This document shows, piece by piece, positions 1 to 64,000 of a DNA stretch of 64,000 bases. The translations under genes and the position numbers were made by a program. The notes under the pieces are model-generated. The model saw nothing but the letters and a program-made list of their open reading frames with translations. It made no database searches and was not told where the DNA came from. The DNA is from an archaeon (lineage in GTDB: Archaea > Nanobdellota > Nanobdellia > Woesearchaeales > GW2011-AR4), in contig NZEC01000011.1 of NCBI GenBank assembly GCA_002688925.1, positions 61,695 through 125,694 on the forward strand, in the 5' to 3' direction. Positions within the stretch are counted from its first letter, which is position 1. Each line of letters starts with the position of its first letter.

Positions 1-25
1 TATAGCAATAGACGCTCCTTTAATC

Positions 26-913
26 ATGCTTGGGCTGCTATTTTACCTTTTTATAATCATGAGGCATTACAGGAAATACAATGTGGAAAGCCTCATTTAC
101 AGAATAGGGAAATTTGGCGAGATATTTTATGAAAAATTTATCTCATTATTCCATTATAAAAAAACAATTCTTTTGGGAATTTCAGGAATGTTAGTGTTGC
201 ACTTGCTTACAGATGCATTAAGCTTCATATTGCCATATATCTTAACATTTAGGGATTCGCTTTATTTCAGTCAATTGGGAGCGGGCCACGACTCATTAAT
301 ACCCTTATTTTTAGGCCAAATTGAAAATCAGCCTTTTCTTGAGCAGTTTTCATTATTTTTTGTCTATCTGTTAAACGCAATAGGGATTTTATTTTTGCTG
401 ATATTGCCGTCTTTTTTTTGGTACAGTGCTTTTACAGGCAGGATTTATCATGCCAGCAAATTAAGGCTGGCATTGTTTTTCAGCTCAGTATCTGTTTTGC
501 TGATAGCCCCTGTTTTTAGCATCAGCAGATTAAAAGACAAGGCCATTTTAGGAGTGGACATCCAGACCGGATTTGCAAATAATATATTTTTCAGCAGTTT
601 TTTTCAGGTGTTATTTTTTGTAGCTGTTGTTTTTTTACTATTATACCTCCTGATGAAGTATTTCAAGATGCCCATAATTTATTTTGCAGTTATAACAACA
701 CTTTTATTTTTTACCTATTACATTTACCTCTTCTTTACCAGCCTTATTTTTTATTACATTGACATTATTCCTGCTTTATTTGCCGCATCAAGGCTTTTCC
801 TTTCCTTCCATTTCTTGGTATTTTTTGCTATCAACATATTGTTCTATGTGGCAGGCTTCATAATGCTTATAGATGAAATCATAAAGGAAAAGGTTTATAA
901 AAACTTTTTATAA
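26..913 (+). CDS. polytopic integral membrane protein, function unknown
   Basis: 295-aa ORF made almost entirely of hydrophobic F/L/I-rich helices. The frame stays open back to the window edge, so the true start may lie upstream. Confidence 0.45.
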   Translation: MLGLLFYLFIIMRHYRKYNVESLIYRIGKFGEIFYEKFISLFHYKKTILLGISGMLVLHLLTDALSFILPYILTFRDSLYFSQLGAGHDSLIPLFLGQIENQPFLEQFSLFFVYLLNAIGILFLLILPSFFWYSAFTGRIYHASKLRLALFFSSVSVLLIAPVFSISRLKDKAILGVDIQTGFANNIFFSSFFQVLFFVAVVFLLLYLLMKYFKMPIIYFAVITTLLFFTYYIYLFFTSLIFYYIDIIPALFAASRLFLSFHFLVFFAINILFYVAGFIMLIDEIIKEKVYKNFL

Positions 914-923
914 TTCTGTTGTC

Positions 924-1712
924 ATGGCAAGGTTGATTCTCAACTTAAAAAAATCAATAGAGGAAAATGCATCTGATTATTTTGAAAAGGCAAAGAAAAT
1001 AAAAAAGAAGATGAAAGGCGCCCAGGATGCCTTGAAAAAAAGCCTTAAAAAACTGAAGGAATTAGAGGCAAAAAAAGAAAAATACGATAAAGAAGAAGAA
1101 AAAGGAAAAAAGCTAAGGGAAAGGAAAAAAGAGTGGTACGAAAAGTTTAGATGGTTTTTAAGCTCAGATGGATTTTTAGTTATAGGTGGACGAGATGCAA
1201 CCTCAAACGAGATTGTTATCAAGAAGCACACAGAAAAAAATGACCTGGTATTCCATACAGATATGGCAGGAAGCCCTTTCTTTGTTATCATATCAAAAAA
1301 TAAAAAAATTTCACAATCAACTATAAAAGAAACTGCAGATGCAACCTGTACATTTTCAAGAGCATTCAAGCTCGGCATGCAGACAACAGATGTTTTCTAT
1401 GTTTCTCCAGAGCAAGTAAGCAAAAAGGCAAAATCAGGAGAATTTCTTGTAAAAGGGGCTTTTATGATCTATGGAAAAACCAATTATATTGAAAATAAAG
1501 TAAATTTAGCAGTTGGCATTACAAAAGAAAATGCAGTAATGTCAGGCCCCAAAGAAGCAGTAAAAAAGAACTGTAAAAAATTTATTGCTCTAAAACAGGG
1601 AGATGAAAAAGCAAGCAGCATTGCAAAGAAAATAAAACACAAATTAGATGCCGATTTAGATGATATCATCAGGTCATTGCCTGCAGGAAATTTTGAGATT
1701 GCTAGTTCTTAA
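924..1712 (+). CDS. NFACT-R/DUF814 domain protein (short Rqc2/FbpA-like ribosome quality control homologue)
   Basis: K/E-rich coiled-coil N-terminus, then SSDGFLVIGGRDATSNEIVIKKH...VFHTDMAGSPFFVI, typical of the DUF814/NFACT-R domain. Confidence 0.7.
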   Translation: MARLILNLKKSIEENASDYFEKAKKIKKKMKGAQDALKKSLKKLKELEAKKEKYDKEEEKGKKLRERKKEWYEKFRWFLSSDGFLVIGGRDATSNEIVIKKHTEKNDLVFHTDMAGSPFFVIISKNKKISQSTIKETADATCTFSRAFKLGMQTTDVFYVSPEQVSKKAKSGEFLVKGAFMIYGKTNYIENKVNLAVGITKENAVMSGPKEAVKKNCKKFIALKQGDEKASSIAKKIKHKLDADLDDIIRSLPAGNFEIASS

Positions 1713-1830
1713 TCGAGGTTAGTGTTAAAGTTGTGAATTGCGAGCAAGCTCGCTTACATCTCACAGCTTATGCGTAAATCTGACGACAAAACATTAAAAT
1801 TTATAAACAAATCAATAAATAAAGAATAAA

Positions 1831-2424
1831 ATGATATCAACTCAGGAAATGAAACAATTAGAGGACAATTGCGGCATTTCAAAAGGCGTTCTTATGGAAA
1901 ATGCAGGCAGGGGAATTGCAAAAGCCCTGCAGGATAAATTTGACATCAAAAACAAAAAAATCCTCATCGTTTCCTATCATGGGAATAACGGCGGTGATGG
2001 CTTTGCCGCTGCAGGGAATTTATGCGATGATGCAGAAGTAGATGTTCTGTTTGTTGGGGATGATTCAAAGCTCAAGGAAGAGGCATTGACTAATTTCAAA
2101 AAAATAGAAAACAACGACAAAGTTCAGATTTTAACATTGGAAGCAGTGGATTTTTCTGATTATGACATAATCTTGGATGCTATTTTTGGCATTGGAATCA
2201 ACGGAGAAATAAAAGACCCCTTGGCAACGTTAATAAAAAATCTTGGAAAATCAAAAGCAATTAAAGTTTCAATAGATGTACCTTCCGGAATAAACCCTGA
2301 TACAGGGGAAAAGGCGAATGTGTTTTTTGATCCTGATTTAATAATAACAATGCACGACATAAAAAAAGGCCTTGAGGGCTATAAAGACAAAACAGTAATT
2401 GTTGACATCGGGATTAAAAATTAG
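1831..2424 (+). CDS. nnrE: NAD(P)H-hydrate epimerase (YjeF N-terminal domain family)
   Basis: ENAGRGIA, YHGNNGGDGFAAAGNL and DAIFGIG motifs. TATA TTTATAAA at 1800-1807 lies 23 nt upstream of the ATG. Confidence 0.8.
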   Translation: MISTQEMKQLEDNCGISKGVLMENAGRGIAKALQDKFDIKNKKILIVSYHGNNGGDGFAAAGNLCDDAEVDVLFVGDDSKLKEEALTNFKKIENNDKVQILTLEAVDFSDYDIILDAIFGIGINGEIKDPLATLIKNLGKSKAIKVSIDVPSGINPDTGEKANVFFDPDLIITMHDIKKGLEGYKDKTVIVDIGIKN

Positions 2425-2439
2425 AATCCTATAAGAAAA

Positions 2440-2447
2440 TTTATAAA
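2440..2447 (+). promoter_or_regulatory. TATA box (TTTATAAA), leaderless spacing
   Basis: Ends 22 nt before the ATG at 2470; purine-rich AAGAAAA just upstream (BRE-like). Confidence 0.55.
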
Positions 2448-2469
2448 TAATATTCACTTTCTATTCATT

Positions 2470-2772
2470 ATGCCGTTTTCAAAATCATTTCCAAGGCAAA
2501 GTAAAACTAGTACTTACCCTCAATGGGAAGAGGTAACCTTGACAGATGCAGAGGAAAGGCTGGAAGAAAACAAGTCAAAGACAGAAAACATAAAATTAAT
2601 GAAAGAGTGCATTGATGATGCCAAATCTTTAATGCAGGAAAAAGGCCTTAAAGATTACCAGACAGATTTAATCAACCTTGCAGTCGCATTATTTGAAAAA
2701 AGGGCATCTCATGTAATTTATTGGAAGGAAAGCAAGGCAAAGGAAAAGTTTGACGAGATGTTCAACAAGTGA
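2470..2772 (+). CDS. hypothetical protein
   Basis: 100-aa ORF with no recognised motif. TATA-like TTTATAAA (2440-2447) ends exactly 22 nt before the ATG, the same spacing as well-supported genes here. Confidence 0.5.
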   Translation: MPFSKSFPRQSKTSTYPQWEEVTLTDAEERLEENKSKTENIKLMKECIDDAKSLMQEKGLKDYQTDLINLAVALFEKRASHVIYWKESKAKEKFDEMFNK

Positions 2773-2838
2773 TTTTTATTGAATTATTATTTTTATATTA
2801 TTTCTCAAATTAATAAAATTTACATAAAAGATAAATAA

Positions 2839-3051
2839 CTATTTTTTCTTATGCCCTGCATGTAGCATAGCCTCATCAGGTCCGTAAGTCATCGATATTA
2901 GGGAAGCAACAAACATCAGCACAAAAAAGATAGAGAATGTAAATCCCCATGTCCTGCTTCTTGGAAAAACATATATTGCAGAGATAAGAAACCCTACCAT
3001 GCTTGTAACCATAAATCCCCCTGTCAAAGGAGCAATGCCTGTTTGTTTCAT
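2839..3051 (-). CDS. small two-TM membrane protein, unknown function
   Basis: The ORF-track start is a GTG. The first ATG gives MKQTGIAPL... with two hydrophobic helices and a KKK tail. Confidence 0.4.
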   Translation of the reverse strand: MKQTGIAPLTGGFMVTSMVGFLISAIYVFPRSRTWGFTFSIFFVLMFVASLISMTYGPDEAMLHAGHKKK

Positions 3052-3087
3052 AATACACACCTCTTTTTAACTATCTTGATGTTATAT

Positions 3088-4173
3088 TTATTTAAATTTA
3101 ACGAATTTTAAGCTGCCAACTTGCTTCTTTGCTTTTTCAATGCCTTTAACAAGGTTATTCATGAAATCTTCCATTCTTGCGCATGCAATTTCTTTTAACT
3201 CCCCGCTTGTCATTTTGCCGGATTTATACTTCTTGTAAATCTTATTAAGCTCCTTATCATCTTCTACTAAATGTTGTTTCATTAATTCAAAAACCATATC
3301 TTTTTCTATTACAGCTCCTAATTTTCTGTGCTCTTCCAATGTATCCCTGCCGCCGCTCAAAGCCCTTTTTATTTTTTTGCAGACAGATTTTGGGTCTTCA
3401 GGCAGCTCAATACAGGATTCTGGCTTTGATTTTGACATCTTGATAGAGCCGTCTAATGACGGAGTATATTTATGGAAAACAGCGCTTGGAGCAAAAAACT
3501 TTTCAGTTTTCATCTTGGAAACAATATCCCTTGCAAGCAATATGTGCGGCAATTGGTCAGGGCCAACAGGAATTATTCCCGGCATTCTTTCTTTGAACTG
3601 AGGGTAAAGAATATCAGCAACTTGTGTTAATGCGCCAAGTATTCTGCTTGGCTCAGCATTTCCATAAAGGGCTAAAAATTGGTTCAATGTAACTTTTCTG
3701 GAAAAAAGCGAAGTTGCTTTCATCACATCAGAATTTTCAGATTGAAAATAAAATTTAGTTTTTTTTGGGTCCAGTCCAAGGGCAATATAAGCAGGAATGT
3801 GGAAGTCAAAGGCTCTTTTTCTTGCCTGTTCTAAAGAAACCCCCCTTGTAGCTTCTGCCTCCAGATCAGCAATTAAAATATAAGTCTCTGCGCCCAATTT
3901 CTGAAAATAAGCAATATTCTCAACAACCATCTTATTCCCGAAATGGATCTTATCGGCTGTAGGCATTATCCCGCTAAGAACATAAAACCTTTTTTTCAGT
4001 TTAATGGCATCAGAAATAGCCTTCTGCCCAATCCCGGAAAAGACAACGCCTCTTTTCATTATCCTGTTGGGCTTTGGAAACAAAGAAGCATCAAATTTCT
4101 CAAGATGAAAATCAGTGCTGAATTTACCATAATCCTTTACAAGTTCGCTTCCATATGGGTCTATTTTTTTCAT
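3088..4173 (-). CDS. trpS: tryptophanyl-tRNA synthetase, archaeal/eukaryotic type
   Basis: Class I HIGH-like KIHFGN, KMSKSKP loop, and a C-terminal SGGRDTLEEHRKLG...YKSGKMTSGELK block matching the eukaryote/archaeal TrpRS pattern. Confidence 0.88.
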   Translation of the reverse strand: MKKIDPYGSELVKDYGKFSTDFHLEKFDASLFPKPNRIMKRGVVFSGIGQKAISDAIKLKKRFYVLSGIMPTADKIHFGNKMVVENIAYFQKLGAETYILIADLEAEATRGVSLEQARKRAFDFHIPAYIALGLDPKKTKFYFQSENSDVMKATSLFSRKVTLNQFLALYGNAEPSRILGALTQVADILYPQFKERMPGIIPVGPDQLPHILLARDIVSKMKTEKFFAPSAVFHKYTPSLDGSIKMSKSKPESCIELPEDPKSVCKKIKRALSGGRDTLEEHRKLGAVIEKDMVFELMKQHLVEDDKELNKIYKKYKSGKMTSGELKEIACARMEDFMNNLVKGIEKAKKQVGSLKFVKFK

Positions 4174-4215
4174 TTTTTTAAATAATGAATTAAGTGCTTA
4201 TTAAATATTCTGTTT

Positions 4216-5076
4216 TTAAAACAGTATTATCAAACCAGCCCCAACCAGCATTATCACAGCCCCAACCAGCCTTTCCTTGATATATTCTTCCTTAAATATA
4301 AAATAGCCGTACAAAACACCAAAAATAGAGCTTGTTCTTTTAATGGATATAATATAAGGGACTATGGCAAGAGGTAATGCCAAGGCAGTGGTCATCATCA
4401 TCAGGCCAAAAAACAGCCCGGTAAAAAAGAAATTATTAAAGTTAGATTTAAGCTGCCCAAAACTTTTCCTGGATGTAAAAATTACTATTATCAGCAAAGG
4501 TACAACTACTGAAGGCAGATAAATTGCACTAATAAACAAAGGAGAGGATTTCAAAACAAGAATTTTGCCAATAGCAGAAGTTATGCTGAACAAAAAAGCG
4601 GCAGTTATCATATGCAAACATCCTTTTTCATTGAATATAAACCTAACTGGCCCTAATACACCTTTGCTTTTTTCCCTTAAATTTAAAGTATAGGTTCCAA
4701 TAACAACAAGCAGGATTCCAAAAAACCCGATAATTGTTGGCAGCTCATTCAAAATAACAAAGCTTGTAAAAATTAAAAATACTGGCGTTAAGGTCAAAAA
4801 AGGCGCAACTAAAGATAAATGAGAATTTCTTATCGCCTTTATGTAAAATATCCATGCTGCTACTTCAAATGGTATCGCAATGATTAATACAAGCCAAAAA
4901 TTAATATCAAGATCTGGTATAGGAATGAAAAACAGCAGCAATAAAACCATTGGCGCAGCAAATAAAAACCTTGACAATATCAAAATGTGGTTATCTGCAT
5001 CATGAATCTTCTTTGTAAAAACATCAGCAGTAGCCCAGAAAAATCCGCTCAACAGCGCATATAGAGCCCAAAGCAT
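4216..5076 (-). CDS. EamA/DMT-family transporter
   Basis: 286 aa, about 10 TM helices arranged as two repeated halves, typical of the drug/metabolite transporter superfamily. Confidence 0.65.
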   Translation of the reverse strand: MLWALYALLSGFFWATADVFTKKIHDADNHILILSRFLFAAPMVLLLLFFIPIPDLDINFWLVLIIAIPFEVAAWIFYIKAIRNSHLSLVAPFLTLTPVFLIFTSFVILNELPTIIGFFGILLVVIGTYTLNLREKSKGVLGPVRFIFNEKGCLHMITAAFLFSITSAIGKILVLKSSPLFISAIYLPSVVVPLLIIVIFTSRKSFGQLKSNFNNFFFTGLFFGLMMMTTALALPLAIVPYIISIKRTSSIFGVLYGYFIFKEEYIKERLVGAVIMLVGAGLIILF

Positions 5077-5077
5077 T

Positions 5078-5731
5078 TTATTTTACACTTTCCAATAAAT
5101 CTTTTATCGCTTTAACCTTATCTTCGCTTTTGAATATATACGAGCTTGCAACCAATACATTTGCTCCGGCACTGACAGCCAGGTGAGCAGTCTTAAGATT
5201 TATTCCTCCATCAACCTGTATATCCAGTTCTGGCTTTAATTCCCTCAGTTTTTCAATTTTCGGCAATACTTCTTCCATAAATCCCTGCCCTGAAAAGCCA
5301 GGCTCAACAGTCATGATCAAAACCATCTCCACTTTGTCCAAAACATCAGTTATTGCATCCAAGGGAGTTTTTGGATTTATTGCAACAGCAGCCTTGACAT
5401 TTTTACTTTTGATAAAATCCAGTGTCTTTCCCAAATACTCGCACGCTTCCTGATGCACAGTAATGTTATTTATCTTTAAGTTTGGATTAGCATCAATAAA
5501 GCCCATAAGGTATTCTTCACTCGGCTCCTTAACCATCAAATGAATATCTAAAGGAACTTTTGTATTGAATTTTTTCAGTAATTCAGCCTGCGGAGTTATA
5601 TTCGGAACAAAAACATTGTCCATAACATCAACCTGCAGCAAGTCAGAATAATCCTCAATCTCATCTATTTCTTCCTGCAATTTATCCATTTTAGCGGATA
5701 GTATTGATGGCACTATTTTTATTTTCGGCAT
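5078..5731 (-). CDS. rpe: ribulose-phosphate 3-epimerase
   Basis: IVPSILSA, DVMDNVFVPNIT, HLMV, MTVEPGFSGQGF and VDGGIN motifs. Confidence 0.9.
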   Translation of the reverse strand: MPKIKIVPSILSAKMDKLQEEIDEIEDYSDLLQVDVMDNVFVPNITPQAELLKKFNTKVPLDIHLMVKEPSEEYLMGFIDANPNLKINNITVHQEACEYLGKTLDFIKSKNVKAAVAINPKTPLDAITDVLDKVEMVLIMTVEPGFSGQGFMEEVLPKIEKLRELKPELDIQVDGGINLKTAHLAVSAGANVLVASSYIFKSEDKVKAIKDLLESVK

Positions 5732-5772
5732 TTTTTAATAAAAATTCATTTATTTTATAAATATTTAGTTAA

Positions 5773-6957
5773 TTAGCCTTTGCTAAGGAATATTATTTTT
5801 CCTAAAACATCCTCAACCTTGATATTCTTCATGCACTTCTGATAATCTGTAGAGTTTTTCGAAAACAAGCAGTCAGGAACCTGCCCTTTATGCACATTAA
5901 TGCACGGGGAAAAATCGCAATTATCGCCCTTGTAAACAGCAATATTTCCTTTCCCATAAGGCCAGAATCTTTCAGGCAGGTTAGGCCCGAACAATCCAAC
6001 TGTTTTAACCTTTTGCGCAGCAGCAATATGCATCGGCCCTGAATCATTCCCAACAAACAAATTGCATTTCTCAATTAAGTAAAAAAGCTCATTCAGGTTA
6101 AATAGCCCGGCAGTATTAATTATCCTATTATTAATACCCTTGACATCTTTTACATTATCTTTAATTTTCTCTGTAATCTCATTCTCTTTTTCATTGCCGA
6201 TCGATATTATCTTGTTTTTTTTATTTTTCAATAAATTCTCAGATAGCAAAGAATAATTTTTCAACGGCCACATCCTGCATTTGGAGGATTCAGCAGCCCC
6301 CGGAGCAATACCGATAATAAAGTCTTTTTTGGATAATTTTTTTGCTTTAAAGAATTTATCAACCTTCTCCTTATCTTTTTTTGAATAGCTCAATTTCTCA
6401 AGCTTTTTTAATTTATAATTGATATTCAATTTTCTCACTAAATCAAGAAACGTTTCAGATGTATGCTGCCTGTCATTATAAATTACTTTCCCATCATACA
6501 ACCCTGCCCTTATCCCATGAGAATACCCTAATCTTGATTTTCCTGTAAAAAATGATATTATTGAAGATATGTTAAGATACTCTTCCATATCCATCACAAG
6601 ATCATATTTTTTGTAGTTTTTTAATATAAAAGACAGGATAGATAATGGATTTAATTTTAATTCAATAATCTTATCAGCATTTTTATTCCCATAGAAAACA
6701 CTGCTGTTTCTTTTAGTTGTCAAGACATCAATTTCAGATTTTTTAAATCCGCTTCTTAAGGCTTTTAGGGAAGGCAGCATAAGAATTGTCTCTCCAATGC
6801 CCCATAGCTGTATAACTAAAATTTTTTTTGCCTTCAGGTTCAAGCTTTTTTTAGAACTGAAAATACTCAAAAAGCCACATACAGCCTTACCTATATACTT
6901 ATCCAGGAATTTTATAAACTCTACTGCCATATATATCAAAGTCAAGATATAACTCAT
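5773..6957 (-). CDS. glycosyltransferase family 9 (heptosyltransferase-like)
   Basis: C-terminal FVGNDSGPMHIAAA...GLFGP motif and the overall GT9 layout. Confidence 0.75.
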   Translation of the reverse strand: MSYILTLIYMAVEFIKFLDKYIGKAVCGFLSIFSSKKSLNLKAKKILVIQLWGIGETILMLPSLKALRSGFKKSEIDVLTTKRNSSVFYGNKNADKIIELKLNPLSILSFILKNYKKYDLVMDMEEYLNISSIISFFTGKSRLGYSHGIRAGLYDGKVIYNDRQHTSETFLDLVRKLNINYKLKKLEKLSYSKKDKEKVDKFFKAKKLSKKDFIIGIAPGAAESSKCRMWPLKNYSLLSENLLKNKKNKIISIGNEKENEITEKIKDNVKDVKGINNRIINTAGLFNLNELFYLIEKCNLFVGNDSGPMHIAAAQKVKTVGLFGPNLPERFWPYGKGNIAVYKGDNCDFSPCINVHKGQVPDCLFSKNSTDYQKCMKNIKVEDVLGKIIFLSKG

Positions 6958-6982
6958 TATTTAAAAATTCATTGATTATAAT

Positions 6983-7996
6983 TCACTTAACCAAATTCCC
7001 AGCTTTGCCTTTCAGGGACTTCTTAATATTCTCAACAGTTGTATCCAGAATTCTTTGTAAAGCTTCTATAGAATTAAAGGCATTATGTGGTGTTACAATA
7101 ACATTTTCTTTCTTTGCAAGGATATGGTTTTCCAATATTATCCTCAAATCGCATTTTTTTGGGAAATGCTTTGACATAACTTCCTTATCTTCCCTAACAT
7201 AGCATTCATCCTCAAGCACATCCAGGCCAGCACCACTTAAAATACCCTTATCCAGAGCATTAACCAAAGCATCTGTCTCTATCAAGCCGCCTCTTGATGT
7301 ATTGATTAGTATTGAACCTTTCTTTATTTTCCCAATATTGCTCTTATTAATCATGTGATGAGTTTTTTTATTATAAGGGCAGTGCAAAGTTACTATATCA
7401 GAATTTTTAAGCAGATAATCAAAACCAACGTACTTGAATTTTAACTCTTTCTCCAGCTTTTTGCTTTTAAAAACATCAAAAGCAATTACATTCATCTCAA
7501 AGCCATTAGCCATCCTGACAACATGCTTTCCAATACTCCCAACTCCAATAACTCCTAGAGTTCTAGCCCTTAAATCTATACCCCTTAAGCCCTCAATAGA
7601 AAAATCTAATCTTCTAGTTCGTTCCCAAGCTTTATGTATTTTCCTTGTCAAATTAAGGACAAGGGCAAAAGTATGCTCTGCAACTGTATTCTCACCGTAA
7701 TAAGGCACATTACTAATAGTTATTTTCCTTTTTTTGCATTCATTTACATCAATATGGTCAAATCCAGTGCTTCTCGTTGTTATTAATTTCAAATTTTTTA
7801 ATTTACCAAGAACTTTCTTATTCACCTTAGAATATATAAACACAGAAATAATATCAGCATCTTTTATTTTCCCTGCATTTTTCTCATCCAGTGCATCCTC
7901 AAAGAAATGCAGTTTATACTGCTTTAATTCTTTCTTCAAGTAAGGTATTTCCCAGTTTTCAATTTCAAAGAAAGCAATTTTTTGTTTTTTAGGCAT
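6983..7996 (-). CDS. D-isomer-specific 2-hydroxyacid dehydrogenase (D-lactate dehydrogenase-like)
   Basis: NAD-binding GVIGVGSIGKHV. ENTVAEHTFALVLNLTRKIHKAWERTRRLDFSIEGL is collinear with LdhA-type enzymes. Confidence 0.85.
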   Translation of the reverse strand: MPKKQKIAFFEIENWEIPYLKKELKQYKLHFFEDALDEKNAGKIKDADIISVFIYSKVNKKVLGKLKNLKLITTRSTGFDHIDVNECKKRKITISNVPYYGENTVAEHTFALVLNLTRKIHKAWERTRRLDFSIEGLRGIDLRARTLGVIGVGSIGKHVVRMANGFEMNVIAFDVFKSKKLEKELKFKYVGFDYLLKNSDIVTLHCPYNKKTHHMINKSNIGKIKKGSILINTSRGGLIETDALVNALDKGILSGAGLDVLEDECYVREDKEVMSKHFPKKCDLRIILENHILAKKENVIVTPHNAFNSIEALQRILDTTVENIKKSLKGKAGNLVK

Positions 7997-8052
7997 TTAT
8001 TTTTTATAACATTAACTCTTTTTAAATTTTTTGCAAGAGAATTCCAATATTT

Positions 8053-8490
8053 TTACAACTCACTCTGATTAACCTTGATATGGGTTAATTCTATGCCTAA
8101 TTTCTTGGCAACATCAAAAATCCTTTCATCCTTGTAGAATTCTCCGTAATATATCTTCTTTATTCCTGAATTAACAGCCATCTTAAAGCAGTTCCAGCAG
8201 GGGCTTGCAGTAATGTAAACCTCAGAATTGTCTATCATAACACCATTTTTAGCAGCCTGCAGAATAGCATTAGCTTCTGCATGTATCGTAGCAACACAAT
8301 GCTCATTCTCCATCAAATGCCCTGCTTCATCACAATGCGGCATCCCTCTTATGCTTCCATTATATCCTGTAGAAAGTATTGTCTTGTCCCTGACAATAAC
8401 AGCCCCAACATGCTTCCTGTCGCAAGTACTCCTGGTAGCCACTTGTTTTGCAATATTCATGAAATAATCTTCCCACTTCACTCTTGCCAT
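8053..8490 (-). CDS. dCMP/cytidine deaminase family zinc enzyme
   Basis: HAEANAI and PCWNCFK zinc-binding motifs; 145 aa. Confidence 0.85.
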   Translation of the reverse strand: MARVKWEDYFMNIAKQVATRSTCDRKHVGAVIVRDKTILSTGYNGSIRGMPHCDEAGHLMENEHCVATIHAEANAILQAAKNGVMIDNSEVYITASPCWNCFKMAVNSGIKKIYYGEFYKDERIFDVAKKLGIELTHIKVNQSEL

Positions 8491-8544
8491 ATTATTGGAG
8501 AATTAGGAGCCATTATTATAGTTTACTATTATTTTTTAATATGT

Positions 8545-9099
8545 TTAATTGCTTTTTAACGAATCCAAGTAAGAATCAAGATCATTATTAGCTTCTTCAA
8601 TTGTACCATTGCTTTCTATTATCTTATCCACCATTCCCATACACTTATCAAGCTGCTGCCCGGCACCTTCATCGTTGTTCTCTTTATTTTCATGCTCAAC
8701 AAATTCTTCAAATGTCTGCGCATCTCCTGTTCTATTTCTCTTTAAAATCCTTTTGTACCTTATTTTCTCATCTGTATCTACTCCAATAAATATAAAGCCG
8801 TCATTTTTCCTTAGCTCTTCAATTTCTCCGGGATTCCTGATACTGTCCACAACAACATCTTTGCCTTGTAATTTGCTAATCTTCTCATTAATCCTTGTAG
8901 CAAGAACACCATTGCCGAACTTTTTCCTCATTTCTGTTCCAAGTTTGATCAAAACATCTCTTGAATGGCCAAGGCCTTGTTTTGCAGCTTCATCCCTAAG
9001 AGCATCACTCAAAGAAAAATAAACAAATCCTTTGGATTTAAGATGTTCTGCTAATTCTCCTTTTCCAGCTGCATTTTTACCTGTTAAGCCAATTATCAT
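8545..9099 (-). CDS. P-loop nucleotide/nucleoside kinase (dephospho-CoA kinase / dNMP kinase-like)
   Basis: N-terminal Walker A IGLTGKNAAGKG; 184 aa; sits between nrdR and the dCMP deaminase gene. Confidence 0.55.
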   Translation of the reverse strand: MIIGLTGKNAAGKGELAEHLKSKGFVYFSLSDALRDEAAKQGLGHSRDVLIKLGTEMRKKFGNGVLATRINEKISKLQGKDVVVDSIRNPGEIEELRKNDGFIFIGVDTDEKIRYKRILKRNRTGDAQTFEEFVEHENKENNDEGAGQQLDKCMGMVDKIIESNGTIEEANNDLDSYLDSLKSN

Positions 9100-9146
9100 A
9101 TAAAAGTAGAAATAACCTTGATTTAATAAATTTTATCCCTTAAATA

Positions 9147-9599
9147 TCACTTCTTCTGCAATTTATCAAGCTCTTCCTCAAACCTATCCAAATCCTCAAA
9201 TTCCATATAAACAGAAGCGAACCTTATGTAAGCAACCTTATCCAGCTTCCTGAGCTTCTTTACTGTTATTTTTCCGATAATCTTGCTGTCAACCTCAACA
9301 GAGTCCCTTTTCCTTAAGTCAGATTCGACCTCATCCGCAAGCTTCTCGATTTTATCAATACTGATAGGCCTTTTTTCGCACGCCTTTAGTATTCCATTTA
9401 TCAGCTTCTGCCTTTCAAACCTCTCCCTCTTCCCGTCTTTTTTAACAACAACAATATCAGCTTCCTCTATCCTTTCATAAGTTGTAAACCTTTTATGGCA
9501 CTTTAAGCACTCTCTCCTTCTTCTTGTAGCCTCTAAATTCTCAGTTTCCCTTGTATCAATTACCTGGGTTTCCTTAAAATCACAGTATTGGCATTTCAT
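9147..9599 (-). CDS. nrdR: transcriptional repressor NrdR (zinc ribbon plus ATP-cone)
   Basis: MKCQYCDF...TQVIDTRE...RRRRECLKCHKRFTTYE zinc ribbon followed by an ATP-cone (VVKKDGKRERF...AYIRFASVY). Confidence 0.9.
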   Translation of the reverse strand: MKCQYCDFKETQVIDTRETENLEATRRRRECLKCHKRFTTYERIEEADIVVVKKDGKRERFERQKLINGILKACEKRPISIDKIEKLADEVESDLRKRDSVEVDSKIIGKITVKKLRKLDKVAYIRFASVYMEFEDLDRFEEELDKLQKK

Positions 9600-9771
9600 T
9601 TTTCCATCAATAATTCAATCAATAATGCAGCAGTCCATGAAAATTATTGCTTCCCAAGCCTTTCCCGGTTATCTTTTTTACTGCTTTATATTTATTATTT
9701 TGTTTATATTACTATTGTTTTTAAATCAGTATTGGCTTAAATATATATTTTTTAATGTTTAAATCCTTATT

Positions 9772-10542
9772 TTAAGTGTTTTTCCGAGAAACCCTGTAAA
9801 TAAAAACAACTCCAACCAAAAACATAATTATGCTCAAGATCTGCCCCATACTTAAAAAACCAATAATAAAGCCCAATTGCTCATCCGGCTGCCTGAAGAA
9901 CTCAACCGTAAACCTAAAAGCAGAATACATGACAACAAAGAGCCAGAATATAAAGCCCTTGGGCATTTTTTTATCTTTAATTACCCATAAAGTAAAGAAT
10001 ATCACTAAGTCCTTGAATGATGCATATAACTGGCTTGGATGCCTGAAGCCCTCTGCATCCTGAAATTTCATTGCCCATGGCACATTTGTAATCCTGCCAT
10101 ACAACTCCCCATTCGTAAAGTTTCCTAACCTGCCTAAAGCAAGGCCTAAAGCAAGAGGAACAACCGCAATATCCGCAAGCTCGTAAAAATGAATCTTCTT
10201 TTTTTTGCAGAATATTAAAGCAACAATAACAGCACCTATCAATCCACCATGGAAGGACAAACCGCCATTCCAAATTGCTATTATCTGAGAAGGATTATTT
10301 AGGTAAAATGGCAGGTTATAGACAAAAACATAAAAAATTCTTGCACCTAAAACAACCCCGACAATCACATACAGGATAAGATCCGCAATATCATCCTTGC
10401 TTAAAGGCAGCTCTTTTCTCTTTGCGAGATAATTGATTATAAAATAAGCAAGAACAAAGCCCAGGACAAAAAAAAGTCCATAATAGCGAATCTCAAAAGG
10501 CCCTACACTTAACAAAACAGGATCTATATTATGGATGAACAT
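9772..10542 (-). CDS. lgt: prolipoprotein diacylglyceryl transferase
   Basis: GGLSFHGGLIGAV and the signature GRLGNFTNGELYGR; multi-TM, 256 aa. Confidence 0.85.
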   Translation of the reverse strand: MFIHNIDPVLLSVGPFEIRYYGLFFVLGFVLAYFIINYLAKRKELPLSKDDIADLILYVIVGVVLGARIFYVFVYNLPFYLNNPSQIIAIWNGGLSFHGGLIGAVIVALIFCKKKKIHFYELADIAVVPLALGLALGRLGNFTNGELYGRITNVPWAMKFQDAEGFRHPSQLYASFKDLVIFFTLWVIKDKKMPKGFIFWLFVVMYSAFRFTVEFFRQPDEQLGFIIGFLSMGQILSIIMFLVGVVFIYRVSRKNT

Positions 10543-10543
10543 T

Positions 10544-11335
10544 TCATTTCAAAAACTTCTTTTTAACAATATTATAAAAATAAAACCTATTGAAGAGGAT
10601 TGCAATATAAAATATTATTCCAACAGAATGCACAAAGATAATTGTATAAATATCCCCATACCTCAGCAAAGAATTATAGTCTTGGAACAATGTATTTTTC
10701 AGAACTGCCCCGAAAGTGCCAAAAAATAGTGCAATTACAGCTAAAGCAGACAAAATAATCAAAAAAACCCCATAATACTTGTTTACTTTCCCCAGGTTTT
10801 TTGCAGCCATCTGCAAACTATTTCCTAAACTTTTACCTTCATAAAACAACACCTGGCTTATATTTACACAGGCATAAGAGAATACAAAGAAAGCCAGCAA
10901 TATAACTATTGCTATGAACGGCGCAATTCCCTCTTTAACGCTTGCAGCCAATAAGCTCAAAATAAAAAATGAAAAAAACAATATCAGGAAATTAACCAAA
11001 TTCAAAAGAAAAAACTTCCCAAGCCTGCCAAAATCCAATTTATTTTTGCTAAAAACAGATTTAATAAAGGATAAAATAATATACTTAAAGAATGAATAAA
11101 TAAAAAGCAGGCCAAGATAGTAAATTATAACAAGAGCCAGCAGATAATAAACCTGACCCACAGATGCAGGCGTTAAAATAAAGGAATTAAAAATAAGCCC
11201 AAATATCCAGAGCCCCACAAAAAATAGCACATCAATAAGAATAACATATGACAGTATCTTTTTATCCGTCTTTATTGAGTTAAAGGTATCAAAAAAAATA
11301 CTTTCTTTAAATTTATTTTTCAATTTCATTTGCAC
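10544..11335 (-). CDS. polytopic membrane protein, unknown function
   Basis: 263-aa hydrophobic ORF whose stop lies 1 nt from the lgt start, suggesting an operon. Confidence 0.45.
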   Translation of the reverse strand: MQMKLKNKFKESIFFDTFNSIKTDKKILSYVILIDVLFFVGLWIFGLIFNSFILTPASVGQVYYLLALVIIYYLGLLFIYSFFKYIILSFIKSVFSKNKLDFGRLGKFFLLNLVNFLILFFSFFILSLLAASVKEGIAPFIAIVILLAFFVFSYACVNISQVLFYEGKSLGNSLQMAAKNLGKVNKYYGVFLIILSALAVIALFFGTFGAVLKNTLFQDYNSLLRYGDIYTIIFVHSVGIIFYIAILFNRFYFYNIVKKKFLK

Positions 11336-11383
11336 AGATAATAATAATTAATCCAAAAAGAAAGGGTATTTAAACTTTACTTT

Positions 11384-11821
11384 TTAACTCCCAATAACAC
11401 AGCCAGTTATAACTGATAATTTATCCAAAGACTGCACATTCTCATACTTCTCATCATTAATAAACCATGTTGGAGTAATTTTAACTTCATTATTTTCGGT
11501 AAAATCCCTGTAATCAATAAATTTAAAGGATTTTCCAAACATGCCTTTTTGGGCAGCAGAGAACTTGCAAAAAGACGCCCCATACATCACAGCCCCTTTA
11601 TCAGACAAGCATTGTGCAAACCCATTCAAATATCCTGATTTATTTGAACTTACAAAGCTATAGCCAATTCCTGCTCCAATCAAAAGAACAGCAATTAATC
11701 CCACAGAAAAAAAAAGAACTTTCTTATTTTTTTTAGGCTCATTTATAGGTTTATGTGTATTATGCTCTGTTTTTTGAGTTTCATTCCTAATGTTTCCAAT
11801 TTCTTCTTTGCTTAAGGCCAT
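11384..11821 (-). CDS. membrane-anchored thioredoxin-like protein with a degenerate CxxS active site
   Basis: N-terminal TM anchor. GAVMYGASFCKFSAAQKGMFG...ITPTWFINDEKY...SLDKL is collinear with the Trx-like domain fused to bacterial VKOR (GAKMYGAxWCPHCxxQKxLFG...YPTWxING), but CPHC is replaced by CKFS. Confidence 0.6.
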   Translation of the reverse strand: MALSKEEIGNIRNETQKTEHNTHKPINEPKKNKKVLFFSVGLIAVLLIGAGIGYSFVSSNKSGYLNGFAQCLSDKGAVMYGASFCKFSAAQKGMFGKSFKFIDYRDFTENNEVKITPTWFINDEKYENVQSLDKLSVITGCVIGS

Positions 11822-11826
11822 TTTAA

Positions 11827-12036
11827 TTAAGCAGCAGAACTTGAATCAGGAATTAGTGCTCCTGAATCTCCAGCATCCGTACCCGCAACTCCGCAGCCAC
11901 CGCCTACATAGCCTTGGTTTGGATTTTGCTGGCCGCCAGCTGTTGCATATCCGGTTGGATAATCGCTTTTAGTACATCCAAGAACCATCAATGAAACTAA
12001 AGCCAAAACAGCTATTATTAATAAAAATTTTCTCAT
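11827..12036 (-). CDS. small secreted lipoprotein candidate (lipobox)
   Basis: MRKFLLIIAVLALVSLMVLG|C: basic n-region, hydrophobic core and a V-L-G-C lipobox, then a Gly/Gln-rich mature part. Confidence 0.55.
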   Translation of the reverse strand: MRKFLLIIAVLALVSLMVLGCTKSDYPTGYATAGGQQNPNQGYVGGGCGVAGTDAGDSGALIPDSSSAA

Positions 12037-12116
12037 TTTAATATAGTATAATTCAACCGCTTTTATATTTTGCTATTTTGCCCAAAAGCAATATAAAAAA
12101 AATTCTGTTTTAATCA

Positions 12117-12704
12117 TTAAAAAATCGCCTGTATTAATCCTGCAAACACTTTGCTTCCATCAAATCCGGGAATAGGGATCATGTTGAATATAAAGAAAAA
12201 CATATTTAGTTTTGCCATCATACCTATTGTTGTAAAATATTTTCTCTTTACAAGATTATGTTTTATCAAATACATGCCTCCAAGCCATAATATTAAATTG
12301 ATCAATGGCCCTGAAAACGCAACTATTGATGATGCCAAAGCAGGTAATGCACTATGGCTCACATAACCTCCTACAAAGAATAGAATCGGAAAATTAAGAT
12401 GTATGAGCAGTATAACTAAAAGATACATTCCGTATGGAATTCCAAAAAAAGATGGTGCATGCAATGTTGCACTAGCGCCAAACCCCATTGCTGTAAATTT
12501 ATGAGCCATCTCATGCAAAACAACAGCAGGAGCAGCAATCATTGCCCCGTATTTTATATCCTCCCATAACACATTTTTCCTGTAATAAGTCAAAGGATCA
12601 TAACCCTCTTGTGGTGTTCTTCTGAAAAACTTAGAGAAAATATAGCCTATTGCAATTGTCATAACTATGATATCTACTATCTCTGGTAAGGTAATTATTG
12701 CCAT
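12117..12704 (-). CDS. M50 (site-2 protease-like) membrane metalloprotease
   Basis: HEMAHKF (HExxH) in a TM helix and NMIPIPGFDGSKV (NxxPxxxxDG) motif. Confidence 0.7.
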   Translation of the reverse strand: MAIITLPEIVDIIVMTIAIGYIFSKFFRRTPQEGYDPLTYYRKNVLWEDIKYGAMIAAPAVVLHEMAHKFTAMGFGASATLHAPSFFGIPYGMYLLVILLIHLNFPILFFVGGYVSHSALPALASSIVAFSGPLINLILWLGGMYLIKHNLVKRKYFTTIGMMAKLNMFFFIFNMIPIPGFDGSKVFAGLIQAIF

Positions 12705-12773
12705 AAAATAAGCTGTGTTATTTTTATTTATATACTTATTGAAAAGAATCTAAAAAAAAGTGTTAATATTTAA

Positions 12774-12790
12774 ATTGAAACTTTTTATTG
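12774..12790 (+). repeat. copy 1 of the intergenic motif ATTGAAACTTTTTATTG (promoter-like, orphan)
   Basis: Exact 17-mer shared with 14508-14524; the first 16 nt also occur at 54596-54611. Confidence 0.6.
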
Positions 12791-12800
12791 TTTTTTATTA

Positions 12801-13025
12801 TCACTCAGTCAGCCTATCAGAAATTCTCTTTATTGGAGGAAATATAACTAAAGCAATAGGCAAAGCAACAATAAAGCCAACAATAAAACTTTTTAGCCAT
12901 GCATTAAAGAAACCAGGGACAAAGCCTACATTCATCCAGGTGAGAATCAAAGATATAAAAAAGGACATGGCTAGAGACATTAATATGCCCAATACAACAT
13001 TATAGTATTTTCTGCTTATTTTCAA
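12801..13025 (-). CDS. DUF2798-like small membrane protein
   Basis: 74 aa, two TM helices, with the pattern ...MSFFISLILTWMNVGFVPGFFNAWLKSF...ALPIA... Confidence 0.55.
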   Translation of the reverse strand: MKISRKYYNVVLGILMSLAMSFFISLILTWMNVGFVPGFFNAWLKSFIVGFIVALPIALVIFPPIKRISDRLTE

Positions 13026-13026
13026 A

Positions 13027-13824
13027 TTATTGCTCCATCATCCCATACAGATTATAAAGGATCCTGTCAACGCCTTTTACTAATTCAAATCCATTCCCTT
13101 CAACAACCATGCAATTATCATCATAATAAACCCTTGTTTTATTTGCTTCCTTTATATACAGGACAATATCATCAGTGTTGTCACAGTTTATTACTGGTCT
13201 GCCTTCACATGCAAAAGTCTCATTTTTATCGCATGCAGCTATTGGAGCCTTAAAGAAAACATTAGTCATGTGCTGATTAAAGTCTGCAACAGCCAAAGTC
13301 ACATGTGAAAAATCATTTCCTGTAGGGTCAAATGTCACATAATAATTGGTTGCATCGTTAAAAAGCTCTCTATCTAGAAAGCCTTCTATCTCTATTGGCT
13401 CAACTTCCCTAGGGCCGAACCTGAACTGGATATTGTAAAAACGAGAGCCTTTAGGGCTGACAAGCTGTGTATACCACAAATCATCGAATTTGACAAAAGA
13501 ATATGCGTTATTATGCATGTATCCCTGCTCTTCTTCCAACTCGCCTTTCAGGTTCAGTTCATGCAATTGATCCAGTGTTTTTGGCTGCTCTTTTGTAAGT
13601 ATTATCCAGCTGAATGCAGCAGCAAAAGCCGATATAAGCAAAATTACCCCAATTATCAATGTCCTGTCAGACTTTAATTTGCTCTCTTTTACTTCTTCCT
13701 CCTCAGCCTTTCTGGCTTTTTCCGGTATATTTTTTATCTCTTTCTTCTTTTTTTCATACTCCTTCTTATTTATTGCTCCGGATTCAAAGCTTTCTTCCAG
13801 GTCTTTTAGTTTTTTCCCTTTCAT
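13027..13824 (-). CDS. membrane-anchored extracytoplasmic protein with an N-terminal SHOCT-like motif
   Basis: LKDLEESFESGAINKKEYEKKKKEI (SHOCT-like), one TM helix, then a Cys-containing ectodomain. The C-terminus is paralogous to the upstream gene. Confidence 0.5.
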   Translation of the reverse strand: MKGKKLKDLEESFESGAINKKEYEKKKKEIKNIPEKARKAEEEEVKESKLKSDRTLIIGVILLISAFAAAFSWIILTKEQPKTLDQLHELNLKGELEEEQGYMHNNAYSFVKFDDLWYTQLVSPKGSRFYNIQFRFGPREVEPIEIEGFLDRELFNDATNYYVTFDPTGNDFSHVTLAVADFNQHMTNVFFKAPIAACDKNETFACEGRPVINCDNTDDIVLYIKEANKTRVYYDDNCMVVEGNGFELVKGVDRILYNLYGMMEQ

Positions 13825-14408
13825 TGTATTATCCCCAAAATACCATACAATAACCTGTCCTTAATTGCCACAAAATCCTCGTTTCTGGAGGATTCTGCTA
13901 CAATACAGTTATCTTCCATATAAACATTTGTTTCATTTCCACTTTTAAAATAAACAACAGGAATAAAGTTTGTTGAGTCATTGCACGTTATTATTGGAAT
14001 ATTATTCTCATTTTCAGATGAAAGGCCCTGCCTTACAAAAACATCAAAATTATTCAGCACAATTCCCATCTGGTATTGGGCAAGTGCAATTTCCTCGACA
14101 TTTGTTTCATTAAAATCAGATGTTACATCAATCTCAATTGTATTTTTCAACCTGGAGATAATGATATCATCAACTTTTATCTGCTCAACATCGGCAGGAA
14201 AGTACGTAAACCTAGCTTCTTTCCCATCAACATTCGCTGACCAGTAGCTTCCCTTATTCAAAAACTTAAAGTCGTTATATTTCAGTTTTCCAGAGCCACT
14301 CGTAAAGCCAAAAAAAATCACCCCAAAAACGCTGCTTACCATCACTATGCCCATGAAATATACCATAAGCTTCTTTTTTCTTTCCACTCTCTCAACATGT
14401 TTTCTCAT
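13821..14408 (-). CDS. membrane-anchored extracytoplasmic protein, paralogue of 13027-13824
   Basis: The ORF-track start is TTG. The ATG at 14408 is preceded by TATA TTTAAAAA (14438-14431) at exactly 22 nt. Shares C-terminal ...DNC(I/M)V.E....F..(V/I)KDR(L/I)LY.. with its neighbour and overlaps it by 4 nt (ATGA). Confidence 0.5.
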   Translation of the reverse strand: MRKHVERVERKKKLMVYFMGIVMVSSVFGVIFFGFTSGSGKLKYNDFKFLNKGSYWSANVDGKEARFTYFPADVEQIKVDDIIISRLKNTIEIDVTSDFNETNVEEIALAQYQMGIVLNNFDVFVRQGLSSENENNIPIITCNDSTNFIPVVYFKSGNETNVYMEDNCIVAESSRNEDFVAIKDRLLYGILGIIQ

Positions 14409-14430
14409 AAAGAAAAGCAAATTCTGTTTA

Positions 14431-14438
14431 TTTTTAAA
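14431..14438 (-). promoter_or_regulatory. TATA box (TTTAAAAA on the minus strand)
   Basis: Ends 22 nt before the ATG at 14408. Confidence 0.55.
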
Positions 14439-14507
14439 GGTTTTTATGATAGTTATTATTTTTTAGTTCTTATTATTTAAATTTTAAATTTTATTGATTT
14501 TTTTATT

Positions 14508-14524
14508 ATTGAAACTTTTTATTG
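14508..14524 (+). repeat. copy 2 of the intergenic motif ATTGAAACTTTTTATTG
   Basis: Exact 17-mer. The extended form ATTATTGAAACTTTTTATTGGCTTTC resembles 54566-54590. Confidence 0.6.
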
Positions 14525-14605
14525 GCTTTCATGAATATATTTTTAATCACACCCTTATAAAAACCAAACATTTAAATTAAAACAATCTGAGAAATAAAAC
14601 ATAAT

Positions 14606-15292
14606 ATGAAATCAACCATTATAAAGCTGGACAATGTATGGAAAACCTATAAGATGGGAGATATTGAAGTTCACGCTTTACAAGGGCTTAGCCTCGAAGT
14701 TAAAGCAGGCGAGTTTTTAGCAATACAGGGAGCAAGCGGCTCTGGAAAAAGCACAGCCATGAACATGATTGGCTGCCTTGACATTCCCACAAAGGGAAGA
14801 GTATACCTTGAAAGCCAGGACATTTCAAGGCTTTCAGAATCTAACCTAGCCCAGATACGGGGCAAAAAAATCGGATTTATCTTCCAGCAGTTTAATCTTG
14901 TAAATACATTGTCTGCAATGGAAAATATTTTGCTGCCTATGATATTCCAGAATATCAGCAGGGAAGAAAGGGAAAACAAGGCAAAAGAGCTCCTGAATAT
15001 AGTTGAATTAGGAGATAGGATGGACCATAAGCCAACAGAGCTTTCAGGAGGCCAGCAGCAGAGAGTTGCAATAGCAAGGTCATTATCAAACGATCCTGAC
15101 GTAATCCTGGCAGATGAGCCAACCGGAAATCTGGACTCAAAAACAGGAGAGAACGTGATGCATTTCCTGCAGAAGATGCACAAGGAAAAAAAGACAACAA
15201 TCGTGATGGTAACCCATGATGCGCATCTTGCAAAGTTCGCCCAAAGGATAGTGCAATTAAAGGACGGAAAACTTATTAGAGGAAGAAAATAA
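14606..15292 (+). CDS. ABC transporter ATP-binding protein (MacB/LolD/FtsE-like)
   Basis: Walker A GASGSGKST, signature LSGGQQQRVAIARS, Walker B ILADEPT, H-loop VTHD. Confidence 0.9.
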   Translation: MKSTIIKLDNVWKTYKMGDIEVHALQGLSLEVKAGEFLAIQGASGSGKSTAMNMIGCLDIPTKGRVYLESQDISRLSESNLAQIRGKKIGFIFQQFNLVNTLSAMENILLPMIFQNISREERENKAKELLNIVELGDRMDHKPTELSGGQQQRVAIARSLSNDPDVILADEPTGNLDSKTGENVMHFLQKMHKEKKTTIVMVTHDAHLAKFAQRIVQLKDGKLIRGRK

Positions 15293-15361
15293 AAAGCTTT
15301 AAAAACTTTGATTAAGTATTATTAAGTAATAAGCATAAAATTGTAAAAAAAGAGTTGAATC

Positions 15362-16639
15362 ATGAAAAAAACATATCTAATTTCACTAATTGCAGTTTTT
15401 ATTCTAATACTTTCAAGCTATAGCATATTTGCCCAGAGTAGCGATAAGATCTTACTTACAGAAAATATAAAGGTCAGCTTTGTCAGCCAGGAACCCGATC
15501 CTGCAGAGCCAGGGACTTTTGTCGATGTAAGGTTTAAATTCGAGAACATAGGCTTAGAAACATCCGATGAAATAACTATTGAGCTTCTTCCAGAATTTCC
15601 TTTCTCTTTATTGCCGGGAAAAAGCGCTGTAACTAAATTAGGCACTTTGCATGCAAGGCAGCTTGGAGAAGACGGAGTAATTGTAAAATACAAGCTTATT
15701 GTGGACAAAGATGCAGTGGAAGGCATAAATGACCTAAAATTAAGGTACAGGATTGGAAATAATGTATGGATTGAGCCGGATGAATACGAAATCCAGGTAC
15801 AAACTCATGATGCAATTTTAAGCATTGATTCAATTAAAATATCCCCTGAAAGAGTAAAGCCAGGAGACAAGGCATCATTAAGTGTTTCCATAAACAACCT
15901 GGCAGATTCATTGTTAAAAGACATAAGGATAAAATTAAATCTGGATAATTCACCTTTAGCAGCCTTTGGCTCAAGCAACAGGAAAACAATAAAAGATATC
16001 AGCTCCGGGAAAGAAATAGAAGTGAAGTTTGATATAATTTCAGAGCCGGACGCAGAATCTGACCTATACACAATTCCAATAGGAATTGAATACAGCGATG
16101 AGCTGGGAAAAGCCTACAATATCACCGGCTCTTTCGGCATTGTTGTCGGCTCTGAGCCGGAACTCTATCCTGTCATTGACAGCACTGAAATCTATAATTC
16201 GGAAAAAACAGGGGATATTACTGTAAAGTTTGTAAATATGGGACTTACAGATATTAAATTTCTTAATGTTAATTTAAAAAGCAGCGATAAATACAAAATA
16301 ATCTCAGCAGATGAAGTCTACATCGGCAATATTGATTCTGACGATTATGAAACAGCGGAATTCAAGCTGTTTGTGAAAAAAACAAAAGAAGAGAATATAA
16401 TATTGCCAATAACCTATGAGTACAGGGACGCAAACAATATTGAATACAAAAAGCAGATAAGTCTTAAGCTTCCATTGTACAGCACAGCAGAGGCAAAAAA
16501 GCTCGGTATTGTTGAAGGAAACGGCAAAGTCGGAATATTTCTTGTAATAATAATCGTAGTTGTCGGCCTTTACATATACAGAAGATGGAAAAAAGGCAAA
16601 AAGCTGATAAGTTTTGGTTTTCGCAAAAAGAGCAGATAA
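15362..16639 (+). CDS. secreted beta-rich surface protein with a C-terminal TM anchor (CARDB/S-layer-domain-like)
   Basis: Signal peptide MKKTYLISLIAVFILILSSYSIFA, repeated beta-sandwich-like segments, and a C-terminal hydrophobic helix plus YRRWKKGKK tail. Encoded inside the ABC operon. Confidence 0.55.
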   Translation: MKKTYLISLIAVFILILSSYSIFAQSSDKILLTENIKVSFVSQEPDPAEPGTFVDVRFKFENIGLETSDEITIELLPEFPFSLLPGKSAVTKLGTLHARQLGEDGVIVKYKLIVDKDAVEGINDLKLRYRIGNNVWIEPDEYEIQVQTHDAILSIDSIKISPERVKPGDKASLSVSINNLADSLLKDIRIKLNLDNSPLAAFGSSNRKTIKDISSGKEIEVKFDIISEPDAESDLYTIPIGIEYSDELGKAYNITGSFGIVVGSEPELYPVIDSTEIYNSEKTGDITVKFVNMGLTDIKFLNVNLKSSDKYKIISADEVYIGNIDSDDYETAEFKLFVKKTKEENIILPITYEYRDANNIEYKKQISLKLPLYSTAEAKKLGIVEGNGKVGIFLVIIIVVVGLYIYRRWKKGKKLISFGFRKKSR

Positions 16640-16714
16640 AAAGACTTTACATTTACCAGGAAGAATCTAATCTTCATCTATTTTTTAGTCAAAAGAAAAA
16701 ATAATTTTTGAAAA

Positions 16715-17944
16715 ATGCTCAAAGACTATTTCATGTTTTCTATCAAGAATCTAGCAAAGAGAAAGCTAAGGTCATGGCTGACCATGATCGGGATTTTCAT
16801 CGGTATTGCAGCTGTTGTATCCCTTATAGGGTTGGGAGAAGGGCTTAGGATTGCAGTCACATCTCAATTTAACTTTCTCGGAAGCGATGTGCTTAGTGTT
16901 CAAGCTTCTGGATTGAATCTTGCCGGACCTCCAGGCACAGCTGTTGCAACTCCATTAACTGATGACCTTAAAGACAAGATATTAAAAATAAACGGCGTTG
17001 ATGCTGCAATTAATAGGTACATAGAATCAGGCACCTTGGAATTTAATGATAGGCAGACAATAGGCATGGCAATGTCCATTCCAGAAGGCAGCGAAAGAAA
17101 GATTTTAGAAGATATGCTGAACTTAAAAGCAGAGCAGGGCAGATTATTAAAAGACGGAGATAATAAAAAGGTTCTTTTAGGTAATAGTTTCAAGGAAGAT
17201 GATATTTTTGGAAAAGGCATAAAGCCTAACGATAGAGTCTTGATAAATGATATTTCTTTTGAAGTTATAGGAATTTTAGAAAAAAAAGGCAGCTTTCTCT
17301 TTGATAGTGCTATTGCTGTAAATGAGCAGACAATGCTGAACTTGATAAGGGAAGCAGATGATACAGACGTAAATGTAATCGGAGTAAAAGTAAAAAATGT
17401 TGATAATATTGATAATGTCAAGGAAAACATCGAAAAGCTAATGAGAAAAGAAAGGAACGTAAAAAAAGGAGAAGAGGATTTTGTAGTGGAAAGCCCCCAG
17501 AATTTATTAGCAACATTAAATTCAACATTGTTTGCAGTCCAGCTTTTTATTTACATTATAGCCTCAATCTCTATAGTTGTAGGCGGCATAGGAATCATGA
17601 ACACAATGTACACTGCAGTCCTGGAAAGGACAAAAGAAATTGGAATCATGAAAGCCATTGGCGCGAAAAACTCAGTAATATTTTTCCTTTTTTCAGTAGA
17701 ATCCGGATTTTTAGGAATGGTAGGGGGAATTATCGGAATAATTTTTGGATTGCTCTTGGCATATGGCCTGGCTTTCATCGGGCAAATTACCCTTGGCTCT
17801 GATTTAATTCAGGCGCACATTACATCTGGTTTAATTATAGGAGCATTGCTATTTTCCTTTATCCTGGGAATCATTTCCGGAATAGTGCCTGCATATCAAG
17901 CTTCTAAAATGCAGCCAGTAGAGGCTTTGAGTTTTATAAAATGA
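16715..17944 (+). CDS. ABC transporter permease, FtsX/MacB type
   Basis: TM1, a large extracytoplasmic domain, then three TM helices. Conserved MNTMYTAVLERTKEIGIMKAIGAKNS block. Confidence 0.85.
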   Translation: MLKDYFMFSIKNLAKRKLRSWLTMIGIFIGIAAVVSLIGLGEGLRIAVTSQFNFLGSDVLSVQASGLNLAGPPGTAVATPLTDDLKDKILKINGVDAAINRYIESGTLEFNDRQTIGMAMSIPEGSERKILEDMLNLKAEQGRLLKDGDNKKVLLGNSFKEDDIFGKGIKPNDRVLINDISFEVIGILEKKGSFLFDSAIAVNEQTMLNLIREADDTDVNVIGVKVKNVDNIDNVKENIEKLMRKERNVKKGEEDFVVESPQNLLATLNSTLFAVQLFIYIIASISIVVGGIGIMNTMYTAVLERTKEIGIMKAIGAKNSVIFFLFSVESGFLGMVGGIIGIIFGLLLAYGLAFIGQITLGSDLIQAHITSGLIIGALLFSFILGIISGIVPAYQASKMQPVEALSFIK

Positions 17945-19152
17945 AAACAGATGAGATAAAATATTCATTGCAGAACCTTGCGCATAGAAAAACAAGGAGC
18001 CTGCTTACTATGCTTTCCATCCTTATAGGAGTCATGGCAATATTTGCTTTGATAAGCTTTGGGCTTGGAATAAGAAATTATATGGATACACTGGCAGAAG
18101 AAGCCGGAGCAGATAAATTATTTATCCAGGCAAGGAGTGTTGGGGTTCCGGGCACAGACGCGAATTTTTTTGTTTCTGCAGATGATATCAATTTTGTAAG
18201 CAAGATAAACGGAGTTGATGAAATAAGTGGAATGTACATTAGAGCCGGAGAAGTAAAATTCAAGAAAGAAAAAAAATTTGTCTTTATTGCAGGCACAGAT
18301 ATTGATAAAAAGGAATTTGTTGAAAAAGCATTTACAGTAGGCGTGGAAAAAGGAAGACAGCTTAAGAAAAACGAGCTTGGCAAAGTAGTTTTAGGCTACA
18401 ATTACCAGTTTGAAGATAAAATATTTAGCAAAGCAATAAAATTAGGCAACAAAATTGAGATTAACGGCAATAGCTATGAAGTAGTTGGATTTTACGGGCT
18501 TATAGGAAATCCACAGGATGATTCAAATGCCTATCTGAATTACAGGTCAATGGAATTATTGTTCGAGGATATCAAAGATGAGTTTGGCTGGGCCATGATA
18601 GGGGCAGATAAAAATACCGATCCTGAAGTGCTTGCAGAAAAGATTGAGGAAAAATTAAGAAAATTCAAGGACCAGGAAGAAGGCAAAGAAGATTTTTTTG
18701 TCCAGACATTTGCAGATGTCTTAGCAACATTCGGCACAATAATAAATGTCCTGAACGGGATTCTTATTCTTATTGCTTTAATATCGATAATAGTTGCTTC
18801 TGTAAACATCATGAACACAATGTATACTGCAGTTCTTGAAAGAACAAAAGAGATAGGCATAATGAAAGCCATAGGTGCAAAAAACTCAGATATTTTATTT
18901 ATTTTTATCTTTGAATCAGGATTGTTGGGAATGGTAGGGGGAATTATCGGAGTGATTTTAGGCTACCTAATATCCAGCGCAGGAGGGCAAATTGCAGCAG
19001 CATCAGGATTTGCAATGCTACAGCCTGTCTTTCCCCTCTACTTAATAATCGGCTCTATCCTCTTTGCCTTTTTAGTAGGCGCAGCATCAGGGATAATGCC
19101 CTCTATAAAAGCATCTAAATTAAATCCAGTGGACTCATTGAGGTATGAGTGA
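17941..19152 (+). CDS. ABC transporter permease, FtsX/MacB type (paralogue)
   Basis: Same architecture and an identical MNTMYTAVLERTKEIGIMKAIGAKNS block. ATGA overlap with the upstream permease. Confidence 0.85.
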   Translation: MKTDEIKYSLQNLAHRKTRSLLTMLSILIGVMAIFALISFGLGIRNYMDTLAEEAGADKLFIQARSVGVPGTDANFFVSADDINFVSKINGVDEISGMYIRAGEVKFKKEKKFVFIAGTDIDKKEFVEKAFTVGVEKGRQLKKNELGKVVLGYNYQFEDKIFSKAIKLGNKIEINGNSYEVVGFYGLIGNPQDDSNAYLNYRSMELLFEDIKDEFGWAMIGADKNTDPEVLAEKIEEKLRKFKDQEEGKEDFFVQTFADVLATFGTIINVLNGILILIALISIIVASVNIMNTMYTAVLERTKEIGIMKAIGAKNSDILFIFIFESGLLGMVGGIIGVILGYLISSAGGQIAAASGFAMLQPVFPLYLIIGSILFAFLVGAASGIMPSIKASKLNPVDSLRYE

Positions 19153-19169
19153 AATAACTATCGTCAATT

Positions 19170-19310
19170 TCAATTAAAATTGTTTGTAATTCCAAGAAAA
19201 ATATCTCCATAGCCGTACTGCCCTTTTCCAGTCTTAAAAAACCCGGAAAGTATTTTTGCCTTTTCAGGATTTTTTAGCTTCAACAAGTCTCTTTTTAATT
19301 GGTTAAGCAT
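19170..19310 (-). pseudogene. 5' remnant of a DNA alkylation repair (AlkD/HEAT-repeat family) gene
   Basis: 46-codon ORF MLNQLKRDLLKLKNPEKAKILSGFFKTGKGQYGYGDIFLGITNNFN*. The NPEKA...FFKTGKG.YG.GD.FLGI pattern matches the N-terminus of roughly 220-aa DNA alkylation repair proteins, and the rest is absent. Confidence 0.45.
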
Positions 19311-19368
19311 AAATTACAGAAATAATTAATTGTATATAAAAGATTTGAATAAAATAATTAAAAAAGAA

Positions 19369-19782
19369 CTATTCCTTTTGCTGCTGGATTTTTGGCAATT
19401 CTATCGGCGAAGGCAAGCTTATCTGCTCGCTTAAAATCAAAGCCTGCACATTGCATTTGTTCAATACAGTGTTTAATATGCTTGCCATAAGCTCCTTTGG
19501 CAGCTTCTTGTCCTTTTTCCACCCATCCATAATCTCTTTTACCTTCTTTGAGTCATTCATATACAGGACATTGCCAATAAGCTTTATCATTCCAACATTA
19601 GGGTCATATTTTGATACAAATTCAAAAGAACATCTCAAAATCTTCTGCTTGTCAGTTCCCACAGATATATTTTTCTCCCCAACATCAGTTATTGAAACAT
19701 TATTGTTAATCTTTATTTTCCCCTTTGTTAACTCCTTCTTCTCAGCCTCTATTTTTGTAAAATTAAATCCAACAATTGTCAT
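19369..19782 (-). CDS. hypothetical protein (possible SecB-like fold, speculative)
   Basis: 137-aa ORF. The order of predicted strands and the C-terminal helix (LPKELMASILNTVLNKCNVQALILSEQISLPSPIELPKI) loosely parallels SecB. Confidence 0.45.
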   Translation of the reverse strand: MTIVGFNFTKIEAEKKELTKGKIKINNNVSITDVGEKNISVGTDKQKILRCSFEFVSKYDPNVGMIKLIGNVLYMNDSKKVKEIMDGWKKDKKLPKELMASILNTVLNKCNVQALILSEQISLPSPIELPKIQQQKE

Positions 19783-19854
19783 TTTTTTACCTCGCTTTAT
19801 TTTTATTTTATAGTTGTTTTATTTTTAATTTATTTTTTATTAATTTTTCTATTT

Positions 19855-20028
19855 TTAATCTAATTTGAAATTTTTGTTAATTTTAATTGTATCTTTGTTT
19901 TTTATTGGAACTTTTTTTATTGTTTTTCTTTTTTTTATTGCCTTTATCTTTGCTGTTTTCTTCTCCTCTTTTCCTTCTTCATCCTTTTTCTCTGCCACTT
20001 CCATCTCATTTGGCCTTTCTTCTTCCAT
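19855..20028 (-). CDS. small E/K-rich ORF in frame with spt5, just past its stop codon
   Basis: 57 codons, MEEERPNEMEVAEKKDEEGKEEKKTAKIKAIKKRKTIKKVPIKNKDTIKINKNFKLD. Below the ORF-track cutoff. Same frame as spt5, separated from it by TAA plus 7 codons. Confidence 0.25.
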   Translation of the reverse strand: MEEERPNEMEVAEKKDEEGKEEKKTAKIKAIKKRKTIKKVPIKNKDTIKINKNFKLD

Positions 20029-20049
20029 CTTCTTGAGCTTCTCTTCATT

Positions 20050-20526
20050 TTATTCTTCTTTCTCCTCAGTTTCCCTTCTTATGACTTTTACAGAATCCAT
20101 TTTTACTGTTATTGGAATCGGCACAGCTGCTTCAAGCAGCTCAACAACAACTTCTTCCTTGGTTTTGTCTATTCTTGTTACCTTTGCATTCTCCCTCTTG
20201 AATGGCCCAGATATAATTTCAACAACATCATTCTTTTGTATGTTCATCTCATACTTTACCTGCTCAAGCATATGCTCTATCTCCTTGTATTCTACTGTTT
20301 TGGGCAATATGCCTCGTGCATAAGGAACATTAAAAGCAGCCTGCTCAGCATCTGCCCTGTTTCCTGCCTCAACAAAGATATAGCTGCGCATGCCATGCGG
20401 CCTTATGACTGAATAAACCTCAAGTTTCTTCCTCTTCGCATTGGATGAGACAAAATCCATAACCTGATCCTCGCGGTTAGCAGTTGTCCTCAACCCATAT
20501 ATCACTGATTTTGTTTCCTGTTCCAT
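20050..20526 (-). CDS. spt5: transcription elongation factor Spt5 (archaeal NusG)
   Basis: NGN domain (IYGLRTTANREDQV...YIFVEA) plus KOW (NDVVEIISGPFKRENAKVTRID). Located in the canonical ftsZ-secE-spt5 neighbourhood. Confidence 0.9.
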   Translation of the reverse strand: MEQETKSVIYGLRTTANREDQVMDFVSSNAKRKKLEVYSVIRPHGMRSYIFVEAGNRADAEQAAFNVPYARGILPKTVEYKEIEHMLEQVKYEMNIQKNDVVEIISGPFKRENAKVTRIDKTKEEVVVELLEAAVPIPITVKMDSVKVIRRETEEKEE

Positions 20527-20613
20527 TTTAATGTGTTTTTATTGTAATTGTTCTTGTTTTGTATACTTATTGATTATTCTCTTATATTGGGAATAAACCG
20601 CCATTTAAAAGCT

Positions 20614-20802
20614 TTAGGGAAAAAAAATCTGTTTAAACATCGTTACTACAAAACCTATAATCCCTATTATTGCCATTCCCAGGCCGGATACCTTAACTAT
20701 TGTTTTGAACTCTAAACTATCCGGCTTTCTTGTCACTTTCAGGACTCTTGAGCATTCTCCTATAAAGCTCTTAAACCTTATCCAATAAGAATTGAAATTC
20801 AT
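20614..20802 (-). CDS. secE: protein translocase subunit SecE/Sec61-gamma
   Basis: 62 aa, RVLKVTRKPDSLEF followed by a single TM helix; immediately upstream of spt5. Confidence 0.85.
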   Translation of the reverse strand: MNFNSYWIRFKSFIGECSRVLKVTRKPDSLEFKTIVKVSGLGMAIIGIIGFVVTMFKQIFFP

Positions 20803-20803
20803 T

Positions 20804-21901
20804 TTAATCCAGGAATTCGATGCCTAACTCTGTTTCTATCTCCTTTTTCCTCTTGTCTGTTGTCTTAATGCCCGAGCCGAGAATTTGCGAACTTTTAACT
20901 CCGGTTACAATCAGCATGGTCCTTATTGTTTTTTCCATATCTTTGCTTATCTGGGCACCCCATATTATCCTTGCATCATCATCAAGCTTCTCTGAAATAG
21001 TTTCAACTACTTTTCTTGCTTCATCAAGCGTCATGTCTTGGCCGCCAACAACATTTATTAAAGTCCCGTTTGCCCCTGAAATATCAACATCCAGTAATGG
21101 ATTGTTAATGGCTTTCTCTACTGCCTCAACTGCCCGGTTTTCACTATCACTTTCACCAACACCTATCAAAGCCACTCCTCCGCCCTTCATAACAGCCTGT
21201 ATATCGGCAAAATCAAGATTAACCAAGCCTGCTTTAGTCACTAATTCTGCAATTCCCTTAACAGCGCTTGTCAATATCTCATCCGCTACCTTAAATGCAG
21301 TATGTAATGGCAAGTCAGGAGCAAGCTCCAGTAATTTCTCATTTGGAATAACTATCAAAGTATCAACTATCTGCTCCATTTTTTCAAGGCCCATAACAGC
21401 ATTTTCATACCTTCTGTGGCCTTCCATTGAAAAAGGCAAAGTAACAACTCCAACAGACAATGCCCCTACTTTTTTTGCAATCTCAGCAACTACCGGTGCA
21501 GAACCAGTGCCAGTGCCCCCTCCTAATCCGCACGTAACAAAGACCATATCAGCGCCCTGCAGTGTTTTTTTAATCTCGGGCTCTGATTCTCTTGCAGCCT
21601 CTTCTCCTAATCTGGGATCAGAACCAGCTCCATGGCCCCTTGTAAGTTCCCTTCCTATCAGTATCTTTTTTGCAGCAGTAGTATACAGTAAATCCTGCGC
21701 ATCAGTATTGACAGCAATTGTCTCAGCTCCAATAATACCCACTTCAGATATCCTCTGTATAGTATTATTGCCGCCTCCGCCTGCCCCAACAACCTTTATT
21801 GTTGCCTTTTGCTTTGCAAGCAGCTGCTCAAGTTCAGCATCAATATTTGTATCAGCACTAGGTTGAGAAGCTTCTCCGGCATTTGTTATTTCAGGTTCCA
21901 T
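20804..21901 (-). CDS. ftsZ: cell division GTPase FtsZ
   Basis: GAGGGGNN and tubulin signature GGGTGTGSAPVVAEIAK. Confidence 0.95.
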   Translation of the reverse strand: MEPEITNAGEASQPSADTNIDAELEQLLAKQKATIKVVGAGGGGNNTIQRISEVGIIGAETIAVNTDAQDLLYTTAAKKILIGRELTRGHGAGSDPRLGEEAARESEPEIKKTLQGADMVFVTCGLGGGTGTGSAPVVAEIAKKVGALSVGVVTLPFSMEGHRRYENAVMGLEKMEQIVDTLIVIPNEKLLELAPDLPLHTAFKVADEILTSAVKGIAELVTKAGLVNLDFADIQAVMKGGGVALIGVGESDSENRAVEAVEKAINNPLLDVDISGANGTLINVVGGQDMTLDEARKVVETISEKLDDDARIIWGAQISKDMEKTIRTMLIVTGVKSSQILGSGIKTTDKRKKEIETELGIEFLD

Positions 21902-22006
21902 TTAATTACCCCTTTAAAATTAATAATATTAAAAAATCAAATACTATAAAAATATTACTTATATATAAACTATTTGTTTTTCCGCTAAGAATTTGCAATT
22001 AAACAT

Positions 22007-22678
22007 CTAACTTTTTTTAGCTTCTTCTTTTACAAAAGAAAGCTCAACCTTCTTTATTGATGGTATAAGCCCTGTTATTTTTTCCCTAAGCTTTTCCTCA
22101 GCCTCTTTTGGTATCTCTATCTTTAGGCCTATTTTTGCATTGTTTTCATTAATTTCCAGATTAAAATCCTTTATGCCAAGGCTTAATTTGATATAAGAAG
22201 AAAGCTTTTCCTTGTCATCTGTTATTTTTTTATTGATTTTGACTTTGTAAAAAAGATCCTTGCCTGCAAGAGGATGGTTAAAATCCACTAAAGTCCTTCC
22301 TCCGCTTACTGTCTTTACTATTCCTATTGTATTGTCGATATTTATCTGCATCCCGGGCATTGGCTGGATTTTTTGCTGCTTGAATTTGCTTGTAGGTATT
22401 AACTGTATCAGTTTTGCATCTTTGCTTCCAAATGCGTCCTCTGGCTTTATCTCGACATCATACTCTTTTCCAATCTCTTTTCCATCTAACCCCTTATCAA
22501 TGCCCCTTAATACTTGATTTTCCCCAACACAAACAACAACAGGCCCGTAATCAGAATGGCTGTGCAGGTTATTCTTTTTAGCAACATCTGCATCAGTAGT
22601 GTCAAATATTACATCTTCCTCTTTAAGTTTTCCTGTATATTCGATTTCTATGAAGTCGTGCTTTTTTATTACATCCAT
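22007..22678 (-). CDS. FKBP-type peptidyl-prolyl cis-trans isomerase (SlyD-like, long archaeal form)
   Basis: FIEIEYTGKL...VIFDTT and VDFNHPLAGKDLFYKVKI motifs with an insert-in-flap region. Confidence 0.85.
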   Translation of the reverse strand: MDVIKKHDFIEIEYTGKLKEEDVIFDTTDADVAKKNNLHSHSDYGPVVVCVGENQVLRGIDKGLDGKEIGKEYDVEIKPEDAFGSKDAKLIQLIPTSKFKQQKIQPMPGMQINIDNTIGIVKTVSGGRTLVDFNHPLAGKDLFYKVKINKKITDDKEKLSSYIKLSLGIKDFNLEINENNAKIGLKIEIPKEAEEKLREKITGLIPSIKKVELSFVKEEAKKS

Positions 22679-22738
22679 TTTAATAATTGAGATAAACCGT
22701 CAATTTATAAAGATTTCTAAGAAATTAAAAAAAACATC

Positions 22739-23263
22739 TCAACATTCTTTTACTATTCTCCCAACAACCTCTTCTATATCTAATTTAGTAGTGTCAATCA
22801 CCAGATTATATAATTTTTTATCATAATAATCAGCATTATAGTATTTTTTATATCTGACTCTTTCGCTTTCTTCCCTCTCGCTAATTTTTTTTATTATTTC
22901 CTTAATATCTCCGCTTTTTTCATCCTTTCTCTCATCTTTAAGGATTCTTTCTGCCCTTACCTTGTCATCACAGTCTAAAAAAACCTTCACATTTGCATTA
23001 TTAATAAAAAAAGCCGTCAATCTTCCATCTATCACAAAATCATCCCTATCCTTTAACGCAATCTGCTTTTTATCCAGCTCTTTGTCTATTGACTCATCTT
23101 TCTCAGCTAGTTTACTCAGCTCGCTTAAGGAAATATTTCTTTCCTTGGCAATTTCTCTCATCAGATCCCCAATAGAATAATGCCTAAGCTTGAGCTTTTC
23201 AGCAAGTATCTTTGCTATAGTGCTCTTCCCAGAGCCCGCTTTGCCTGAAATTGTTATTATCAT
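22739..23263 (-). CDS. cmk: cytidylate kinase, archaeal type
   Basis: The ORF-track start is TTG. The ATG at 23263 gives MIITISGKAGSGKSTIAKILAEKL. Also DGRL..., RAERI and SERVRYKKYY blocks typical of archaeal CMP kinase. Confidence 0.85.
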   Translation of the reverse strand: MIITISGKAGSGKSTIAKILAEKLKLRHYSIGDLMREIAKERNISLSELSKLAEKDESIDKELDKKQIALKDRDDFVIDGRLTAFFINNANVKVFLDCDDKVRAERILKDERKDEKSGDIKEIIKKISEREESERVRYKKYYNADYYDKKLYNLVIDTTKLDIEEVVGRIVKEC

Positions 23264-23463
23264 GTTTATTAGGGTAATCAAGTAGTATAAATAAGTTGTT
23301 GAAATTTGCAATTAAAATAATCGTTGCAATTAATATAAAGAAATAATGGAAAAACAGACCCAACAAAAATTTTAATATTATTATTTAAAAAACCCAGAAT
23401 AATTATAATTTATATTAAAAAATAATTTCTAAAGTAAAATTTCCCAAATCTCAAATAGAAACC

Positions 23464-23471
23464 TTTTTAAA
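23464..23471 (+). promoter_or_regulatory. BRE/TATA promoter (AGAAACC TTTTTAAA)
   Basis: Ends 22 nt before the ATG at 23494. Confidence 0.6.
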
Positions 23472-23493
23472 AAAATTAAAAACAACTTCTAGA

Positions 23494-24357
23494 ATGAAAA
23501 ACATTCTTATTGAAAAGATAGGAACATTCCTTCTTAAGGAAAGCTTTACTGCAAAAAGGCTGACAAGAAGCTGCTTTGATTTATTGGCAAGAAAACAGGA
23601 AAAAATACTTCTGATAAAAGTTCTTGAAGACGTTAATTCAATAAGCAAGCAGTATGTTGATGAGATGAATATGGTTTCAGCCTATATAGGCGCAGTGCCT
23701 TTGATAATTGCAGATAAGGCAGGCCAGAATTTAGAGGATAATGTCCTTTATACAAGATTTAACTTATACACTTTAAATTTCCCAACATTTGTTAATTCCA
23801 TTAAAAACAAATTTCCGTTCATAAAGAGAACACAGGCAGGCCTGACAGCATCAATAGTTGGCAATAAGCTCAGGAAGAAAAGAGAAGAGCTTGGCTATTC
23901 ATTAAATTCTCTCTCAAAAAAAGTTGGAGTAACAAATAGGATGATAGCAAAATATGAGAATGAAAATTCTGAAATCACAATAAACAAGGCCATGAAAATT
24001 CATGAAATTTTTGGAAATGAAGTCTTTTATGAGATGAACATCTTTTCCAGGAACAACAGGATAGAAAGCAAATATCATTCAGATTTCTCAAAAAAGTACA
24101 TAGACCTTGGCTTTGAGGCTGCAGATACAAATAAAAGCCCTTTCGATATAATAGCAAGGAAAGACAATGAGCTTATACTTACAGAAGTGGGTGATAAAAC
24201 AAGGCCCGACTTTTCATCATTATCTAAATTATTGGACGCAGACAATTTAGTTATTTTCAAAAACAAAAAGCCAAAAAACATTCCTGCTGTAACAAAAGAA
24301 GAATTCTTGGAGTTCGAGAAAGCAAATCAATTAATTAAGTTTTTAAAAGAGTTTTAA
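23494..24357 (+). CDS. XRE-type HTH transcriptional regulator (archaeal COG1395-like)
   Basis: Central HTH LRKKREELGYSLNSLSKKVGVTNRMIAKYENE flanked by conserved N- and C-terminal domains. TATA at 23464-23471, 22 nt upstream. Confidence 0.7.
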   Translation: MKNILIEKIGTFLLKESFTAKRLTRSCFDLLARKQEKILLIKVLEDVNSISKQYVDEMNMVSAYIGAVPLIIADKAGQNLEDNVLYTRFNLYTLNFPTFVNSIKNKFPFIKRTQAGLTASIVGNKLRKKREELGYSLNSLSKKVGVTNRMIAKYENENSEITINKAMKIHEIFGNEVFYEMNIFSRNNRIESKYHSDFSKKYIDLGFEAADTNKSPFDIIARKDNELILTEVGDKTRPDFSSLSKLLDADNLVIFKNKKPKNIPAVTKEEFLEFEKANQLIKFLKEF

Positions 24358-24383
24358 CACAATAGAATACTTTAATGGATAAA

Positions 24384-25100
24384 TCACTCCCAGCAATGCG
24401 GGTCAAACTTCTCAAACCATTCTCTTTTCTCGACATGCGTCAATATAGATGAAAAGCCCAAAGTAGCAGCTTCATCATGCAGATCTATCTTTTTATTGTT
24501 CCCATTTTTTAATGCATAAAAAGCAGCTATCTGGAATTCCGCGCTTTGTTTATTTTCAATTTCATTCAGGTCATAAACAAGTGCCACTTTTTTTTCTTTT
24601 TTATCATAATTAAAAAAGACATTGCTGTTCCCTGTCTGGGCATTGTAATATGTAATATACAATTTGTCTTTTGCATTTTCCAGTTCACCTGCAAATTTCT
24701 CCTGGTTTGATACCAAAGCTGCCCCGAACTTATTCCTGCCGATTGACTGCACCCCGATAATTTTAGATGCCGAGTTTTCAAAAGCTTCTTTCACATTTTT
24801 TTCATTAAGCAATAATTTAGTCTCTATGCCTGTAATCTTTTTCACAATAGCTATCTTGATGTTCTTGTATTTCCTATTGAACTTATCAATCAGGCACTTG
24901 AACTTTTTCAGGTAAACATCAACATCAGAATTAGATTCCGAATAATACCTGTCCATCCACTTCCCAACCCTGAGCATCTGCCTTAAGTCTTTCTCAAAGT
25001 CATTGACATGCTTTCCATTAACCGAACTCAATAATGAATTGTTGACCATAAAAAAGAATATTGGATTATTGTATTTAAATATGTCGGAAAAACAGTTCAT
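24384..25100 (-). CDS. hypothetical protein
   Basis: 238-aa ORF with an ATG start and no recognisable motif. Confidence 0.4.
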   Translation of the reverse strand: MNCFSDIFKYNNPIFFFMVNNSLLSSVNGKHVNDFEKDLRQMLRVGKWMDRYYSESNSDVDVYLKKFKCLIDKFNRKYKNIKIAIVKKITGIETKLLLNEKNVKEAFENSASKIIGVQSIGRNKFGAALVSNQEKFAGELENAKDKLYITYYNAQTGNSNVFFNYDKKEKKVALVYDLNEIENKQSAEFQIAAFYALKNGNNKKIDLHDEAATLGFSSILTHVEKREWFEKFDPHCWE

Positions 25101-25160
25101 TTATTTTTTCAAATTATTTATTATGATTTTAGTATCTTTATTTAACCCTAAAAGAAAAAC

Positions 25161-25168
25161 TTTATTAA
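25161..25168 (+). promoter_or_regulatory. BRE/TATA promoter (AGAAAAAC TTTATTAA)
   Basis: Ends 22 nt before the trxB ATG at 25191. Confidence 0.6.
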
Positions 25169-25190
25169 GAAATAAACTAATCTAATTAAA

Positions 25191-26150
25191 ATGGAAATGT
25201 ATGATACAGTAATAATAGGCGCAGGTGTTGTAGGCCTTGCAGCAGGCATGTATGCAGGAAGGTTAAACTTAAAGACAGTTGTATTCGGGACAACATCCGG
25301 AACCGAGCTTCCTATAGGGGGAGTTATAACCTTGACAGATACTGTGGAAAACTATCCAGGTTTTAAAAAATTAACAGGAGCAGAGCTTGCTGCTAAACTG
25401 GAAGAGCACGCTAAAGATTACAATATAGAGATCAAGGAAGAGAAAGTGACAGATTTAAGCAAACACAAAGAATTGGATTGTTTCATAATTAAAACAGAAA
25501 AATCTTCTTATCATTCAAAAACCATAATTTTTGCAACAGGCGCTAAATGGAGAGAGTTACCGATGAAAGGCGCTGAAGAATTCAAGAGTAAAGGCGTCCA
25601 TTATTGCAGTTTATGCGATGGAGCATTATACAAAGACAAGATAATTACTATTATTGGGGGAAGTGATACAGCTGCCAAGGAAGCAATATTATTAGCTCAA
25701 CATGGAAAAAAAGTCTATATAATCTACAGAAAGGATAAAGTCAGGGCAGAGCCTATAAACTTAAAGCTGATAGAAAAAAACAAAAAAATAGAGATCATAA
25801 ACAACACAAATGTCCTTGAAATTCTTGGAGATAAGTTTGTAAACAAGGTCATCCTTGATAATGAGTTTAATGGGAGCAAAGAGCTGAAGGTTGATGCTGT
25901 TTTCGGCGCAATAGGCCACATCCCCTTGTCTGATTTAGCCGTTAAACTGGATGTTAAAATCAACAAAAAAAACGAAATAATGGTTGACAGGCAAAGCAAG
26001 ACAAATGTAAAAGGAATCTTTGCTGCAGGAGATGTAATAGATTCAGGCTTCAAGCAGGCAATAACAGGAGTCGGAGAAGGAGTAGTCGCAGCACATTCCG
26101 CATATACTTATGTAATGGAAAACAATCCTGTCTGTTTCTTTGATGATTAG
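25191..26150 (+). CDS. trxB: thioredoxin-disulfide reductase
   Basis: FAD motif VIIGAGVVGLAAG, redox CSLCDG, NADPH motif GGSDTAAKEA, C-terminal GIFAAGDV. Confidence 0.85.
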   Translation: MEMYDTVIIGAGVVGLAAGMYAGRLNLKTVVFGTTSGTELPIGGVITLTDTVENYPGFKKLTGAELAAKLEEHAKDYNIEIKEEKVTDLSKHKELDCFIIKTEKSSYHSKTIIFATGAKWRELPMKGAEEFKSKGVHYCSLCDGALYKDKIITIIGGSDTAAKEAILLAQHGKKVYIIYRKDKVRAEPINLKLIEKNKKIEIINNTNVLEILGDKFVNKVILDNEFNGSKELKVDAVFGAIGHIPLSDLAVKLDVKINKKNEIMVDRQSKTNVKGIFAAGDVIDSGFKQAITGVGEGVVAAHSAYTYVMENNPVCFFDD

Positions 26151-26226
26151 TCAATAATATAGGCTAAAAAATATTTCTAAGTATCATTTTATTTAATTAA
26201 TTTTAGAATTACATCCATTCATTATT

Positions 26227-28884
26227 CTAACTTTTTTTAACCCCAATCTTAGCCATCACATTCTTATGCATCCTCTTCAAGAACTCAATCCTGTCCTCTA
26301 TCTTCAGGATATCAACCATGCCCTGTGCAATCAGGTTAAATGCAAAAGGGCTTGGAATTGTAGTATTTATTTCCTTAATCTTTATTTTCTTTTCTTCTAT
26401 GCCTTTTATCACTTTCTGTGCATTCTCCATGTCCATTAAGTCCTTTAAGACTTCTCTTCTTGCCTCTTTCAATATAGAAAAATCAGGGCTTATTCTTTTT
26501 ACTGCATTTATCAAAATTTGCGACGAAACCTGCTGCCTTCCTACTCTCTTTGTGCGGCCTTTGTAAGTTCTTAAAATCATCAAAGCCCTCATTGCACAAT
26601 GTCTAAATCTTCTTTTCAATATTTCAGATTTTTCTATTGCCAATGCGCATACTTTCTCAAAATCCTTGGATTTTATCAGCTTAAAAGCATGCATTACATT
26701 GATTGCCTTGCCAGAAGCAATGTAAAAGCCATTGTCATTTATCCCAATCTCAACATCCTTGTGCTGCGACCTTGAAATTGCAAATGCCAATGCTCTGCTT
26801 AAGCAGTCATTTACTCGTCTTCCATACAAAGAATGAAATATAACATGCTTGACATTCCTGTCATTTGTGTAATGCTCAACTATTATTCTGCTGTTGCTTG
26901 GAATCTCTGCATAATTGAACTGCTCGTAAAAATAATTATAGATTGAAAGAGCTGCATTCTTGTCAACATAAACATAATCATTGATAAAATCAACAATTTC
27001 CTCTTTGCTTTTCCCTGCGCAAAACTTTTCATTTAACAGCTTTCTAAATCTTCCAATCTCCAAAGCCAGTTCAAAGCTTAAAGGAAGCATTTCTGAAAAC
27101 CATGACGGCACAGTAGGAGGCCTGTTGACAGATGCCTCAACCTGCGCAGTCATTCCCCTGCTGAATTTAAAGCTGTAAGTATTTCCTCCAAGCACAAAAA
27201 CATCTCCTGGCCTTAGCTTTTCCAAAAAAGACTCATCAATAGTTCCAACCACTTGCTCCCTTACCTTAACAATAACAGAAGTTTCATCAGGAATTGTGCC
27301 AATATTTGTCATGTACAAAACCCTTGCCAGTTTTCCTCTCTTCCCAATCATCCCAGTATCTTCATCATGCCATATCTTTGCATAGATATGCCTGTCTTCC
27401 AGGGAAATATATTTTCCACTTAAATATTCCATCACTTCCATAAAATCCTTTTTTTCCAGTTTATGGTAGCAGTAAGAATTTTTTATTAATTTAAACATAT
27501 CATTGATATGGGTCCTTTCCTGGATTGCAATCCCGTAAATTTGCTGCGCTAAAACATCAAGAGCATTAGTAGGGATATGAATATTATCCATCTTCTTCTC
27601 AATTGCGCTTTTCAACAGAACAGCGCATTCAACCAAATCATCCCTGTCCAGAACAATAATTCTTCCTTTAGTGATGTCATGCAATCTGTGGCCAGACCTT
27701 CCGATCCTCTGCAGAGCCCTTGCAACTGATTTTGGGCTGCTTAAGCATATTACCAAATCAATAAACCCAATATCCAGCCCTAACTCCAGGCTTGTGCTGC
27801 ACACAACAACCTTAACCTTACCTGCCCTTAGCCTGTTTTCTAAATTAAGCCTGTGCTCTTTGCTCAAGCTGCCATGATGCGCCCCAATACCTTTGACCTG
27901 TTTTGACTTTAAACCCCCTATAGCACTTTTTGAACCATCATTTTCTGTTTCATCACCATCTTCTATGTAATTCCTGGGAAATTTATCCTTTAGATGATGC
28001 ACAACCCTTTCAGTTGCAGACCTTGTATTTGTAAATATTAAAGTTGTCTTGTGGCTCTGCACTAAAGAATCTATTAAAGAATACATTGAATTATGCATGG
28101 TTCCATGCTCCATATTGATTAGATCAGGAACAGGGCTTAATACCTTTAAGTCAAGCTTTTTTATGAATTGCACATCAACAATCTTGCATGCTCTTTCATT
28201 ATTCCCATCATAGCCAACTAAATAACGAGCTATCTCATCCAAAGGCGCAATAGTAGCGCTTAATCCAACTCTTGTTAAAGCTGTGCTTAGATTTTGCAGC
28301 CTTTCCACGCTTAATGACAGATGCGTTCCTCTCTTATTTTCAGCAAGCGCGTGTATCTCATCAACAATGCACCACTGCACATCCCTCAAATGGTCAATAA
28401 ATTTAAATGATGACAATACAATTGCCAAAGATTCCGGTGTTGTAATTAAAATATGGGGTGGTTTTTTCAGCATCTTTGATTTTTCCGATGCAGGTGTATC
28501 TCCTGTCCTTACTCCAACCCTTATTCCAAATTTCTTTCCTGCAATCTCTTCCATCTCTTTTAACGGTTCCAGTAAATTAATCTTAATGTCAGAACTCAAA
28601 GCCCTTAATGGAGAAATATAAACACAATAAATTTTGTTTTCTAAAATACCCTTTTCAGCATTATCAATCAGCTCATTTAATATAGATAAAAATGCAGTTA
28701 AAGTCTTGCCGCTTCCAGTAGGAGAAGAAATCAAAACATTTTCCCTGCTATGTATTGGCATTACCCCATACTGCTGCGGCACACAAAAAGTCTTAAATTT
28801 TCCTTCAAACCATTTCTTAACAATAGGATTCAAAATATTAAAAATATCTTTCTCATTATTCGGCTTTTCAATAAATTCTACCAT
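26227..28884 (-). CDS. lhr: Lhr-like ATP-dependent DEAD/DEAH-box helicase
   Basis: Walker A SPTGSGKT, DEIH box, SAT, HHGSL, QRIGRSGH, plus the long Lhr-type C-terminal domain. The ORF-track start is TTG; the first ATG is at 28884. Confidence 0.85.
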   Translation of the reverse strand: MVEFIEKPNNEKDIFNILNPIVKKWFEGKFKTFCVPQQYGVMPIHSRENVLISSPTGSGKTLTAFLSILNELIDNAEKGILENKIYCVYISPLRALSSDIKINLLEPLKEMEEIAGKKFGIRVGVRTGDTPASEKSKMLKKPPHILITTPESLAIVLSSFKFIDHLRDVQWCIVDEIHALAENKRGTHLSLSVERLQNLSTALTRVGLSATIAPLDEIARYLVGYDGNNERACKIVDVQFIKKLDLKVLSPVPDLINMEHGTMHNSMYSLIDSLVQSHKTTLIFTNTRSATERVVHHLKDKFPRNYIEDGDETENDGSKSAIGGLKSKQVKGIGAHHGSLSKEHRLNLENRLRAGKVKVVVCSTSLELGLDIGFIDLVICLSSPKSVARALQRIGRSGHRLHDITKGRIIVLDRDDLVECAVLLKSAIEKKMDNIHIPTNALDVLAQQIYGIAIQERTHINDMFKLIKNSYCYHKLEKKDFMEVMEYLSGKYISLEDRHIYAKIWHDEDTGMIGKRGKLARVLYMTNIGTIPDETSVIVKVREQVVGTIDESFLEKLRPGDVFVLGGNTYSFKFSRGMTAQVEASVNRPPTVPSWFSEMLPLSFELALEIGRFRKLLNEKFCAGKSKEEIVDFINDYVYVDKNAALSIYNYFYEQFNYAEIPSNSRIIVEHYTNDRNVKHVIFHSLYGRRVNDCLSRALAFAISRSQHKDVEIGINDNGFYIASGKAINVMHAFKLIKSKDFEKVCALAIEKSEILKRRFRHCAMRALMILRTYKGRTKRVGRQQVSSQILINAVKRISPDFSILKEARREVLKDLMDMENAQKVIKGIEEKKIKIKEINTTIPSPFAFNLIAQGMVDILKIEDRIEFLKRMHKNVMAKIGVKKS

Positions 28885-29136
28885 TTTAATCAAGTCTATT
28901 TAATTATTTTCTATATAGCAAATATATCACCATAAGTTAATTGATAACTAAGAGAAGATAGCTTATCTTATAAAATTTGTGAAACGGGAAATTGTTGTAG
29001 GAGGATGTAATACAAGCAGACGAGTTAGTGATTAGTTCTTAAAAATTGAATATAACATCACTCTGTTTAACGCACCAACCCTCATCTTTTTCAAGCCTTT
29101 GGAACAATTTTCAATCTTTTGAATCAAATCAACAAC

Positions 29137-29144
29137 TTTATAAA
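29137..29144 (+). promoter_or_regulatory. TATA box (TTTATAAA) of thiC
   Basis: Ends 22 nt before the ATG at 29167, which leaves no room for a 5' UTR riboswitch. Confidence 0.6.
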
Positions 29145-29166
29145 TCTCTAAAATGTCCAAACCAGT

Positions 29167-30441
29167 ATGGCAACCCAGTTAAGTTATGCAAGAAATGGAA
29201 TAATAACAAAAGAGATGGAATATGCTGCTTCTATTGAAAATATTAATTCGGAAATATTAAGAAAAGGAATAGAAGAAGGAACAATTATAATTCCTGCAAA
29301 CATCAAGCATGAAAACCTTAAGCCAATAGCAATAGGCAAAGGCATTACAACAAAGATAAATGCAAACATTGGCTCATCAAAAGTCAGGGCATGCATGGAT
29401 GAAGAGCTGGAAAAAACAAGGCTCTGCATGAAACATGGCGCAGATACAGTAATGGATTTAAGCACATCAGGAAATTTAAATGAAATAAGAGAAGCAATAA
29501 TAAGGGAATCAACAATACCAATCGGAACAGTTCCAACTTATCAAGTTGTAAAAGAAAACAATACAATTGACGATTTAAAAGAAGAAGATTTTTTAGATAT
29601 AATTGAGCTGCAGGCAAAGCAGGGCATTGATTTTATGACAATACATGCAGGAGTCCTGCAAAAAACACTTCCACTCCTAAAAACAAGGCTTACCGGAGTT
29701 GTAAGCCGAGGTGGTGCAATCCTAGTCAAATGGATGAAGGCAAACAACAAAGAAAATCCCCTCTATACGCAATTTGACCAAATTTGTGAAATTTTTGAAA
29801 AGTATGATGTCGCGTTCTCATTAGGAGATTCCTTAAGGCCGGGAAGTTTGCATGATGCAACAGACAAAGCCCAAATAGCTGAACTAAAAATATTAGGACA
29901 ATTGACAAAAAGGGCATGGGAAAAAAACTGCCAGGTTATGATAGAAGGCCCTGGCCATATCCCCTTAAATGAAATTAAGCTTAATGTTGAATTAGCCAAA
30001 AAATACTGCCATAATGCCCCATTTTATGTTCTAGGCCCATTGGTAACAGATATTGCACCAGGTTACGACCATATTACAAGCGCTATTGGAGCAGCAACAG
30101 CAGGCATGCATGGAGCAGATTTTTTGTGTTATGTGACTCCTGCAGAGCATTTAGGTCTTCCCACTCCAGAAATGGTTAAGCAAGGCATAATAACCTATAA
30201 GATAGCTGCGCATGCAGCAGATATTGCAAAACACATTCCAAACGCAAGAAAAAGGGATGATGAATTAAGCAAAGCAAGATGTAACTTTGATTGGGAAAAA
30301 CAATTTGCATTATCATTAGACCCGGAAACAGCAAAAAAAATGAGAAGCGATTTAAGCCTTGATGATAATTTTTGCTCTATGTGCGGCCCTGATTTCTGCT
30401 CTATGAGGCTCTATTCAAAAATTAATGGAATGAAAAAATAA
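29167..30441 (+). CDS. thiC: phosphomethylpyrimidine synthase
   Basis: ThiC collinear throughout ([25 protein letters not shown]-terminal [11 protein letters not shown] Fe-S motif). Confidence 0.95.
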
Positions 30442-30484
30442 TAACAAAAATATTTAAAAACAATTTGATTTTCTTCTATTTATA

Positions 30485-31201
30485 ATGAACCAAAAGCCAT
30501 TGCCAATAAAAGAAAATAAGCTCAAAATAAAAGAAATTATAGACGAAGCTCCAAACGTAAAAACTTTCAGATTAGAAATTCCAGAAGATTTAACTTATTA
30601 TGCCGGCCAGTTCTTCATGGTGTGGTTTGAAGACAATCCTAAACTGCACAGGGCGTACTCAGTCTCTTCCAGCCCCACAAGAAAAGGGGAAATGGAAATA
30701 ACAGTTATTCTGGTAAAAGAATTCACAAGCAAGCTGTTCAAGTGCAAACCCGGAGATTACCTAATCTTCAAGGGCCCTTATGGAAGGTTTTTATTTACAG
30801 ATGACATGAAAAATCATATTGTGCTGATGGGCGGAGGCCTAGGTATAACTCCTTTAATGAGCATAGTAAGGTACTGCCATGATAAAAAATTAGATAACAA
30901 GATAAACCTCATCTATAGCGCAAGGACACCTGATGATATTGTATACAAAGAAGAATTAGACAAAATAAAAAAAGAAAACCCACACTTCCATTATCATATT
31001 ACTATAACAAGACCAGAACCTCATCACAAATGGGATGGCAGTACAGGAAGGATTGACAGGGACTTAGTAGATATGAACATCCGCGATATAGAAAACAGCT
31101 ACTATTATATCTCCGGTCCGATTGAATTTGTGAACAACAAGCTAAAAATCCTCAATCAACTAGGTGCAAAAAAAGAGCACATACATAAAGAAGCTTGGTA
31201 A
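30485..31201 (+). CDS. FAD/NAD(P)-binding oxidoreductase (ferredoxin-NADP reductase / PyrK-like)
   Basis: RAYSVSS flavin motif, GPYG, and GGGLGITPLMS NAD(P) motif. Confidence 0.7.
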   Translation: MNQKPLPIKENKLKIKEIIDEAPNVKTFRLEIPEDLTYYAGQFFMVWFEDNPKLHRAYSVSSSPTRKGEMEITVILVKEFTSKLFKCKPGDYLIFKGPYGRFLFTDDMKNHIVLMGGGLGITPLMSIVRYCHDKKLDNKINLIYSARTPDDIVYKEELDKIKKENPHFHYHITITRPEPHHKWDGSTGRIDRDLVDMNIRDIENSYYYISGPIEFVNNKLKILNQLGAKKEHIHKEAW

Positions 31202-31228
31202 AAAACCCAATTAAAAATAATATCTAAA

Positions 31229-32023
31229 ATGCAATGCCGTTTTATTGATACTGGATTTAACGATGCATATACAAATATGGCAGTAGATGAGGCTTTATTG
31301 AACTGTTGTGAGATTCCAACTTTAAGGATTTATGGATGGAAACCAGCTATCTCTATTGGATACAGCCAAAATATTCAAAAAGAAATTAATTTGGAGGAAT
31401 GCAAAAGATTGAATATTGGTATAGTCAGAAGAATCACCGGAGGAAAAGCAGTTTATCATGACAAGGAATTAACATACAGCTTTATTCTTCCGGAAAACAC
31501 AAATTTACTGCCAAAAGATATCACAGAATCATATAGGCTCATAGCAAATGCATTAGTTTTAGCTATAAAAAAAATTGGAATTAAAGCAGAAATAAAAAAC
31601 CAGGTAGAGAAATTTTTAACACCCATCTGCTTCAATAGCTCTAATTGGTACGAGCTTGCTGTAAACAACAAAAAAATATCAGGCTCTGCCCAAAGAAGAT
31701 TTAATGGAAAAATTCTCCAGCACGGCCCCATCTTAATGGATTTTGACCACGAGAAAAATGCCTTATTATTTAATTCCAACAACGAAATGGATAATTCAAA
31801 TAATTTAAAAAAAAGAATCACATCATTAAAAGATGAATTAAGAAAAAATATCAGTTATGGTGAGCTTGCAGAAGCACTAAAATACGGATTCAAAGAAAAT
31901 TTCAATTTCAATATTTTTGAAGATTCCTTAACAGAGGAAGAAAAAACATTCGCAGAAAGATTAAGGAAAGAAAAATATTCAACAGAGGAATGGAATTATA
32001 GATTGTTAACAAAAACTATATAA
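31229..32023 (+). CDS. lplA: lipoate-protein ligase family protein
   Basis: BPL/LplA/LipB catalytic domain with RRITGGKAVYHD and KISGSAQRR motifs. Confidence 0.8.
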   Translation: MQCRFIDTGFNDAYTNMAVDEALLNCCEIPTLRIYGWKPAISIGYSQNIQKEINLEECKRLNIGIVRRITGGKAVYHDKELTYSFILPENTNLLPKDITESYRLIANALVLAIKKIGIKAEIKNQVEKFLTPICFNSSNWYELAVNNKKISGSAQRRFNGKILQHGPILMDFDHEKNALLFNSNNEMDNSNNLKKRITSLKDELRKNISYGELAEALKYGFKENFNFNIFEDSLTEEEKTFAERLRKEKYSTEEWNYRLLTKTI

Positions 32024-32056
32024 ACAAACATTATTCTCAAATTATTAGGTGGTTCC

Positions 32057-33358
32057 ATGAACAATATGATGGCTTCTATTGAAAAAAATGATCCTAATAT
32101 TCTTAGAGCTATAAAAAATGAGCACAAAAGGCTGAATGATGGCATTGAGCTGATTCCCAGTGAGAATGTTGTCAGTAAAGCTGTACTGCAGGCAATGGCC
32201 TCTATTTTTACAAATAAATATTCTGAAGGCTATCCCCATAAAAGATACTATGGCGGCAATGAATTTGTTGATGATGCGGAGGATTTGGCTATAGAAAGGG
32301 CTAAAAAATTATTTAAAGCACAACATGTTAATGTGCAGCCTTATTCAGGAAGCCCTGCCAACCAGGCTGTTTTCTTTGCTTTGCTGAATTTAGGAGACAC
32401 ATTTATGGGTTTTGATTTAAGCGCTGGTGGTCATCTGACTCATGGCTCAAAAGTAAATTTCTCAGGAAAGCAGTATAACTGCATACCTTACACTGTTGAC
32501 AAGAAAACTGAGCTTTTAGATTATGATGAAATAAAAAAACAGGCATTGAAATCAAAGCCAAAGCTAATCCTTTCTGGGTTGACTGCCTACCCGAGAAAAC
32601 TGGATTTTAAGGCTTTCCAGGAAATTTGTGACAAAGTCAATGCTTACCATATGGCAGATATTGCCCATATAGCCGGTTTGTGCGCTACCGGTGTTCATGA
32701 AAATCCTGTTCCTATATGTGATGTTGCAACAACCACTACCCATAAAATCTTAAGGGGCCCAAGAGGAGGAATGATAATGTGCAAAATTTTAGATAAATTT
32801 GATAAAGATGGCAAGAAAAATCTTGCTCAAAAAATTGATTCTGCAGTTTTTCCAGGCCTCCAAGGTGGTCCTCACGACCATGTAAATGCAGCAAAAGCAG
32901 TTACTTTTGCAGAAGCGTTAAAGCCGGATTACAAGAATTATTGCATACAGATTGTTAAAAACGCCAAGGCATTATCTAATGCATTAATGGACAAGGGTCT
33001 TGAGTTGGTGACAGGAGGCACAGATAATCATCTAATGGTCATTAAATTAATTAACAAAGGTTTGACTGGAAAAGGAAAAGAGGTGCAGAATGCTTTGGAT
33101 GCTGCAGGAATAACAGTAAACAAAAATACCATCCCTTATGAGCCAAGCACTCCATTTAACCCATCGGGCATTAGGCTTGGAACACCAGCAGTCACTACAA
33201 GAGGCTTTAAGGAATCTGAGATGGAATTGATTGGGGAAAGCATAGCAAAAGTGATTGATAATTTAAATGATAAATCTGTTATAGCAAAAGTAAAAAAAGA
33301 TATACTGGAGTTATGCAAAAACTATCCATTGTATCCTGATTTTGATATTTTAAAATGA
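32057..33358 (+). CDS. glyA: serine hydroxymethyltransferase
   Basis: LIPSENVVS, YSEGYPHKRYYGG, and TTTTHKILRGPRGG (PLP lysine). Confidence 0.95.
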   Translation: MNNMMASIEKNDPNILRAIKNEHKRLNDGIELIPSENVVSKAVLQAMASIFTNKYSEGYPHKRYYGGNEFVDDAEDLAIERAKKLFKAQHVNVQPYSGSPANQAVFFALLNLGDTFMGFDLSAGGHLTHGSKVNFSGKQYNCIPYTVDKKTELLDYDEIKKQALKSKPKLILSGLTAYPRKLDFKAFQEICDKVNAYHMADIAHIAGLCATGVHENPVPICDVATTTTHKILRGPRGGMIMCKILDKFDKDGKKNLAQKIDSAVFPGLQGGPHDHVNAAKAVTFAEALKPDYKNYCIQIVKNAKALSNALMDKGLELVTGGTDNHLMVIKLINKGLTGKGKEVQNALDAAGITVNKNTIPYEPSTPFNPSGIRLGTPAVTTRGFKESEMELIGESIAKVIDNLNDKSVIAKVKKDILELCKNYPLYPDFDILK

Positions 33359-34197
33359 CAGCCCAAATAATAGACGGAAAAAAAGTAGCATCTAAAATCC
33401 TGGAAGATGTGGAAAAAAGAGTAAAAACCATAAAAGAAACGCCTGGACTTGCAATAGTTTTAGTAGGAGATAATCCTGCATCTCAAATTTATGTGGGCTT
33501 TAAGGAAAAAAGGTCAAAGGCAATCGGCTTCTATTGTGAAAGATATAATTTGGATAAAAATACAAGCCAGGATGATGTATTAAAGCTTGTTAACGAATTA
33601 AATCAAAATAATAAGATTCATGGAATGATTGTGCAGCTCCCATTACCAGAACATATAGATGAAAATTTAATCATAGATTCTATCCTGCCGCACAAGGATG
33701 CTGATGGTTTTACCCCTGTTAATTTAGGGAATCTGGTAAATGACAATAACATGCTATTGCCTGCAACTGCCCGTGCTTGCCTGGGATTAATAAAATCAAC
33801 AGGCATGGAAATCAAGGGAAAGAATGCAGTCATTGTCGGAAGAAGCAATATTGTTGGAAAGCCAACAGCATTGATGCTATTGCAGGAAAACGCAACATCC
33901 ACAATATGCCACTCAAAGACAAAAAAACTAAAAGAACATACTAAAAATGCAGACATCTTAGTTGTAGCAACCGGAAAAGCAAACTTAATCACAAAAGACA
34001 TGGTAAAAAAAGGAGCGGTTGTAATTGATGTAGGAATCAATAAAGTAAATGGAAAAGTTGTTGGAGATGTAGATTATGAAAATGTTAAGGAAGTAGCAGG
34101 CTTCATAACTCCGGTACCTGGCGGAGTAGGTCCGATGACAATTGCTATGCTATTGGATAATACTTTGAAGGCTATGGAATTGTTTAAGAGGGTTTGA
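33355..34197 (+). CDS. folD: bifunctional methylene-THF dehydrogenase / methenyl-THF cyclohydrolase
   Basis: GDNPASQIYV, VQLPLP, GRSNIVGKP and PVPGGVGPMT motifs. ATGA overlap with glyA. Confidence 0.95.
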   Translation: MTAQIIDGKKVASKILEDVEKRVKTIKETPGLAIVLVGDNPASQIYVGFKEKRSKAIGFYCERYNLDKNTSQDDVLKLVNELNQNNKIHGMIVQLPLPEHIDENLIIDSILPHKDADGFTPVNLGNLVNDNNMLLPATARACLGLIKSTGMEIKGKNAVIVGRSNIVGKPTALMLLQENATSTICHSKTKKLKEHTKNADILVVATGKANLITKDMVKKGAVVIDVGINKVNGKVVGDVDYENVKEVAGFITPVPGGVGPMTIAMLLDNTLKAMELFKRV

Positions 34198-34271
34198 GTT
34201 CTATAAACTAAATTTCTTAAAAAACAAAGATTTATAAACAAAATTCATTTCTGTTTTTTACCGGTGGTTTT

Positions 34272-34883
34272 ATGATTAACATCGGCATTTTAGCATCTAC
34301 AAAAGCAACTGATATGCAGGCTATAATCGATGCTATAGAAGCCAAAAAATTAAACGCTAAGATTTCTGTTGTCATAAGCAATAAGGAAGATTCTTATGCT
34401 TTAGTAAGAGCTAAAAATCATAATATTGATGCAGTATTCATTGATTCTAAAAACAAGGAAAGGGAAGAATTTGACAAAGAAATTAATTCTGTCCTAAAAA
34501 AGAATAATGTTGATTTAATCATTTTAATTGGCTACATGCGCTGGCTTAGCGAATGGTTTGTAAAAGAATGGAAAAATAAAATTATTAATATCCATCCTTC
34601 TTTGCTTCCTGATTTTGCAGGTGGCATGGACAAAGATGTGCATGAAGAAGTCTTAAAAAGCAATGTAAAAACTACAGGCTGCACACTTCATTTTGTGGAT
34701 GAAAGCAAAGATAACGGTCCTATTATACTCCAAAAAGAAGTTAATATTGATGAAAACGAAACAATAGAAACATTAAAAGAAAAAGTCCAGAAAGCAGAGC
34801 AGGAGATAATATTAAGGGGCATTAAACTGTTTGATGAAGGAAAAATTAAGGTTGATGGTGGAAAAGTAAGGATTTTGGAGTAA
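34272..34883 (+). CDS. purN: phosphoribosylglycinamide formyltransferase
   Basis: INIHPSLLP and GCTLHFVDE..DNGPII motifs. Confidence 0.9.
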   Translation: MINIGILASTKATDMQAIIDAIEAKKLNAKISVVISNKEDSYALVRAKNHNIDAVFIDSKNKEREEFDKEINSVLKKNNVDLIILIGYMRWLSEWFVKEWKNKIINIHPSLLPDFAGGMDKDVHEEVLKSNVKTTGCTLHFVDESKDNGPIILQKEVNIDENETIETLKEKVQKAEQEIILRGIKLFDEGKIKVDGGKVRILE

Positions 34884-34886
34884 AAA

Positions 34887-36416
34887 ATGAAAACAGCAGT
34901 AATATCAGTCTATAACAAGGAAGGCATTGTTGATTTTGCCAGGCAGCTTTCTAAATCAGGATATAGAATTCTTTCAACAGGAGGAACAGCCTCATTATTG
35001 AAGAAAAACAACATCAAAGTCACAGAAATATCGAAATTTACAGGCCAGGATGAGATTTTAGATGGAAGAGTTAAGTCACTACATCCTAAAATCTTTGGAG
35101 GAATTCTTGCTGATAAAACCAATAAAGGCCATTTGCAGCAGATAAAAGAGCATGGCATGGAATCAATATCTTTAGTTTGTGTTAATCTATACCCTTTCCT
35201 CGAAACAATGTTGGAAAAATCCTCATTAAAGGAAATACTCGAAAACATAGACATTGGAGGCCCTTCCTTGATAAGGGCAGCTGCTAAAAACTATAGTTCA
35301 GTAGCTGTTATAACAGACCCCTCGGATTATAACAAAGTTATTGATGCAATAAAAAGCAACAAGCTTGACATTAAGCTAAAAGAATACCTTGCTTCAAAAG
35401 CATTTTCCCACACAGCAAAGTATGATGTCATAATAAACAGGTTTTTCTTTGAGCGATTTGAAAAAAATACCTTTCCTGATGTTTATAATTTCACTTTTGA
35501 AAAAGTGCAGGACTTGAGGTATGGTGAAAACCCGCACCAGCAGGCAGCTTTATACAAGCCATATCTGATAAATGAAACAGGAATCACAAATTCCAAACAG
35601 ATCCATGGAAAGCAATTATCCTATAATAACATTTTAGATGGAGATGAAGCCTTAAGCATCATAAAGGATTTTGAAAAGCCAACCGCAGCAGTCATTAAGC
35701 ACACAAACCCAAGTGGTGTGGCATCTGCAGAAAATATACACGAAGCATTTCAAAAAGCCCATGCAGCTGACCCAAAATCAGCCTTTGGCGGCATAGTTGC
35801 GTTAAACAAGACATGCGATAAAAAAACTGCAGAGCTATTAAAGCCATTATTCCTGGAAATTGTTATCTGCCCTAAATTCGAAAAAGATGCCTTAGAAATA
35901 TTGCAGAATAAAAAAAACCTCAGGCTTATGGAAACAGGAAAAATTAACGTTAATTATTCACAGCCTGAAATGAGAAGAGTTTCATCAGGTCTTTTAGTCC
36001 AGACAAGGCAGTTCCCTTCAATATCAGAAAAAGACCTTAAAATAGTTACTAAAAGAAAGCCAACCAAGGAAGAGATAAATGATTTATTGTTTGCTTGGAA
36101 AATAAACAAGCACGTAAAGTCAAATTCCGTTGTTTTTGCAAAAGAAGAAGTTACTGTTGGAATAGGCGCAGGCCAGATGTCAAGAGTTGACGCAATAAGC
36201 CTCATCTCTATAAAGCCTGAAAGCAATACAAAAGATTCTGTTATGAGCTCAGATGCATTTTTCCCATTCAGGGATGGAGTGGATCAAGCAGTTAAAATAG
36301 GAGTAACCGCAATAATCCAGCCTGGAGGTTCTATAAGAGATCAGGAAGTAATTGACGCTGCCAACGAACACGGAATTGCAATGGTTTTTTCAGGCATAAG
36401 ATTGTTTAAGCACTAA
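34887..36416 (+). CDS. purH: bifunctional AICAR transformylase / IMP cyclohydrolase
   Basis: N-terminal MGS-like domain (SVYNKEGIVDFA, STGGTA), VCVNLYPF, and C-terminal AICARFT domain ending in ...LFKH. Confidence 0.95.
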   Translation: MKTAVISVYNKEGIVDFARQLSKSGYRILSTGGTASLLKKNNIKVTEISKFTGQDEILDGRVKSLHPKIFGGILADKTNKGHLQQIKEHGMESISLVCVNLYPFLETMLEKSSLKEILENIDIGGPSLIRAAAKNYSSVAVITDPSDYNKVIDAIKSNKLDIKLKEYLASKAFSHTAKYDVIINRFFFERFEKNTFPDVYNFTFEKVQDLRYGENPHQQAALYKPYLINETGITNSKQIHGKQLSYNNILDGDEALSIIKDFEKPTAAVIKHTNPSGVASAENIHEAFQKAHAADPKSAFGGIVALNKTCDKKTAELLKPLFLEIVICPKFEKDALEILQNKKNLRLMETGKINVNYSQPEMRRVSSGLLVQTRQFPSISEKDLKIVTKRKPTKEEINDLLFAWKINKHVKSNSVVFAKEEVTVGIGAGQMSRVDAISLISIKPESNTKDSVMSSDAFFPFRDGVDQAVKIGVTAIIQPGGSIRDQEVIDAANEHGIAMVFSGIRLFKH

Positions 36417-36426
36417 GAATAATTAG

Positions 36427-36472
36427 GTGCTTGGCGTAATTTGAGAGGCCATCTAAGGCCCCGCCCAAGCAC
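36427..36472 (+). other. GC-rich imperfect hairpin immediately downstream of purH
   Basis: GTGCTTGG(CG)...(CG)C-CCAAGCAC outer stem (8 bp plus 2 bp with a 1-nt bulge) enclosing GGCC-ATCTAA-GGCC. Stands out against the AT-rich intergenic background. Confidence 0.45.
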
Positions 36473-36518
36473 ATGATTGATACAATTTTAAACACAACAT
36501 TCAGCCATAGTAACCGGG

Positions 36519-36525
36519 TTTTTTT
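36519..36525 (+). terminator. oligo-T tract (T7), candidate archaeal terminator for the glyA-purH transcription unit
   Basis: ACCGGGTTTTTTTAATCC about 100 nt after the purH stop. Confidence 0.35.
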
Positions 36526-36538
36526 AATCCTTCATATA

Positions 36539-36589
36539 GTTTATAGCCAAAATAGAGGTTTATGTCCAATGTCGGGGTTTATAGCCAAA
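36539..36589 (+). repeat. three direct repeats GTTTAT(AG/GT)CCAA(A/T) phased every 19 nt, upstream of the rpl10e promoter
   Basis: GTTTATAGCCAAA at 36539 and 36577 (identical) and GTTTATGTCCAAT at 36558. Confidence 0.6.
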
Positions 36590-36606
36590 GCCTCCATTCA
36601 GAAACA

Positions 36607-36614
36607 TTTAAAAA
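36607..36614 (+). promoter_or_regulatory. BRE/TATA promoter (AGAAACA TTTAAAAA) of rpl10e
   Basis: Ends 22 nt before the ATG at 36637. Confidence 0.6.
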
Positions 36615-36636
36615 CAGCATAAAATCCCATCACAAT

Positions 36637-37167
36637 ATGGCAAGATTAAGAAAATCTGTATCATATAGGAGAATAGAAAGGCCCTACACAAGAATCTCTA
36701 AATACAAAGAGCAGTCTTTTGTGCGAGCCAATCCCAACTCTAGGATAGTAGGATTCGAGACCGGAACTCCGCAAAAAACCTATAAATACACTCTAAAGTT
36801 GGTAAGTAAAACTGACCTGCAGATAAGGGATAACGCTTTAGAAAGCGCAAAGCAGACATCCAACAAGCTTCTTGAAACTACATTAGGAACTACAAACTAT
36901 CATATGAAATTAAAGCCATATCCCCATCATATCTTAAGGGAAAACCCAATTGCAGCAGGCGCAGGCGCAGATAGATTTTCCACAGGAATGCAGAAGTCTT
37001 TTGGAAAGCCGCATGGTAATGCTGCCCAGGTAAGGAAAGGTTCCATTGTATTTCAGGTTTCTGTCAACAAAGAAAACATAGATACTGCAAAAACAGCGCT
37101 TACAAGAGCATCAAAAAAGCTGCCAAATTCATATTTAATCCAAATAACAGAAAATAAGTCAAAATAA
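36637..37167 (+). CDS. rpl10e: 50S ribosomal protein L10e (uL16)
   Basis: MARLRKSVSYRRIERPYTRISKY... TATA TTTAAAAA (36607-36614) ends 22 nt before this ATG, so the longer ORF-track start (36562) is rejected. Confidence 0.9.
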   Translation: MARLRKSVSYRRIERPYTRISKYKEQSFVRANPNSRIVGFETGTPQKTYKYTLKLVSKTDLQIRDNALESAKQTSNKLLETTLGTTNYHMKLKPYPHHILRENPIAAGAGADRFSTGMQKSFGKPHGNAAQVRKGSIVFQVSVNKENIDTAKTALTRASKKLPNSYLIQITENKSK

Positions 37168-37217
37168 ATTTATTGTCTTATTTTTATATCATTCTTTTAA
37201 GCAATCAAAGAGCTAAA

Positions 37218-37415
37218 ATGAAACTAATAATCAATAGCAAAGAAAAAGACATAAATTGCAACACAGTCTCAGATTTATTAAAAGAGCTTAATTTAAACAA
37301 TGACATAGTTGCAGTTGAATTAAACAAAAACATTGTGCACAGGGAAAATTTTGAAAAAACCAAATTAAAAAACCAGGACAAAATAGAAATTGTAACAGTT
37401 GTGGGTGGGGGTTAA
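37218..37415 (+). CDS. thiS: sulfur carrier protein ThiS
   Basis: 65 aa from the first ATG, ubiquitin-like, ends ...VVGGG. Its stop overlaps the thiG start (TAATG). Confidence 0.75.
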
Positions 37416-38182
37416 TGGAAAAACTAAAAATAGGAAATTTTGAATTCAATTCAAGATTATTCATCGGAACAGGTAAGTACGAAAATTTAGATATAATGAA
37501 AAAAGCCCATGAAGCTTCAGGAACAGAAGCTGTTACAGTAGCATTAAGAAGAGTGAATTTAGAAAATGAAAAAGAAAATCTGTTAAATTACATCGACCAA
37601 AATAAATACAAGATTCTACCAAACACTGCTGGCTGCTATACTGCAGAAGAAGCCATAAGGACAGCAAGGCTTGCTAGAGAACTAAAACTTCCTGACTGGG
37701 TAAAATTAGAAGTTATTGGAGATAAAAAAACTCTGATGCCTGATAATGAGGAAACGCTAAAAGCAACAAAAATACTGGTAAAAGAAGGATTTACAGTTCT
37801 CGCATACACAAATGATGATATTGTTTCATGCAAAAAGCTAGAAGAAGCCGGAGCCTCATCTGTCATGCCTCTAGGCGCTCCAATCGGCTCAGGCCAGGGA
37901 ATTCTAAACCAAAACAACATAAAAATCATCCTGGAACAGGCTAAAGTTCCGATAATTGTGGATGCAGGAGTTGGAACAGCATCAGACGCAGCAATAGCCA
38001 TGGAAATAGGTGCAGATGGTGTTTTACTAAACACAGGAGTTGCCTTGGCAAAAGACTCTATAAAGATGGCAAGAGCCATGAAACTCGCAATTGAAGCAGG
38101 CCGAGATGCTTATCTAGCAGGAAGAATCCCAAAAAAGCTCTATGCTTCGGCTTCCAGCCCGACTGAAGGGATTTCAAAGTAA
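37415..38182 (+). CDS. thiG: thiazole synthase
   Basis: [39 protein letters not shown] and [11 protein letters not shown] motifs. Confidence 0.95.
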
Positions 38183-38254
38183 CAATAATATACTCAATGA
38201 ATAAATATATTCTATCAATGTCAAGAAACAAATAATAAAATAATACTTTTTACT

Positions 38255-38878
38255 ATGGAAAATTTTAATTTTGAAAATAGATTGTATGTAATAACCGAAA
38301 GCGCAATATCAAAAAATAGAACCAATGAATTTATAGTCAATGAAGCAATAAAAGGAGGCGCAGGCATAATCCAGTTAAGGGAGAAAAGCTGGAGCAAAGA
38401 AAAAGTAAAAGAAGAAGCAATAAAACTATTAAAAATCTGCAAAAAAAACAACGTTTTATTCATTGTAAACGATTACATCGACATTGCCCTGGAAATAGGA
38501 GCTCATGGTGTTCATCTGGGCCAGTCAGACATACCAATCAAAGAAGCAAGAAAACTTTGTCATAACAAGCTAATAATCGGATTATCAACCCATTCTATAG
38601 AACAAGCAACAAAAGCAGACAAAGAAGATGTTGATTATATAACAATAGGCCCAATATTTAATACAAGGGCAAAAGACTATACTGTTGGAATCAACATTAT
38701 CAAAAAAGTCCTGGAAAAAGTAAAAAAGCCCGTAATTGCCATAGGCGGCATAAAAAAAAACAACATCAACGATGTTTTAGCTCAGGGTATTAAAAGCATT
38801 GCAGTAATAAGTGCAGTTGTTTCTGCAGATGATGTTAAAGAAGCTGCATTGGAATTAGTTAATAGAATAATTTTATAA
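38255..38878 (+). CDS. thiE: thiamine-phosphate synthase
   Basis: LYVITE, IIQLREK, VNDYIDIALEIGAHGVHLGQ and AIGGI motifs. Confidence 0.9.
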   Translation: MENFNFENRLYVITESAISKNRTNEFIVNEAIKGGAGIIQLREKSWSKEKVKEEAIKLLKICKKNNVLFIVNDYIDIALEIGAHGVHLGQSDIPIKEARKLCHNKLIIGLSTHSIEQATKADKEDVDYITIGPIFNTRAKDYTVGINIIKKVLEKVKKPVIAIGGIKKNNINDVLAQGIKSIAVISAVVSADDVKEAALELVNRIIL

Positions 38879-38901
38879 AACAAATAACATTTCTCATAAC
38901 C

Positions 38902-40014
38902 ATGTTCAGCAAAACCTTCAAAGAAGAATATTATCCGCAAATCCAGAGCTTATTAGAACAGAAAACAAGAGTAGATTCAAGTTCAATAAAAAAAATCTTA
39001 AAAAAAGATAATCTCAATCTAAATGATATTAACAATCTAATCCAATCCTACCCAAATCAAGAATCAAGAAACTTAATTATCAAAACCGCAGCACAAAAAA
39101 GAGAAAAATTATGGAAAAACCGGTTATTTCTTGTTCCTCCGTTGTATGTAACAGACAAATGCGCAAATGACTGCCTTTACTGCCCCTGGAGAAAAAGCAA
39201 CAAAACACAGAGAAGGTCTTTAACAACACAAGAACTAAAAAAAGAGATGAATTTTTTAATAGATACAGGCTATAATACCATTCAGCTTGTAGGAGCCTCT
39301 GACCCGTCTTTTTCTGCAGATAAAATAGCTGAATACATAAAAATAGCAAAAGAAAAGCTAAAAGATAAAAAAGGCCACATAGGCATAAATTTTGAATCTA
39401 CAGATGAAAAAGATTACAAATTATTCATCAATTCAGGCCTTGATTTTGCAAGCCTTTGGCAGGAAACCTATCACCCTAAAACATTCAAAAAAATGCACCC
39501 AAAATCCAGGAAAAGCAATTTTGATTACAGGCTTGATGCATTCGACCGTGCTTTTAGATCAGGATTAAAAAAAGTTGGAATTGCCTTTCTTGGCAGGCTT
39601 TATGACTGGAAATTTGAGCTTCTTTCATTAATTGCCCATGGAACATACCTTAAGCAAAAATACAAAATTGATCCATTTATTATTGGCACTCCAAGATTGA
39701 TCAACACAGATAAAATTAAAATTAACAATCCCAGTAATTTTTCAGATGACGAATGGCTCTTTGCTGTTTCCATCCTAAAGCTTGCTTTCCCAAGATCATT
39801 GCCGTGGTTCAGCACAAGGGCAAGCTTTAATCTAAACAAAAAAGCAGCCCAAGGAGGAGGAGCTTTATTTACATTAGACTGCAGCACAGCAGTAGGCGGC
39901 TATACAATAAAAAAAGATTTTCCCCAATTTCCAGTCTACTCAAAATCCCTGGATAAAGGCATAAAATGGCTGAAACAGCAGGGCTATAAGCCGGAATTCC
40001 ATTTACCGTATTAG
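38902..40014 (+). CDS. thiH: radical SAM 2-iminoacetate synthase (ThiH-like)
   Basis: CANDCLYCPW CxxxCxxC cluster motif, about 370 aa, directly after thiE and close to thiS-thiG. Assignment to ThiH rather than another BioB/HydG-like enzyme rests mainly on context. Confidence 0.7.
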   Translation: MFSKTFKEEYYPQIQSLLEQKTRVDSSSIKKILKKDNLNLNDINNLIQSYPNQESRNLIIKTAAQKREKLWKNRLFLVPPLYVTDKCANDCLYCPWRKSNKTQRRSLTTQELKKEMNFLIDTGYNTIQLVGASDPSFSADKIAEYIKIAKEKLKDKKGHIGINFESTDEKDYKLFINSGLDFASLWQETYHPKTFKKMHPKSRKSNFDYRLDAFDRAFRSGLKKVGIAFLGRLYDWKFELLSLIAHGTYLKQKYKIDPFIIGTPRLINTDKIKINNPSNFSDDEWLFAVSILKLAFPRSLPWFSTRASFNLNKKAAQGGGALFTLDCSTAVGGYTIKKDFPQFPVYSKSLDKGIKWLKQQGYKPEFHLPY

Positions 40015-40264
40015 GAATTAATCATAAAAGTTTATTAAAAATACAAAAGAAATAACCAAAAACCCAATTTTATATAAAAAATAAAGAAAAATTTAAATAT
40101 AAGTTAGTAAATAATGCTTTATTATGACTATGCATACTAGTAAATGGGGACTAAGGAAGATGTTCTTTATTACATATCCCCTTACACTGGTGTGTTAAGT
40201 CTTCTCACATTTTCTCTTTTTGCTTAACGCGCTTTTTATGTTCTAAATCTGTGAGGTGATAAAA

Positions 40265-40360
40265 ATGAGACAAGAAATAAAACCAAAAAAAGAAGATTTT
40301 ATGGAAACGTTGATGTTGTTTGACGTTAACGACATAAACGAGGAATTAAGTAACAAGTAG
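40265..40360 (+). CDS. 31-codon small ORF with a perfect Shine-Dalgarno-like sequence (very tentative)
   Basis: GAGGTGAT (40253-40260) 4 nt upstream of the ATG. TATA-like TTTTTATG (40233-40240) lies 24 nt upstream. Encodes MRQEIKPKKEDFMETLMLFDVNDINEELSNK. Confidence 0.2.
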   Translation: MRQEIKPKKEDFMETLMLFDVNDINEELSNK

Positions 40361-40523
40361 AATGGAAACTAAAACAATTAAAAACAAAATGCATTGGAAT
40401 TATAGGTTTTTTACAGTTAGTTTGAGGAATATTGTTTCTTGGCATAAGCTCATTTCATATACTGGGAAGTGTTGCTGATTTTTCTATATATTGTCTTACA
40501 ATTTAATCCCTAATAGTTACTTT

Positions 40524-40531
40524 TTTATATA
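40524..40531 (+). promoter_or_regulatory. TATA box (TTTATATA) of the tRNA gene
   Basis: Ends 22 nt before the mature tRNA 5' end at 40554. Confidence 0.6.
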
Positions 40532-40553
40532 CTCAAAAATTACTTGTTTATAT

Positions 40554-40644
40554 GCGAGGGTAGCCAAGCGGCCAAGGCGAGCGTCTCAAAATGAGCTCGA
40601 AGCTGCAACCCGCTTATTCCTGGGTTCGAGTCCCAGCCCTCGCT
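40554..40644 (+). tRNA. intron-containing tRNA, class I; probable tRNA-Cys(GCA) via a non-canonical splice (canonical 37/38 splicing would give CAA)
   Basis: Acceptor GCGAGGG/CCCTCGC, D arm GCC-AAGCGGCCAA-GGC, T arm CTGGG-TTCGAGT-CCCAG, 5-nt variable loop, discriminator T, no encoded CCA. 25 nt lie between the anticodon-stem halves (7-nt loop plus an 18-nt insert). TATA at 40524-40531 is 22 nt upstream. Confidence 0.8.
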
Positions 40645-40839
40645 TTTATTTTCATAACAAAAAGCTTTTAAAAACAATAACATTACTAATAAAAATGAGA
40701 AATATCACAATTAATTTTCAAAATAATTTATTTCTGTTAGATAATACTATGTGCTGTTGTTAGTTCTGTTTCATTGTTCAAAATATAATGCCTTAGTTCA
40801 TATTTTTTAAATTTCTATAAAGTGTTTAGGAGGTAATAA

Positions 40840-41142
40840 ATGGCTATTTATTTCAATAAAGACAATAAAATTAAGCTTGAAAATCAAATAGGAGAATTGT
40901 ATGATAGGTATGATAATCAGCCTTTGGGAGTTGATGAAGCTATTTTAGAGAATATGGAATCATGCAATAATTGTACTTTATATATAAATCAAATGTCCAA
41001 AAATAAAAAAAAATACTCTGCAAAAATCATTGAAAGAAAATCCAATGGAAAAGAGCATACAATCAAAGATGGTTCAAAATATATGCCCCATAGAACTGAA
41101 ATTGGCAATTATATTGGGAATGGGTATTGCATATGTCGTTAA
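40840..41142 (+). CDS. hypothetical protein
   Basis: 100-aa ORF with a strong SD AGGAGGT 5 nt upstream. Contains CNNC and a C-terminal GYCICR. Confidence 0.45.
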   Translation: MAIYFNKDNKIKLENQIGELYDRYDNQPLGVDEAILENMESCNNCTLYINQMSKNKKKYSAKIIERKSNGKEHTIKDGSKYMPHRTEIGNYIGNGYCICR

Positions 41143-41165
41143 AATTTAGAATATAAAATACAAAC

Positions 41166-41173
41166 TTTTATTA
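41166..41173 (+). promoter_or_regulatory. BRE/TATA promoter (CAAAC TTTTATTA) of cysS
   Basis: Ends 23 nt before the ATG at 41197. Confidence 0.55.
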
Positions 41174-41196
41174 AATACAATCAGATAAGCAGTAAA

Positions 41197-42555
41197 ATGC
41201 CAATAAAATTATTCAACACATTAACCAGGAAAAAAGAAGCATTAAAGCCAATTAAAGACAAAAATATAAAATTATTCGTCTGCGGCATAACACCTTATGA
41301 TTATGCCCATATCGGCCATGCAAAAACTTATGTGCAGTTCGATGTCATAGTAAAATACCTAAGATACAGAGGATATTCTGTTTATTACCTGCAAAACGTG
41401 ACTGATATCGATGACAAAATAATCAACAGGGCAAAAGAAAAAAATATCAAGCCGCTTGATTTGGCAAGGAATTTTGAAAAAGAATACCATAAAGATATGC
41501 AGGCATTGGGCGTTGATTCTATAACTAAATATGCGCGTGCAACAAAGCACATTAAGGAGATAATAAACCAGGTAAATGCTTTAATCAAGCACGGATATGC
41601 ATATAACATAGAAAATGACGGGATTTACTTCAATCTTAGCAAATTTAAGGAATATGGCAAATTATCAGGCAGAAAATCAATGCAGGCAGAAGACGCTGTA
41701 ACAAGAATAGATGACAGCAAAAAGAAGATCAACAAAGGCGATTTTTGCCTGTGGAAAAAATCAAAAAAAGACGAGCCTTCATGGGACGACCCATGGTTTC
41801 ATAATGGAAGGCCAGGCTGGCATATTGAAGATACAGCAATAAGCGAGAAATATCTTGGCCAGCAATATGATATCCACGGCGGCGCCCGAGACTTGATATT
41901 CCCCCATCATGAGGCAGAAATAGCCCAGATGGAATCTGCCTCAGGAAAAAAGCCCTTTGTTAAATATTGGCTGCATACTGGCTTTCTTAACGTAAAAGGC
42001 CAGAAAATGGCCAAATCGCTGGGAAATTTCATCACAATAAGGGAGGCTTTAAAGAAATATGACCCTAAAGTATTAAGGTTTTTTTACCTCTCAGCCCACT
42101 ACAAAAGCCCGATAGATTTCTCAGAAGAATTATTGAAGCAGGCAAAAAATTCATTGGAAAGATTAAATGATTTTCTAAAAAAAGTAAAATACAGCAAAGA
42201 AAAAGACAACAGCAAATTAATAGAAAAAACAAAAAAGGAATTTTTTAAGAATATGGATGATGATTTTGACACTCCAAAAGCACTTGCAGTTATTTTTGAT
42301 TTTGTAAAAGAGGTAAACAAGACTGGAGGAGGGAAAAAAAGCTGCAACTTAATAATAGAGTTTGATAAAATCTTCAGTGTTTTGACAATAGAAGACCTTA
42401 AGTTAAGCCAGGAAATCAAAAAATTGATAGAAGAAAGAGAAAAAGCAAGAAAAGAAAAAGACTATGAAAAAGCAGATAAAATAAGGGATAAAATAAGGGA
42501 TAAAGGCTATATTCTTGAAGATTCAGATGAAGGTCCAAGAGTCAAAAAAATATAA
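41197..42555 (+). CDS. cysS: cysteinyl-tRNA synthetase
   Basis: CGITPYDYAHIGHAKTY (HIGH), GWHIEDTA and KMAKSLGN (KMSKS). TATA TTTTATTA at 41166-41173 is 23 nt upstream. Confidence 0.95.
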   Translation: MPIKLFNTLTRKKEALKPIKDKNIKLFVCGITPYDYAHIGHAKTYVQFDVIVKYLRYRGYSVYYLQNVTDIDDKIINRAKEKNIKPLDLARNFEKEYHKDMQALGVDSITKYARATKHIKEIINQVNALIKHGYAYNIENDGIYFNLSKFKEYGKLSGRKSMQAEDAVTRIDDSKKKINKGDFCLWKKSKKDEPSWDDPWFHNGRPGWHIEDTAISEKYLGQQYDIHGGARDLIFPHHEAEIAQMESASGKKPFVKYWLHTGFLNVKGQKMAKSLGNFITIREALKKYDPKVLRFFYLSAHYKSPIDFSEELLKQAKNSLERLNDFLKKVKYSKEKDNSKLIEKTKKEFFKNMDDDFDTPKALAVIFDFVKEVNKTGGGKKSCNLIIEFDKIFSVLTIEDLKLSQEIKKLIEEREKARKEKDYEKADKIRDKIRDKGYILEDSDEGPRVKKI

Positions 42556-42688
42556 CTTAGTCTTGGTTTTTTCAAGATAATTTTTAATATAAGTAAGATA
42601 TTTTAACTTTTAATTTTCAGTTAATTTTATATAACATCCATGTTTATTCTATATACTCTATTATAATATAATCTAAACATTAAACAAA

Positions 42689-43381
42689 ATGACATCAGAA
42701 AGCAATTCAAAAGGAAAAAAGATAAAGGAAGACATAGAGAGGATTCTAAAGGATATAAGGGAGTTAAGCAAGGACGTAGATGAAACAGGAGAAGAAATTG
42801 AAGAGACAGGAGAAGATGTAGATAAAATCAAGGAAAATGTGGATGACATTAAAAAAGAGGTCGGAGAGACAGGAGAAGATGTTGAGGAAATCAAGGAAGA
42901 TATTGAGGAAATCAAAGAGGACATAGGAACATTAACCAAAACAATGTCCAGAGGGAAAAAAATATTCTCAAAAGTCGCAACCTCTGTTTTGCCTAATAAA
43001 TTCGCATTTAAGGACATAGCCCAGCAGATTGTAGGTGCAACAATACTTTCAGCTCCTTTTGCAGTAACCGAAGAAGTCTGGAATCTCGCAAGAAACCTTG
43101 ATCAATTGCATATAATAGCTTTAATTTCAATAACTATACTATTTGACGTTCTTTTGTTTTACTACACAAAATACCAGGGAACAGAGAGCAAAAAAACCCT
43201 GTTCTTTCCATTAAGGATAATTTCATTAATTACAGTAACTTACGTAACAAGTGCAGTTGTATTATCAATATTCGGCGTAATTGGAGGCCAGATACAAGAC
43301 CCATTCTGGGCCATGAAGCTTATAGTAATGGTAGGATTATTCGCAAATATAGGCGCAGGAACAGCTGATTTGATAAAGTAA
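42689..43381 (+). CDS. membrane protein with an acidic repeat N-terminus and a multi-TM C-terminal domain
   Basis: Repeated ETGE(D/E)V(D/E)..IKE units, then about four TM helices (resembles uncharacterised integral-membrane DUF families). Confidence 0.5.
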   Translation: MTSESNSKGKKIKEDIERILKDIRELSKDVDETGEEIEETGEDVDKIKENVDDIKKEVGETGEDVEEIKEDIEEIKEDIGTLTKTMSRGKKIFSKVATSVLPNKFAFKDIAQQIVGATILSAPFAVTEEVWNLARNLDQLHIIALISITILFDVLLFYYTKYQGTESKKTLFFPLRIISLITVTYVTSAVVLSIFGVIGGQIQDPFWAMKLIVMVGLFANIGAGTADLIK

Positions 43382-43429
43382 CTGACTAAATAGTAATTTT
43401 AAAAAGAGATTAAAAAAGAAGAAAAATTA

Positions 43430-43987
43430 TTATTTTGTTGAAGCATATACCTGGACTTTTGAATCCGAATATACTCTTGATACATCATTATTTAAAATAG
43501 AATTTCTAATTCCTTTTAGAGTGTCTAAATAACTGGGTGCTAATAATAAAACTCCATTACCTCTTTTTGTTGCTTCATATATTTCCAAATAGTCTTCTAT
43601 ACTTTTAACTTTTTCTAATACAGCTCTTGTAGGTTTCTCGCCCGCCTTAGACACCATCTCGGGCAAATGACTTAATAACTTATGAATATAATTTGTTTTA
43701 ATATCTTCTATTGGTTTTTCTTTTAGATGTTCATAAATCAATTTTTTTGTTGTTGAAATTATATCTGTATCATACCCTAGAGAAAGATCTGATTTTTGAG
43801 TTTCATCATCAACTATTTTATGAAGTTTATCCTCATCCAATTCATTGTTTACTTCTGTAATAATTCCAACTACATATGTATTGGTATTGTTAAAGAATCT
43901 CCTACTATAAAAAATTCCTTTATTTCCCCTACGCTTATGTCTTTTAGGAATTGTAATTTGAATAGCCCCTTTATTCCAACTAATCAT
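43430..43987 (-). CDS. hypothetical protein
   Basis: 185-aa ORF with a basic N-terminus (KRHKRRGNKG) and no recognised domain. Confidence 0.4.
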   Translation of the reverse strand: MISWNKGAIQITIPKRHKRRGNKGIFYSRRFFNNTNTYVVGIITEVNNELDEDKLHKIVDDETQKSDLSLGYDTDIISTTKKLIYEHLKEKPIEDIKTNYIHKLLSHLPEMVSKAGEKPTRAVLEKVKSIEDYLEIYEATKRGNGVLLLAPSYLDTLKGIRNSILNNDVSRVYSDSKVQVYASTK

Positions 43988-44097
43988 TATATTTTATAAG
44001 TATTATATAAATTTTTCGGATTTTTAAAAATAGCTAGTATTAAAACATATCGGAAAACATCTATAAAAACTCAAAAATAAAAGAAAAAATAAAGGAA

Positions 44098-45186
44098 TTA
44101 TTCTTCCCTTTTCCTTCTGACAACCATAACAATGATTACTACTGCTATAATTACCAGCAATATTTCTCCTACTATCAATGTTGCCAAAAATCCTGTTGAC
44201 CGGAACACTGATTTTTCTTCAGTTGTTGGCAGGGTTGGAGTTGTTACTGACTCAGCAACTACATCTGTTGGAGTTGTTGGAACTGTTACAACAGGAGGTG
44301 CTACAACTACTACATCTTCCTCCTCCTCAGCTTCTTTCAAAGCTTCACAATCAGTAACTACAAGGTCTGCTGTTTCTTCCTCTGTATCAGATCCGTCATT
44401 AAATATTACCTCGGATATAATAGAGTATATTCCTGGTGAAACATCAGTTGGCACTGAAAATGTGAATGTTTTTCGAAATTTGCTGTCATCGTCAAAAGCA
44501 TCATTGCTTAAGTCAAATGTTTCCTTAAAACTGACGCCTAAAGCGGAATTAAGCACTTCAAGCACAACTCCATCTTCATCATCAGCTCCTGTATTAAGAA
44601 CCGCAGTTGAAAGCTGGACTGTCCTGCTGCACTTGATTTCTGATGGTGTTATTGTATTTCTTGTGAATTGAACTTCATTGTCTTCTTTCTCTACTTCAAG
44701 ATCAAGAGCATACTCAACTTTATGGGTTGTTCCGTTTTCATCATCACCTTCAACCTCGATTAATACGTCAAAAGTGTCTTCATCCACTTCAAGAGGGATT
44801 TCAAATTCAATCTTTACTTTATCATCATCATCTGCCTTAACGTCAAATTCTTTAGCATCTTCATCTAGATCATCATCATCATCAATGCCTTCAATTGTTA
44901 CAGTAAGCTCGATATCCTCAATTTCTAGATCCTGAGCATCAGTAAAATTATTCTTCACTTCTATAGAAAATTCAACCTTGTCACCTGGCTTTGCCTCATT
45001 CTTTATTTTATCGCCATAATCAAGATTCTTGTCTGATTTGCTTCCTACCTTTACATCAACATCTGTAATAAGAAGCTTTCCGTTAGTGCTTGTTACTTTG
45101 CCATCTTCATTTGCACCTAATGCAAAAGGTGCCATTAATAGAATCAAAATCCCGAATAATATGCTTATATTCCTTATTTTAATCAC
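44098..45186 (-). CDS. highly acidic secreted surface protein with a Thr/Pro linker and C-terminal TM anchor (S-layer/CARDB-like architecture)
   Basis: A GTG start at 45186 gives the signal peptide (M)IKIRNISILFGILILLMAPFALGA. TATA TTTAAATA (45219-45212) is 25 nt upstream. D/E-rich beta domains, a PPVVTVPTTPT...TTPTLPTT linker, and a TM helix plus RRKREE tail. Confidence 0.55.
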   Translation of the reverse strand: MIKIRNISILFGILILLMAPFALGANEDGKVTSTNGKLLITDVDVKVGSKSDKNLDYGDKIKNEAKPGDKVEFSIEVKNNFTDAQDLEIEDIELTVTIEGIDDDDDLDEDAKEFDVKADDDDKVKIEFEIPLEVDEDTFDVLIEVEGDDENGTTHKVEYALDLEVEKEDNEVQFTRNTITPSEIKCSRTVQLSTAVLNTGADDEDGVVLEVLNSALGVSFKETFDLSNDAFDDDSKFRKTFTFSVPTDVSPGIYSIISEVIFNDGSDTEEETADLVVTDCEALKEAEEEEDVVVVAPPVVTVPTTPTDVVAESVTTPTLPTTEEKSVFRSTGFLATLIVGEILLVIIAVVIIVMVVRRKREE

Positions 45187-45386
45187 CCAATATACTGAAA
45201 AATACAACTACTATTTAAAGTTTTTGTTATTATACAATAGTAAGAGATTTTCTATATCAGATAATGACGAAAATTTGGATATTTGTTTAAATGACCCATA
45301 TAATTAATTAATTATTATACCATATCAATAATTCCCTGGATTCATATATAGCAATATATAAATACTATCAAATTTTAGGTTATTTA

Positions 45387-46253
45387 ATGATAATCATAGG
45401 CTGCTCGCATGGTAAATTAGCCAAAAATATAGCTAAAAGGCTGAAAAAGCCTTATTCTGAGCTAAATGTCAGGAAATTTCCCGATAGCGAGCTTTACCTA
45501 AGATATATGAAGGATGTCAAAGGTAAAATAGTAGTTTTAGTGCAGTCATTCTATGGGCAGATTAGCGATTGTATTATAGAAGTATTATTCGCTGCAAAAA
45601 CAGCCCGTGATTTAGGCGCAAAAAAAGTATTCCTTATAGCACCCTATTTTCCCTATTTAAGGCAGGATTCCAGGTTCAATCCTGGAGAATGCCTGAGCAT
45701 AAAAGTGCTCTCAGAAATGATAAGTGATTGCTTTGACAAAGTTTTCATTATTGATCCCCATCTGCATCGGGAAACAGACCTGCACCATCTGTTTTCAATA
45801 AGCTCTAAAAAATTGACCTCAAACCATTACACAGCACAGTATATCAAAAAAAACATCAAAAACCCATTAATAGTCGGCCCTGATTGGGAAAGCTATAAAT
45901 GGGCAAGAAAGGTTGCAGAAGAAATAGGATGTGACCATGTAATTTTAGAAAAAAAAAGAATTTCAGGAAGAAAAGTAAAAATAACACTAAACAAAAAAAT
46001 CAATATCAGCGGAAAAAACATCATATTTGTTGATGACATTATAAGCACAGGCCACACAATCTTAGAGGCCGCAAAAAACCTGAGAAAACTAGGCGCAAAG
46101 AAATTCATCTGCATAGGAGTCCATGGAATCTTTGTGGAAAACGCATTAGAAAAGCTAAAAAAAGCAAACATAAATGTCATAACAACAAATACTATTCCAA
46201 ATAAAAAAGCTAAGATAGATATTTCTGAGTTGATTGGAAAAGAGTTAGAATGA
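45387..46253 (+). CDS. prs: ribose-phosphate pyrophosphokinase
   Basis: FPDSELYLR and the PRPP-binding loop IIFVDDIISTGHTILEAA. Confidence 0.9.
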   Translation: MIIIGCSHGKLAKNIAKRLKKPYSELNVRKFPDSELYLRYMKDVKGKIVVLVQSFYGQISDCIIEVLFAAKTARDLGAKKVFLIAPYFPYLRQDSRFNPGECLSIKVLSEMISDCFDKVFIIDPHLHRETDLHHLFSISSKKLTSNHYTAQYIKKNIKNPLIVGPDWESYKWARKVAEEIGCDHVILEKKRISGRKVKITLNKKINISGKNIIFVDDIISTGHTILEAAKNLRKLGAKKFICIGVHGIFVENALEKLKKANINVITTNTIPNKKAKIDISELIGKELE

Positions 46254-46267
46254 TACTTTAGAAATTA

Positions 46268-46621
46268 CTATCTCATTGATGATATCATATAAATTTCTTT
46301 TTCCTTATCATCCTTGCCAAGATATACCGGATGAAAAAGTTCACTTAGGAAGGATCCAGGACAGATAATGCATTTAAATTCATTATATTTTTTCCCCGAA
46401 ATATCACCATTTCTATCAGTAGGAGTAACATATTTATGGTAATTTCCCCGACAAATTTGAGAGATATCCACATCAGAAGTTGGATCCATAGCTTTGATAG
46501 CTTCTCCTAAATTATTTCTTAATATATTTTTAGCGGCAGTCATTGCAGCTTGATCTATTTTAACCCGATACAGTGTATTTACATTTGTCCTTCCAATTAC
46601 AGGATGTTCAATCTCTTTCAT
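46268..46621 (-). CDS. hypothetical protein (Cys/His-containing)
   Basis: 117-aa ORF with SD-like GTGAGGA upstream. Contains ICRGNYH and CIICPGS; lies downstream of proS on the same strand. Confidence 0.45.
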   Translation of the reverse strand: MKEIEHPVIGRTNVNTLYRVKIDQAAMTAAKNILRNNLGEAIKAMDPTSDVDISQICRGNYHKYVTPTDRNGDISGKKYNEFKCIICPGSFLSELFHPVYLGKDDKEKEIYMISSMR

Positions 46622-46752
46622 AGTTTTTTCCTCACATAAAATTCAATTGATTTATTTATTCTCATTTTCATTAGTAAGATGTAATACTTTATAGACCTAA
46701 CCCATATAGTATACAGATATTAAATAGAAATTAAACATTATATATAAACCAA

Positions 46753-48189
46753 CTAATAAGCCCTGGCAAAATAAACCAGAAAATTCCCTTCTTTTCCGCA
46801 ATGGACGCATTTGCCTTTTTCTTCCTTTATTATTACCCTTGAAGTTGCTCCACCTGTCTTGTCTTTAATTTCCTCCTCACACTTCACTTTATTGCAGAAA
46901 TTTGCCAAAACTAATTTTTTATCATTAATGCCTTTTTTGAATTCATTAAAGTTCTTAACCTTTATTGTATTGTCATTAAAAAACTTCTTTGATTTCCTGT
47001 AAAGATTTTCATGTATGTCTTCCAGCACCTTATCTGTTTTTTTATTGAGTTCGCTTATCTTAACAGGCTCTTTTTTTCCGTTATCCCGCCTGACTAAAAT
47101 AACCTGACTTTTCTCAATATCTCTAGGCCCTATTTCTAATCTTACAGGAACACCTTTAAGCTCCCACTCATTGAATTTCCATCCCGAGCTGTATCCTTCT
47201 CTATCATCAACCTCAACCCTTAAGCCTTTCAATTTACTTTTGATTTCATCTGCTTTTTTCAGCACTTTATCCTTAGTCTTATCAAAAATTATCGGAACCA
47301 CAACCACTTGCACCGGAGCCATTTTAGGAGGCATTACAAGGCCGTTGTCATCTCCATGCACCCCAATCATAACCCCGAGCATCCTTGTCGTGATAGCGAA
47401 CGTATTCTGCCACACATAATCCTCTTTTTCATCTTTATCCAAAAATTTTATGTTAAAAGCTTTAGCAAAGTTCTGCCCGTCTGAATGAAAATCAGGCCCT
47501 TGTATTGCCTTTCCGCTTGGCAAAAAAAGCTCTATTGAGTAAGTTGCTTCTGCTCCTGGAAACTTTTCCTTTTCTGTTTTTTTACCTATGACTCCGTATA
47601 ATGCCATATAATCATTAAGAAAATCAGAATAAATGTTCAGAATCTGCTCTTTTTCTTTCTCAGCTTCTTCTTTTGAAGCAAAAACTGTATGCCCTTCATT
47701 CCATAAAAATTCCCTTGTTCTTAATAAGGCAATGGGATGCTTAAACTCCCATCTTACTATATTGTTCCATTGGTTCAGCCTTAAAGGTAGATCTCTCCAG
47801 CTCCTTATCCACTTTGCAAAGCTTTCATACATTATTGTTTCTGATGTTGGTCTTACTGCAAGCCTTTCATTTAATTTTGTATTTCCAGCATGAGTAACCC
47901 ACGCAACCTCTGGATTAAAACCTTTTACATGGCTTTCTTCTTTTTTTAATAAGCTTTCAGGAATAAATAATGGAAAATAGCAATTTTTAATTCCAATTTC
48001 CTTAAACTTTTTATCAACCTCGCTCTGCACAATCTCCCACATAAAAAAAGAATAGGGTTTAAAGACCATGCACCCTGAAACAGAAGTGTAATCCGCAAGC
48101 TCAGCTTTCTGGATTACCTGTGTGTACCATTCAGAAAAATCCTCTGATTTTTTTACTGAGATTCCAAGCTTTTCTTCTTTTTTTGGCAT
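46753..48189 (-). CDS. proS: prolyl-tRNA synthetase, archaeal/eukaryotic type
   Basis: Class II motifs (RPTSET, FLWNEGHT..., GKAIQG), an anticodon-binding domain, and a C-terminal zinc domain ending ...CVHCGKEG..YFARAY. Confidence 0.95.
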   Translation of the reverse strand: MPKKEEKLGISVKKSEDFSEWYTQVIQKAELADYTSVSGCMVFKPYSFFMWEIVQSEVDKKFKEIGIKNCYFPLFIPESLLKKEESHVKGFNPEVAWVTHAGNTKLNERLAVRPTSETIMYESFAKWIRSWRDLPLRLNQWNNIVRWEFKHPIALLRTREFLWNEGHTVFASKEEAEKEKEQILNIYSDFLNDYMALYGVIGKKTEKEKFPGAEATYSIELFLPSGKAIQGPDFHSDGQNFAKAFNIKFLDKDEKEDYVWQNTFAITTRMLGVMIGVHGDDNGLVMPPKMAPVQVVVVPIIFDKTKDKVLKKADEIKSKLKGLRVEVDDREGYSSGWKFNEWELKGVPVRLEIGPRDIEKSQVILVRRDNGKKEPVKISELNKKTDKVLEDIHENLYRKSKKFFNDNTIKVKNFNEFKKGINDKKLVLANFCNKVKCEEEIKDKTGGATSRVIIKEEKGKCVHCGKEGNFLVYFARAY

Positions 48190-48205
48190 TAGGTTATCTG
48201 CCTTT

Positions 48206-49030
48206 TCATGTATATTTAAATTTTTTGGGTAAAAATAAGGTGCCTTTTGATTTACTTCTTAATAGTTCATTTATAATCATATGCTCCACACCATTTGCTA
48301 TCACTACTGGAATTCCAGCATTCATAGCAATTTGCGTTGCCTCTAACTTGGATTCCATGCCTCCTGCACCATTTTCTGTTCCAATATTAGGATTAGCGTA
48401 CCCTTTCACTTCATCCACATCTCTTGCTAAAGGTACCTTCTTTCTTTGATTGTCATATACACCATCAACACTTGTTAGCATAATAAGGAGATCTGCATTG
48501 CTATTTACAGCAACTTTAGCAGCCAATGAGTCATTGTCACCAAAAGTAATCTCTTCATTTGATACAGTATCATTCTCATTTATAATTGGTACAACATCAT
48601 TATACAATAATAATTCTAAAGTATTTTTGAAACTATCCAACCTACCACTTTTTTTATCAAAATCTTCATGTGTTAAAAGTAATTGTCCAGCTGTTATTCC
48701 ATAAGACCGCAAGTGCATTTCATATTCATGATACATACTGCTTTGGCCAATAGCAGAATAAGACTGCTTTACAACAGTTTCACTATGCTCGCCATCGTTT
48801 TTCAAATCAATTATGCCTCTTCCAGTAGCAATTGCTCCTGAAGAAACTATGATAACTTTTTTATCATATTTTTTTATTAACTCAGCAACCTGGTCCGAGA
48901 TTTCATAAATTTTTGTACTATCGAGCTTTTTATCTTCTCTTGTCAATATATTAGAACCTATTTTTACTACATATATTTCTGCTTGATTCAATAAATATTG
49001 TTGGATTTTTCCTAAATTCACTTCATTCAT
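48206..49030 (-). CDS. proB: glutamate 5-kinase (no PUA domain)
   Basis: VVKIGSNILT, IVSSGAIATGR, INENDTV and FGDNDSLAA motifs. The ORF-track N-terminal extension overlaps the tRNA and is rejected. The ATG at 49030 has SD AGGAGGT 5 nt upstream. Confidence 0.85.
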   Translation of the reverse strand: MNEVNLGKIQQYLLNQAEIYVVKIGSNILTREDKKLDSTKIYEISDQVAELIKKYDKKVIIVSSGAIATGRGIIDLKNDGEHSETVVKQSYSAIGQSSMYHEYEMHLRSYGITAGQLLLTHEDFDKKSGRLDSFKNTLELLLYNDVVPIINENDTVSNEEITFGDNDSLAAKVAVNSNADLLIMLTSVDGVYDNQRKKVPLARDVDEVKGYANPNIGTENGAGGMESKLEATQIAMNAGIPVVIANGVEHMIINELLRSKSKGTLFLPKKFKYT

Positions 49031-49035
49031 GTTAA

Positions 49036-49042
49036 ACCTCCT
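49036..49042 (-). promoter_or_regulatory. Shine-Dalgarno AGGAGGT of proB inside the 19-nt tRNA-Pro/proB spacer
   Basis: Minus strand reads tRNA...CCCCA TTTATTC AGGAGGT TTAAC ATG. Confidence 0.6.
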
Positions 49043-49049
49043 GAATAAA

Positions 49050-49160
49050 TGGGGCTGCCCGGATTTGAACCGAGGTTGTGTGGCCCCGAACCACAAGTGA
49101 TAAGTGATATTACTCCAAAACAACTATTAAATTGCTCCAACCAAGCTACACTACAGCCTC
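49050..49160 (-). tRNA. tRNA-Pro: tRNA-Pro(CGG) with a roughly 35-nt insertion in the 3' side of the D arm
   Basis: Anticodon arm TGTGG-TTCGGGG-CCACA (CGG at 49088-49086), T arm CTCGG-TTCAAAT-CCGGG, acceptor GAGGCTG/CAGCCCC (A2:C71 mismatch), discriminator A, no CCA. 58 nt lie between the acceptor and the anticodon stem where 19 are expected. Confidence 0.75.
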
Positions 49161-49186
49161 TACCTTGAATGAGAAAAACTAGGTAG

Positions 49187-49194
49187 TTATTAAA
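49187..49194 (-). promoter_or_regulatory. TATA box (TTTAATAA on the minus strand) of tRNA-Pro
   Basis: Ends 26 nt upstream of the tRNA 5' end at 49160. Confidence 0.5.
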
Positions 49195-49297
49195 CCTTTA
49201 GAATAAGTGATTATTAATTAAATTATTAATTGAGTATAACGAAGAAGACATAATTAACCTTAAAAAAATAGCAGAATATTGCGTTGAGAAATTGAAA

Positions 49298-50005
49298 TCA
49301 GCTACTAACAACTAGCTCCTTAACATCTTCTTTTGCAGATATCAAAGCAGCCTCTAAAACAACTTCTGCAACCTGCTCTGGCTTAAGCATTTTTTCCCTT
49401 TGAGGGTCATCTTTGCTCATGCCGGGGTCGTGTATTGGTGTATTTGTTTTGCCCGGATAAACAGCTACAACACTAATTCCTTTTTCTTTTAAGTCCTCAT
49501 GCACTGCATTTGACAATCCTGCCTGTCCATACTTGGATGCAGCATACGCAACTCTTCCGGATTTAGTTTTCTTTACAGTGCTTGTTATTATATTTACAAT
49601 ACTTCCTGATTTTTGCTCAATCATGATTGGAGCAATTTCTTTTATTGTGTTAAAGCTCCCGGTTAAATTGAATTTAATCTGCTCATCAAAATCCTCATAA
49701 GAAACATCTTCAATAGGGCCCCATCTCGCAATCCCGGCATTATTCACAAGAACATCAATTTTTTTATATTTTTCAATAATTCCCAAAACAGCATTTTTTA
49801 CCTGCTCTCTGTCAGTCACATCCATCACAATTGAATCTGCCTTTCCATTATTTTTTTTAATTGAATTTTCAACTTCCTTTAACCTATCCAGATTCCTGGA
49901 TGTCAAAATTACCAAAGCTCCTTCAGAAGCAAATTTCTCTGCAATTGCCTTCCCAATTCCGGAACTTGCCCCTGTTACCAGTGCAATTTTGTTTTTTAGC
50001 TGCAT
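49298..50005 (-). CDS. short-chain dehydrogenase/reductase (3-oxoacyl-ACP reductase-like)
   Basis: TGASSGIGKAIA, NNAG and YAASKYG (catalytic YxxxK). Confidence 0.85.
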   Translation of the reverse strand: MQLKNKIALVTGASSGIGKAIAEKFASEGALVILTSRNLDRLKEVENSIKKNNGKADSIVMDVTDREQVKNAVLGIIEKYKKIDVLVNNAGIARWGPIEDVSYEDFDEQIKFNLTGSFNTIKEIAPIMIEQKSGSIVNIITSTVKKTKSGRVAYAASKYGQAGLSNAVHEDLKEKGISVVAVYPGKTNTPIHDPGMSKDDPQREKMLKPEQVAEVVLEAALISAKEDVKELVVSS

Positions 50006-50006
50006 T

Positions 50007-50891
50007 TTAGATTCTACTTTTTTTATTTAATAGATTACACAATCTATCCGCCCTATATGAGCTCCTTACTAAAGGGCCGGTTTCAACATTCTCAAATCCA
50101 ATTTCATATCCTATTCTTTTAAGCTCTAAAAATTCATCAGGAGTATAATATTTTTCAATTTTCACATGCTTAATTGATGGTCTTAAATATTGCCCTATTG
50201 TTAAATAATCCACATTATTATTTTTTAATTCTTTCATTGTTTTTTTAATCTCTTCCAATGTTTCACCAAAACCAACCATCAAGCCGGATTTTGTCTTTAT
50301 TTTACCATCTATTTTTTTTGAGTTTTCAAGCAATTCCAATGACTTCTTGTAATTCCCTTTTGGCCTGACTTTATTAAACACAGGTTCAACAGCCTCGATA
50401 TTATGCCCCAGAACATCAGGCTTTGCTTCAATCACTGTTTTCAATGCAGAAAAATCAAAGTCAGGTATCAGCACTTCAACCTTGCAAGATGTTATTTTTT
50501 TGATTTCATTGACAGTTTCAGCATAAATTAAAGATCCTCCATCTTCTAAATCATCCCTGGTAACAGAAGTAATAACAGCATACTTTAATTTTAGTTTTTT
50601 AACAGCATCAGCAATCTTCTTTGGCTCATTTTTATCAAAATGAATTGGCTTTCCAGTCTTAACATTGCAATATGCACAATACCTAGTGCAAACATCCCCT
50701 AAAATAAGAAAAGTTGCCGTGCCATTGCTCCAACAATCAGAAAGGTTTGGACATTTAGCTTCTTCGCAAATAGTATTCAATCTATTTGTCTTTACAAGGC
50801 TTTGAATTTTATTGAATTTATCTCCAGAAGGCAACTTTATCTTAAACCAGTCCGGATGCCTTCTTTGAGGTTTTATTTGGCTGTATTGCAT
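50007..50891 (-). CDS. lipA: lipoyl synthase
   Basis: CEEAKCPNLSDCW auxiliary cluster and CTRYCAYCNV radical SAM motif. Confidence 0.95.
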   Translation of the reverse strand: MQYSQIKPQRRHPDWFKIKLPSGDKFNKIQSLVKTNRLNTICEEAKCPNLSDCWSNGTATFLILGDVCTRYCAYCNVKTGKPIHFDKNEPKKIADAVKKLKLKYAVITSVTRDDLEDGGSLIYAETVNEIKKITSCKVEVLIPDFDFSALKTVIEAKPDVLGHNIEAVEPVFNKVRPKGNYKKSLELLENSKKIDGKIKTKSGLMVGFGETLEEIKKTMKELKNNNVDYLTIGQYLRPSIKHVKIEKYYTPDEFLELKRIGYEIGFENVETGPLVRSSYRADRLCNLLNKKSRI

Positions 50892-51460
50892 CTTATAATC
50901 CTTTTCTCAGTAACTATCTTATCAACCGGAACATCATGCTTCTCAATAGGTATTTTATCTGCTATTTGAAAATCATAAGCAAGACCTATCTTTACTGCAT
51001 TTTTATTTATTTTTTCTAAATTATCTAAAAACCTGTCATAATATCCATGCCCATAGCCAATCCTATGCCCGCTTTTGTCAAACACAACACCCGGAACAAT
51101 CACTAGATCAATATCCGCTATATCAAACTTTTTTATATGATGCTCCTTATGCTCTAAAATCCCAAAATTTTTCTTCTCCAACTCATTAAAATCTTCCAAT
51201 TTAGAAATCTGCAGAAGATAATTATCTTTTTCAGTATAAGGCACAACAACAGTCTTTTCCTTTTCCAATAATAATTCTTTAATCATCTCATGAGTATCAG
51301 CTTCATTATCAAAAGAAACATAGAACATGATATTTTTTGCTTCTTTGAATTCCGGCAAAGAGTAAAGCATTTCCTTTATTTCTGTACTTTTTTCTATAAC
51401 ATATTCTTCACTAAGAGATTTTCTTTTTTCAAATATTTTTAATTTAAGGGCCTGTTTCAT
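50873..51460 (-). CDS. 5-formyltetrahydrofolate cyclo-ligase
   Basis: VVPGVVFDKSGHRIGYGHGYYDRFL motif. The 3' end overlaps the lipA start by 19 nt. Confidence 0.85.
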   Translation of the reverse strand: MKQALKLKIFEKRKSLSEEYVIEKSTEIKEMLYSLPEFKEAKNIMFYVSFDNEADTHEMIKELLLEKEKTVVVPYTEKDNYLLQISKLEDFNELEKKNFGILEHKEHHIKKFDIADIDLVIVPGVVFDKSGHRIGYGHGYYDRFLDNLEKINKNAVKIGLAYDFQIADKIPIEKHDVPVDKIVTEKRIIRCNTAK

Positions 51461-52765
51461 TTAGTCTACAATTCTCTTTATATGTTCAACCTTTTTCCCA
51501 ATTAGCTCTTTTGTCCCGATATCTTTCCTGTGGAATACTTTTCCTTTAACCTTAGAAACAGCCTCTTCTGCAATCTTCTCCGCTTCCTCTAAATTATCTC
51601 CTATGCCTAAAAATGCCACTGCTCTTGAGCCTGTCATGTACAATCCATCTTGTTTTTTATCAACAGAAGCATAGTAGATTTTAGCATTAGAACTTTGAAT
51701 CTCAATTTTCTCGTTTTTAACAGGATTGTCAGGATAGCCTTCAGGAACAGCATACTTGCAGACAGTTGCCTTTTTCTTAAACTCAATTTTTAATTTTCCA
51801 AGATCCTGCACAATTATTGCCTGGCATATTCCAGCAAGCTCTGTCTTAAGCAGTGGCAAAACATTCATAGCCTCAGGGTCTCCAAACCTTGCATTATACT
51901 CGATTAATTTAACCCCATCTTTTGTTAAAATAAATCCGCCATACATAATTCCTTTGTAATAAGTTCCTGTCTCAGAATAGATTGCATCAACAACCTTTTT
52001 TGTAATTTTCAATGCCTCATTAACATGCTCTTTTTTCAAAAACGGCAGCAAAAGATTTTCACATGAATAAGATCCCATGCCTCCTGTATTTGGACCTTTG
52101 TCATCTTCATAAGCCCTCTTATGGTCCTGCACAGCTGGAAAACTAAGAACAGTTTTTCCATCAGTCAGGCATTGCAAAGAAAATTCTTCTCCATCCAGCT
52201 TTTCCTCAACAACAACAGACTCATGTTTTTCTAAAACTTCTTTGCAGTAAGCAACAGCTTCTTCTTTTGTGTTAAAATGATCACCTTGTACCTTAACACC
52301 TTTCCCCCCAGTCAAGCCGTCTGGTTTAACAACAATACCCTCAATTATATTAAGAAAATCATCAATCTCATCAATATTCTCTTTGCCAAAAACCATAAAT
52401 TTTGGATTTCCCTCAATCTCATGTTTCTGCAGCAGATTCCTTGTAAAAGATTTTGAAGTTTCCAGTTTGGCAAGCATCTTTACAGGGCCTATTGCATCTA
52501 TACCCTCGCTTTGCAGCACATCAACAACTCCAAAGCTTAAAGAATCTTCCGGCCCGATAAAAGCAAAATCAACATTATTTTTCTTGGCAAAGTCCTTTAC
52601 TTTATCCATATCAGAATAACTGCCTATTTCAATCTTTTCAGACAAAGCAGCAATCCCCGGATTATTTGATTTCATATAAGAAAAAAGCTTTGCATAGCTG
52701 CTTTTTCTAATAGTCTCTGCTATAACATTCTCGCGAGCACCATGACCTAAAAGCAAAATATTCAT
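51461..52765 (-). CDS. purD: phosphoribosylamine-glycine ligase
   Basis: MNILLLGHGARE, ATP-grasp core, GGMGSY and EYNARFGDPE motifs. Confidence 0.95.
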   Translation of the reverse strand: MNILLLGHGARENVIAETIRKSSYAKLFSYMKSNNPGIAALSEKIEIGSYSDMDKVKDFAKKNNVDFAFIGPEDSLSFGVVDVLQSEGIDAIGPVKMLAKLETSKSFTRNLLQKHEIEGNPKFMVFGKENIDEIDDFLNIIEGIVVKPDGLTGGKGVKVQGDHFNTKEEAVAYCKEVLEKHESVVVEEKLDGEEFSLQCLTDGKTVLSFPAVQDHKRAYEDDKGPNTGGMGSYSCENLLLPFLKKEHVNEALKITKKVVDAIYSETGTYYKGIMYGGFILTKDGVKLIEYNARFGDPEAMNVLPLLKTELAGICQAIIVQDLGKLKIEFKKKATVCKYAVPEGYPDNPVKNEKIEIQSSNAKIYYASVDKKQDGLYMTGSRAVAFLGIGDNLEEAEKIAEEAVSKVKGKVFHRKDIGTKELIGKKVEHIKRIVD

Positions 52766-52926
52766 AATATCCCCCTAAATATAGATTATTAATTTTCTTT
52801 ATATTATTTTTGTTTCAATTCCTTTAATCCACCCTTCCCCATAATTATATAATTTATATAAACTCAACTAAAAGCAAATGTTTATAAAGCATTACACCAT
52901 AATATGAATTGGGGGTAGTAGTTAAA

Positions 52927-54477
52927 ATGCTGGATGACGTAAAAGAAGAATGCGGCATTTGCGCCGTTTACATAAAGGGAAGCACTCATACTGCCAATAA
53001 AGCCTTGTTCTACCTATACAAATTATTGCTGAACCTGCAAAACAGGGGCCAGTTAAGCGCCGGCATAACCACTTTTAATCCAGACAGGTCACAAATACTT
53101 GATACATATAAGCAGTTAGGCCATGTAAATGAAGTTTTTAAGACTAACAGCAGGGAAAAAAGCTTCAGGATATTCAAGAGATATGCAGGCAACAAAGGAA
53201 TAGGCCATGTAAGGTATGCAACTTCCGGAACCGAAGGCAGGGATTTAGCTCAGCCATTTGAAAGGCATCATGGCAGAAAATGGAAATGGTTTTCATTTGG
53301 CTTGAATGGAAATCTTGCAAACTATGCAGAGCTGAAAAAAGACCTTCTTGAAAAAGCAGATTACCATATTGTTTATGATACAGACACTGAAATTCTAATG
53401 CACTATATCTCCAGGGAACTAAAAGGAAGCAAAAGCCCGGATCTGCTTAAAGTATTTACAAACCTGGCAAAAAAGTTTGATGGCTGCTACAACATAGCTT
53501 ATATGAATGCATTTGGCGAGATGGTAATATCTCGTGATCCATATGGCTTCAGACCCTTAGTTTACGGCTTTAGCAAAGATAAAAAAATATTCATGGCTGC
53601 ATCTGAATCAGTTGCTCTCATAAACTGCGGAATGACCAATATAACTTCTCTTGAGCCGGGACACATGATCCACATAAGCAACGGCAATGTTAAGATAAGA
53701 AAATATGCAGAATCCAAAAGAAAAGCTCATTGCATGTTCGAATGGGTATATTTTTCAAATGTAAGCTCGGTTTTAGACAACAAATCGGTTTATACTTCAC
53801 GTACAAACTTGGGCAAAGAGCTGGCAAAGCTTGAAACAGAAAAAATCAATGATGATTATATTGTTGTTCCGGTTCCTGATACAGCAAAAGCAGCAGGAGA
53901 CGCTTATGCATTTGAATTAAAACTGCCATCAAAAGAGGGGATTATAAGGAACAGGTATGTCGGAAGGACATTTATTGAAGGAAGCTCACGTTATGATAAG
54001 GTCCAGAACAAGTACACAGCATTGAGAAATGTTTTAAAGGGAAAAAAAGTTCTGGTTGTAGATGATAGTGTAGTTAGGGGAAATACAACAAAGCAGCTTG
54101 TAAAATACCTGAAAGAAGTCGGCGGCGCAAAGGAAATTCATCTAAGAATAACATGCCCTCCGATCCGTGGCCCTTGTTTTTACGGCATTGACATGTCAAC
54201 TGTTTCTGAACTTCTTGTTCCAAAATACGAAAAAAAGCCTGTTTCCTCAAACATTACAAAAGAAACATGCGCTAAGATTGCAAAAGACGTAGGAGCAGAT
54301 TCCCTCATTTATCAAACAGTAGAAGGCCTGGTAAAGTCAATAGGATTTCCAAAAGATAAATTATGTACAGCATGCGTCACAGGAGAATACCCAACACCAT
54401 GCGGAAAAAAGCTTTTCAAAAAAGCATGGAAAAACCACAGGAAAGGCATAAAAGAAAGGACTTATAGCTGCAGATGA
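52927..54477 (+). CDS. purF: amidophosphoribosyltransferase
   Basis: The first ATG gives MLDDVKEECGICAV (Ntn catalytic Cys after a propeptide). PRT motif VLVVDDSVVRGNT and C-terminal Fe-S cysteines. Confidence 0.95.
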   Translation: MLDDVKEECGICAVYIKGSTHTANKALFYLYKLLLNLQNRGQLSAGITTFNPDRSQILDTYKQLGHVNEVFKTNSREKSFRIFKRYAGNKGIGHVRYATSGTEGRDLAQPFERHHGRKWKWFSFGLNGNLANYAELKKDLLEKADYHIVYDTDTEILMHYISRELKGSKSPDLLKVFTNLAKKFDGCYNIAYMNAFGEMVISRDPYGFRPLVYGFSKDKKIFMAASESVALINCGMTNITSLEPGHMIHISNGNVKIRKYAESKRKAHCMFEWVYFSNVSSVLDNKSVYTSRTNLGKELAKLETEKINDDYIVVPVPDTAKAAGDAYAFELKLPSKEGIIRNRYVGRTFIEGSSRYDKVQNKYTALRNVLKGKKVLVVDDSVVRGNTTKQLVKYLKEVGGAKEIHLRITCPPIRGPCFYGIDMSTVSELLVPKYEKKPVSSNITKETCAKIAKDVGADSLIYQTVEGLVKSIGFPKDKLCTACVTGEYPTPCGKKLFKKAWKNHRKGIKERTYSCR

Positions 54478-54565
54478 ATTAAATTATTGTTTTTATTCTT
54501 ATTATTTTTAATTATAATTATTCTAAGTATTTATTTTTATAATTTTTTAATTGTTGTTTATTTTT

Positions 54566-54611
54566 ATTATTGGAGTTTTCATTGGCTTTTTTATCATTGA
54601 AACTTTTTATT
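54566..54611 (+). repeat. tandem degenerate plus exact copies of the same motif
   Basis: ATTATTGGAGTTTTCATTGGCTTTT (54566-54590) followed by ATTGAAACTTTTTATT (54596-54611). Confidence 0.55.
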
Positions 54612-54668
54612 TACCCTATTACCAAAAAGATTATAAGCACAAACAACATAAACACTAATGGTATTAAA

Positions 54669-55328
54669 ATGCACTCAAACACATTATTGGACCAGAAAAA
54701 CGACCTCATAAAGTATTGGAAAGAAAGATTTAGCTTTGGAGATATAGAAATAAATGCCTTTAAAGCCGTTGACAGGGAAAACTTTATCCATGAAAATCAT
54801 AAGCATAATGCGTATAATGATGCTCCTTTGCCCTTGCTGAGGGGAAAAACAATCTCGCAGCCAACAACCGTCATGATAATGACAGCCGCACTGGAATTAG
54901 AACTTGGAGATAAAGTTTTTGAAGTAGGCACAGGTTCTGGCTACCAAACTGCTATTATTGCAAAGATTGTAGGACCAAAAGGCAAGGTAATAACAACAGA
55001 AGTTGTCCCTGAGCTTATAAGCTTTGCAAAAGAAAACCTAAAAAAAGCAAAAATAGATAATGTTGAAATATTCGAAGAAGACGGCTCAAAAGGAATAAAA
55101 AGCAAAGGTATGTTTGACAAGATAATAATAACTGCTGCCTGCAGAGAATTCCCAAAACCTTTATTAGACCAATTAAAGCCAAATGGAATTATTGTAGGCC
55201 CCATTGGAAGCAGAGATGCGCAGGAAATGGTAAGAGGCATCAAAGACAAAAAAGGAAAACTGCAATTAGAGTTTCTGGGCTCTTTCTTATTCACCCCGAT
55301 GTACGGCAAGTATGGGTTTGAGGATTGA
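54669..55328 (+). CDS. pcm: protein-L-isoaspartate O-methyltransferase
   Basis: TISQPTTVMIM and the SAM motif VFEVGTGSGYQTA. Start taken at the first ATG, because the ORF-track TTG start runs through an intergenic repeat. Confidence 0.88.
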   Translation: MHSNTLLDQKNDLIKYWKERFSFGDIEINAFKAVDRENFIHENHKHNAYNDAPLPLLRGKTISQPTTVMIMTAALELELGDKVFEVGTGSGYQTAIIAKIVGPKGKVITTEVVPELISFAKENLKKAKIDNVEIFEEDGSKGIKSKGMFDKIIITAACREFPKPLLDQLKPNGIIVGPIGSRDAQEMVRGIKDKKGKLQLEFLGSFLFTPMYGKYGFED

Positions 55329-55384
55329 TAACTATTCTAAAGTAGAAAAGATTAAATATTGGTTGGTGATTTTTCAAAAATAAG

Positions 55385-56059
55385 ATGTATAGTGATTTTT
55401 TATTTCAGGATATAAATTTTTTGGGTTCTTTTGGCTACACTCATACAAAGAGTGGTTTAGAGAAAGCTGTTGAGGATAAGAGGTTATTTGACACTCTAAC
55501 AGAAAATTTAAATGAAAAAGTAAAGATATCTCCAAATTTATATTTCTATATTATAGTAAATAAATATATGAAAGAAATTGATATTGAAGATAAGGATATT
55601 ATTTTTTATGTTGGTGATATTTTGACTAAGTTTGTTGATAACGAAATACTAAGAACAATACCAAAACAAAATGAAAAGATTGAACATGTCTTAGATGCAA
55701 TAAATTTCGGACACAAATCTATAGATAAAAGGAATAAGTATGCAGCGTTTGATTCTTATAAGCATGCAGGAGAACTAGCATTGTTCATATCAGGTATATT
55801 TTACGAATACATCCTTAAAAAGGAGAATAGGAGGGTTTTAATGCCAGAACATTATGTGCCTTTGGGATCTTCATCATTTACAAGAGCAATAAATTTGAAT
55901 AAATATTTTGAATTAGGTATGCCTATTCCATCAGGAATGATGGCATTGTCCAATCCTGATAATTTCAAAGATTCAAAACTAGTTTTACATAAATTATCTG
56001 ACTATCATTTGAATTTTGATGATAAAATTACAATATTATGGAAAAGGCTAATGTCCTAA
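55385..56059 (+). CDS. hypothetical protein
   Basis: 224-aa ORF with no recognised motif. Confidence 0.4.
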   Translation: MYSDFLFQDINFLGSFGYTHTKSGLEKAVEDKRLFDTLTENLNEKVKISPNLYFYIIVNKYMKEIDIEDKDIIFYVGDILTKFVDNEILRTIPKQNEKIEHVLDAINFGHKSIDKRNKYAAFDSYKHAGELALFISGIFYEYILKKENRRVLMPEHYVPLGSSSFTRAINLNKYFELGMPIPSGMMALSNPDNFKDSKLVLHKLSDYHLNFDDKITILWKRLMS

Positions 56060-57598
56060 TCACTCATACTCAATCGTAGCAGGCGGCTTTTGCGAGATAT
56101 CATAAACAACCCTATTAACGCCTTTAACCTCGTTTATTATCCTGCTTGAAATCTTTTCTAATAACTCGAAAGGCAGCTTTGCCCAGTCTGCTGTCATTGC
56201 ATCTACAGAAGTTACAGCCCTTAACGAAATAATATTCTCATAAGTTCTTTTATCCCCCATAACGCCAACTGTTTTTACCGGAAGCAAAGCAGAAAGTGCC
56301 TGCCATGTTTTTTGATAATATCCTGAGCTTTTCAATTCTTCAATAAAAATATGGTCTGCTTCCTGCAGTATCTTTATTTTTTCTTTTGTAACTTCCCCTA
56401 AAATCCTAATAGCCAAACCAGGCCCTGGAAATGGGTGCCTCAATAAAATCTTGTCATGGATCTTTAACTCTTTGCCTAATTTCCGAACTTCATCCTTGTA
56501 AAGCTCCTTTAGCGGCTCAATTACTTTTAGCTTCATTTTTTTTGGCAGAGCAACATTATGGTGGCTTTTTATTTTATCCGCATTTTTGCTTGGCTGCGCA
56601 GTTTCAATCCTGTCAGGATAAATAGTTCCCTGCCCTAAAAACCTTATTTTTGGGTTTTTCTTTTCCAATTCAATTACTTTCTTCTCAAAAACCTCAATAA
56701 AAGTCTTCCCGATTATTTTCCTCTTTTTTTCAGGATCACTTATTCCCTTTAACTTGTCAAGAAAAATATCGCTTGCATCAACCATAAAGAAATTTTTAAA
56801 CTTTAATTTTTTAAACATCTTTTTAACTTCTTCAGCTTCATTTTTCCTTATAAGCCCATGGTCTATGAAAACGCAATAGATTTTATCCGAAATAGCTTCA
56901 TGCATCAAGTCAGCAGCAACCGTGCTATCCACCCCCCCTGAAACTCCCATGATGACATAATCATTCTTTATAGTATCCTTAACTTCTCTGATCAATTCAT
57001 CCCTCAAGCTTTTAAAATCCCAGTCTTTTTTAGATTCGCAGATATCAAACACAAAATTTTTCAAAACCTTATTCCCATTTACTGTATGAACAACTTCTGG
57101 ATGGAACTGCACCCCATATAATTTTTTATTTTCATTCCGAATAACAGCTGCCGGGCAAGTCTTTGTCTTTGCAAGAACCTCAAAATCTTTTCCTAGTTTA
57201 GTTACTAAATCGCCATGCGACATCCATACCTGCTCTTTTTTAGAAAGCCCTTTCAGCAATTTCCCGTTATTTTTAACAAAAATGTGCTTCTTCCCATACT
57301 CTTTCAATTTTCCCGCAAGAACTTTCCCATAGTACCTCCCTATCAGCTGCATGCCATAGCATATACCCAAAACAGGAATTCCTAATTCTAAAATCTTTTT
57401 ATCAAGAGTTGGAGCATTTTTTTCATAAACAGAATTAGGCCCTCCGGATAGAATTATTCCTGCAGGATTTAATTTTTTTATTTCTTTAGCAGAAATATCG
57501 CATGGCTTTATTTCAGAATAAACTCCCAATTCTCTTATTCTTCGCGCAATTAAATGAACTACCTGCGACCCAAAATTTATAATAATTATTTGTGCCAT
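56060..57598 (-). CDS. guaA: GMP synthase (glutamine-hydrolysing), fused GATase plus ATP-pyrophosphatase form
   Basis: GATase GICYGMQ and HPE, PP-loop SGGVDSTV, C-terminal dimerisation domain ending ...PATIEYE. Confidence 0.95.
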   Translation of the reverse strand: MAQIIIINFGSQVVHLIARRIRELGVYSEIKPCDISAKEIKKLNPAGIILSGGPNSVYEKNAPTLDKKILELGIPVLGICYGMQLIGRYYGKVLAGKLKEYGKKHIFVKNNGKLLKGLSKKEQVWMSHGDLVTKLGKDFEVLAKTKTCPAAVIRNENKKLYGVQFHPEVVHTVNGNKVLKNFVFDICESKKDWDFKSLRDELIREVKDTIKNDYVIMGVSGGVDSTVAADLMHEAISDKIYCVFIDHGLIRKNEAEEVKKMFKKLKFKNFFMVDASDIFLDKLKGISDPEKKRKIIGKTFIEVFEKKVIELEKKNPKIRFLGQGTIYPDRIETAQPSKNADKIKSHHNVALPKKMKLKVIEPLKELYKDEVRKLGKELKIHDKILLRHPFPGPGLAIRILGEVTKEKIKILQEADHIFIEELKSSGYYQKTWQALSALLPVKTVGVMGDKRTYENIISLRAVTSVDAMTADWAKLPFELLEKISSRIINEVKGVNRVVYDISQKPPATIEYE

Positions 57599-57683
57599 AT
57601 AATAGAAGAAACCCCGTTATATATAAATGTTTCGCGTTTATTTTTCAATATGGAAAATAAGATATTAAGACTTAAACAAAACC

Positions 57684-57691
57684 TTTTAATA
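57684..57691 (+). promoter_or_regulatory. BRE/TATA promoter (CAAAACC TTTTAATA)
   Basis: Ends 22 nt before the ATG at 57714. Confidence 0.6.
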
Positions 57692-57713
57692 ATATAATTT
57701 ATTCTATCTCAGT

Positions 57714-58340
57714 ATGAAATATGTGCATGACCCAACGCAGATAATAATTGGGAAAATAAACACATCAGAAAAAGAAATCAAGGATTTGATAAAGGCATGG
57801 ATAGCTATCTCAATAGCCTTTGCCGTTGTCCTTAGGGGAGCAATACAACTGAGCTTTTACAAAGTATTTATTATTGCTGCTGTTACTGTTGGAACTGGAT
57901 TTTTGCTTCATGAATTAGGTCATAAAATTGTTGCTCAGAGATATGGCTGCTTTGCAGAATTCAGGTCTTTTGACCAGATGCTTCTTTTAGCAATAATAAT
58001 GTCAATCTTCCTCAAAGTTATATTTGCAGCTCCGGGAGCAGTCATGATATCCGGACCTGTTGGAATTAGAAGAAACGGCAGGATTTCAGCCGCAGGCCCT
58101 GTTGTAAACTTAATTTTAGCATTATTTTTCTACTCGATCTTATTAATATCCGAAGCAGGCTTGCTGAAGATAATAGCATTTTACGGCTTTTTCATAAATT
58201 CATGGCTGGCCTTGTTCAACATGCTGCCTTTATGGAACCTCGATGGCGCAAAAGTATTAAGGTGGGACAAAAAAATATATGGAATCATCGTAGCTGTAGC
58301 AGTGGTATTTTTATTTTTGCAAAACTTTATAAGCATGTAA
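57714..58340 (+). CDS. M50 (site-2 protease-like) membrane metalloprotease
   Basis: HELGHKIV (HExxH) and NMLPLWNLDGAKV motifs; paralogous in layout to 12117-12704. TATA at 57684-57691 is 22 nt upstream. Confidence 0.7.
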   Translation: MKYVHDPTQIIIGKINTSEKEIKDLIKAWIAISIAFAVVLRGAIQLSFYKVFIIAAVTVGTGFLLHELGHKIVAQRYGCFAEFRSFDQMLLLAIIMSIFLKVIFAAPGAVMISGPVGIRRNGRISAAGPVVNLILALFFYSILLISEAGLLKIIAFYGFFINSWLALFNMLPLWNLDGAKVLRWDKKIYGIIVAVAVVFLFLQNFISM

Positions 58341-58407
58341 ACTGATTTTAATCCATTAATAATAGAAAAAGCCAATATCAAAAACAAATAAAAAAAGAGG
58401 TATTATA

Positions 58408-59373
58408 ATGCCCAAACTGAATCTTGACAGCAATAAAGTTCTGATTATTTCTATATTAGTTGTTCTGATTGCAACCGGAAGCCTTGTTTTTTATTACAAC
58501 AATAAGCTGACAAAGATGAATGAGGATTTTAATACAAAGCTTTTGATATTGAATAAGGAGATTGTTGAAAATCTTAACCGCATGGAACGTTCTTTAGAAG
58601 AGGAGATATTCTCGCTAAGGAATAATTTGACAATGCAGGTGCTGCTTCTTGACAAAAACCTGAAGAATTTTCGGGAAAAGAATGAGCAGGAGATAGGAGC
58701 TTTAAACTCATTGATTGATGAGATAGAAAAACAAAGCGATATACAGCTCAAAGAGATAAAAGATGAATTAAAAACTATTCAAGTAAAGAGCAAGGACTTT
58801 TCTGCAATAATTGATGATGTTTTACAGTCAGTTGTCAGCATCGGTACAGATAGGGGCCAGGGCAGCGGAGTAGTAGTGGATGATCGCGGTTTTATTGTAA
58901 CTAATTTCCATGTTATTGATGACGCAAGCATAATAAGAATCCTGACTTATGAAAATGATGTTTATGATGCCAATTTAATCGATTATAATGAAGTCATGGA
59001 CCTTGCAGTTATTAAGGTAGAAGCCAGCCTGGAAAACTTAAGGTTCGATGACTCGGATGACGTTAAGGTCGGTGAAAGAGTAATAGCTTTGGGAAATCCT
59101 GCAGGATTGTCATTTACAGTAACAGAAGGCATTGTCAGCGCTCTAAACAGGAAAGGCCCTAATAACTTAGATATTTATCTGCAGACAGACGTTCCGATCA
59201 ACCCGGGAAATTCAGGAGGCCCATTGGTAAATACAAACTCAAGAATCATAGGCATCAACAATTTCAAGATAGGAGGTTTTGAAGGATTAGGATTTGCAAT
59301 AGAATCCAACTCAGTTAAGGAAGCAGTAGAAGAGATAATAGATACATACATCCAGGAGCAGGAATCACAATAA
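58408..59373 (+). CDS. membrane-anchored trypsin-like serine protease (HtrA/S1C-like, no PDZ)
   Basis: N-terminal TM helix and coiled coil, then TNFHVI (His), DLAVIK (Asp) and GNSGGPLVN (Ser). Confidence 0.8.
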   Translation: MPKLNLDSNKVLIISILVVLIATGSLVFYYNNKLTKMNEDFNTKLLILNKEIVENLNRMERSLEEEIFSLRNNLTMQVLLLDKNLKNFREKNEQEIGALNSLIDEIEKQSDIQLKEIKDELKTIQVKSKDFSAIIDDVLQSVVSIGTDRGQGSGVVVDDRGFIVTNFHVIDDASIIRILTYENDVYDANLIDYNEVMDLAVIKVEASLENLRFDDSDDVKVGERVIALGNPAGLSFTVTEGIVSALNRKGPNNLDIYLQTDVPINPGNSGGPLVNTNSRIIGINNFKIGGFEGLGFAIESNSVKEAVEEIIDTYIQEQESQ

Positions 59374-59477
59374 AAAACCCAATTAAAAAATTCAATAAAA
59401 TAAAAAATAATAATTATAACAAAAATAATACATTAGCAATGCAAAAACTTAAATAATGCTAAAAAAATAATAATACA

Positions 59478-60101
59478 ATGCCAAAAAAGAGGAAAGTAAA
59501 GGAAGTTAAGAAAGTTGCACCTGTAAACGTTAAGGCAACTGAGAAAACAGTTCAACCTAAGCCAATAAAAACAGATTCTCAGCCTAAATCTTCTGCCAAG
59601 CCTGTATCTTTCTCAAATTTTTTTGATAAACAGGCAAAAATACAAAAAACAGAGTACAGATCAAAAGAGGAAGAAGAGCTGCAGGACATGGTTGAAGAAG
59701 TAAATGCGTTAAATGGAAACAAAAAATCCCCTAAAGCCAAAAGTTCAATACCAGCATGGTTTTATATCGCCTCTATCTTTGCAGCATTTTTATTCACATC
59801 CTATATATCAATCTTTGCAGCCCTGCATTTTGAAGACATAGAATTTATGAACATAACAATTGTTTTTTTGTTCATCTCAATTGTTTCTTATTTTCTCATA
59901 TCCTCAATGTATTTCATCTCAGAAAAAAACAGGATGCATTCCATCCCTCCAATGCTGTTTTTTATAGGTATAACCTCTATTATGATTTATGCATTCAAGG
60001 CAGTTGACACATCAAACTTAGTGAGGTTCTCTATAATGTATACTATAGTAGTTGCAGCTGTATCTATGTATTTTCTTACAACAAGAAAAGGAAAACAATA
60101 A
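59478..60101 (+). CDS. membrane protein, unknown function
   Basis: Lys-rich N-terminal region followed by about four TM helices. Confidence 0.45.
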   Translation: MPKKRKVKEVKKVAPVNVKATEKTVQPKPIKTDSQPKSSAKPVSFSNFFDKQAKIQKTEYRSKEEEELQDMVEEVNALNGNKKSPKAKSSIPAWFYIASIFAAFLFTSYISIFAALHFEDIEFMNITIVFLFISIVSYFLISSMYFISEKNRMHSIPPMLFFIGITSIMIYAFKAVDTSNLVRFSIMYTIVVAAVSMYFLTTRKGKQ

Positions 60102-60111
60102 GTAAAAAATT

Positions 60112-60660
60112 TCATTCACCAAACTTCTCTACTCTGTAAGTATCTATTTCAATATCACCATTTTTCCAAGAATCCCCGTTTAATCCGGCTTTCATGCACA
60201 AATGCTCCAGAAATTCTTCCTTATCATTAATCTGCTCCCATACCTGTGGAAGAAATGTAGCCATCTTCTGTCCTTTTTTAAGAATAACACCTTCCTTTTT
60301 ATCTAATTTTTTAAGCAGATTATTGGAATCAATAAAATTCAATTTTACCGGTTCAGTCAATATGGAAATTTCAATCTTCAAACTATCAATTTCTTTTTTT
60401 GTTACCTCAGTAAATCTGTAATCATTGTAAGCTGCATTGACAGCATTTTCTATAACAGACTTGTAAATTGAATCAGAAGGAAGCAAATTACCTATACATC
60501 CCCTTAGCTCATCATTTAAATTCAATGTCACAAAAATACCCTTTTTCTCTTTCAGTTTCTTTGGAATTTTATTTTCATCAATATCAACATTACCAGGATA
60601 CCTAATTATTGCATTCCTTGCCAGCTCAAGTAAAAACTTCTGTTCTTTTTCAGTTATCAT
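60112..60660 (-). CDS. AMMECR1 domain protein (AmmeMemoRadiSam system protein A)
   Basis: GIFVTL...LRGCIG motif. Confidence 0.85.
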   Translation of the reverse strand: MITEKEQKFLLELARNAIIRYPGNVDIDENKIPKKLKEKKGIFVTLNLNDELRGCIGNLLPSDSIYKSVIENAVNAAYNDYRFTEVTKKEIDSLKIEISILTEPVKLNFIDSNNLLKKLDKKEGVILKKGQKMATFLPQVWEQINDKEEFLEHLCMKAGLNGDSWKNGDIEIDTYRVEKFGE

Positions 60661-60763
60661 TTTTTCAATAATAATATTTTTTTAGTAATTAAATTTTTTT
60701 TATTTTATTGTTTTTTTGTTATTTTTTATTGGAATTTATTTATTCTAAATGTTAATCAAAAAC

Positions 60764-61528
60764 TTATCCATAAAAAACAAAGCTCGAATAGCCCACAACA
60801 CCATCTTTAGTGTTTGTAACATCCCCTGAATTTTTATAATCAAGCAGTTTGCACTTCCATTTTAGCTTTTTTGCAATATCTATAAGCGCTAAAATTGGAA
60901 TCTTTCCGCATGCATCCCCTTCTTGCTCAATTTTATCATAATCAAGATTATTAATTCCAATATTAGTATTCTTATCAATCCCAACAGCATCATCATAGCT
61001 GTTATAATGGCTCAAATCCGAACTTATAATAAGAACAGTATCCTCATTCAGCAGAGGCTCTATGCATTTGCTTATTTTTTTCGGGTCTGCATCCCCTGCA
61101 ACCATTGGCAGTATTTCAAAATCCTTTAATATTTTCTGCAGAAAAGGAACCTGCACTTCCAGGCAATGCTCTTTTACATGCGGCTCTTCTAATTTTCTAA
61201 GCTTATTTTCCATAACCTTAACTTTCCCAAGTGGACTTTCCCAGTATTCATTTACATCACTTGCTGCATCACTAAAATAAACCTGATGCGAAGGCCCAAG
61301 CATTATAACCTTCTTTATTCTATCTCTATATTTTTTCAACAAAGAATATGCATAAGCTGCTACCTGCCCAGAATAAATATATCCTGCATGCGGCACAATA
61401 ATAGCCTTCAATTCCTTTTCCAACTTAATATCAGGAACATTATCCAAGAACTTGTCAATCATACTATCTAATTCTGCTTTGTCACTTGGATAAAACATTC
61501 CTGAAACTGCTGGTTTTCTTGTTGTCAT
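60764..61528 (-). CDS. MEMO1-family protein (AmmeMemoRadiSam system protein B)
   Basis: SGMFYP and IVPHAGYIYSGQVAAYAY. The ATG at 61528 forms an ATGA overlap with the upstream radical SAM gene; the ORF-track TTG start is rejected. Confidence 0.85.
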   Translation of the reverse strand: MTTRKPAVSGMFYPSDKAELDSMIDKFLDNVPDIKLEKELKAIIVPHAGYIYSGQVAAYAYSLLKKYRDRIKKVIMLGPSHQVYFSDAASDVNEYWESPLGKVKVMENKLRKLEEPHVKEHCLEVQVPFLQKILKDFEILPMVAGDADPKKISKCIEPLLNEDTVLIISSDLSHYNSYDDAVGIDKNTNIGINNLDYDKIEQEGDACGKIPILALIDIAKKLKWKCKLLDYKNSGDVTNTKDGVVGYSSFVFYG

Positions 61529-62583
61529 CCCCAAACCCCAGCTATCTTCTCATTGCATTTAGCACACTTCCCATTCTTAAGATTTTCTATCTCAACTAAA
61601 TATCCTCTCCTCCTTATTAAAACTGCTTTACATGAAGGACAACGAGTGCTTTCATTATCTTCATCAATAATATTGCCCGCATAAACATACTTTAATCCGC
61701 TTTTCCTTCCTATTTTTACTGCCTTGTGAAGTGTTGTATGCCTTGTTATTTCTGCATCAGTCATTCTATAGTCTGGATGAAATGCAGACACATGCCAGGG
61801 AATATTTTTGTCAATACCTGAAATAAAATCAGCTATCTTTCTAAGTTCACTATCAGAATCATTTTTCCCCGGAATGACTAATGTAGTTATCTCCATCCAT
61901 ATTCCTAACTCATGCACTTTTTTTATTGTTTCCAGCACATGTTTAAGCTCAGCCCTGCATATTTTCCTGTAAAATTCATCAGAAAACGATTTTAAGTCAA
62001 TGTTTATTCCATTTAAGTAAGGTTTCATCAACTCCAATGCATCATCCGACTCATAGCCATTGCTCACAAACACATTCTTGATATTTTTTTTATGCGCAAG
62101 TTTTGAAGTGTCATAGAGATATTCAAAAAATATTATAGGTTCATTGTAAGTATATGCAATGCTAGGAATTTTCCCCTTTACACATATATCCACAATTTTT
62201 TCAGGGCTTAGATCATAGCCATACTTGCTTACCTCAACACCCATAAGCTCCGGCTTTTTTTCCTTTAGCAGCTTTAGCTTCAATTCCTTAGAAGCTTGCG
62301 AAATATCCCAATTCTGGCAAAAACTACATGCAAAATTACAGCCAACTGTCCCCAATGAAAATACTTTTGTTCCAGGAAGAAAATGATATAATGGTTTTTT
62401 TTCAATAGGATCTATATTAAATGAAGCAGCCTTCCCATAAACCAATAAATACAATTTTCCATTTTTATTCTGCCTCACACCACAAATCCCGGTATTATCC
62501 GGGCCAATAACACACTTATGCTTGCATGCTGTGCAAACTACCTTATTGCTGTCTAATTTTTTATAGAGTATAGGTTCATGCAT
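61525..62583 (-). CDS. AmmeMemoRadiSam system radical SAM enzyme
   Basis: N-terminal Cys cluster CTACKHKC..GICGVR, IDPIEKKPLYHF, GCNFACSFCQNW radical SAM motif, and a C-terminal CPSC...CAKC zinc ribbon. Confidence 0.85.
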   Translation of the reverse strand: MHEPILYKKLDSNKVVCTACKHKCVIGPDNTGICGVRQNKNGKLYLLVYGKAASFNIDPIEKKPLYHFLPGTKVFSLGTVGCNFACSFCQNWDISQASKELKLKLLKEKKPELMGVEVSKYGYDLSPEKIVDICVKGKIPSIAYTYNEPIIFFEYLYDTSKLAHKKNIKNVFVSNGYESDDALELMKPYLNGINIDLKSFSDEFYRKICRAELKHVLETIKKVHELGIWMEITTLVIPGKNDSDSELRKIADFISGIDKNIPWHVSAFHPDYRMTDAEITRHTTLHKAVKIGRKSGLKYVYAGNIIDEDNESTRCPSCKAVLIRRRGYLVEIENLKNGKCAKCNEKIAGVWG

Positions 62584-62679
62584 ATTATTCTTCTAAGCTG
62601 TTAAAGTTTAAAAAATTTGCTTAATAAAAACCAAAACAAAACAATAATTAATATAAACAAAAACATAATCCTATTAACC

Positions 62680-63294
62680 ATGATATTTAAACAAATAGAA
62701 GTAGGAAATATGCAGAACTTCTGCTATATTGCAGCAGATGAAGAATCTAAAGAAGCAGCAATAATTGATGCTGGCTTTGACCCCGAGCTTTTAGTAGAAG
62801 AAGCAAAAAAATTCGGCTTGAAAATAAAATATATTTTACTTACCCATAATCATTACGACCATATGCAATCAACAGAAATTCTGGTTCAATTGACAAATGC
62901 AATAGTCTGCATTCATAAAAACGATGCTCAAGCCTTACACAATTTAAAAATAAAGACTCTTGAGGATAATGAGGAACTTAATATTGGCAAAATCAAGATT
63001 AAACTTTTGCATACACCCGGGCACACTCCCGGAAGTTCATGCTATCTGATAAATAATAAGCTAATAACAGGAGACACTTTATTTGTAGAGGCCGTTGGCC
63101 GTGTAGATCTACCAGGAAGCGATATAAAACAGATGTTCAACAGCCTGCAAAAGCTAAAGAATCTGGATGAAAACATAGAAGTATATCCCGGACATGATTA
63201 CGGCTCTATCCCTCACTCCACAATATCGCACGAAAAACAAAACAATCCTTACCTTAAATGCAGAACTTTTGAAGAATTCTCAGAGATTAGGTAA
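62680..63294 (+). CDS. MBL-fold metallo-hydrolase (glyoxalase II-like)
   Basis: THNHYDH metal motif, HTPGHTPGS, GDTLF and HDYG. Start taken at the first ATG. Confidence 0.8.
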   Translation: MIFKQIEVGNMQNFCYIAADEESKEAAIIDAGFDPELLVEEAKKFGLKIKYILLTHNHYDHMQSTEILVQLTNAIVCIHKNDAQALHNLKIKTLEDNEELNIGKIKIKLLHTPGHTPGSSCYLINNKLITGDTLFVEAVGRVDLPGSDIKQMFNSLQKLKNLDENIEVYPGHDYGSIPHSTISHEKQNNPYLKCRTFEEFSEIR

Positions 63295-63322
63295 AATAAT
63301 TTAATATTCAAGAAAAAACCAA

Positions 63323-63742
63323 TTAATCATACCCTGTAACTTCACTAACAGCTTCTTTTTTCTCTTCTTTTGCCTTGTGCCTAAAGATATGAGCAAATGA
63401 TGGTACTGCAGCAATCCAGTTGTCTCCAAATCCTGCTATATCTCCCTCAATAGCATCGCATGTTTTCTTCAATTTATTGATTGCCCTTTTCAATTCAACT
63501 ATATCTTTGTCTTTTAACGGCTTAATATTAATCAAGGCAACAGTATTCCCTTCCCTTAATGTATCAAGAATTGGCTTGATGCTCTCAAAATCATCAATCA
63601 CAAAAGGCCTTACAGTTATTTTAGAGCTTTGTGAATTAACATCTGTACCTAATTCAACATAACCTTCTTCTTCAGCCTCGTGAATAATTTCAGAATCACC
63701 ATTAGACATCTTTTCTTTTAATTTTGAAAAAAAACCTGTCAT
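63323..63742 (-). CDS. sepF: cell division protein SepF (DUF552)
   Basis: ITVRPFVIDDFESIKPILDTLREGNTVALINIKPL...ELKRAINKLKKTCDAIEGDIAGFG pattern of archaeal SepF. Confidence 0.8.
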   Translation of the reverse strand: MTGFFSKLKEKMSNGDSEIIHEAEEEGYVELGTDVNSQSSKITVRPFVIDDFESIKPILDTLREGNTVALINIKPLKDKDIVELKRAINKLKKTCDAIEGDIAGFGDNWIAAVPSFAHIFRHKAKEEKKEAVSEVTGYD

Positions 63743-63843
63743 TTAACCACCATTAACAATTTTAATAAGTCTAATCATTTTGATTCATAGCAAATATATA
63801 AATCTTTCTATTAGTATCACTCAAACACCATAGCAACGAAACA

Positions 63844-63851
63844 TTTTTAAA
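63844..63851 (+). promoter_or_regulatory. BRE/TATA promoter (CGAAACA TTTTTAAA) of rpl21e
   Basis: Ends 22 nt before the ATG at 63874. Confidence 0.6.
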
Positions 63852-63873
63852 GCGAAATAAAATTCGTTTTAAT

Positions 63874-64000
63874 ATGAAGAGAATAGGCGGATTAAAAAGG
63901 AAAAGCAGGCATAAGCTGACTAAGCCAAGAAGGCAAAAAGGAAAAGTTAGCATAAGCAGGTTTATGCAGCGCTTTGAAGCAGGCCAAAGAATCCATTTAA
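63874..64000 (+). CDS. rpl21e: 50S ribosomal protein L21e (3' truncated by the window end)
   Basis: MKRIGGLKRKSRHKLTKPRRQKGKVSISRFMQRFEAGQRIHL... matches the L21e N-terminus. TATA at 63844-63851 is 22 nt upstream. Confidence 0.75.
   Translation, partial: MKRIGGLKRKSRHKLTKPRRQKGKVSISRFMQRFEAGQRIHL

Follow-up and report, generated by a model that had tools for sequence, protein, structure and literature searches.

[quoted passage not shown] Two recent primary papers state that archaea have no Lgt (Nat Commun 2025, PMC12462473; mBio 2026, PMC13251419), and the view in the field so far has been that archaeal lipids required the separate AliA/AliB family; the mBio survey searched RefSeq genomes (PMC13251419), among which the uncultured DPANN lineages treated here, known as MAGs, may, we suspect, be unrepresented. 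AliA and AliB are in turn reported to be absent from all Woesearchaeota and Pacearchaeota genomes of the arCOG set, and none was found in any of seven named Woesearchaeota genomes, in AR15 and AR20, or in one Nanoarchaeota MAG, genomes in which 26–51% of the secreted proteins are predicted by SignalP6 to be lipoproteins (Hong et al.). For the E. coli Lgt (5AZB/5AZC), mutagenesis has defined the residues that are intolerant to mutation (Mao et al., 2016; PMC4728403).

We have analysed a stretch of 64 kb (the window) of a 136 kb contig from a marine DPANN archaeon of the Woesearchaeota/Nanoarchaeota lineage. A sequence-only reading of this DNA had identified a bacterial-type Lgt with the signature GRLGNFxNGELYGR, and had noted that archaea are generally described as being without this enzyme, as the two reports cited above indeed state.

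A bacterial-type Lgt in a DPANN archaeon

To judge from its sequence, the window gene encodes a genuine bacterial-type Lgt with a complete set of catalytic residues. The product matches PF01790 over its full length (271.4 bits against a cut-off of 24.9, model positions 1–239 of 240) and the equivalog model TIGR00544 (229 bits against 118.9), and aligns with E. coli Lgt 5AZB over residues 5–251 (E = 3.4e-55). The signature motif GRLGNFTNGELYG lies at residues 137–149, corresponding to G142–154 of the E. coli protein, whose numbering we use for residues Y26 to R246; the counterparts of Y26, H103, Y235, R239, E243 and R246 in the window protein are Y21, H98 (in H98-G-G-L), Y206, R210, E214 and R217. 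Both the Lgt call and its signature are therefore borne out by family models and motif alike, and the alignment finds the catalytic residues in place. Of the residues intolerant to mutation in E. coli Lgt, Y26, Y80, F102, H103, G142, R143, E151, Y235 and R239 are invariant in all 44 archaeal Lgt copies, as are N146 and G154 of the signature; E243 and R246 are retained in 41 of these, and G27, S101 and G145 in 36–40.

The AF2 model of the window protein (pLDDT 89.2, pTM 0.87) fits the seven-TM fold with its arms and head domain, and the sole Foldseek match below E = 0.001 is 5AZB (1.7e-17, TM 0.88/0.80). The archaeal and E. coli enzymes, 37% identical, are thus alike in family and fold, and have in common the signature motif, the HGGL sequence, the R143/R239/E243/R246 network and the kind of substrate predicted, lipobox signal peptides. 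They differ in that the archaeal copy is 35 residues shorter, mainly in the head domain, and that its clade has a signature of its own (W25Y, M100L, L134P, E206K, G207N/D and L210I); the archaeal gene also resides in an archaeal host, is coupled to an orphan six-TM gene, and has no lsp or lnt detected nearby. Archaeal Lgt is predicted from these comparisons to be enzymatically active.

Archaeal residence and origin of lgt

The contig that bears lgt is archaeal. The window encodes Spt5 (TIGR00405, 154.6 bits against a cut-off of 69.95) and the archaeal uL16/L10e (NF003239, 192 bits against 91), and genes for an A-type ATPase, S17e, Rpb6 (RpoK) and L21e lie just beyond it on the same 136 kb contig, which also encodes Rpb4. 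The archaeal context seen earlier stands in its Spt5 and L10e, while the several intron-bearing tRNAs that had been listed with them reduce to a single tRNA (40554–40644), in which an intron is probable since the gene is 91 nt long and its anticodon unreadable.

Forty-three species-level Woesearchaeota/Nanoarchaeota genomes carry a single Lgt clade (45–80% identity), and its monophyly is recovered in 187 of 200 bootstrap replicates of a neighbour-joining tree, with Lgt of CPR bacteria as the next branch outside. The tree makes CPR bacteria the nearest sampled relatives and, being a neighbour-joining one on 256 columns, is only indicative as to the donor lineage that the earlier reading had hoped to place by phylogeny. 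CPR bacteria and DPANN archaea are both ultrasmall, host-dependent cells that occupy the same habitats. The nearest non-archaeal neighbours in the tree are from Peregrinibacteria (PIS32076.1) and Parcubacteria (MBI4117571.1); the Peregrinibacteria protein has P134, K206 and D207 in common with the archaeal clade, whereas the CPR enzymes keep the bacterial W25 and M100, and their loci are without the six-TM partner. On sequence grounds, the window gene belongs to an old and diversified DPANN clade and is no local acquisition by this genome, because the clade spans 43 species-level DPANN genomes and the composition of the gene matches its surroundings. The proposal of a horizontally acquired, bacterial-style system thus holds as regards the bacterial family, and fails as regards acquisition by this genome itself.

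Two other explanations for an archaeal lgt were weighed against these data. Given that Lgt is elsewhere a hallmark of bacteria and that most carriers of the archaeal genes are MAGs, bacterial lgt DNA might have been joined to archaeal DNA in assembly, or placed with it in binning. The gene order from Spt5 to TrpRS has however been assembled independently in ENA, in JGI/Tara and from other samples, and 48 collection blocks list the window protein in their index; single contigs hold lgt between archaeal markers, with S17e and RpoK directly adjoining it in other lineages and uS15/RpoL or aS21/aEF1b/aIF5B within a few kb in further ones. The tetranucleotide composition of the lgt cluster, a check on binning proposed earlier, deviates from its surroundings by an unremarkable z of 0.5–1.5, and the archaeal sequences form a clade apart. 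A bacterial or chimeric contig is contradicted by the archaeal markers and the independent assemblies, and we regard an artefact as effectively refuted already, with a negligible chance of being correct. A recent, isolated transfer into one genome, of a gene possibly not yet functional, would be in keeping with the GC content of lgt, which at 0.372 exceeds the mean of the window (0.344), but is already refuted by the distribution of the gene, in that there are more than 120 protein clusters with identities of at least 71%, and the 43 species-level genomes extend the range down to 45%. The monophyly of the archaeal sequences, the conservation of catalytic residues throughout the clade and a lineage-specific partner gene that has co-evolved with lgt likewise speak against it, and we give a recent transfer virtually no credence.

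Gene neighbours of lgt

Table 1. Features of the five-gene stretch that ends with lgt (window positions)
Feature	Position	Strand	Length and remarks
M50-like protease	12117-12704	minus	195 aa
Spacer between M50 and Lpp69 genes	12037-12116	minus	T8 run, then TATA-like AAAATATAAAAG
Lipobox protein (Lpp69)	11827-12036	minus	69 aa
TM-anchored thioredoxin-fold Cys protein	11384-11821	minus	145 aa
Polytopic 6-TM protein TM263	10544-11335	minus	263 aa as called
lgt, prolipoprotein diacylglyceryl transferase	9772-10542	minus	256 aa, bacterial type

The sequence-only reading had described five co-directional, nearly abutting genes, and their coordinates and spacing are as reported (Table 1), with gaps between the ORFs, in order from the M50 gene, of 80, 5, 48 and 1 nt. 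TM263 likely starts at an ATG two codons further in (11329), since gene callers and homologues agree on it, which shortens the product to 261 aa and makes the gap to the thioredoxin-like gene 54 nt. The five genes may be co-transcribed. They are not, as had been supposed, a conserved envelope operon: the M50 gene is without a homologue at the lgt loci of other species, and the spacer that sets it apart from the lipobox gene, as read directly from the sequence, has eight consecutive T and then, some 30 nt ahead of the Lpp69 start codon, the TATA-like AAAATATAAAAG, a possible terminator/promoter boundary. The conserved core is TM263 followed by Lgt; the Lpp69 and thioredoxin-like genes accompany lgt in only the three closest relatives (L007, L009 and L013), and in about half of the archaeal loci lgt is found alone or in other gene contexts.

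The polytopic membrane protein encoded before Lgt, correctly recognized at the outset but mentioned only in passing, proves to be a recurrent partner. At 21 of the 43 archaeal species loci TM263 is the gene immediately upstream of Lgt, with a gap of 1 nt in nine of the 21 and in the window, and it was found neither elsewhere in the 43 loci nor in the bacterial loci examined. The family comprises 60 clusters, all annotated as hypothetical and, where named, all from Woesearchaeota/Nanoarchaeota, and no Pfam domain is found in it; D35, K84, N112, Y154, Y243, N249 and R250 are invariant. The AF2 model (pLDDT 83) is all-helical and gave no significant match in a fold search of the PDB, profile comparison revealed no similarity to Lgt or Lsp, and a Pfam scan of TM263 at E ≤ 1 gave no match to DUF63. 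TM263 is probably a functional partner of Lgt, and as a new gene family it may point the way to a pathway step that has yet to be accounted for.

Lpp69, which had been picked out as a protein with signal peptide and lipobox, is a candidate prolipoprotein on inspection as well. The signal peptide MRKFLLIIAVLALVSLMVLG, followed by the lipobox Cys21, fits a PS51257-type rule, to which no other of the 77 ORFs in the window conforms, and the mature part of 49 aa is Gly/Gln-rich with a second conserved cysteine, Cys48. The lipobox and the GGGC motif are kept in all three relatives, always just upstream of the thioredoxin-like gene.

For the 145 aa protein, the description as a membrane-anchored thioredoxin-like protein is confirmed only by profile: a profile of seven homologues matches the thioredoxin domain of Synechococcus VKOR (3KP8/3KP9) with E = 2.9e-18 over profile positions 68–140, whereas the sequence taken singly does not reach the threshold of Pfam (Thioredoxin_4, E = 0.056). 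The protein retains the PTW motif of the VKOR-fused domain and its flanking cysteines, Cys71 and Cys141, but it is a separate polypeptide anchored by a TM segment of its own (a single N-terminal one, residues 32–60), and there is no VKOR nearby. Its active site is degenerate, C85-K-F-S (CxxS instead of CxxC) in place of the CPHC of the Synechococcus protein; no CxxC redox motif occurs in the window copy or its three nearest homologues, which share SFCK[FY][ST], while a more distant copy, directly upstream of Lgt in L039, has WCPHC.

The M50 protease was correctly identified: it scores 39.4 bits with PF02163 (cut-off 27.2) and is a small intramembrane metalloprotease of the site-2 protease family, with HEMAH (HExxH) at residue 64 and NMIPIPGFDG (NxxPxxxxDG) at residue 174. 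The assemblies that show it beside the lgt cluster are all of this one genome, and a paralogue at 57714–58340 adjoins an HtrA-like protease. A link between the M50 gene and lgt is doubtful.

Lipobox proteins and the role of archaeal Lgt

Near the archaeal lgt genes 26 ORFs have a lipobox, compared with two each in reversed and shuffled controls (762 ORFs; 13-fold), and cysteine is the most enriched residue at position +1 (5.1-fold). The matches include four Peripla_BP_6 binding proteins, a multicopper oxidase, a cupredoxin and a thioredoxin, so that the enrichment foreseen for a functional Lgt is found among the ORFs close to the gene. Signal peptidase II had been reported as not visible in the window, and we concur: a three-sequence HMM for Lsp (PF01252), run with no positive control, and combinations of Lsp motifs gave no match in the window or across 85 loci, approximately 0.53 Mb of which is archaeal DNA, so that the archaeal sequence covered comes to some 0.6 Mb. 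Pfam scans of the window ORFs and of 20 kb beyond the window ends identified neither Lsp nor Lnt, neither was found within 10 kb of lgt in the 43 archaeal genomes, and DUF63 was not matched by any of the window ORFs scanned against Pfam. A 278 aa CN_hydrolase encoded upstream of TM263-Lgt in eight related loci was rejected as an Lnt, an enzyme that combines an 8-TM domain with a periplasmic CN_hydrolase, as it has neither signal peptide nor TM domain.

We consider it likely that these archaea have a resident bacterial Lgt, anciently acquired, that lipidates lipobox proteins in place of AliA/AliB. An ancestor of the Woesearchaeota/Nanoarchaeota lineage would have taken lgt from bacteria long ago, the gene afterwards being inherited and held under purifying selection in many species. 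Lipobox preproteins exported by Sec, such as Lpp69, encoded three genes upstream, or the substrate-binding proteins, cupredoxins and multicopper oxidase of related genomes, would arrive at the outer face of the membrane, where Lgt would move a lipid-glyceryl moiety from a glycerol-headed anionic phospholipid to the lipobox cysteine in thioether linkage, so anchoring the protein to the membrane. Both Lgt and AliA/AliB are presumed to place lipid on the lipobox cysteine of secreted proteins, and Lgt probably does in this lineage what AliA/AliB (DUF63) do in haloarchaea. The statement that archaea have no Lgt is shown to be wrong by a clade that is conserved and catalytically complete in no fewer than 43 species. 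The clade would also explain the phyletic gap of AliA in Woesearchaeota, a match that holds at the level of lineages, not genome by genome; Lgt and AliA/AliB would then be two unrelated archaeal answers to one and the same problem.

The donor lipid would be either a bacterial-type phosphatidylglycerol or archaetidylglycerol. The ether-lipid membrane assumed in the earlier reading is a presumption for this lineage: marine Woesearchaeota MAGs are reported to have bacterial-type genes for fatty acids and cyclopropane phospholipids (PMC10936187), which would allow common phosphatidylglycerol to act as donor. An unmodified Lgt pocket might be unsuited to archaeal lipids, given their stereochemistry and ether bonds. 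The system puts the lipid divide to the test, in that either a near-canonical pocket takes ether-linked sn-1-type archaeal lipids or the membranes contain bacterial-type phosphatidylglycerol, and the latter option bears on the identity of the hosts of these archaea.

The preferred reading has to be set against others in which Lgt has a different task or a larger entourage. The enzyme may have been repurposed, using some other acceptor for the glyceryl lipid or helping a host-dependent cell to remodel or scavenge lipids, with no part in lipoprotein formation; the searches for Lsp in the window and loci yielded no match, DPANN cells depend on foreign lipids, and the cavity lining shows the clade-specific changes W25Y, M100L, L134P, E206K and G207N. 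We nevertheless find this improbable, as the HGGL motif, which binds the peptide, is invariant together with all catalytic residues, a CPR bacterial Lgt has the same cavity signature (P134, K206, D207), lipobox ORFs of classic lipoprotein classes are strongly enriched, and a conserved lipobox gene lies within the same cluster. Slightly less probable still is that the five genes are a dedicated maturation operon, with the M50 protease as signal peptidase II and Lpp69 as dedicated substrate, for all that they share direction and tight spacing and that Lpp69, the thioredoxin-like gene and TM263-Lgt stay together in the three relatives. M50 proteases cut inside the membrane, and RseP of E. coli breaks down signal peptides; but the M50 gene is absent from L009, where there is room upstream of Lpp69 (the L007 and L013 contigs end too close), the T8 run and TATA-like element separate it from the next gene, its paralogue lies elsewhere in the window, and half of the archaeal loci have lgt alone or otherwise placed. 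More plausible than either, though still unlikely, is an elaboration of lipidation by Lgt into a hybrid Woesearchaeales pathway without a counterpart in any organism described so far, in which a bacterial Lgt, obtained from CPR bacteria or shared with them, replaces AliA/AliB and forms a two-part machine with the translationally coupled TM263. TM263 would then provide what Lgt by itself is short of in these cells: it might present or flip the donor lipid, a scavenged bacterial phosphatidylglycerol or archaetidylglycerol, or alternatively stand in for Lsp by removing the signal peptide, and the monothiol thioredoxin-like protein, outside the cytoplasm, may keep the lipobox cysteine reduced.

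A transporter cluster is also present in the window at 14606–19152, and has genes for an ATPase that best matches LolD and for a pair of paralogous MacB_PCD+FtsX permeases, each some 400 aa long. The layout resembles the LolC/LolE pair of LolCDE, but the scores fall far short of the cut-offs for the Lol equivalogs (249.8 against 307.75, and 69.9 against 362), and the cluster has a divergent orientation and is broken up by a gene for a CARDB surface protein; membership of the Lol family is rejected by these scores, and the cluster encodes a generic MacB-type exporter.

Enzyme and archaeal context

That archaea have no Lgt, a premise of the earlier sequence-only reading, is indeed what the literature says (Hong et al., Nat Commun 2025, PMC12462473; Legood et al., mBio 2026, PMC13251419), and our full-text literature searches found no paper tying Woesearchaeota or DPANN to Lgt. 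The presence of Lgt in Woesearchaeota and Nanoarchaeota contradicts this explicit and recently repeated generalisation, and exposes an uncharacterised gene, TM263, that is probably a functional partner of Lgt.

The window protein matches PF01790 from end to end (271 bits), passes the NCBI equivalog TIGR00544 (229 bits; cut-off 118.9) and aligns with E. coli Lgt (5AZB) at E = 3.4e-55; for its AlphaFold model (pLDDT 89), 5AZB is the sole significant PDB neighbour (E = 1.7e-17, TM 0.88). When it was placed on E. coli numbering together with 43 other archaeal Lgt sequences, all 44 shared Y26, Y80, G99, F102, H103, G104, D129, G142, R143, N146, F147, N149, E151, G154, H196, Q199, Y201, Y235 and R239, and 41 kept E243 and R246. 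Most of the mutation-intolerant positions mapped by Mao et al. (2016; PMC4728403) fall in this invariant set, the remainder (G27, S101, G145, E243, R246) being kept in 36-41 of the 44; G138 is Gly in just 20, with mostly Ala, which is tolerated, in the others. The catalytic residues, left earlier to be checked on alignment, are thus not missing, the essential set being invariant or near-invariant. By every test of sequence and modelled structure the archaeal enzyme would be classed as an ordinary Lgt, and its novelty lies in its place of occurrence.

Relative to E. coli Lgt the archaeal clade has a signature (W25Y, M100L, L134P, E206K, G207N/D, L210I), several positions of which line the lipid cavity. 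Because P134, K206 and D207 are also common to Peregrinibacteria, the case for E206K/G207N as an ether-lipid adaptation is weakened, and we do not read the cavity signature in that way.

Chimerism or contamination of the contig is effectively excluded. Its archaeal context, proposed earlier on Spt5 and L10e, holds up both in gene content and in composition: the window encodes Spt5 (TIGR00405), archaeal uL16/L10e (NF003239), type-I ProRS (TIGR00408, proS_fam_I), FtsZ and SepF, and the 10 kb past either window end of the 136-kb contig carry A-type ATPase subunits, S17e, Rpb6/RpoK, Rpb4, L21e and a prepilin peptidase. In GC content and tetranucleotide composition the lgt cluster does not stand out from the window (z = 0.5-1.5). 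An Lgt protein identical to that of the window is listed in 48 collection blocks and is named 'prolipoprotein diacylglyceryl transferase [Candidatus Woesearchaeota archaeon]' in NCBI records, and the Spt5-to-TrpRS gene order around lgt repeats in ENA and JGI (Tara) data assembled independently.

The 'intron-bearing tRNAs' also claimed come down to a single tRNA detected in the window, of 91 nt, which matches the entire 71-position Rfam model (45.6 bits), is given an unassignable 'anticodon' of four bases by ARAGORN and probably contains an intron. The window also holds an unusually rich set of biosynthesis genes for a DPANN genome (ThiC, ThiG, ThiE, SHMT, FolD, PurN, PurH, PurD, PurF, GuaA, PRPP synthase, lipoate ligase and lipoyl synthase), which suggests a less host-dependent lifestyle, and an AmmeMemoRadiSam system.

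Features of the window and of related loci (window positions unless a locus is named)
Feature	Position	Strand	Basis or content
M50-family protease	12117-12704	-	ORF listing; Pfam cut-off passed; HEMAH and NMIPIPGFDG
Lpp69, 69 aa	11827-12036	-	ORF listing; PS51257-type rule, Cys21
Single-TM protein, 145 aa	11384-11821	-	ORF listing; profile match to 3KP8
Polytopic protein TM263, 263 aa	10544-11335	-	ORF listing
Lgt, 256 aa	9772-10542	-	ORF listing; PF01790, TIGR00544
GT9 glycosyltransferase, heptosyltransferase-like	5773-6957	-	
NrdR repressor	9147-9599	-	
DUF2798 membrane protein	12801-13025	-	
Overlapping gene pair	13027-14420	-	199 and 265 aa
ABC exporter cluster	14606-19152	+	MacB/Lol-type
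Biosynthesis genes	29167-40014, 45387-46253, 50873-57598		
tRNA	40554-40644	+	
Protease pair	57714-59373	+	M50 paralogue, HtrA/DegP-like
AmmeMemoRadiSam system	60112-62583	-	AMMECR1, Memo, radical SAM
PPAT-S17e-RpoK block	L091:6449-7392		locus of the window genome
Distant TM263 homologue P0302 with flanking genes	L087:3055-5757		
CN_hydrolase upstream of TM263-Lgt pair	L014, L016, L017, L026, L027, L030, L031, L036/L089 (e.g. L089:3125-3961)		

Distribution and origin of archaeal Lgt

A large protein database contains over 120 clusters with at least 71% identity, many of them from Tara samples. A search in which each GTDB species was represented by one genome found Lgt (45-80% identity) in 43 archaeal genomes from marine, groundwater and sediment samples, titled Woesearchaeota, Nanoarchaeota, Nanoarchaeia or Nanobdellati, with some binchicken MAGs titled 'uncultured Methanosarcinales'. 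In these last co-assemblies (e.g. loci L006, L008, L011 and L014-L017) Lgt nests among Woesearchaeota/Nanoarchaeota copies, and the title is probably a placeholder or wrong taxonomy.

The gene directly abuts those for S17e and RpoK in several of the 43 genomes, and in two additional copies of greater divergence the neighbours are uS15/RpoL or aS21/aEF-1beta/aIF5B. Several close marine relatives (L005, L006, L008, L010) have lgt directly adjoining a PPAT-S17e-RpoK block; in the window's genome this block is about 7 kb past the right window end, so that lgt has moved relative to it.

In a neighbour-joining tree of 69 named sequences archaeal Lgt is monophyletic (bootstrap 187/200). On addition of 150 50%-cluster representatives, most of them without a source name, three typed by gene context and P0140 ambiguous, all named archaeal copies grouped into a single clade with about 101 tips, and the next tips outside include Parcubacteria and Peregrinibacteria sequences. 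Since the gene is spread over 43 genomes and the archaeal copies are monophyletic, its acquisition would be old and clade-wide. The phylogeny proposed earlier for finding the donor thus places CPR bacteria nearest; they are the best candidates for donor or co-recipient, an assignment that is not robust. What stands of the sequence-only reading is that an archaeon carries an Lgt of bacterial type together with a candidate substrate; its local acquisition of an operon was wrong in scale and structure, because the gene is ancient and lineage-wide.

Gene neighbourhood and the probable partner TM263

Five co-directional, nearly abutting genes had been described around lgt, and the ORF listing bears this out, with gaps of 80, 5, 48 and 1 nt; gene callers and homologues make an ATG two codons downstream the likelier start of TM263. 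Taken as an operon, the five-gene unit is not conserved among the lgt loci of relatives. The M50 gene accompanies the cluster in no assemblies other than those of the window's genome and is absent in the related locus L009, contigs L007 and L013 ending too near for a call; after it, the sequence shows a T8 run followed by a TATA-like box. Lpp69 and the 145-aa protein are found with Lgt in L007, L009 and L013 only. The latter was rightly called thioredoxin-like, being a homologue of the domain fused to bacterial VKOR (3KP8 profile, E = 2.9e-18), but the CxxC of that domain has turned into CKFS in the window's subclade; a CPHC-bearing homologue lies directly upstream of lgt in locus L039.

Several neighbouring genes deserve mention. 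Just upstream of M50 are two overlapping genes for N-terminally anchored proteins with no family match, followed by a DUF2798 gene, all three found only in assemblies of the window's genome. NrdR, directly downstream of lgt, and a nearby heptosyltransferase-like gene, whose best match, to LPS heptosyltransferase II, stays under the cut-off, are bacterial in flavour. Divergently oriented and 2 kb from the lgt cluster, an exporter cluster encodes an ATPase, a CARDB surface protein anchored by a C-terminal TM segment and two paralogous permeases; LolD is the best NCBIfam match of the ATPase, but at 249.8 bits (cut-off 307.75), and the MacB_PCD+FtsX permeases (409 and 403 aa) are paired like LolC and LolE but score far under the Lol cut-offs. 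Further away, a second small M50 paralogue (208 aa) precedes an HtrA/DegP-like trypsin-fold protease (321 aa), possibly as an envelope quality-control pair.

A profile search found TM263 in 21 of the 43 archaeal loci, in each case co-directional with lgt and as its next upstream gene, and in none of the bacterial lgt loci; the gap is 1 nt in nine archaeal loci as well as in the window. The family comprises 60 clusters, all unnamed and, where a source is given, from the archaeal lineage of the window, with no match weaker than E = 1e-32. Pfam gave only DUF4271 (4 of 17 members, best E = 1.5e-4), NCBIfam and a PDB sequence-profile search gave no match, Foldseek against the PDB reached at best E = 1.6, to choline-transporter-like CTL1/PNS1 and CysZ (TM <= 0.51), and hhalign against Lgt and Lsp profiles returned a probability of 0.2%. 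By the positive-inside rule TM263 is predicted to have six TM helices with both ends cytoplasmic, and most of its invariant polar residues (K84, N112, N249, R250) would lie towards the cytoplasmic side.

Two more specific roles were considered for TM263. Thioredoxin-fold neighbours, in the window and in locus L087, prompted a DsbB/VKOR-like role, which we dropped, as no cysteine is conserved in the family. A second archaeal subclade (B) encodes a soluble 278-aa CN_hydrolase, with neither signal peptide nor TM segment, directly upstream of the TM263-Lgt pair. The catalytic domain of Lnt belongs to the CN_hydrolase family (nitrilase superfamily), and hydrolase and TM263 might together form a split Lnt; as a claim of membership this too was dropped, since the hydrolase has no export signal. 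A distant homologue, P0302 (29% identity), is not adjacent to Lgt and is flanked by DsbD_TM (CcdA-like) and Thioredoxin_4/DSBA genes, a second link of the family to extracytoplasmic thiol-redox proteins.

Candidate substrates, pathway and donor lipid

The description of Lpp69 as a signal-peptide and lipobox protein is upheld. A positively charged n-region and a hydrophobic core precede its lipobox, LMVLG-C, it alone among 77 non-overlapping window ORFs satisfies a PROSITE-PS51257-type rule, and the lipobox and a second Cys (GGGC) are conserved in the three closest relatives. Lipobox signals occur in 30 of 685 ORFs (4.4%) over 527 kb flanking archaeal lgt genes and, by the same count, in 22 of 702 ORFs of bacterial lgt loci. 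With alternative starts left out, they occur in 26 of 762 ORFs against 2 in a reversed and 2 in an N-terminally shuffled control, Cys being the residue most enriched at +1 (5.1-fold); lipobox enrichment, a further point raised earlier, is thus found among ORFs near archaeal lgt. A Pfam scan of ten of the larger lipobox ORFs assigned seven to a family, namely four Peripla_BP_6 substrate-binding proteins, one multicopper oxidase, one cupredoxin/COX2-like protein and one thioredoxin. All these protein classes rank among the classic lipoproteins of monoderm bacteria and haloarchaea.

Neither Lsp, Lnt nor DUF63 genes were seen in the window, its flanks or within 10 kb of archaeal lgt. For Lsp, an HMM of three LspA sequences (E. 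coli, B. subtilis, S. aureus; motifs checked by eye), run with no positive control, and regex motif combinations were applied to every ORF, and to the translation of all six frames, in the window and 85 loci; the best HMM match had E = 0.019 and the top matches were Lgt itself, in agreement with the earlier remark that the window shows no signal peptidase II.

The supplementary tables of Hong et al. (PMC12462473) list seven named Woesearchaeota genomes together with AR15, AR20 and one Nanoarchaeota MAG; in these ten, predicted lipoproteins make up 26-51% of SignalP6-secreted proteins, and all have zero members of arCOG02177/02178 (DUF63), the haloarchaeal lipidation enzymes AliA/AliB. A resident Lgt would be the obvious candidate to fill this gap in Woesearchaeota.

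A motif scan for lipid-synthesis genes revealed no CDP-alcohol phosphatidyltransferase near lgt. Marine Woesearchaeota MAGs are reported to contain FabG/I/Z, cyclopropane-fatty-acid phospholipid synthase and the MEP pathway (PMC10936187), and published reports also give GpsA and GlpK for Woesearchaeota and PlsC/PlsY for some DPANN (PMC6431249), so that bacterial-type phosphatidylglycerol is as plausible a donor as archaetidylglycerol.

Follow-up and report, generated by a model that had tools for sequence, protein, structure and literature searches.

Disrupted tRNA genes in archaea

Bulge–helix–bulge (BHB) introns in archaeal tRNA genes, including introns at non-canonical positions, were reportedly described by Marck and Grosjean in 2003 and by Sugahara et al. 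in 2008. The published non-canonical sites are 20/21, 22/23, 25/26, 29/30, 30/31, 45/46, 53/54, 56/57 and 59/60, and the split tRNA-Lys(CUU) of Nanoarchaeum equitans and Staphylothermus is likewise divided at 30/31 (PMC4090602). In ARMAN-2 (Ca. Micrarchaeum), the pre-tRNA-Cys(GCA) carries a 13-nt intron at 59/60, which is cleaved by an epsilon2 endonuclease, and typical alpha4 enzymes are known to cleave at the canonical position only (PMC3239211). Cleavage at non-canonical positions has been linked to alpha-beta, epsilon2 or L3-loop alpha4 enzymes in DPANN archaea (PMC3239211, PMC5829648), and the incomplete tRNA sets of DPANN genomes have been taken to point to undetected disrupted genes (PMC5829648). 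According to reviews, an archaeal tRNA gene has three introns at most (PMC4033280); the available part of a 2024 table of Asgard tRNA genes has columns for four introns and lists at most three. An intron may also have a function of its own, as in the pre-tRNA-Trp of Haloferax and Pyrococcus, where the intron is a box C/D guide RNA of the kind that follows the N+5 rule (PMC7994747).

The tRNA gene and its signals

We analysed a stretch of DNA of 64 kb (hereafter the window, whose coordinates are used throughout). The window is AT-rich (34% G+C), and the tRNA gene at 40554–40644 is G+C-rich. ARAGORN and Rfam agree on this gene and on its plus strand, as had been proposed from the sequence; the match to RF00005 runs end to end with 45.6 bits (E=1.6e-6) and contains a 20-nt insertion in the anticodon region of the alignment. 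On the unspliced gene, ARAGORN returned 'tRNA-??? (caaa)', leaving the anticodon unnamed. The original prediction also described the acceptor stem, the D arm, the T arm, the 5-nt variable loop, the 25 nt between AGCGT (40580–40584) and CCGCT (40610–40614), and the T at the discriminator position 40644, all of which are read from the sequence in the same way here. However, AGCGT and CCGCT, which it took as the paired anticodon stem, form four pairs only, because T40584 faces C40610. The features on which the following sections draw are, all on the plus strand:

40524–40531, plus: TTTATATA, a TATA-box-like sequence with its centre about 26 nt before tRNA position 1 and, from established knowledge of archaeal promoters, the putative promoter
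40554–40644, plus: pre-tRNA-Cys(GCA) gene, 91 nt, with no encoded CCA (ARAGORN, Rfam RF00005 and the sequence)
40554–40583, plus: 5′ exon, tRNA positions 1–30, comprising the acceptor 5′ strand, U8 A9, the D arm, G26 and A27–G30 (strict motif scan; identical or nearly so in uninterrupted homologs)
40576–40577, plus: 5′ strand of the outer helix, G23 G24, pairing with C32 U33 (40603–40604)
40578–40581, plus: 5′ strand of the central 4-bp helix, CGAG, i.e., tRNA C25 G26 A27 G28 (motif scan)
40582–40584, plus: 5′ 3-nt bulge CG/U, with the predicted cut at 40583/40584 (motif scan and rule check)
40584–40601, plus: predicted intron of 18 nt (UCUCAAAAUGAGCUCGAA) at tRNA position 30/31 (motif scan, deletion scan and homologous introns)
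40585–40595, plus: inner hairpin, CUCA (40585–40588), loop AAA and UGAG (40592–40595) (motif scan)
40596–40599, plus: 3′ strand of the central 4-bp helix, CUCG, within the intron (invariant in homologous introns)
40600–40602, plus: 3′ 3-nt bulge AA/G, with the predicted cut at 40601/40602 (homologs have A(A/T)/G)
40602–40644, plus: 3′ exon, tRNA positions 31–73, comprising G31, loop CUGCAAC, CCGCU, variable loop UAUUC, the T arm, the acceptor 3′ strand and U73 (motif scan, spliced product, and homologs with AGCG/GCTGCAACCCGCT)
40605–40607, plus: anticodon GCA (Cys), from ARAGORN on the spliced sequence
40644, plus: discriminator U73 (sequence; a T follows the acceptor stem in all relatives too)
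40645–40652, plus: T-rich run TTTATTTT directly 3′ of the discriminator, a likely archaeal terminator
41197–42555, plus: cysS, class I cysteinyl-tRNA synthetase (Pfam PF01406, 1.4e-116)

A mechanically called 90-aa open reading frame on the plus strand (40491–40763), which runs over the tRNA gene, is spurious.

The splice site and the BHB motif

Archaeal splicing endonucleases cut after the second base of each 3-nt bulge of the motif. This rule was applied strictly in a scan of all cut-site pairs, in which each strand had to contribute a 4-base central helix strand followed by a 3-nt bulge, with the cut placed between the second and third bulge bases; it also holds on the introns of relatives at 8/9, at 37/38 (L093) and at 59/60. 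Only one strict motif gives an 18-nt excision, its cuts falling after 40583 and after 40601. Between 40578 and 40602, two 3-nt bulges lie on opposite strands with a 4-bp helix between them, and the outer helix has 2 bp, G24–C32 and G23·U33 (one G·U), giving the strict hBHBh′ form with a short h. The minimum-free-energy fold of the precursor likewise contains the CGAG/CUCG central helix. Excision at these cuts leaves a 73-nt product with a 5-bp anticodon stem (AGCGG/CCGCU), a 7-nt loop (CUGCAAC) and a restored cloverleaf, which ARAGORN names tRNA-Cys(gca). When all 18-nt deletions were compared, the only one giving five stem pairs was that starting at 40584, which keeps U33 and the anticodon GCA. 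The strict 18-nt motif and this sole stem-restoring deletion thus place the intron at 30/31 and make the motif canonical in form. The predicted junction reads AGCG/GCUGCAAC, and the longer exon–exon sequence over 30/31 reads GGCGAGCG/GCUGCAACCCGCU.

The original prediction is therefore partly confirmed. It was right about the intron, which interrupts the anticodon stem in its 5′ strand, at a non-canonical position outside 37/38; its splice register and its class of motif, however, were wrong. The 5′ cut had been set after 40584 (31/32, or an equivalent register), and the evidence moves it to after 40583 (30/31), so that G31 pairs with C39 in place of a U31 opposite C39. Likewise, the motif had been described as relaxed and non-canonical with a 2-nt discrepancy, but one base further 5′ a strict 3-4-3 hBHBh′ motif yields both the 18-nt intron and the 7-nt loop. 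The missing or odd bulge or helix that marks a relaxed motif is not found here, where a strict 3-4-3 arrangement can be drawn and is conserved.

Taken alone, the motif is only mildly unlikely: when the 25-nt interval is shuffled, 5.9% of the resulting sequences hold some strict 18-nt motif. The weight therefore falls on the comparative evidence. By RNA energy rules, the motif conformer has −27.5 kcal/mol vs. −36.8 kcal/mol for the minimum-free-energy fold. As the motif and the mature D stem are in competition, the precursor must take an alternative fold, for which a D hairpin of GCC (40563–40565) with GGC (40570–40572) is possible.

Homologous genes with and without the intron

A metagenome scan was carried out with a pattern from the 5′ exon only (GCCAAGCGGCYAAGGCGAGCG), with nothing downstream imposed, and returned 64 loci. 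In 32 of these, AGCG runs without interruption into GCTGCAACCCGCT, with G31, exactly as in the predicted spliced product. Another 27 of the 64 carry an insert at exactly 30/31, as do two loci from genomes (L003 and L004), whose inserts occupy the same point as that of the window and differ from it in sequence. These 29 loci comprise 21 distinct inserts of 18–31 nt, all of which end in CTCG and A(A/T) directly before G31 and begin with T, A or C. The CTCG was not required by the search pattern, yet it is invariant in the 21 distinct introns. The inner helices of the homologous introns have 4–9 bp of unrelated sequence, and in register, pairing is seen in 81 of the 84 cells of their first four positions, vs. 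54, 45 and 29 of 84 when the partners are slid; positions 3 and 4 show five pair types each, i.e., they covary.

The uninterrupted relatives show what the spliced tRNA would look like. One of them (L088) is identical to the predicted mature tRNA except at three positions (70 of 73), two of which together make a compensatory pair in the T stem. In the genome locus L005, the anticodon arm AGAGG CTGCAAC CCTCT is intact. ARAGORN reports tRNA-Cys(gca) for the uninterrupted genes of L006 (which lies upstream of cysS), L012, L013, L017 and L022, and the Rfam tRNA score is 60–62 bits for the uninterrupted homologs vs. 45.6 for 40554–40644. The gene with its identical intron occurs in four independent assemblies (L001, L091, L106 and L109), comprising the ENA contig ena:ERZ27286378:k119_162041 and three metagenome loci (L091, L106 and L109).

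The neighbourhood is conserved as well. The cysS gene, which the original prediction named as the downstream neighbour, starts 553 nt 3′ of the tRNA gene, and of the 64 metagenome loci (L082–L145), 26 likewise have a cysS homolog just 3′ of tRNA-Cys and in the same orientation. The order recurs in genome loci, among them L003, L004, L005 and L006. This arrangement is kept while CysRS identities range from 43% to 99%, which makes the locus orthologous across deep divergence. The CysS protein of the window is 63–78% identical to those of Woesearchaeota/Nanoarchaeota-type DPANN genome bins, which places the host among these archaea.

Several other observations were made in the window. Genes typical of bacteria, namely a family 9 heptosyltransferase (5773–6957), NrdR (9147–9599) and the prolipoprotein diacylglyceryl transferase Lgt (9772–10542), are accompanied by the archaeal markers Spt5-NGN, L10e and SepF. 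Two tRNA genes lie directly upstream of their cognate synthetases, tRNA-Cys/cysS (40554–42555) and tRNA-Pro/proS (46753–49160). A sub-threshold Rfam scan of the window returned only the tRNA-Cys and a match to CRISPR-DR22 at 4734–4771, inside an EamA transporter gene, which at 27.3 bits (gathering threshold 50, E=0.22) is almost certainly due to chance.

Identity of the tRNA and competing readings

The discriminator U73 is a classical identity element of CysRS, whereas Leu tRNAs have a long variable arm (class II) and A73. The gene fits the former: GCA stands in a 7-nt loop with U33, the T at 40644 supplies U73, the 5-nt variable loop is of class I, and the orthologs include recognised tRNA-Cys genes. 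Taken with the restored arm and the covarying introns, the best explanation, in which we have high confidence, is a DPANN tRNA-Cys(GCA) gene with an 18-nt intron (40584–40601) at 30/31, spliced at a strict BHB motif to a 73-nt tRNA. The original prediction was thus right in preferring Cys(GCA) to Leu(CAA) and Trp(CCA), as the spliced loop CUGCAAC, the ARAGORN call and the GCA of the orthologs all attest; it had also observed that 18-nt registers yielding CAA, CCA and GCA all exist arithmetically, which is confirmed here.

Because of the palindrome GAGCTC, two BHB registers are available, and the same tRNA-Cys(GCA) could be spliced one base further 3′, with the intron at 40585–40602 (or shifted equivalents), a relaxed GAGC/GCTC motif and U31 opposite C39. 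The helix of GAGC (40579–40582) with GCTC (40595–40598) does exist, as the original prediction had drawn it, with bulges GTC and GAA and cuts at 40584/40600 (inner 3, outer 3), and removal of 40585–40602 leaves the same loop and the same anticodon, for which ARAGORN also calls Cys. However, the strict cuts at 40584/40600 take out 16 nt and leave a 9-nt loop, so that an ad hoc shift of 2 nt is needed to reach 18, and the intron 40585–40602 leaves a U:C mismatch at 31:39, against the G31 of all uninterrupted homologs. In addition, of 18 distinct introns, that of the window itself is the only one in which GAGC/GCTC pairs fully, while CGAG/CTCG is invariant. This register is accordingly quite improbable. 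The 16-nt excision was rejected: taken literally, it produces a 75-nt molecule whose loop has 9 nt and which ARAGORN labels 'Ala(tgc)'.

A decaying or unspliced pseudogene, in which the insert is a lesion and another locus supplies tRNA-Cys, is about as unlikely. A second tRNA-Cys gene may lie elsewhere in the genome, outside the 64-kb window, and the neighbouring hidden tRNA-Pro(CGG) gene of the window strain, described below, has a suspicious 7-nt duplication. Against this, all four stems of the tRNA-Cys are perfect after splicing, the geometry of the insert is exactly what endonuclease cleavage requires, and covarying introns sit at the same site in 21 distinct genes from lineages whose CysRS is only 43–49% identical. 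The gene also keeps its conserved place upstream of cysS together with its TATA-like and T-run signals, and ARAGORN, Rfam and the sub-threshold Rfam scan find no other tRNA-Cys in the 64-kb window.

A tRNA-Leu(CAA) with a canonical 37/38 intron (40591–40608) is extremely unlikely. Removal of this segment does leave the loop CTCAAAC arithmetically, and ARAGORN, when given the unspliced gene, offered '?(Leu|Phe)(caaa)' as a raw guess. However, the strict scan of all cut pairs finds no motif with cuts at 40590/40608, as CTCA at positions 32–35 has no partner 5′ of the 3′ cut, and the U:C mismatch would stay in the anticodon stem; canonical splicing was rejected as lacking a supporting motif and leaving this mismatch. 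The 5-nt class I variable loop (UAUUC) and U73 conflict with the long variable arm and A73 of Leu tRNAs, and GCA is found in all orthologs, with or without an intron, so that the comparative data contradict this reading. A class II-like drawing by ARAGORN, which takes AAGC/GCTT as the variable arm, with a 4-nt 'anticodon' and G·A pairs, is contradicted by the orthologs too. Finally, tRNA-Trp(CCA) by removal of 40588–40605 has a probability close to nil: this 18-nt register gives the loop CTCCAAC, but the strict scan finds no motif for its cuts, the U:C mismatch is kept, and CCA occurs in no ortholog.

Proposed maturation

The following pathway is proposed for tRNA-Cys(GCA). Transcription would start under the TATA-like TTTATATA about 26 nt upstream and end at the T-run after U73, giving a 91-nt precursor in which the intron CUCG captures C25–G28 as the central helix; the D hairpin of GCC (40563–40565) with GGC (40570–40572) can free G23–C25 for the motif. 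The splicing endonuclease would then cut after the second base in both bulges, leaving G30 and G31 to be joined by an RtcB-type ligase. CCA would be added, and the CysRS whose gene starts 553 nt downstream would charge the 73-nt class I tRNA with U73. No EndA or RtcB gene was found in the 64-kb window when about 70 of its open reading frames were compared with Pfam. With a strict motif, an enzyme of broad specificity is in principle not needed, and an intron at 30/31 with such a motif places no demand for unusual endonuclease specificity on the 40554–40644 gene.

Introns at four sites in the relatives

Across the orthologous tRNA-Cys genes, introns are found at 8/9, 30/31, 37/38 and 59/60 in almost every combination. 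The 8/9 intron has a GAGG/CCUC or CCUU helix, and the 59/60 intron a UUCG/CGAA-like helix. All four introns occur together in six distinct complete genes (L085/L125, L086/L105, L089, L099, L111 and L118), whose precursors are 182–261 nt long and each splice in silico to a valid 73-nt tRNA-Cys(GCA); where the flanking sequence suffices, most of these genes lie upstream of cysS. These at least six genes exceed the maximum of three quoted in reviews, but four introns may not be a record. Such genes easily escape detection: Rfam gave no match to the multi-intron genes of L003, L097 and L101. Over-long tRNA matches of 87–118 nt were also seen near cysS in L094 (1345–1455, minus), L025 (2297–2383), L028 (1645–1762) and L022 (6884–6978), and are presumably further intron-containing genes.

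The 37/38 intron, which the window gene lacks, is 41–51 nt long and conserved; it occurs in L002, L004, L010, L085, L086, L090, L098, L099, L103, L108, L111, L114, L118, L128, L130, L132, L134 and L136. Its general layout is GCAGC-N3-NUGA-(stem and loop)-(G/A)AU-GA-...-GYUGC. A strict motif was sought for this long intron and rejected, as only 2–3 of the 4 central pairs form, and its motif is therefore relaxed. The two stem pairs beside the GA bases covary (GC:GC, UC:GA, GU:AC and AC:GU), and several of the loops are of the GNRA type, suggesting that the element has K-turn geometry. GCAGC is complementary to the exon bases G31–C35, with a spacing that puts C32 at N+5; it also forms the inner helix of the intron with GYUGC. 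The element could be a putative L7Ae-binding or half-guide element. The idea of a guide is nevertheless speculative, because GCAGC is engaged in the inner helix and a guide of 5–6 nt falls well below the usual length.

These observations can be joined in a tentative proposal, which we regard as possible, if somewhat short of probable: the window gene would be the minimal state of a dynamic intron mosaic in DPANN tRNA-Cys, and the K-turn and antisense element of the 37/38 intron could direct 2′-O-methylation of C32. If this is true, the tRNA-Cys family would be a natural system in which to follow intron gain and loss and intron-borne guides outside Crenarchaeota and Euryarchaeota. In any case, the 64 metagenome loci and several genome loci make the presence or absence of introns at four sites testable within one orthologous gene.

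A second hidden tRNA gene

The window contains another disrupted tRNA gene, which ARAGORN and Rfam both missed, the latter even at E≤1. Its features are:

49160–49050, minus: tRNA-Pro(CGG), with the anticodon arm UGUGG-UUCGGGG-CCACA at 49095–49079
49140–49110, minus: predicted D-loop intron of 31 nt, cut after G19 (strict BHB motif)

The motif consists of the helix of GCUU (49146–49143) with GAGU (49115–49112) and a 10-bp inner helix. An amino-acid-kinase gene and proS (46753–48189) are located downstream of the gene, mirroring the arrangement of tRNA-Cys and cysS. In a strain variant (L149, 1396–1662) the motif is retained, with G–C for G·U; the three additional bases all fall in the hairpin loop, and the gene of this variant splices to a normal 73-nt tRNA. 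In contrast to L149, the window gene carries a 7-nt tandem duplication of TATCACT in its 3′ exon (49096–49109, minus), as a result of which its product would have 80 nt and an oversized D-loop. Both strains share an A2:C71 mismatch in the acceptor stem. The tRNA-Pro gene of the window may be impaired or decaying. Apparent homologs on viral contigs (L146 and L147) were dismissed as chance matches. The open reading frame called for the kinase (48206–49123, minus) overlaps the tRNA gene; it is probably overcalled by 31 codons, with the real start at an ATG near 49029, after AGGAGG, in line with the 274 aa given by gene callers.

Comparison with known systems

Set beside the published non-canonical BHB introns, the tRNA-Cys intron of the window is alike in its 3-4-3 motif with flanking helices, its place at the listed position 30/31, its shortness and the cloverleaf restored by its removal. 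The host differs, being a Woesearchaeota/Nanoarchaeota-like DPANN archaeon, whereas most published cases come from Crenarchaeota/Thermoproteales; the isoacceptor here is Cys, and the motif is strict, while many of the published non-canonical introns are relaxed.

The intron of the ARMAN-2 tRNA-Cys offers a close parallel, as both genes are DPANN tRNA-Cys(GCA) genes with a short non-canonical intron that standard predictors miss or mis-call. However, the ARMAN-2 intron lies at 59/60 with a relaxed hBH motif, in contrast to the strict motif at 30/31 in the window gene; an intron at 59/60 is also found among relatives of the window gene, where TTCG pairs with CGAA in a helix. The split tRNA-Lys(CUU) shares the use of 30/31 as a processing junction by way of a BHB motif, but it is made from two separately transcribed half-genes joined in trans, whereas the window gene is contiguous and its intron lies in cis. 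The pre-tRNA-Trp guide, in turn, resembles the 37/38 intron of the relatives, with its K-turn-like element and its complement to the anticodon loop putting C32 at N+5; the putative guide of the relatives differs in having 5–6 nt in place of the usual 10–12 nt and one D′/C′-like pair only.

Standard tools mislabel the window gene ('tRNA-???' in ARAGORN) or miss its multi-intron relatives, and Rfam also passes over the tRNA-Pro of the window; DPANN genomes can therefore seem to be without tRNA-Cys or tRNA-Pro. The 30/31 position has already been published, the ARMAN-2 tRNA-Cys has an intron of its own and disrupted DPANN genes have been noted before, so that the finding is of a known kind: the feature is an ordinary, easily mis-annotated archaeal BHB intron, and its value is that of a correct annotation and not of new biology.

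What the first reader, a model, noticed from the sequence alone, without database searches (positions are those of the whole stretch)
46753..49160. Cognate linkage: tRNA-Pro, then proB, then proS as an apparent single transcription unit (paralleled by tRNA-Cys? upstream of cysS)
On the minus strand the tRNA-Pro 3' end (49050) is only 19 nt from the proB ATG (49030). That spacer holds nothing but a perfect SD (AGGAGGT) and no TATA box. proS follows proB after 16 nt. The only promoter-like TATA is upstream of the tRNA (49194-49187). This implies a tRNA-mRNA co-transcript joining the proline tRNA, the first proline-biosynthesis enzyme and prolyl-tRNA synthetase. The second tRNA in the window, if it is Cys, sits upstream of cysS. 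Two such pairings in 64 kb suggest selection for co-regulation or co-inheritance. proB here lacks a PUA domain, and no proA or proC is adjacent.
Basis: partly seen in the sequence, partly recalled or inferred. Interest (0 to 1): 0.6.

Follow-up and report, generated by a model that had tools for sequence, protein, structure and literature searches.

The report
Proline tRNA, proB, proS gene cluster
In a small marine archaeon, a proline tRNA gene split by an intron sits directly in front of a proline-synthesis gene and the proline tRNA-charging enzyme; the tRNA and the synthesis gene probably share one transcript, the charging enzyme has its own promoter, and related archaea show similar matched tRNA/enzyme pairings.

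Summary
The coordinates hold. An intron-containing tRNA-Pro(CGG) gene (49160-49050, minus) lies 19 nt before proB, a glutamate 5-kinase without a PUA domain. Archaeal-type proS follows 16 nt later.

It lies 33 nt before the proS start, which is this genome's usual promoter spacing. So proS probably has its own promoter.

proB has no TATA at that spacing and carries a perfect Shine-Dalgarno site, which is uncommon in this window. It is most likely transcribed as the trailer of pre-tRNA-Pro. This is inferred; no RNA data exist.

Comparative evidence:
- A relative with 78% identical ProRS has tRNA-Pro(CGG) 240 nt upstream of proS and no proB. proB has no homologue between 46% and 100% identity. 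It looks inserted into an older tRNA-Pro/proS pair.
- proB-like genes next to proS recur in three other archaea.
- tRNA-Cys lies upstream of cysS in all six informative genomes, once only 6-15 nt away and once with cysteine-synthesis genes in between.
- A short reading frame ending Cys-Cys-Cys-stop is conserved there.

The matched linkage is real but its function is untested. Interest is moderate.

The parts
49183..49230 (-). AT-rich promoter region upstream of tRNA-Pro. It occurs in many copies in the metagenomes that hold this organism.
   Evidence: Summed contig depth is about 410 against about 25 for the flanks in four DNA runs, and assemblies break here. There is no second copy inside the window.
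49187..49196 (-). TATA-like box GGTTTAATAA of the tRNA-Pro gene. The predicted transcription start is about 49164/49163, 3-4 nt before the tRNA.
   Evidence: Window-derived promoter matrix score 3.3, 98.9th percentile, at the right spacing.
49050..49160 (-). tRNA-Pro(CGG) gene, 111 nt. The anticodon is at 49088-49086, the discriminator is A, no CCA is encoded, and there is an A2:C71 mismatch.
   Evidence: Not called by ARAGORN or by Rfam at its gathering score; a partial 15.7-bit match. Called tRNA-Pro(cgg) after the D-loop insertion is removed. The strain allele L083 splices to a clean 73-nt tRNA-Pro.
49110..49140 (-). 31-nt intron after tRNA position 20, in the D loop, within a relaxed bulge-helix-bulge motif. 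The central helix pairs G15-T18 with GAGT, the bulges are GG|T and AA|T, and the inner hairpin has 8-10 bp.
   Evidence: Motif scan. The same architecture occurs in the L029 tRNA-Arg and in allele L083, where a G:U pair becomes G:C.
49096..49109 (-). Tandem 7-nt duplication TATCACT TATCACT at the start of the 3' exon. It is specific to this allele.
   Evidence: Allele L083 (98.5% identical overall) has one copy. The window allele, spliced at the supported sites, gives 80 nt that ARAGORN does not call. An alternative, weaker motif gives a 76-nt product that ARAGORN accepts.
49031..49049 (-). 19-nt spacer TTTATTCAGGAGGTTTAAC with the Shine-Dalgarno site AGGAGGT (49042-49036). The only T run is TTTATT. 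No TATA box is present.
48206..49030 (-). proB, a 274-aa glutamate 5-kinase without a PUA domain.
   Evidence: TIGR01027 240 bits (cut-off 186); PF00696 only. No homologue lies between 46% and 100% identity among 5.8 billion clusters. GC3 is 21.8% against 26-35% for its neighbours.
48213..48222 (-). TATA box AATTTAAATA of proS, inside the last codons of proB, 33 nt before the proS ATG.
   Evidence: Score 9.5, 99.97th percentile. proS was not in the training set of the matrix. Relatives' proS genes have a TATA at about the same spacing.
46753..48189 (-). proS, archaeal/eukaryotic-type prolyl-tRNA synthetase, 478 aa.
   Evidence: TIGR00408 571 bits (cut-off 437); Pfam tRNA-synt_2b, HGTP_anticodon and ProRS-C_1.
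40554..40644 (+). tRNA-Cys(GCA) gene with an 18-nt intron (40584-40601) at position 30/31 and discriminator U73.
   Evidence: Rfam tRNA 45.6 bits. Removing the intron gives tRNA-Cys(gca). Its counterparts in relatives are tRNA-Cys genes with introns elsewhere.
40695..40763 (+). Short reading frame MRNITINFQNNLFLLDNTMCCC*, ending Cys-Cys-Cys-stop. A TATA-like site lies about 31 nt before it; a T6 run (40803-40808) and AGGAGGT (40828-40834) follow it.
   Evidence: Conserved in L085, L086 and L091; a Cys-rich short frame of another form occurs in L093.
40840..41142 (+). Conserved 100-aa ORF of unknown family between tRNA-Cys and cysS.
   Evidence: No Pfam match. ORFs of 101-128 aa occupy the same place in L085, L086 and L091.
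41197..42555 (+). cysS, cysteinyl-tRNA synthetase.
   Evidence: PF01406 389 bits, plus DALR_2 and CysS_C.

Best explanation
The organism is a marine archaeon of the DPANN group, of Woesearchaeota type. On the minus strand it carries an intron-containing tRNA-Pro(CGG) gene, then proB 19 nt later, then proS 16 nt after that.

Most genes in this window have their own TATA box about 32 nt before the start codon, which implies leaderless mRNAs. Shine-Dalgarno sites are uncommon. proB breaks this rule. The DNA where its TATA should be is the tRNA's T arm and acceptor stem, and it has a perfect Shine-Dalgarno site.

The most likely mechanism is this:
- RNA polymerase starts at the promoter upstream of the tRNA.
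- It reads through the weak TTTATT run into proB.
- tRNase Z cuts after the discriminator base at 49050.
- This releases a proB mRNA with a 19-nt leader that holds the Shine-Dalgarno site.
- The tRNA is finished by RNase P, the splicing endonuclease and CCA addition.

proS is expressed mainly from its own promoter, which lies in the last codons of proB. Read-through from proB may add to it.

In evolutionary terms, an older pairing of tRNA-Pro(CGG) upstream of proS, still present in relative L087, received a proB gene between the two.

Shown: gene identities, spacings, promoter grammar, and gene order in relatives. Inferred: co-transcription, processing, and the insertion history.
For: - Gene identities and spacings.
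- tRNA-Pro recovered after the insertion is removed.
- Strain allele L083 splices at the predicted bulge-helix-bulge sites to a clean 73-nt tRNA-Pro(CGG).
- Promoter grammar: 22 of 66 genes score at least 5 for a TATA 29-37 nt before the start, against 4.7% of random positions. The commonest spacing is 32-33 nt. Only 10 of 66 genes have a Shine-Dalgarno-like site, and only 2 of those also have the TATA.
- proB has the lowest TATA score of all 66 genes (-14.1) and a full AGGAGGT.
- proS scores 9.5 at 33 nt.
- The tRNA promoter region is a multi-copy element, and the tRNA's 5' 20 nt and its T arm/acceptor end stand at about threefold depth. This is consistent with tRNA-Pro paralogues sharing that sequence, A2:C71 included.
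- In relatives, an ORF that follows a tRNA usually has its own TATA in a spacer of 28-60 nt. proS there has a TATA about 30-35 nt before the start.
- L087 (ProRS 78% identical) has tRNA-Pro(CGG) 240 nt before proS and no proB.
- proB has no relative between 46% and 100% identity, whereas CysRS and ProRS have many at 72-88%.
- In relative L093 a tRNA-Cys ends 6-15 nt before cysS. That is the same tRNA-then-mRNA abutment.
Against: - No transcript data. The three metatranscriptomes from the same or a linked sample hold nothing from this locus.
- The tRNA's TATA scores only 3.3.
- TTTATT after the tRNA could terminate part of the transcription.
- Weak TATA-like sites exist in the tRNA intron (49133, score 1.2) and inside proB (49018, score 4.7, 27 nt before an in-frame TTG at 48991).
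- The window allele has a 7-nt duplication, so its tRNA may be defective.
- The promoter matrix was derived from this window alone.
Confidence: 0.6

Rival explanations
1. One reading: one promoter upstream of the tRNA drives tRNA-Pro, proB and proS as a single obligatory transcription unit.
For: All three genes are on one strand with spacers of 19 and 16 nt. There is no clear terminator between proB and proS. In Iainarchaeota the proB-proS junction carries Shine-Dalgarno-like sites, which fits a true operon there.
Against: A TATA at the 99.97th percentile lies exactly 33 nt before the proS ATG. proS lacks a Shine-Dalgarno site. proS genes of relatives are transcribed from such a TATA. Gene-by-gene promoters are common in this window, even across gaps of 10-25 nt.
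Confidence: 0.15
2. proB has a cryptic promoter of its own. It would lie either in the AT-rich tRNA intron (AATTTAATAG, 49133-49124) or inside the annotated N-terminus (AATTTAGGAA, 49018-49009), the latter with a leaderless TTG start at 48991. The tRNA would then be transcribed separately.
For: Both sites score above the 97th percentile. A ProB starting at the TTG would have an N-terminus as short as that of several homologues.
Against: The scores are low (1.2 and 4.7). The spacing to the TTG is 27 nt, not 32-33. A perfect 7-nt Shine-Dalgarno site 5 nt before an in-frame ATG is very unlikely by chance, and such sites in this window go with genes that lack a TATA near the start.
Confidence: 0.12
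3. The matched neighbourhoods are inherited gene order without selective meaning. proS and cysS simply lie in tRNA-rich regions of compact DPANN genomes, and proB landed there by chance.
For: Unmatched tRNA-Arg(TCG) lies near proS in 11 of 80 loci, and in all four close relatives. tRNA-Gln does so in 8 of 80, against 9 for tRNA-Pro, with similar scatter on the ProRS tree. Three of four close relatives lack tRNA-Pro at proS. There is no tRNA-Trp at trpS in the window.
Against: tRNA-Cys lies upstream of cysS in 6 of 6 informative genomes at 67-100% CysRS identity, while what lies between them changes. Synthesis genes for the same amino acid were inserted twice between the tRNA and the synthetase: proB here, and a CBS/CysK-like gene plus a cystathionine gamma-synthase/lyase-family gene in L085. 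proB-like genes sit next to proS in four genomes from at least two phyla.
Confidence: 0.35
4. In the window's strain the tRNA-Pro(CGG) gene is a decaying pseudogene. It survives only as the promoter and the tRNA-like processing signal for proB.
For: The 7-nt duplication makes the product spliced at the supported sites 80 nt long, and ARAGORN does not call it a tRNA. Differences from the sister allele are concentrated in the tRNA gene. tRNA-Pro(UGG) could read CCG by wobble (general knowledge).
Against: The duplication allele is the assembled form in five marine runs spanning 2014-2023. An alternative motif (TGGT:ATCA) would give a 76-nt product that ARAGORN accepts. The anticodon arm, T arm and acceptor stem are intact. 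CCG makes up 16% of proline codons.
Confidence: 0.25

Closest known systems
tRNA-mRNA co-transcripts and tRNA-like processing signals. Examples: the E. coli thrU-tyrU-glyT-thrT-tufB operon and mitochondrial tRNA punctuation (both from general knowledge); t-elements of plant mitochondria (PMC1920247); tRNA-like elements cut by RNase P and tRNase Z in Haloferax (PMC4946936).
   Same: A tRNA lies directly upstream of a coding region with no room for a promoter. The mRNA 5' end would be made by the tRNA 3' processing cut.
   Different: Here the tRNA matches the pathway of the gene downstream, contains a D-loop intron, and sits in a genome where leaderless, gene-by-gene transcription appears to be the rule. 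Nothing has been shown at the RNA level.
The pylTSBCD cluster of methanogens and some bacteria: tRNA-Pyl, its synthetase and the pyrrolysine synthesis genes (general knowledge).
   Same: One locus joins a tRNA, its matching synthetase and synthesis genes for the same amino acid.
   Different: Pyrrolysine is an added amino acid whose cassette moves as a unit. Here the amino acids are the standard proline and cysteine. The proline pathway at the locus is incomplete (only proB), and proS keeps its own promoter.
Archaeal tRNA introns at non-canonical positions, in bulge-helix-bulge motifs (PMC4090602, PMC3239211, PMC5829648).
   Same: Two 3-nt bulges flank a 4-bp helix. Intron positions vary between orthologous tRNAs. 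Such genes are common in DPANN archaea and escape standard tRNA finders.
   Different: Nothing essential. The outer helix is weak (a relaxed motif), and this allele has an extra 7-nt exon duplication.
Leaderless short reading frames encoding polycysteine, which act as cysteine-responsive attenuators in mycobacteria (bioRxiv 10.1101/834739).
   Same: A short, apparently leaderless frame with consecutive Cys codons lies upstream of genes for cysteine synthesis or charging.
   Different: The host is an archaeon. The Cys codons sit directly before the stop codon. A T6 run, not a hairpin terminator, follows. No functional data exist.

Membership tests
Glutamate 5-kinase (ProB) | Match to the curated ProB model above its cut-off | tested here: met
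   TIGR01027 240.1 bits against a cut-off of 186, over residues 21-270.
Glutamate 5-kinase (ProB) | C-terminal PUA domain (present in the long form, absent in the short form) | tested here: not met
   Only PF00696 is found and the protein is 274 aa. Many homologues of 250-280 aa also lack PUA, so this is the known short form.
Glutamate 5-kinase (ProB) | A partner pathway (proA and proC, or an alternative) in the same genome | not testable with these tools
Neither gene was found among about 40 window proteins.
Archaeal/eukaryotic-type prolyl-tRNA synthetase | Match to the family-I proS model and presence of the C-terminal ProRS-C_1 domain | tested here: met
   TIGR00408 571 bits (cut-off 437); PF09180 65.5 bits.
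tRNA-Pro | Cloverleaf with an NGG anticodon, G37 and A73 | tested here: met
   The anticodon loop is TTCGGGG. ARAGORN calls tRNA-Pro(cgg) after the insertion is removed. Allele L083 gives a clean 73-nt cloverleaf. The A2:C71 mismatch stands at about threefold depth, consistent with paralogues that share it.
Archaeal bulge-helix-bulge tRNA intron | Two 3-nt bulges separated by a 4-bp helix, with splice sites that restore a functional tRNA | tested here: inconclusive
   Met in allele L083 and in the L029 tRNA-Arg. In the window allele the same sites leave 7 extra nt. A weaker second motif restores a 76-nt tRNA.
tRNA-mRNA co-transcription unit | No promoter between the tRNA and the coding region | tested here: met
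   The spacer is 19 nt. The TATA score 29-37 nt before proB is -14.1, the lowest of 66 genes. Only weak alternatives exist.
tRNA-mRNA co-transcription unit | RNA molecules that span the junction, and processed ends at the tRNA boundaries | not testable with these tools
   No RNA run holds the locus.
Cluster of matched tRNA, synthetase and synthesis genes (pyl-like) | A tRNA, its matching synthetase and a synthesis gene for the same amino acid at one locus, recurring in relatives | tested here: met
   Pro: the window. In the two Iainarchaeum loci L066 and L079 the order is tRNA-Pro, gpgS, proB, proS. Cys: in L085 the order is tRNA-Cys, CBS/CysK-like gene, cystathionine gamma-synthase/lyase-family gene, cysS. 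Recurrence is patchy for Pro.
Cluster of matched tRNA, synthetase and synthesis genes (pyl-like) | Co-expression as one operon | tested here: not met
   proS has its own strong TATA. A T4AT4 run follows tRNA-Cys and a separately promoted short frame comes next.

The most novel reading that the evidence does not exclude
In this Woesearchaeota-type clade, tRNA genes may serve as the promoter and 5'-end-forming module for genes of their own amino acid. The tRNase Z cut would create the short-leader mRNA: 19 nt for proB here, 6-15 nt for cysS in L093. Supply of a tRNA would then be tied to its synthetase and to synthesis of its amino acid. New synthesis genes would be recruited into the gap between tRNA and synthetase (proB here; the two cysteine-pathway genes in L085). 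For cysteine, a conserved leaderless short frame ending Cys-Cys-Cys-stop would add a ribosome-based sensor of charged tRNA-Cys. That would be an archaeal counterpart of leader-peptide attenuation.
Probability: 0.2. Interest if true: 0.7.

Novelty: new variant of a known kind. Interest (0 to 1): 0.45.

Why it matters
Linkage of a tRNA gene to its own synthetase and to synthesis genes is textbook only for pyrrolysine. Finding it for proline and cysteine, in DPANN archaea that are uncultured and have no transcript maps, gives concrete loci to test. Three questions become testable:
- whether tRNA processing makes mRNA 5' ends in a genome that otherwise appears to use leaderless transcripts;
- how newly acquired genes get expressed without a promoter of their own;
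- whether archaea use sensing by a short leader peptide.

There is also a practical point. Both tRNAs of this window, and most of their counterparts in relatives, are missed or misnamed by standard tRNA finders because of introns at unusual positions. Surveys of tRNA neighbourhoods in these lineages must allow for such introns.

Tried and rejected
- **RNA evidence.** Three run searches and one lay of three metatranscriptomes gave no coverage.
- **Strict bulge-helix-bulge motif for a 37-nt intron.** This was my first reading, giving a D loop like that of L019. No such motif exists. It was replaced by the 31-nt intron at 20/21, which allele L083 supports.
- **Integration-site explanation for proB.** No repeat of the tRNA 3' end occurs elsewhere in the window.
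- **Bacterial-type promoter and terminator scan.** Uninformative for an archaeon.
- **Independent origin of proB in the window and in Iainarchaeota.** The tree separates them (SH-aLRT support 98), but the AU test does not reject a single clade (p 0.08). The ProB-like protein of L089 is too divergent to place (p 0.20).
- **Enrichment of tRNA-Pro near proS over unmatched tRNAs.** Not found across the 80 loci.
- **A proline-rich short frame near tRNA-Pro or proS, analogous to the Cys frame.** None found by reading.
- **A hidden third tRNA, for example tRNA-Trp near trpS.** None found with a scan for T arm plus acceptor stem.
Full report
**What is in the sequence**

Read on the minus strand, the region holds these features in order:
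- the stop of a short-chain dehydrogenase gene at 49298;
- a T7 run;
- an AT-rich stretch;
- a 111-nt tRNA-like gene at 49160-49050;
- the 19-nt spacer TTTATTCAGGAGGTTTAAC;
- an 825-nt ORF at 49030-48206;
- a 16-nt spacer;
- a 1437-nt ORF at 48189-46753.

The first ORF is a glutamate 5-kinase. It scores 240 bits on TIGR01027 against a cut-off of 186. It has only an AA_kinase domain and no PUA domain. The second ORF is an archaeal-type prolyl-tRNA synthetase, scoring 571 bits on TIGR00408, with the ProRS-C_1 domain.

**The tRNA-Pro gene**

ARAGORN and Rfam at its gathering score do not find it. A permissive Rfam search gives only a partial 15.7-bit match. The anticodon arm (loop TTCGGGG, anticodon CGG), the T arm and the acceptor stem are intact. 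An insertion interrupts the D loop. Deleting 34-41 nt there makes ARAGORN call tRNA-Pro(cgg).

One scan of metagenome contigs found a sister strain, L083, which is 98.5% identical over 3.7 kb. Its gene has a 34-nt insertion after tRNA position 20 and a single TATCACT. In both alleles, D-loop bases G15-T18 pair with an intronic GAG(T/C). Three-nucleotide bulges, GG|T and AA|T, flank that helix. An 8-10 bp intron hairpin follows.

This is a relaxed bulge-helix-bulge motif. The D-loop intron of a tRNA-Arg in relative L029 has the same layout. Spliced at these sites, L083 gives a clean 73-nt tRNA-Pro(CGG).

The window allele has a 31-nt intron and, in addition, a tandem 7-nt duplication at the start of the 3' exon. 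Its product at the same splice sites is 80 nt, and ARAGORN does not call it. A second, weaker motif (TGGT:ATCA) would give a 76-nt product that ARAGORN accepts.

The duplication allele is the assembled form in five marine DNA runs. Whether it yields a working tRNA is open.

Contig depths show that the first 20 nt and the T arm/acceptor end stand at about threefold depth. This is consistent with tRNA-Pro paralogues sharing them, the A2:C71 mismatch included. If so, the mismatch is a feature of the lineage and not damage. Introns at unusual positions are known to be frequent in DPANN archaea and to hide tRNA genes from standard finders (PMC5829648, PMC3239211, PMC4090602).

**Promoter grammar and what it implies**

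I built a position matrix from the upstream regions of 46 window genes. Its consensus is AATTTATAAA.
- Its first base lies most often 32-33 nt before the start codon.
- 22 of 66 genes score at least 5 in the interval 29-37 nt before the start, against 4.7% of random positions.
- Only 10 of 66 genes have a Shine-Dalgarno-like site, and only 2 of those also have the TATA.

This pattern fits an archaeon with mostly leaderless mRNAs and a promoter for nearly every gene. Such a class of genomes has been described (PMC6028130). Three points follow.

1. The tRNA has GGTTTAATAA at 49196-49187 (98.9th percentile). The predicted start is 3-4 nt before the tRNA. The region 49183-49230 has about 16 times the flanking contig depth in four runs, so it is a multi-copy promoter-type element.
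2. proB has the lowest TATA score of all 66 genes, because its upstream DNA is the tRNA. It also has a full AGGAGGT. In relatives, ORFs that follow tRNAs usually have a spacer of 28-60 nt with their own TATA. proB is the exception. It most likely depends on transcription that starts upstream of the tRNA. A tRNase Z cut after 49050 would then leave a 19-nt leader with the Shine-Dalgarno site. Weak alternatives exist at 49133 (score 1.2, in the intron) and at 49018 (score 4.7, with an in-frame TTG 27 nt later).
3. AATTTAAATA at 48222-48213 scores 9.5, the 99.97th percentile. It sits in the last codons of proB, exactly 33 nt before the proS ATG. proS has no Shine-Dalgarno site. proS genes of relatives have a TATA at about the same spacing.

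So proS most likely keeps its own leaderless-type promoter, and the three genes are not one obligatory unit.

No RNA evidence could be obtained. The only metatranscriptomes offered were added because they come from the same or a linked sample, and they hold nothing from this locus.

**Relatives: proline**

The window's ProRS groups with Woesearchaeota/Nanoarchaeota-type genomes.

Among 80 proS loci from species-representative genomes:
- tRNA-Pro lies within the fetched flanks in 8 (9 counting the window), scattered on the ProRS tree (7 changes of state);
- tRNA-Arg(TCG) does so in 11 (8 changes);
- tRNA-Gln does so in 8 (4 changes).

Enrichment at this scale is therefore not specific to the matched tRNA.

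proB next to proS occurs in two Iainarchaeum genomes. Their order is tRNA-Pro (twice), glucosyl-3-phosphoglycerate synthase, proB, proS. Shine-Dalgarno-like sites sit at the internal junctions, and a TATA follows directly after the tRNA.

Closer relatives, fetched through their ProRS proteins, are more telling:

| Locus | ProRS identity | What lies upstream of proS |
|---|---|---|
| L087 | 78% | tRNA-Pro(CGG) with a T-arm intron, 240 nt before proS; no proB |
| L088 | 78% | neither tRNA-Pro nor proB |
| L090 | 72% | neither tRNA-Pro nor proB |
| L089 | 72% | very divergent 232-aa ProB-like kinase (106 bits, below cut-off), 25 nt before proS |

proB itself has no homologue between 46% and 100% identity, whereas CysRS and ProRS have many at 72-88%. 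Its GC3 is also lower than that of its neighbours.

The simplest history is an older tRNA-Pro(CGG)/proS pair into which proB was inserted. proB lost or never had a promoter, and its tail now overlaps the proS promoter. Whether the DPANN proB genes share one origin is unresolved (AU test p 0.08 and 0.20).

**Relatives: cysteine**

The second tRNA (40554-40644) is tRNA-Cys(GCA). It has U73 and an 18-nt intron at position 30/31 in a bulge-helix-bulge-like motif. cysS is confirmed.

In every informative genome, tRNA-Cys lies upstream of cysS on the same strand, with introns at different positions:

| Locus | CysRS identity | Gap from tRNA-Cys to cysS |
|---|---|---|
| window | 100% | 552 nt |
| L086 | 78% | about 600 nt |
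| L091 | 76% | about 600 nt |
| L085 | 75.5% | 2.7 kb |
| L092 | 70% | 90 nt |
| L093 | 67% | 6-15 nt, no room for a promoter |

In L085 the gap holds a CBS/CysK-like gene and a gene of the cystathionine gamma-synthase/lyase family. These are candidate cysteine-synthesis genes, and they make a second case of same-amino-acid synthesis genes placed between the tRNA and the synthetase.

In the window, L085, L086 and L091, a short reading frame ending Cys-Cys-Cys-stop lies between the tRNA and the downstream genes. In the window it is MRNITINFQNNLFLLDNTMCCC*. A TATA-like site lies about 31 nt before it. A conserved TTCTG...CATTG motif, a T6 run and an AGGAGGT before the 100-aa ORF follow it. L093 has a different Cys-rich short frame upstream of the tRNA.

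This resembles the leaderless polycysteine short frames that act as cysteine-responsive attenuators in mycobacteria (bioRxiv 10.1101/834739). Here it is only a sequence-level candidate.

**Verdict**

The tRNA is split by an intron and invisible to standard tools. proS has its own promoter.

A tRNA-Pro/proB co-transcript is the best reading of the DNA. A three-gene operon is not.

The matched linkage is more than a coincidence of this window. It is well conserved for Cys and patchy for Pro, and synthesis genes were recruited twice. A selective reason has not been shown.

In kind it combines known things: tRNA-mRNA co-transcription, pyl-like clusters and unusual tRNA introns. It is a new variant of a known kind and of moderate interest. 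Its main open questions are directly testable once RNA from these organisms is available.

Noticed in passing
window 40695-40763 (+); also L085 7317-7376, L086 9508-9612, L091 2273-2362 and 3429-3476: A conserved short reading frame ending Cys-Cys-Cys-stop lies between tRNA-Cys and the cysS-side genes. It looks leaderless (a TATA-like site about 31 nt before it). A conserved TTCTG...CATTG motif and a T6 run follow. It is a candidate cysteine-sensing leader peptide in an archaeon.
   Followed up: partly
L093 3886-4010: A tRNA-Cys(GCA) gene with two insertions ends 6-15 nt before the cysS start codon. No promoter fits between them, so the cysS mRNA would be the trailer of the pre-tRNA. A Cys-rich short frame (MGGRVCSCKTCDCCKCS*) lies upstream of the tRNA.
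   Followed up: partly
L085 7168-11359: The order is tRNA-Cys (D-loop intron), CCC-stop short frame, CBS/CysK-like gene, gene of the cystathionine gamma-synthase/lyase family, 102-aa ORF, cysS. This is a tRNA + synthesis + synthetase module for cysteine.
   Followed up: partly
window 49183-49230: The AT-rich stretch upstream of tRNA-Pro has about 16 times the contig depth of its flanks in four marine runs, and assemblies break there. It may be a promoter element shared by tRNA genes. No second copy exists in this window.
   Followed up: partly
window 49046-49160 (from contigs of runs X1, X2, X4): The first 20 nt and the T arm/acceptor end of the tRNA-Pro gene stand at about threefold contig depth, consistent with tRNA-Pro paralogues elsewhere that share them. 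One such contig continues ...CCCCATTTAATACAAAAAAATGAAAGCAGAAG, an ATG about 15 nt after the tRNA end. This may be a second tRNA-ORF abutment.
   Followed up: no
window 40522-40554: The TATA of tRNA-Cys starts 32 nt before the first tRNA base. That is the same spacing as for leaderless mRNAs, so this tRNA may be transcribed without a 5' leader.
   Followed up: no
L089 5277-5975 and 5181-5206: A very divergent 232-aa ProB-like kinase lies 25 nt before proS; the NENDT-type motif reads NYNDG. Upstream of it is a fragment that looks like a degenerate tRNA 3' end (ATCGGGGTTCGAATCCTGTAGGCGCA).
   Followed up: partly
L088 5740-5900: A GC-rich inverted-repeat element sits just upstream of the proS promoter where L087 has tRNA-Pro. 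It may belong to the hairpin repeat family noted elsewhere in this genome.
   Followed up: no
window 9772-10542 and 5773-6957: Two bacterial-type envelope genes occur in an archaeon: prolipoprotein diacylglyceryl transferase (Lgt, 271 bits) and a family-9 glycosyltransferase (heptosyltransferase type).
   Followed up: no
window 29167-40014, 49298-57598: The window is rich in biosynthesis genes for a DPANN-type genome: ThiC, ThiG, ThiE, SHMT, FolD, PurH, PurD, PurF, GuaA, lipoyl synthase, lipoate ligase and PRPP synthase. A third synthetase gene, trpS (3088-4173), has no tRNA next to it.
   Followed up: partly
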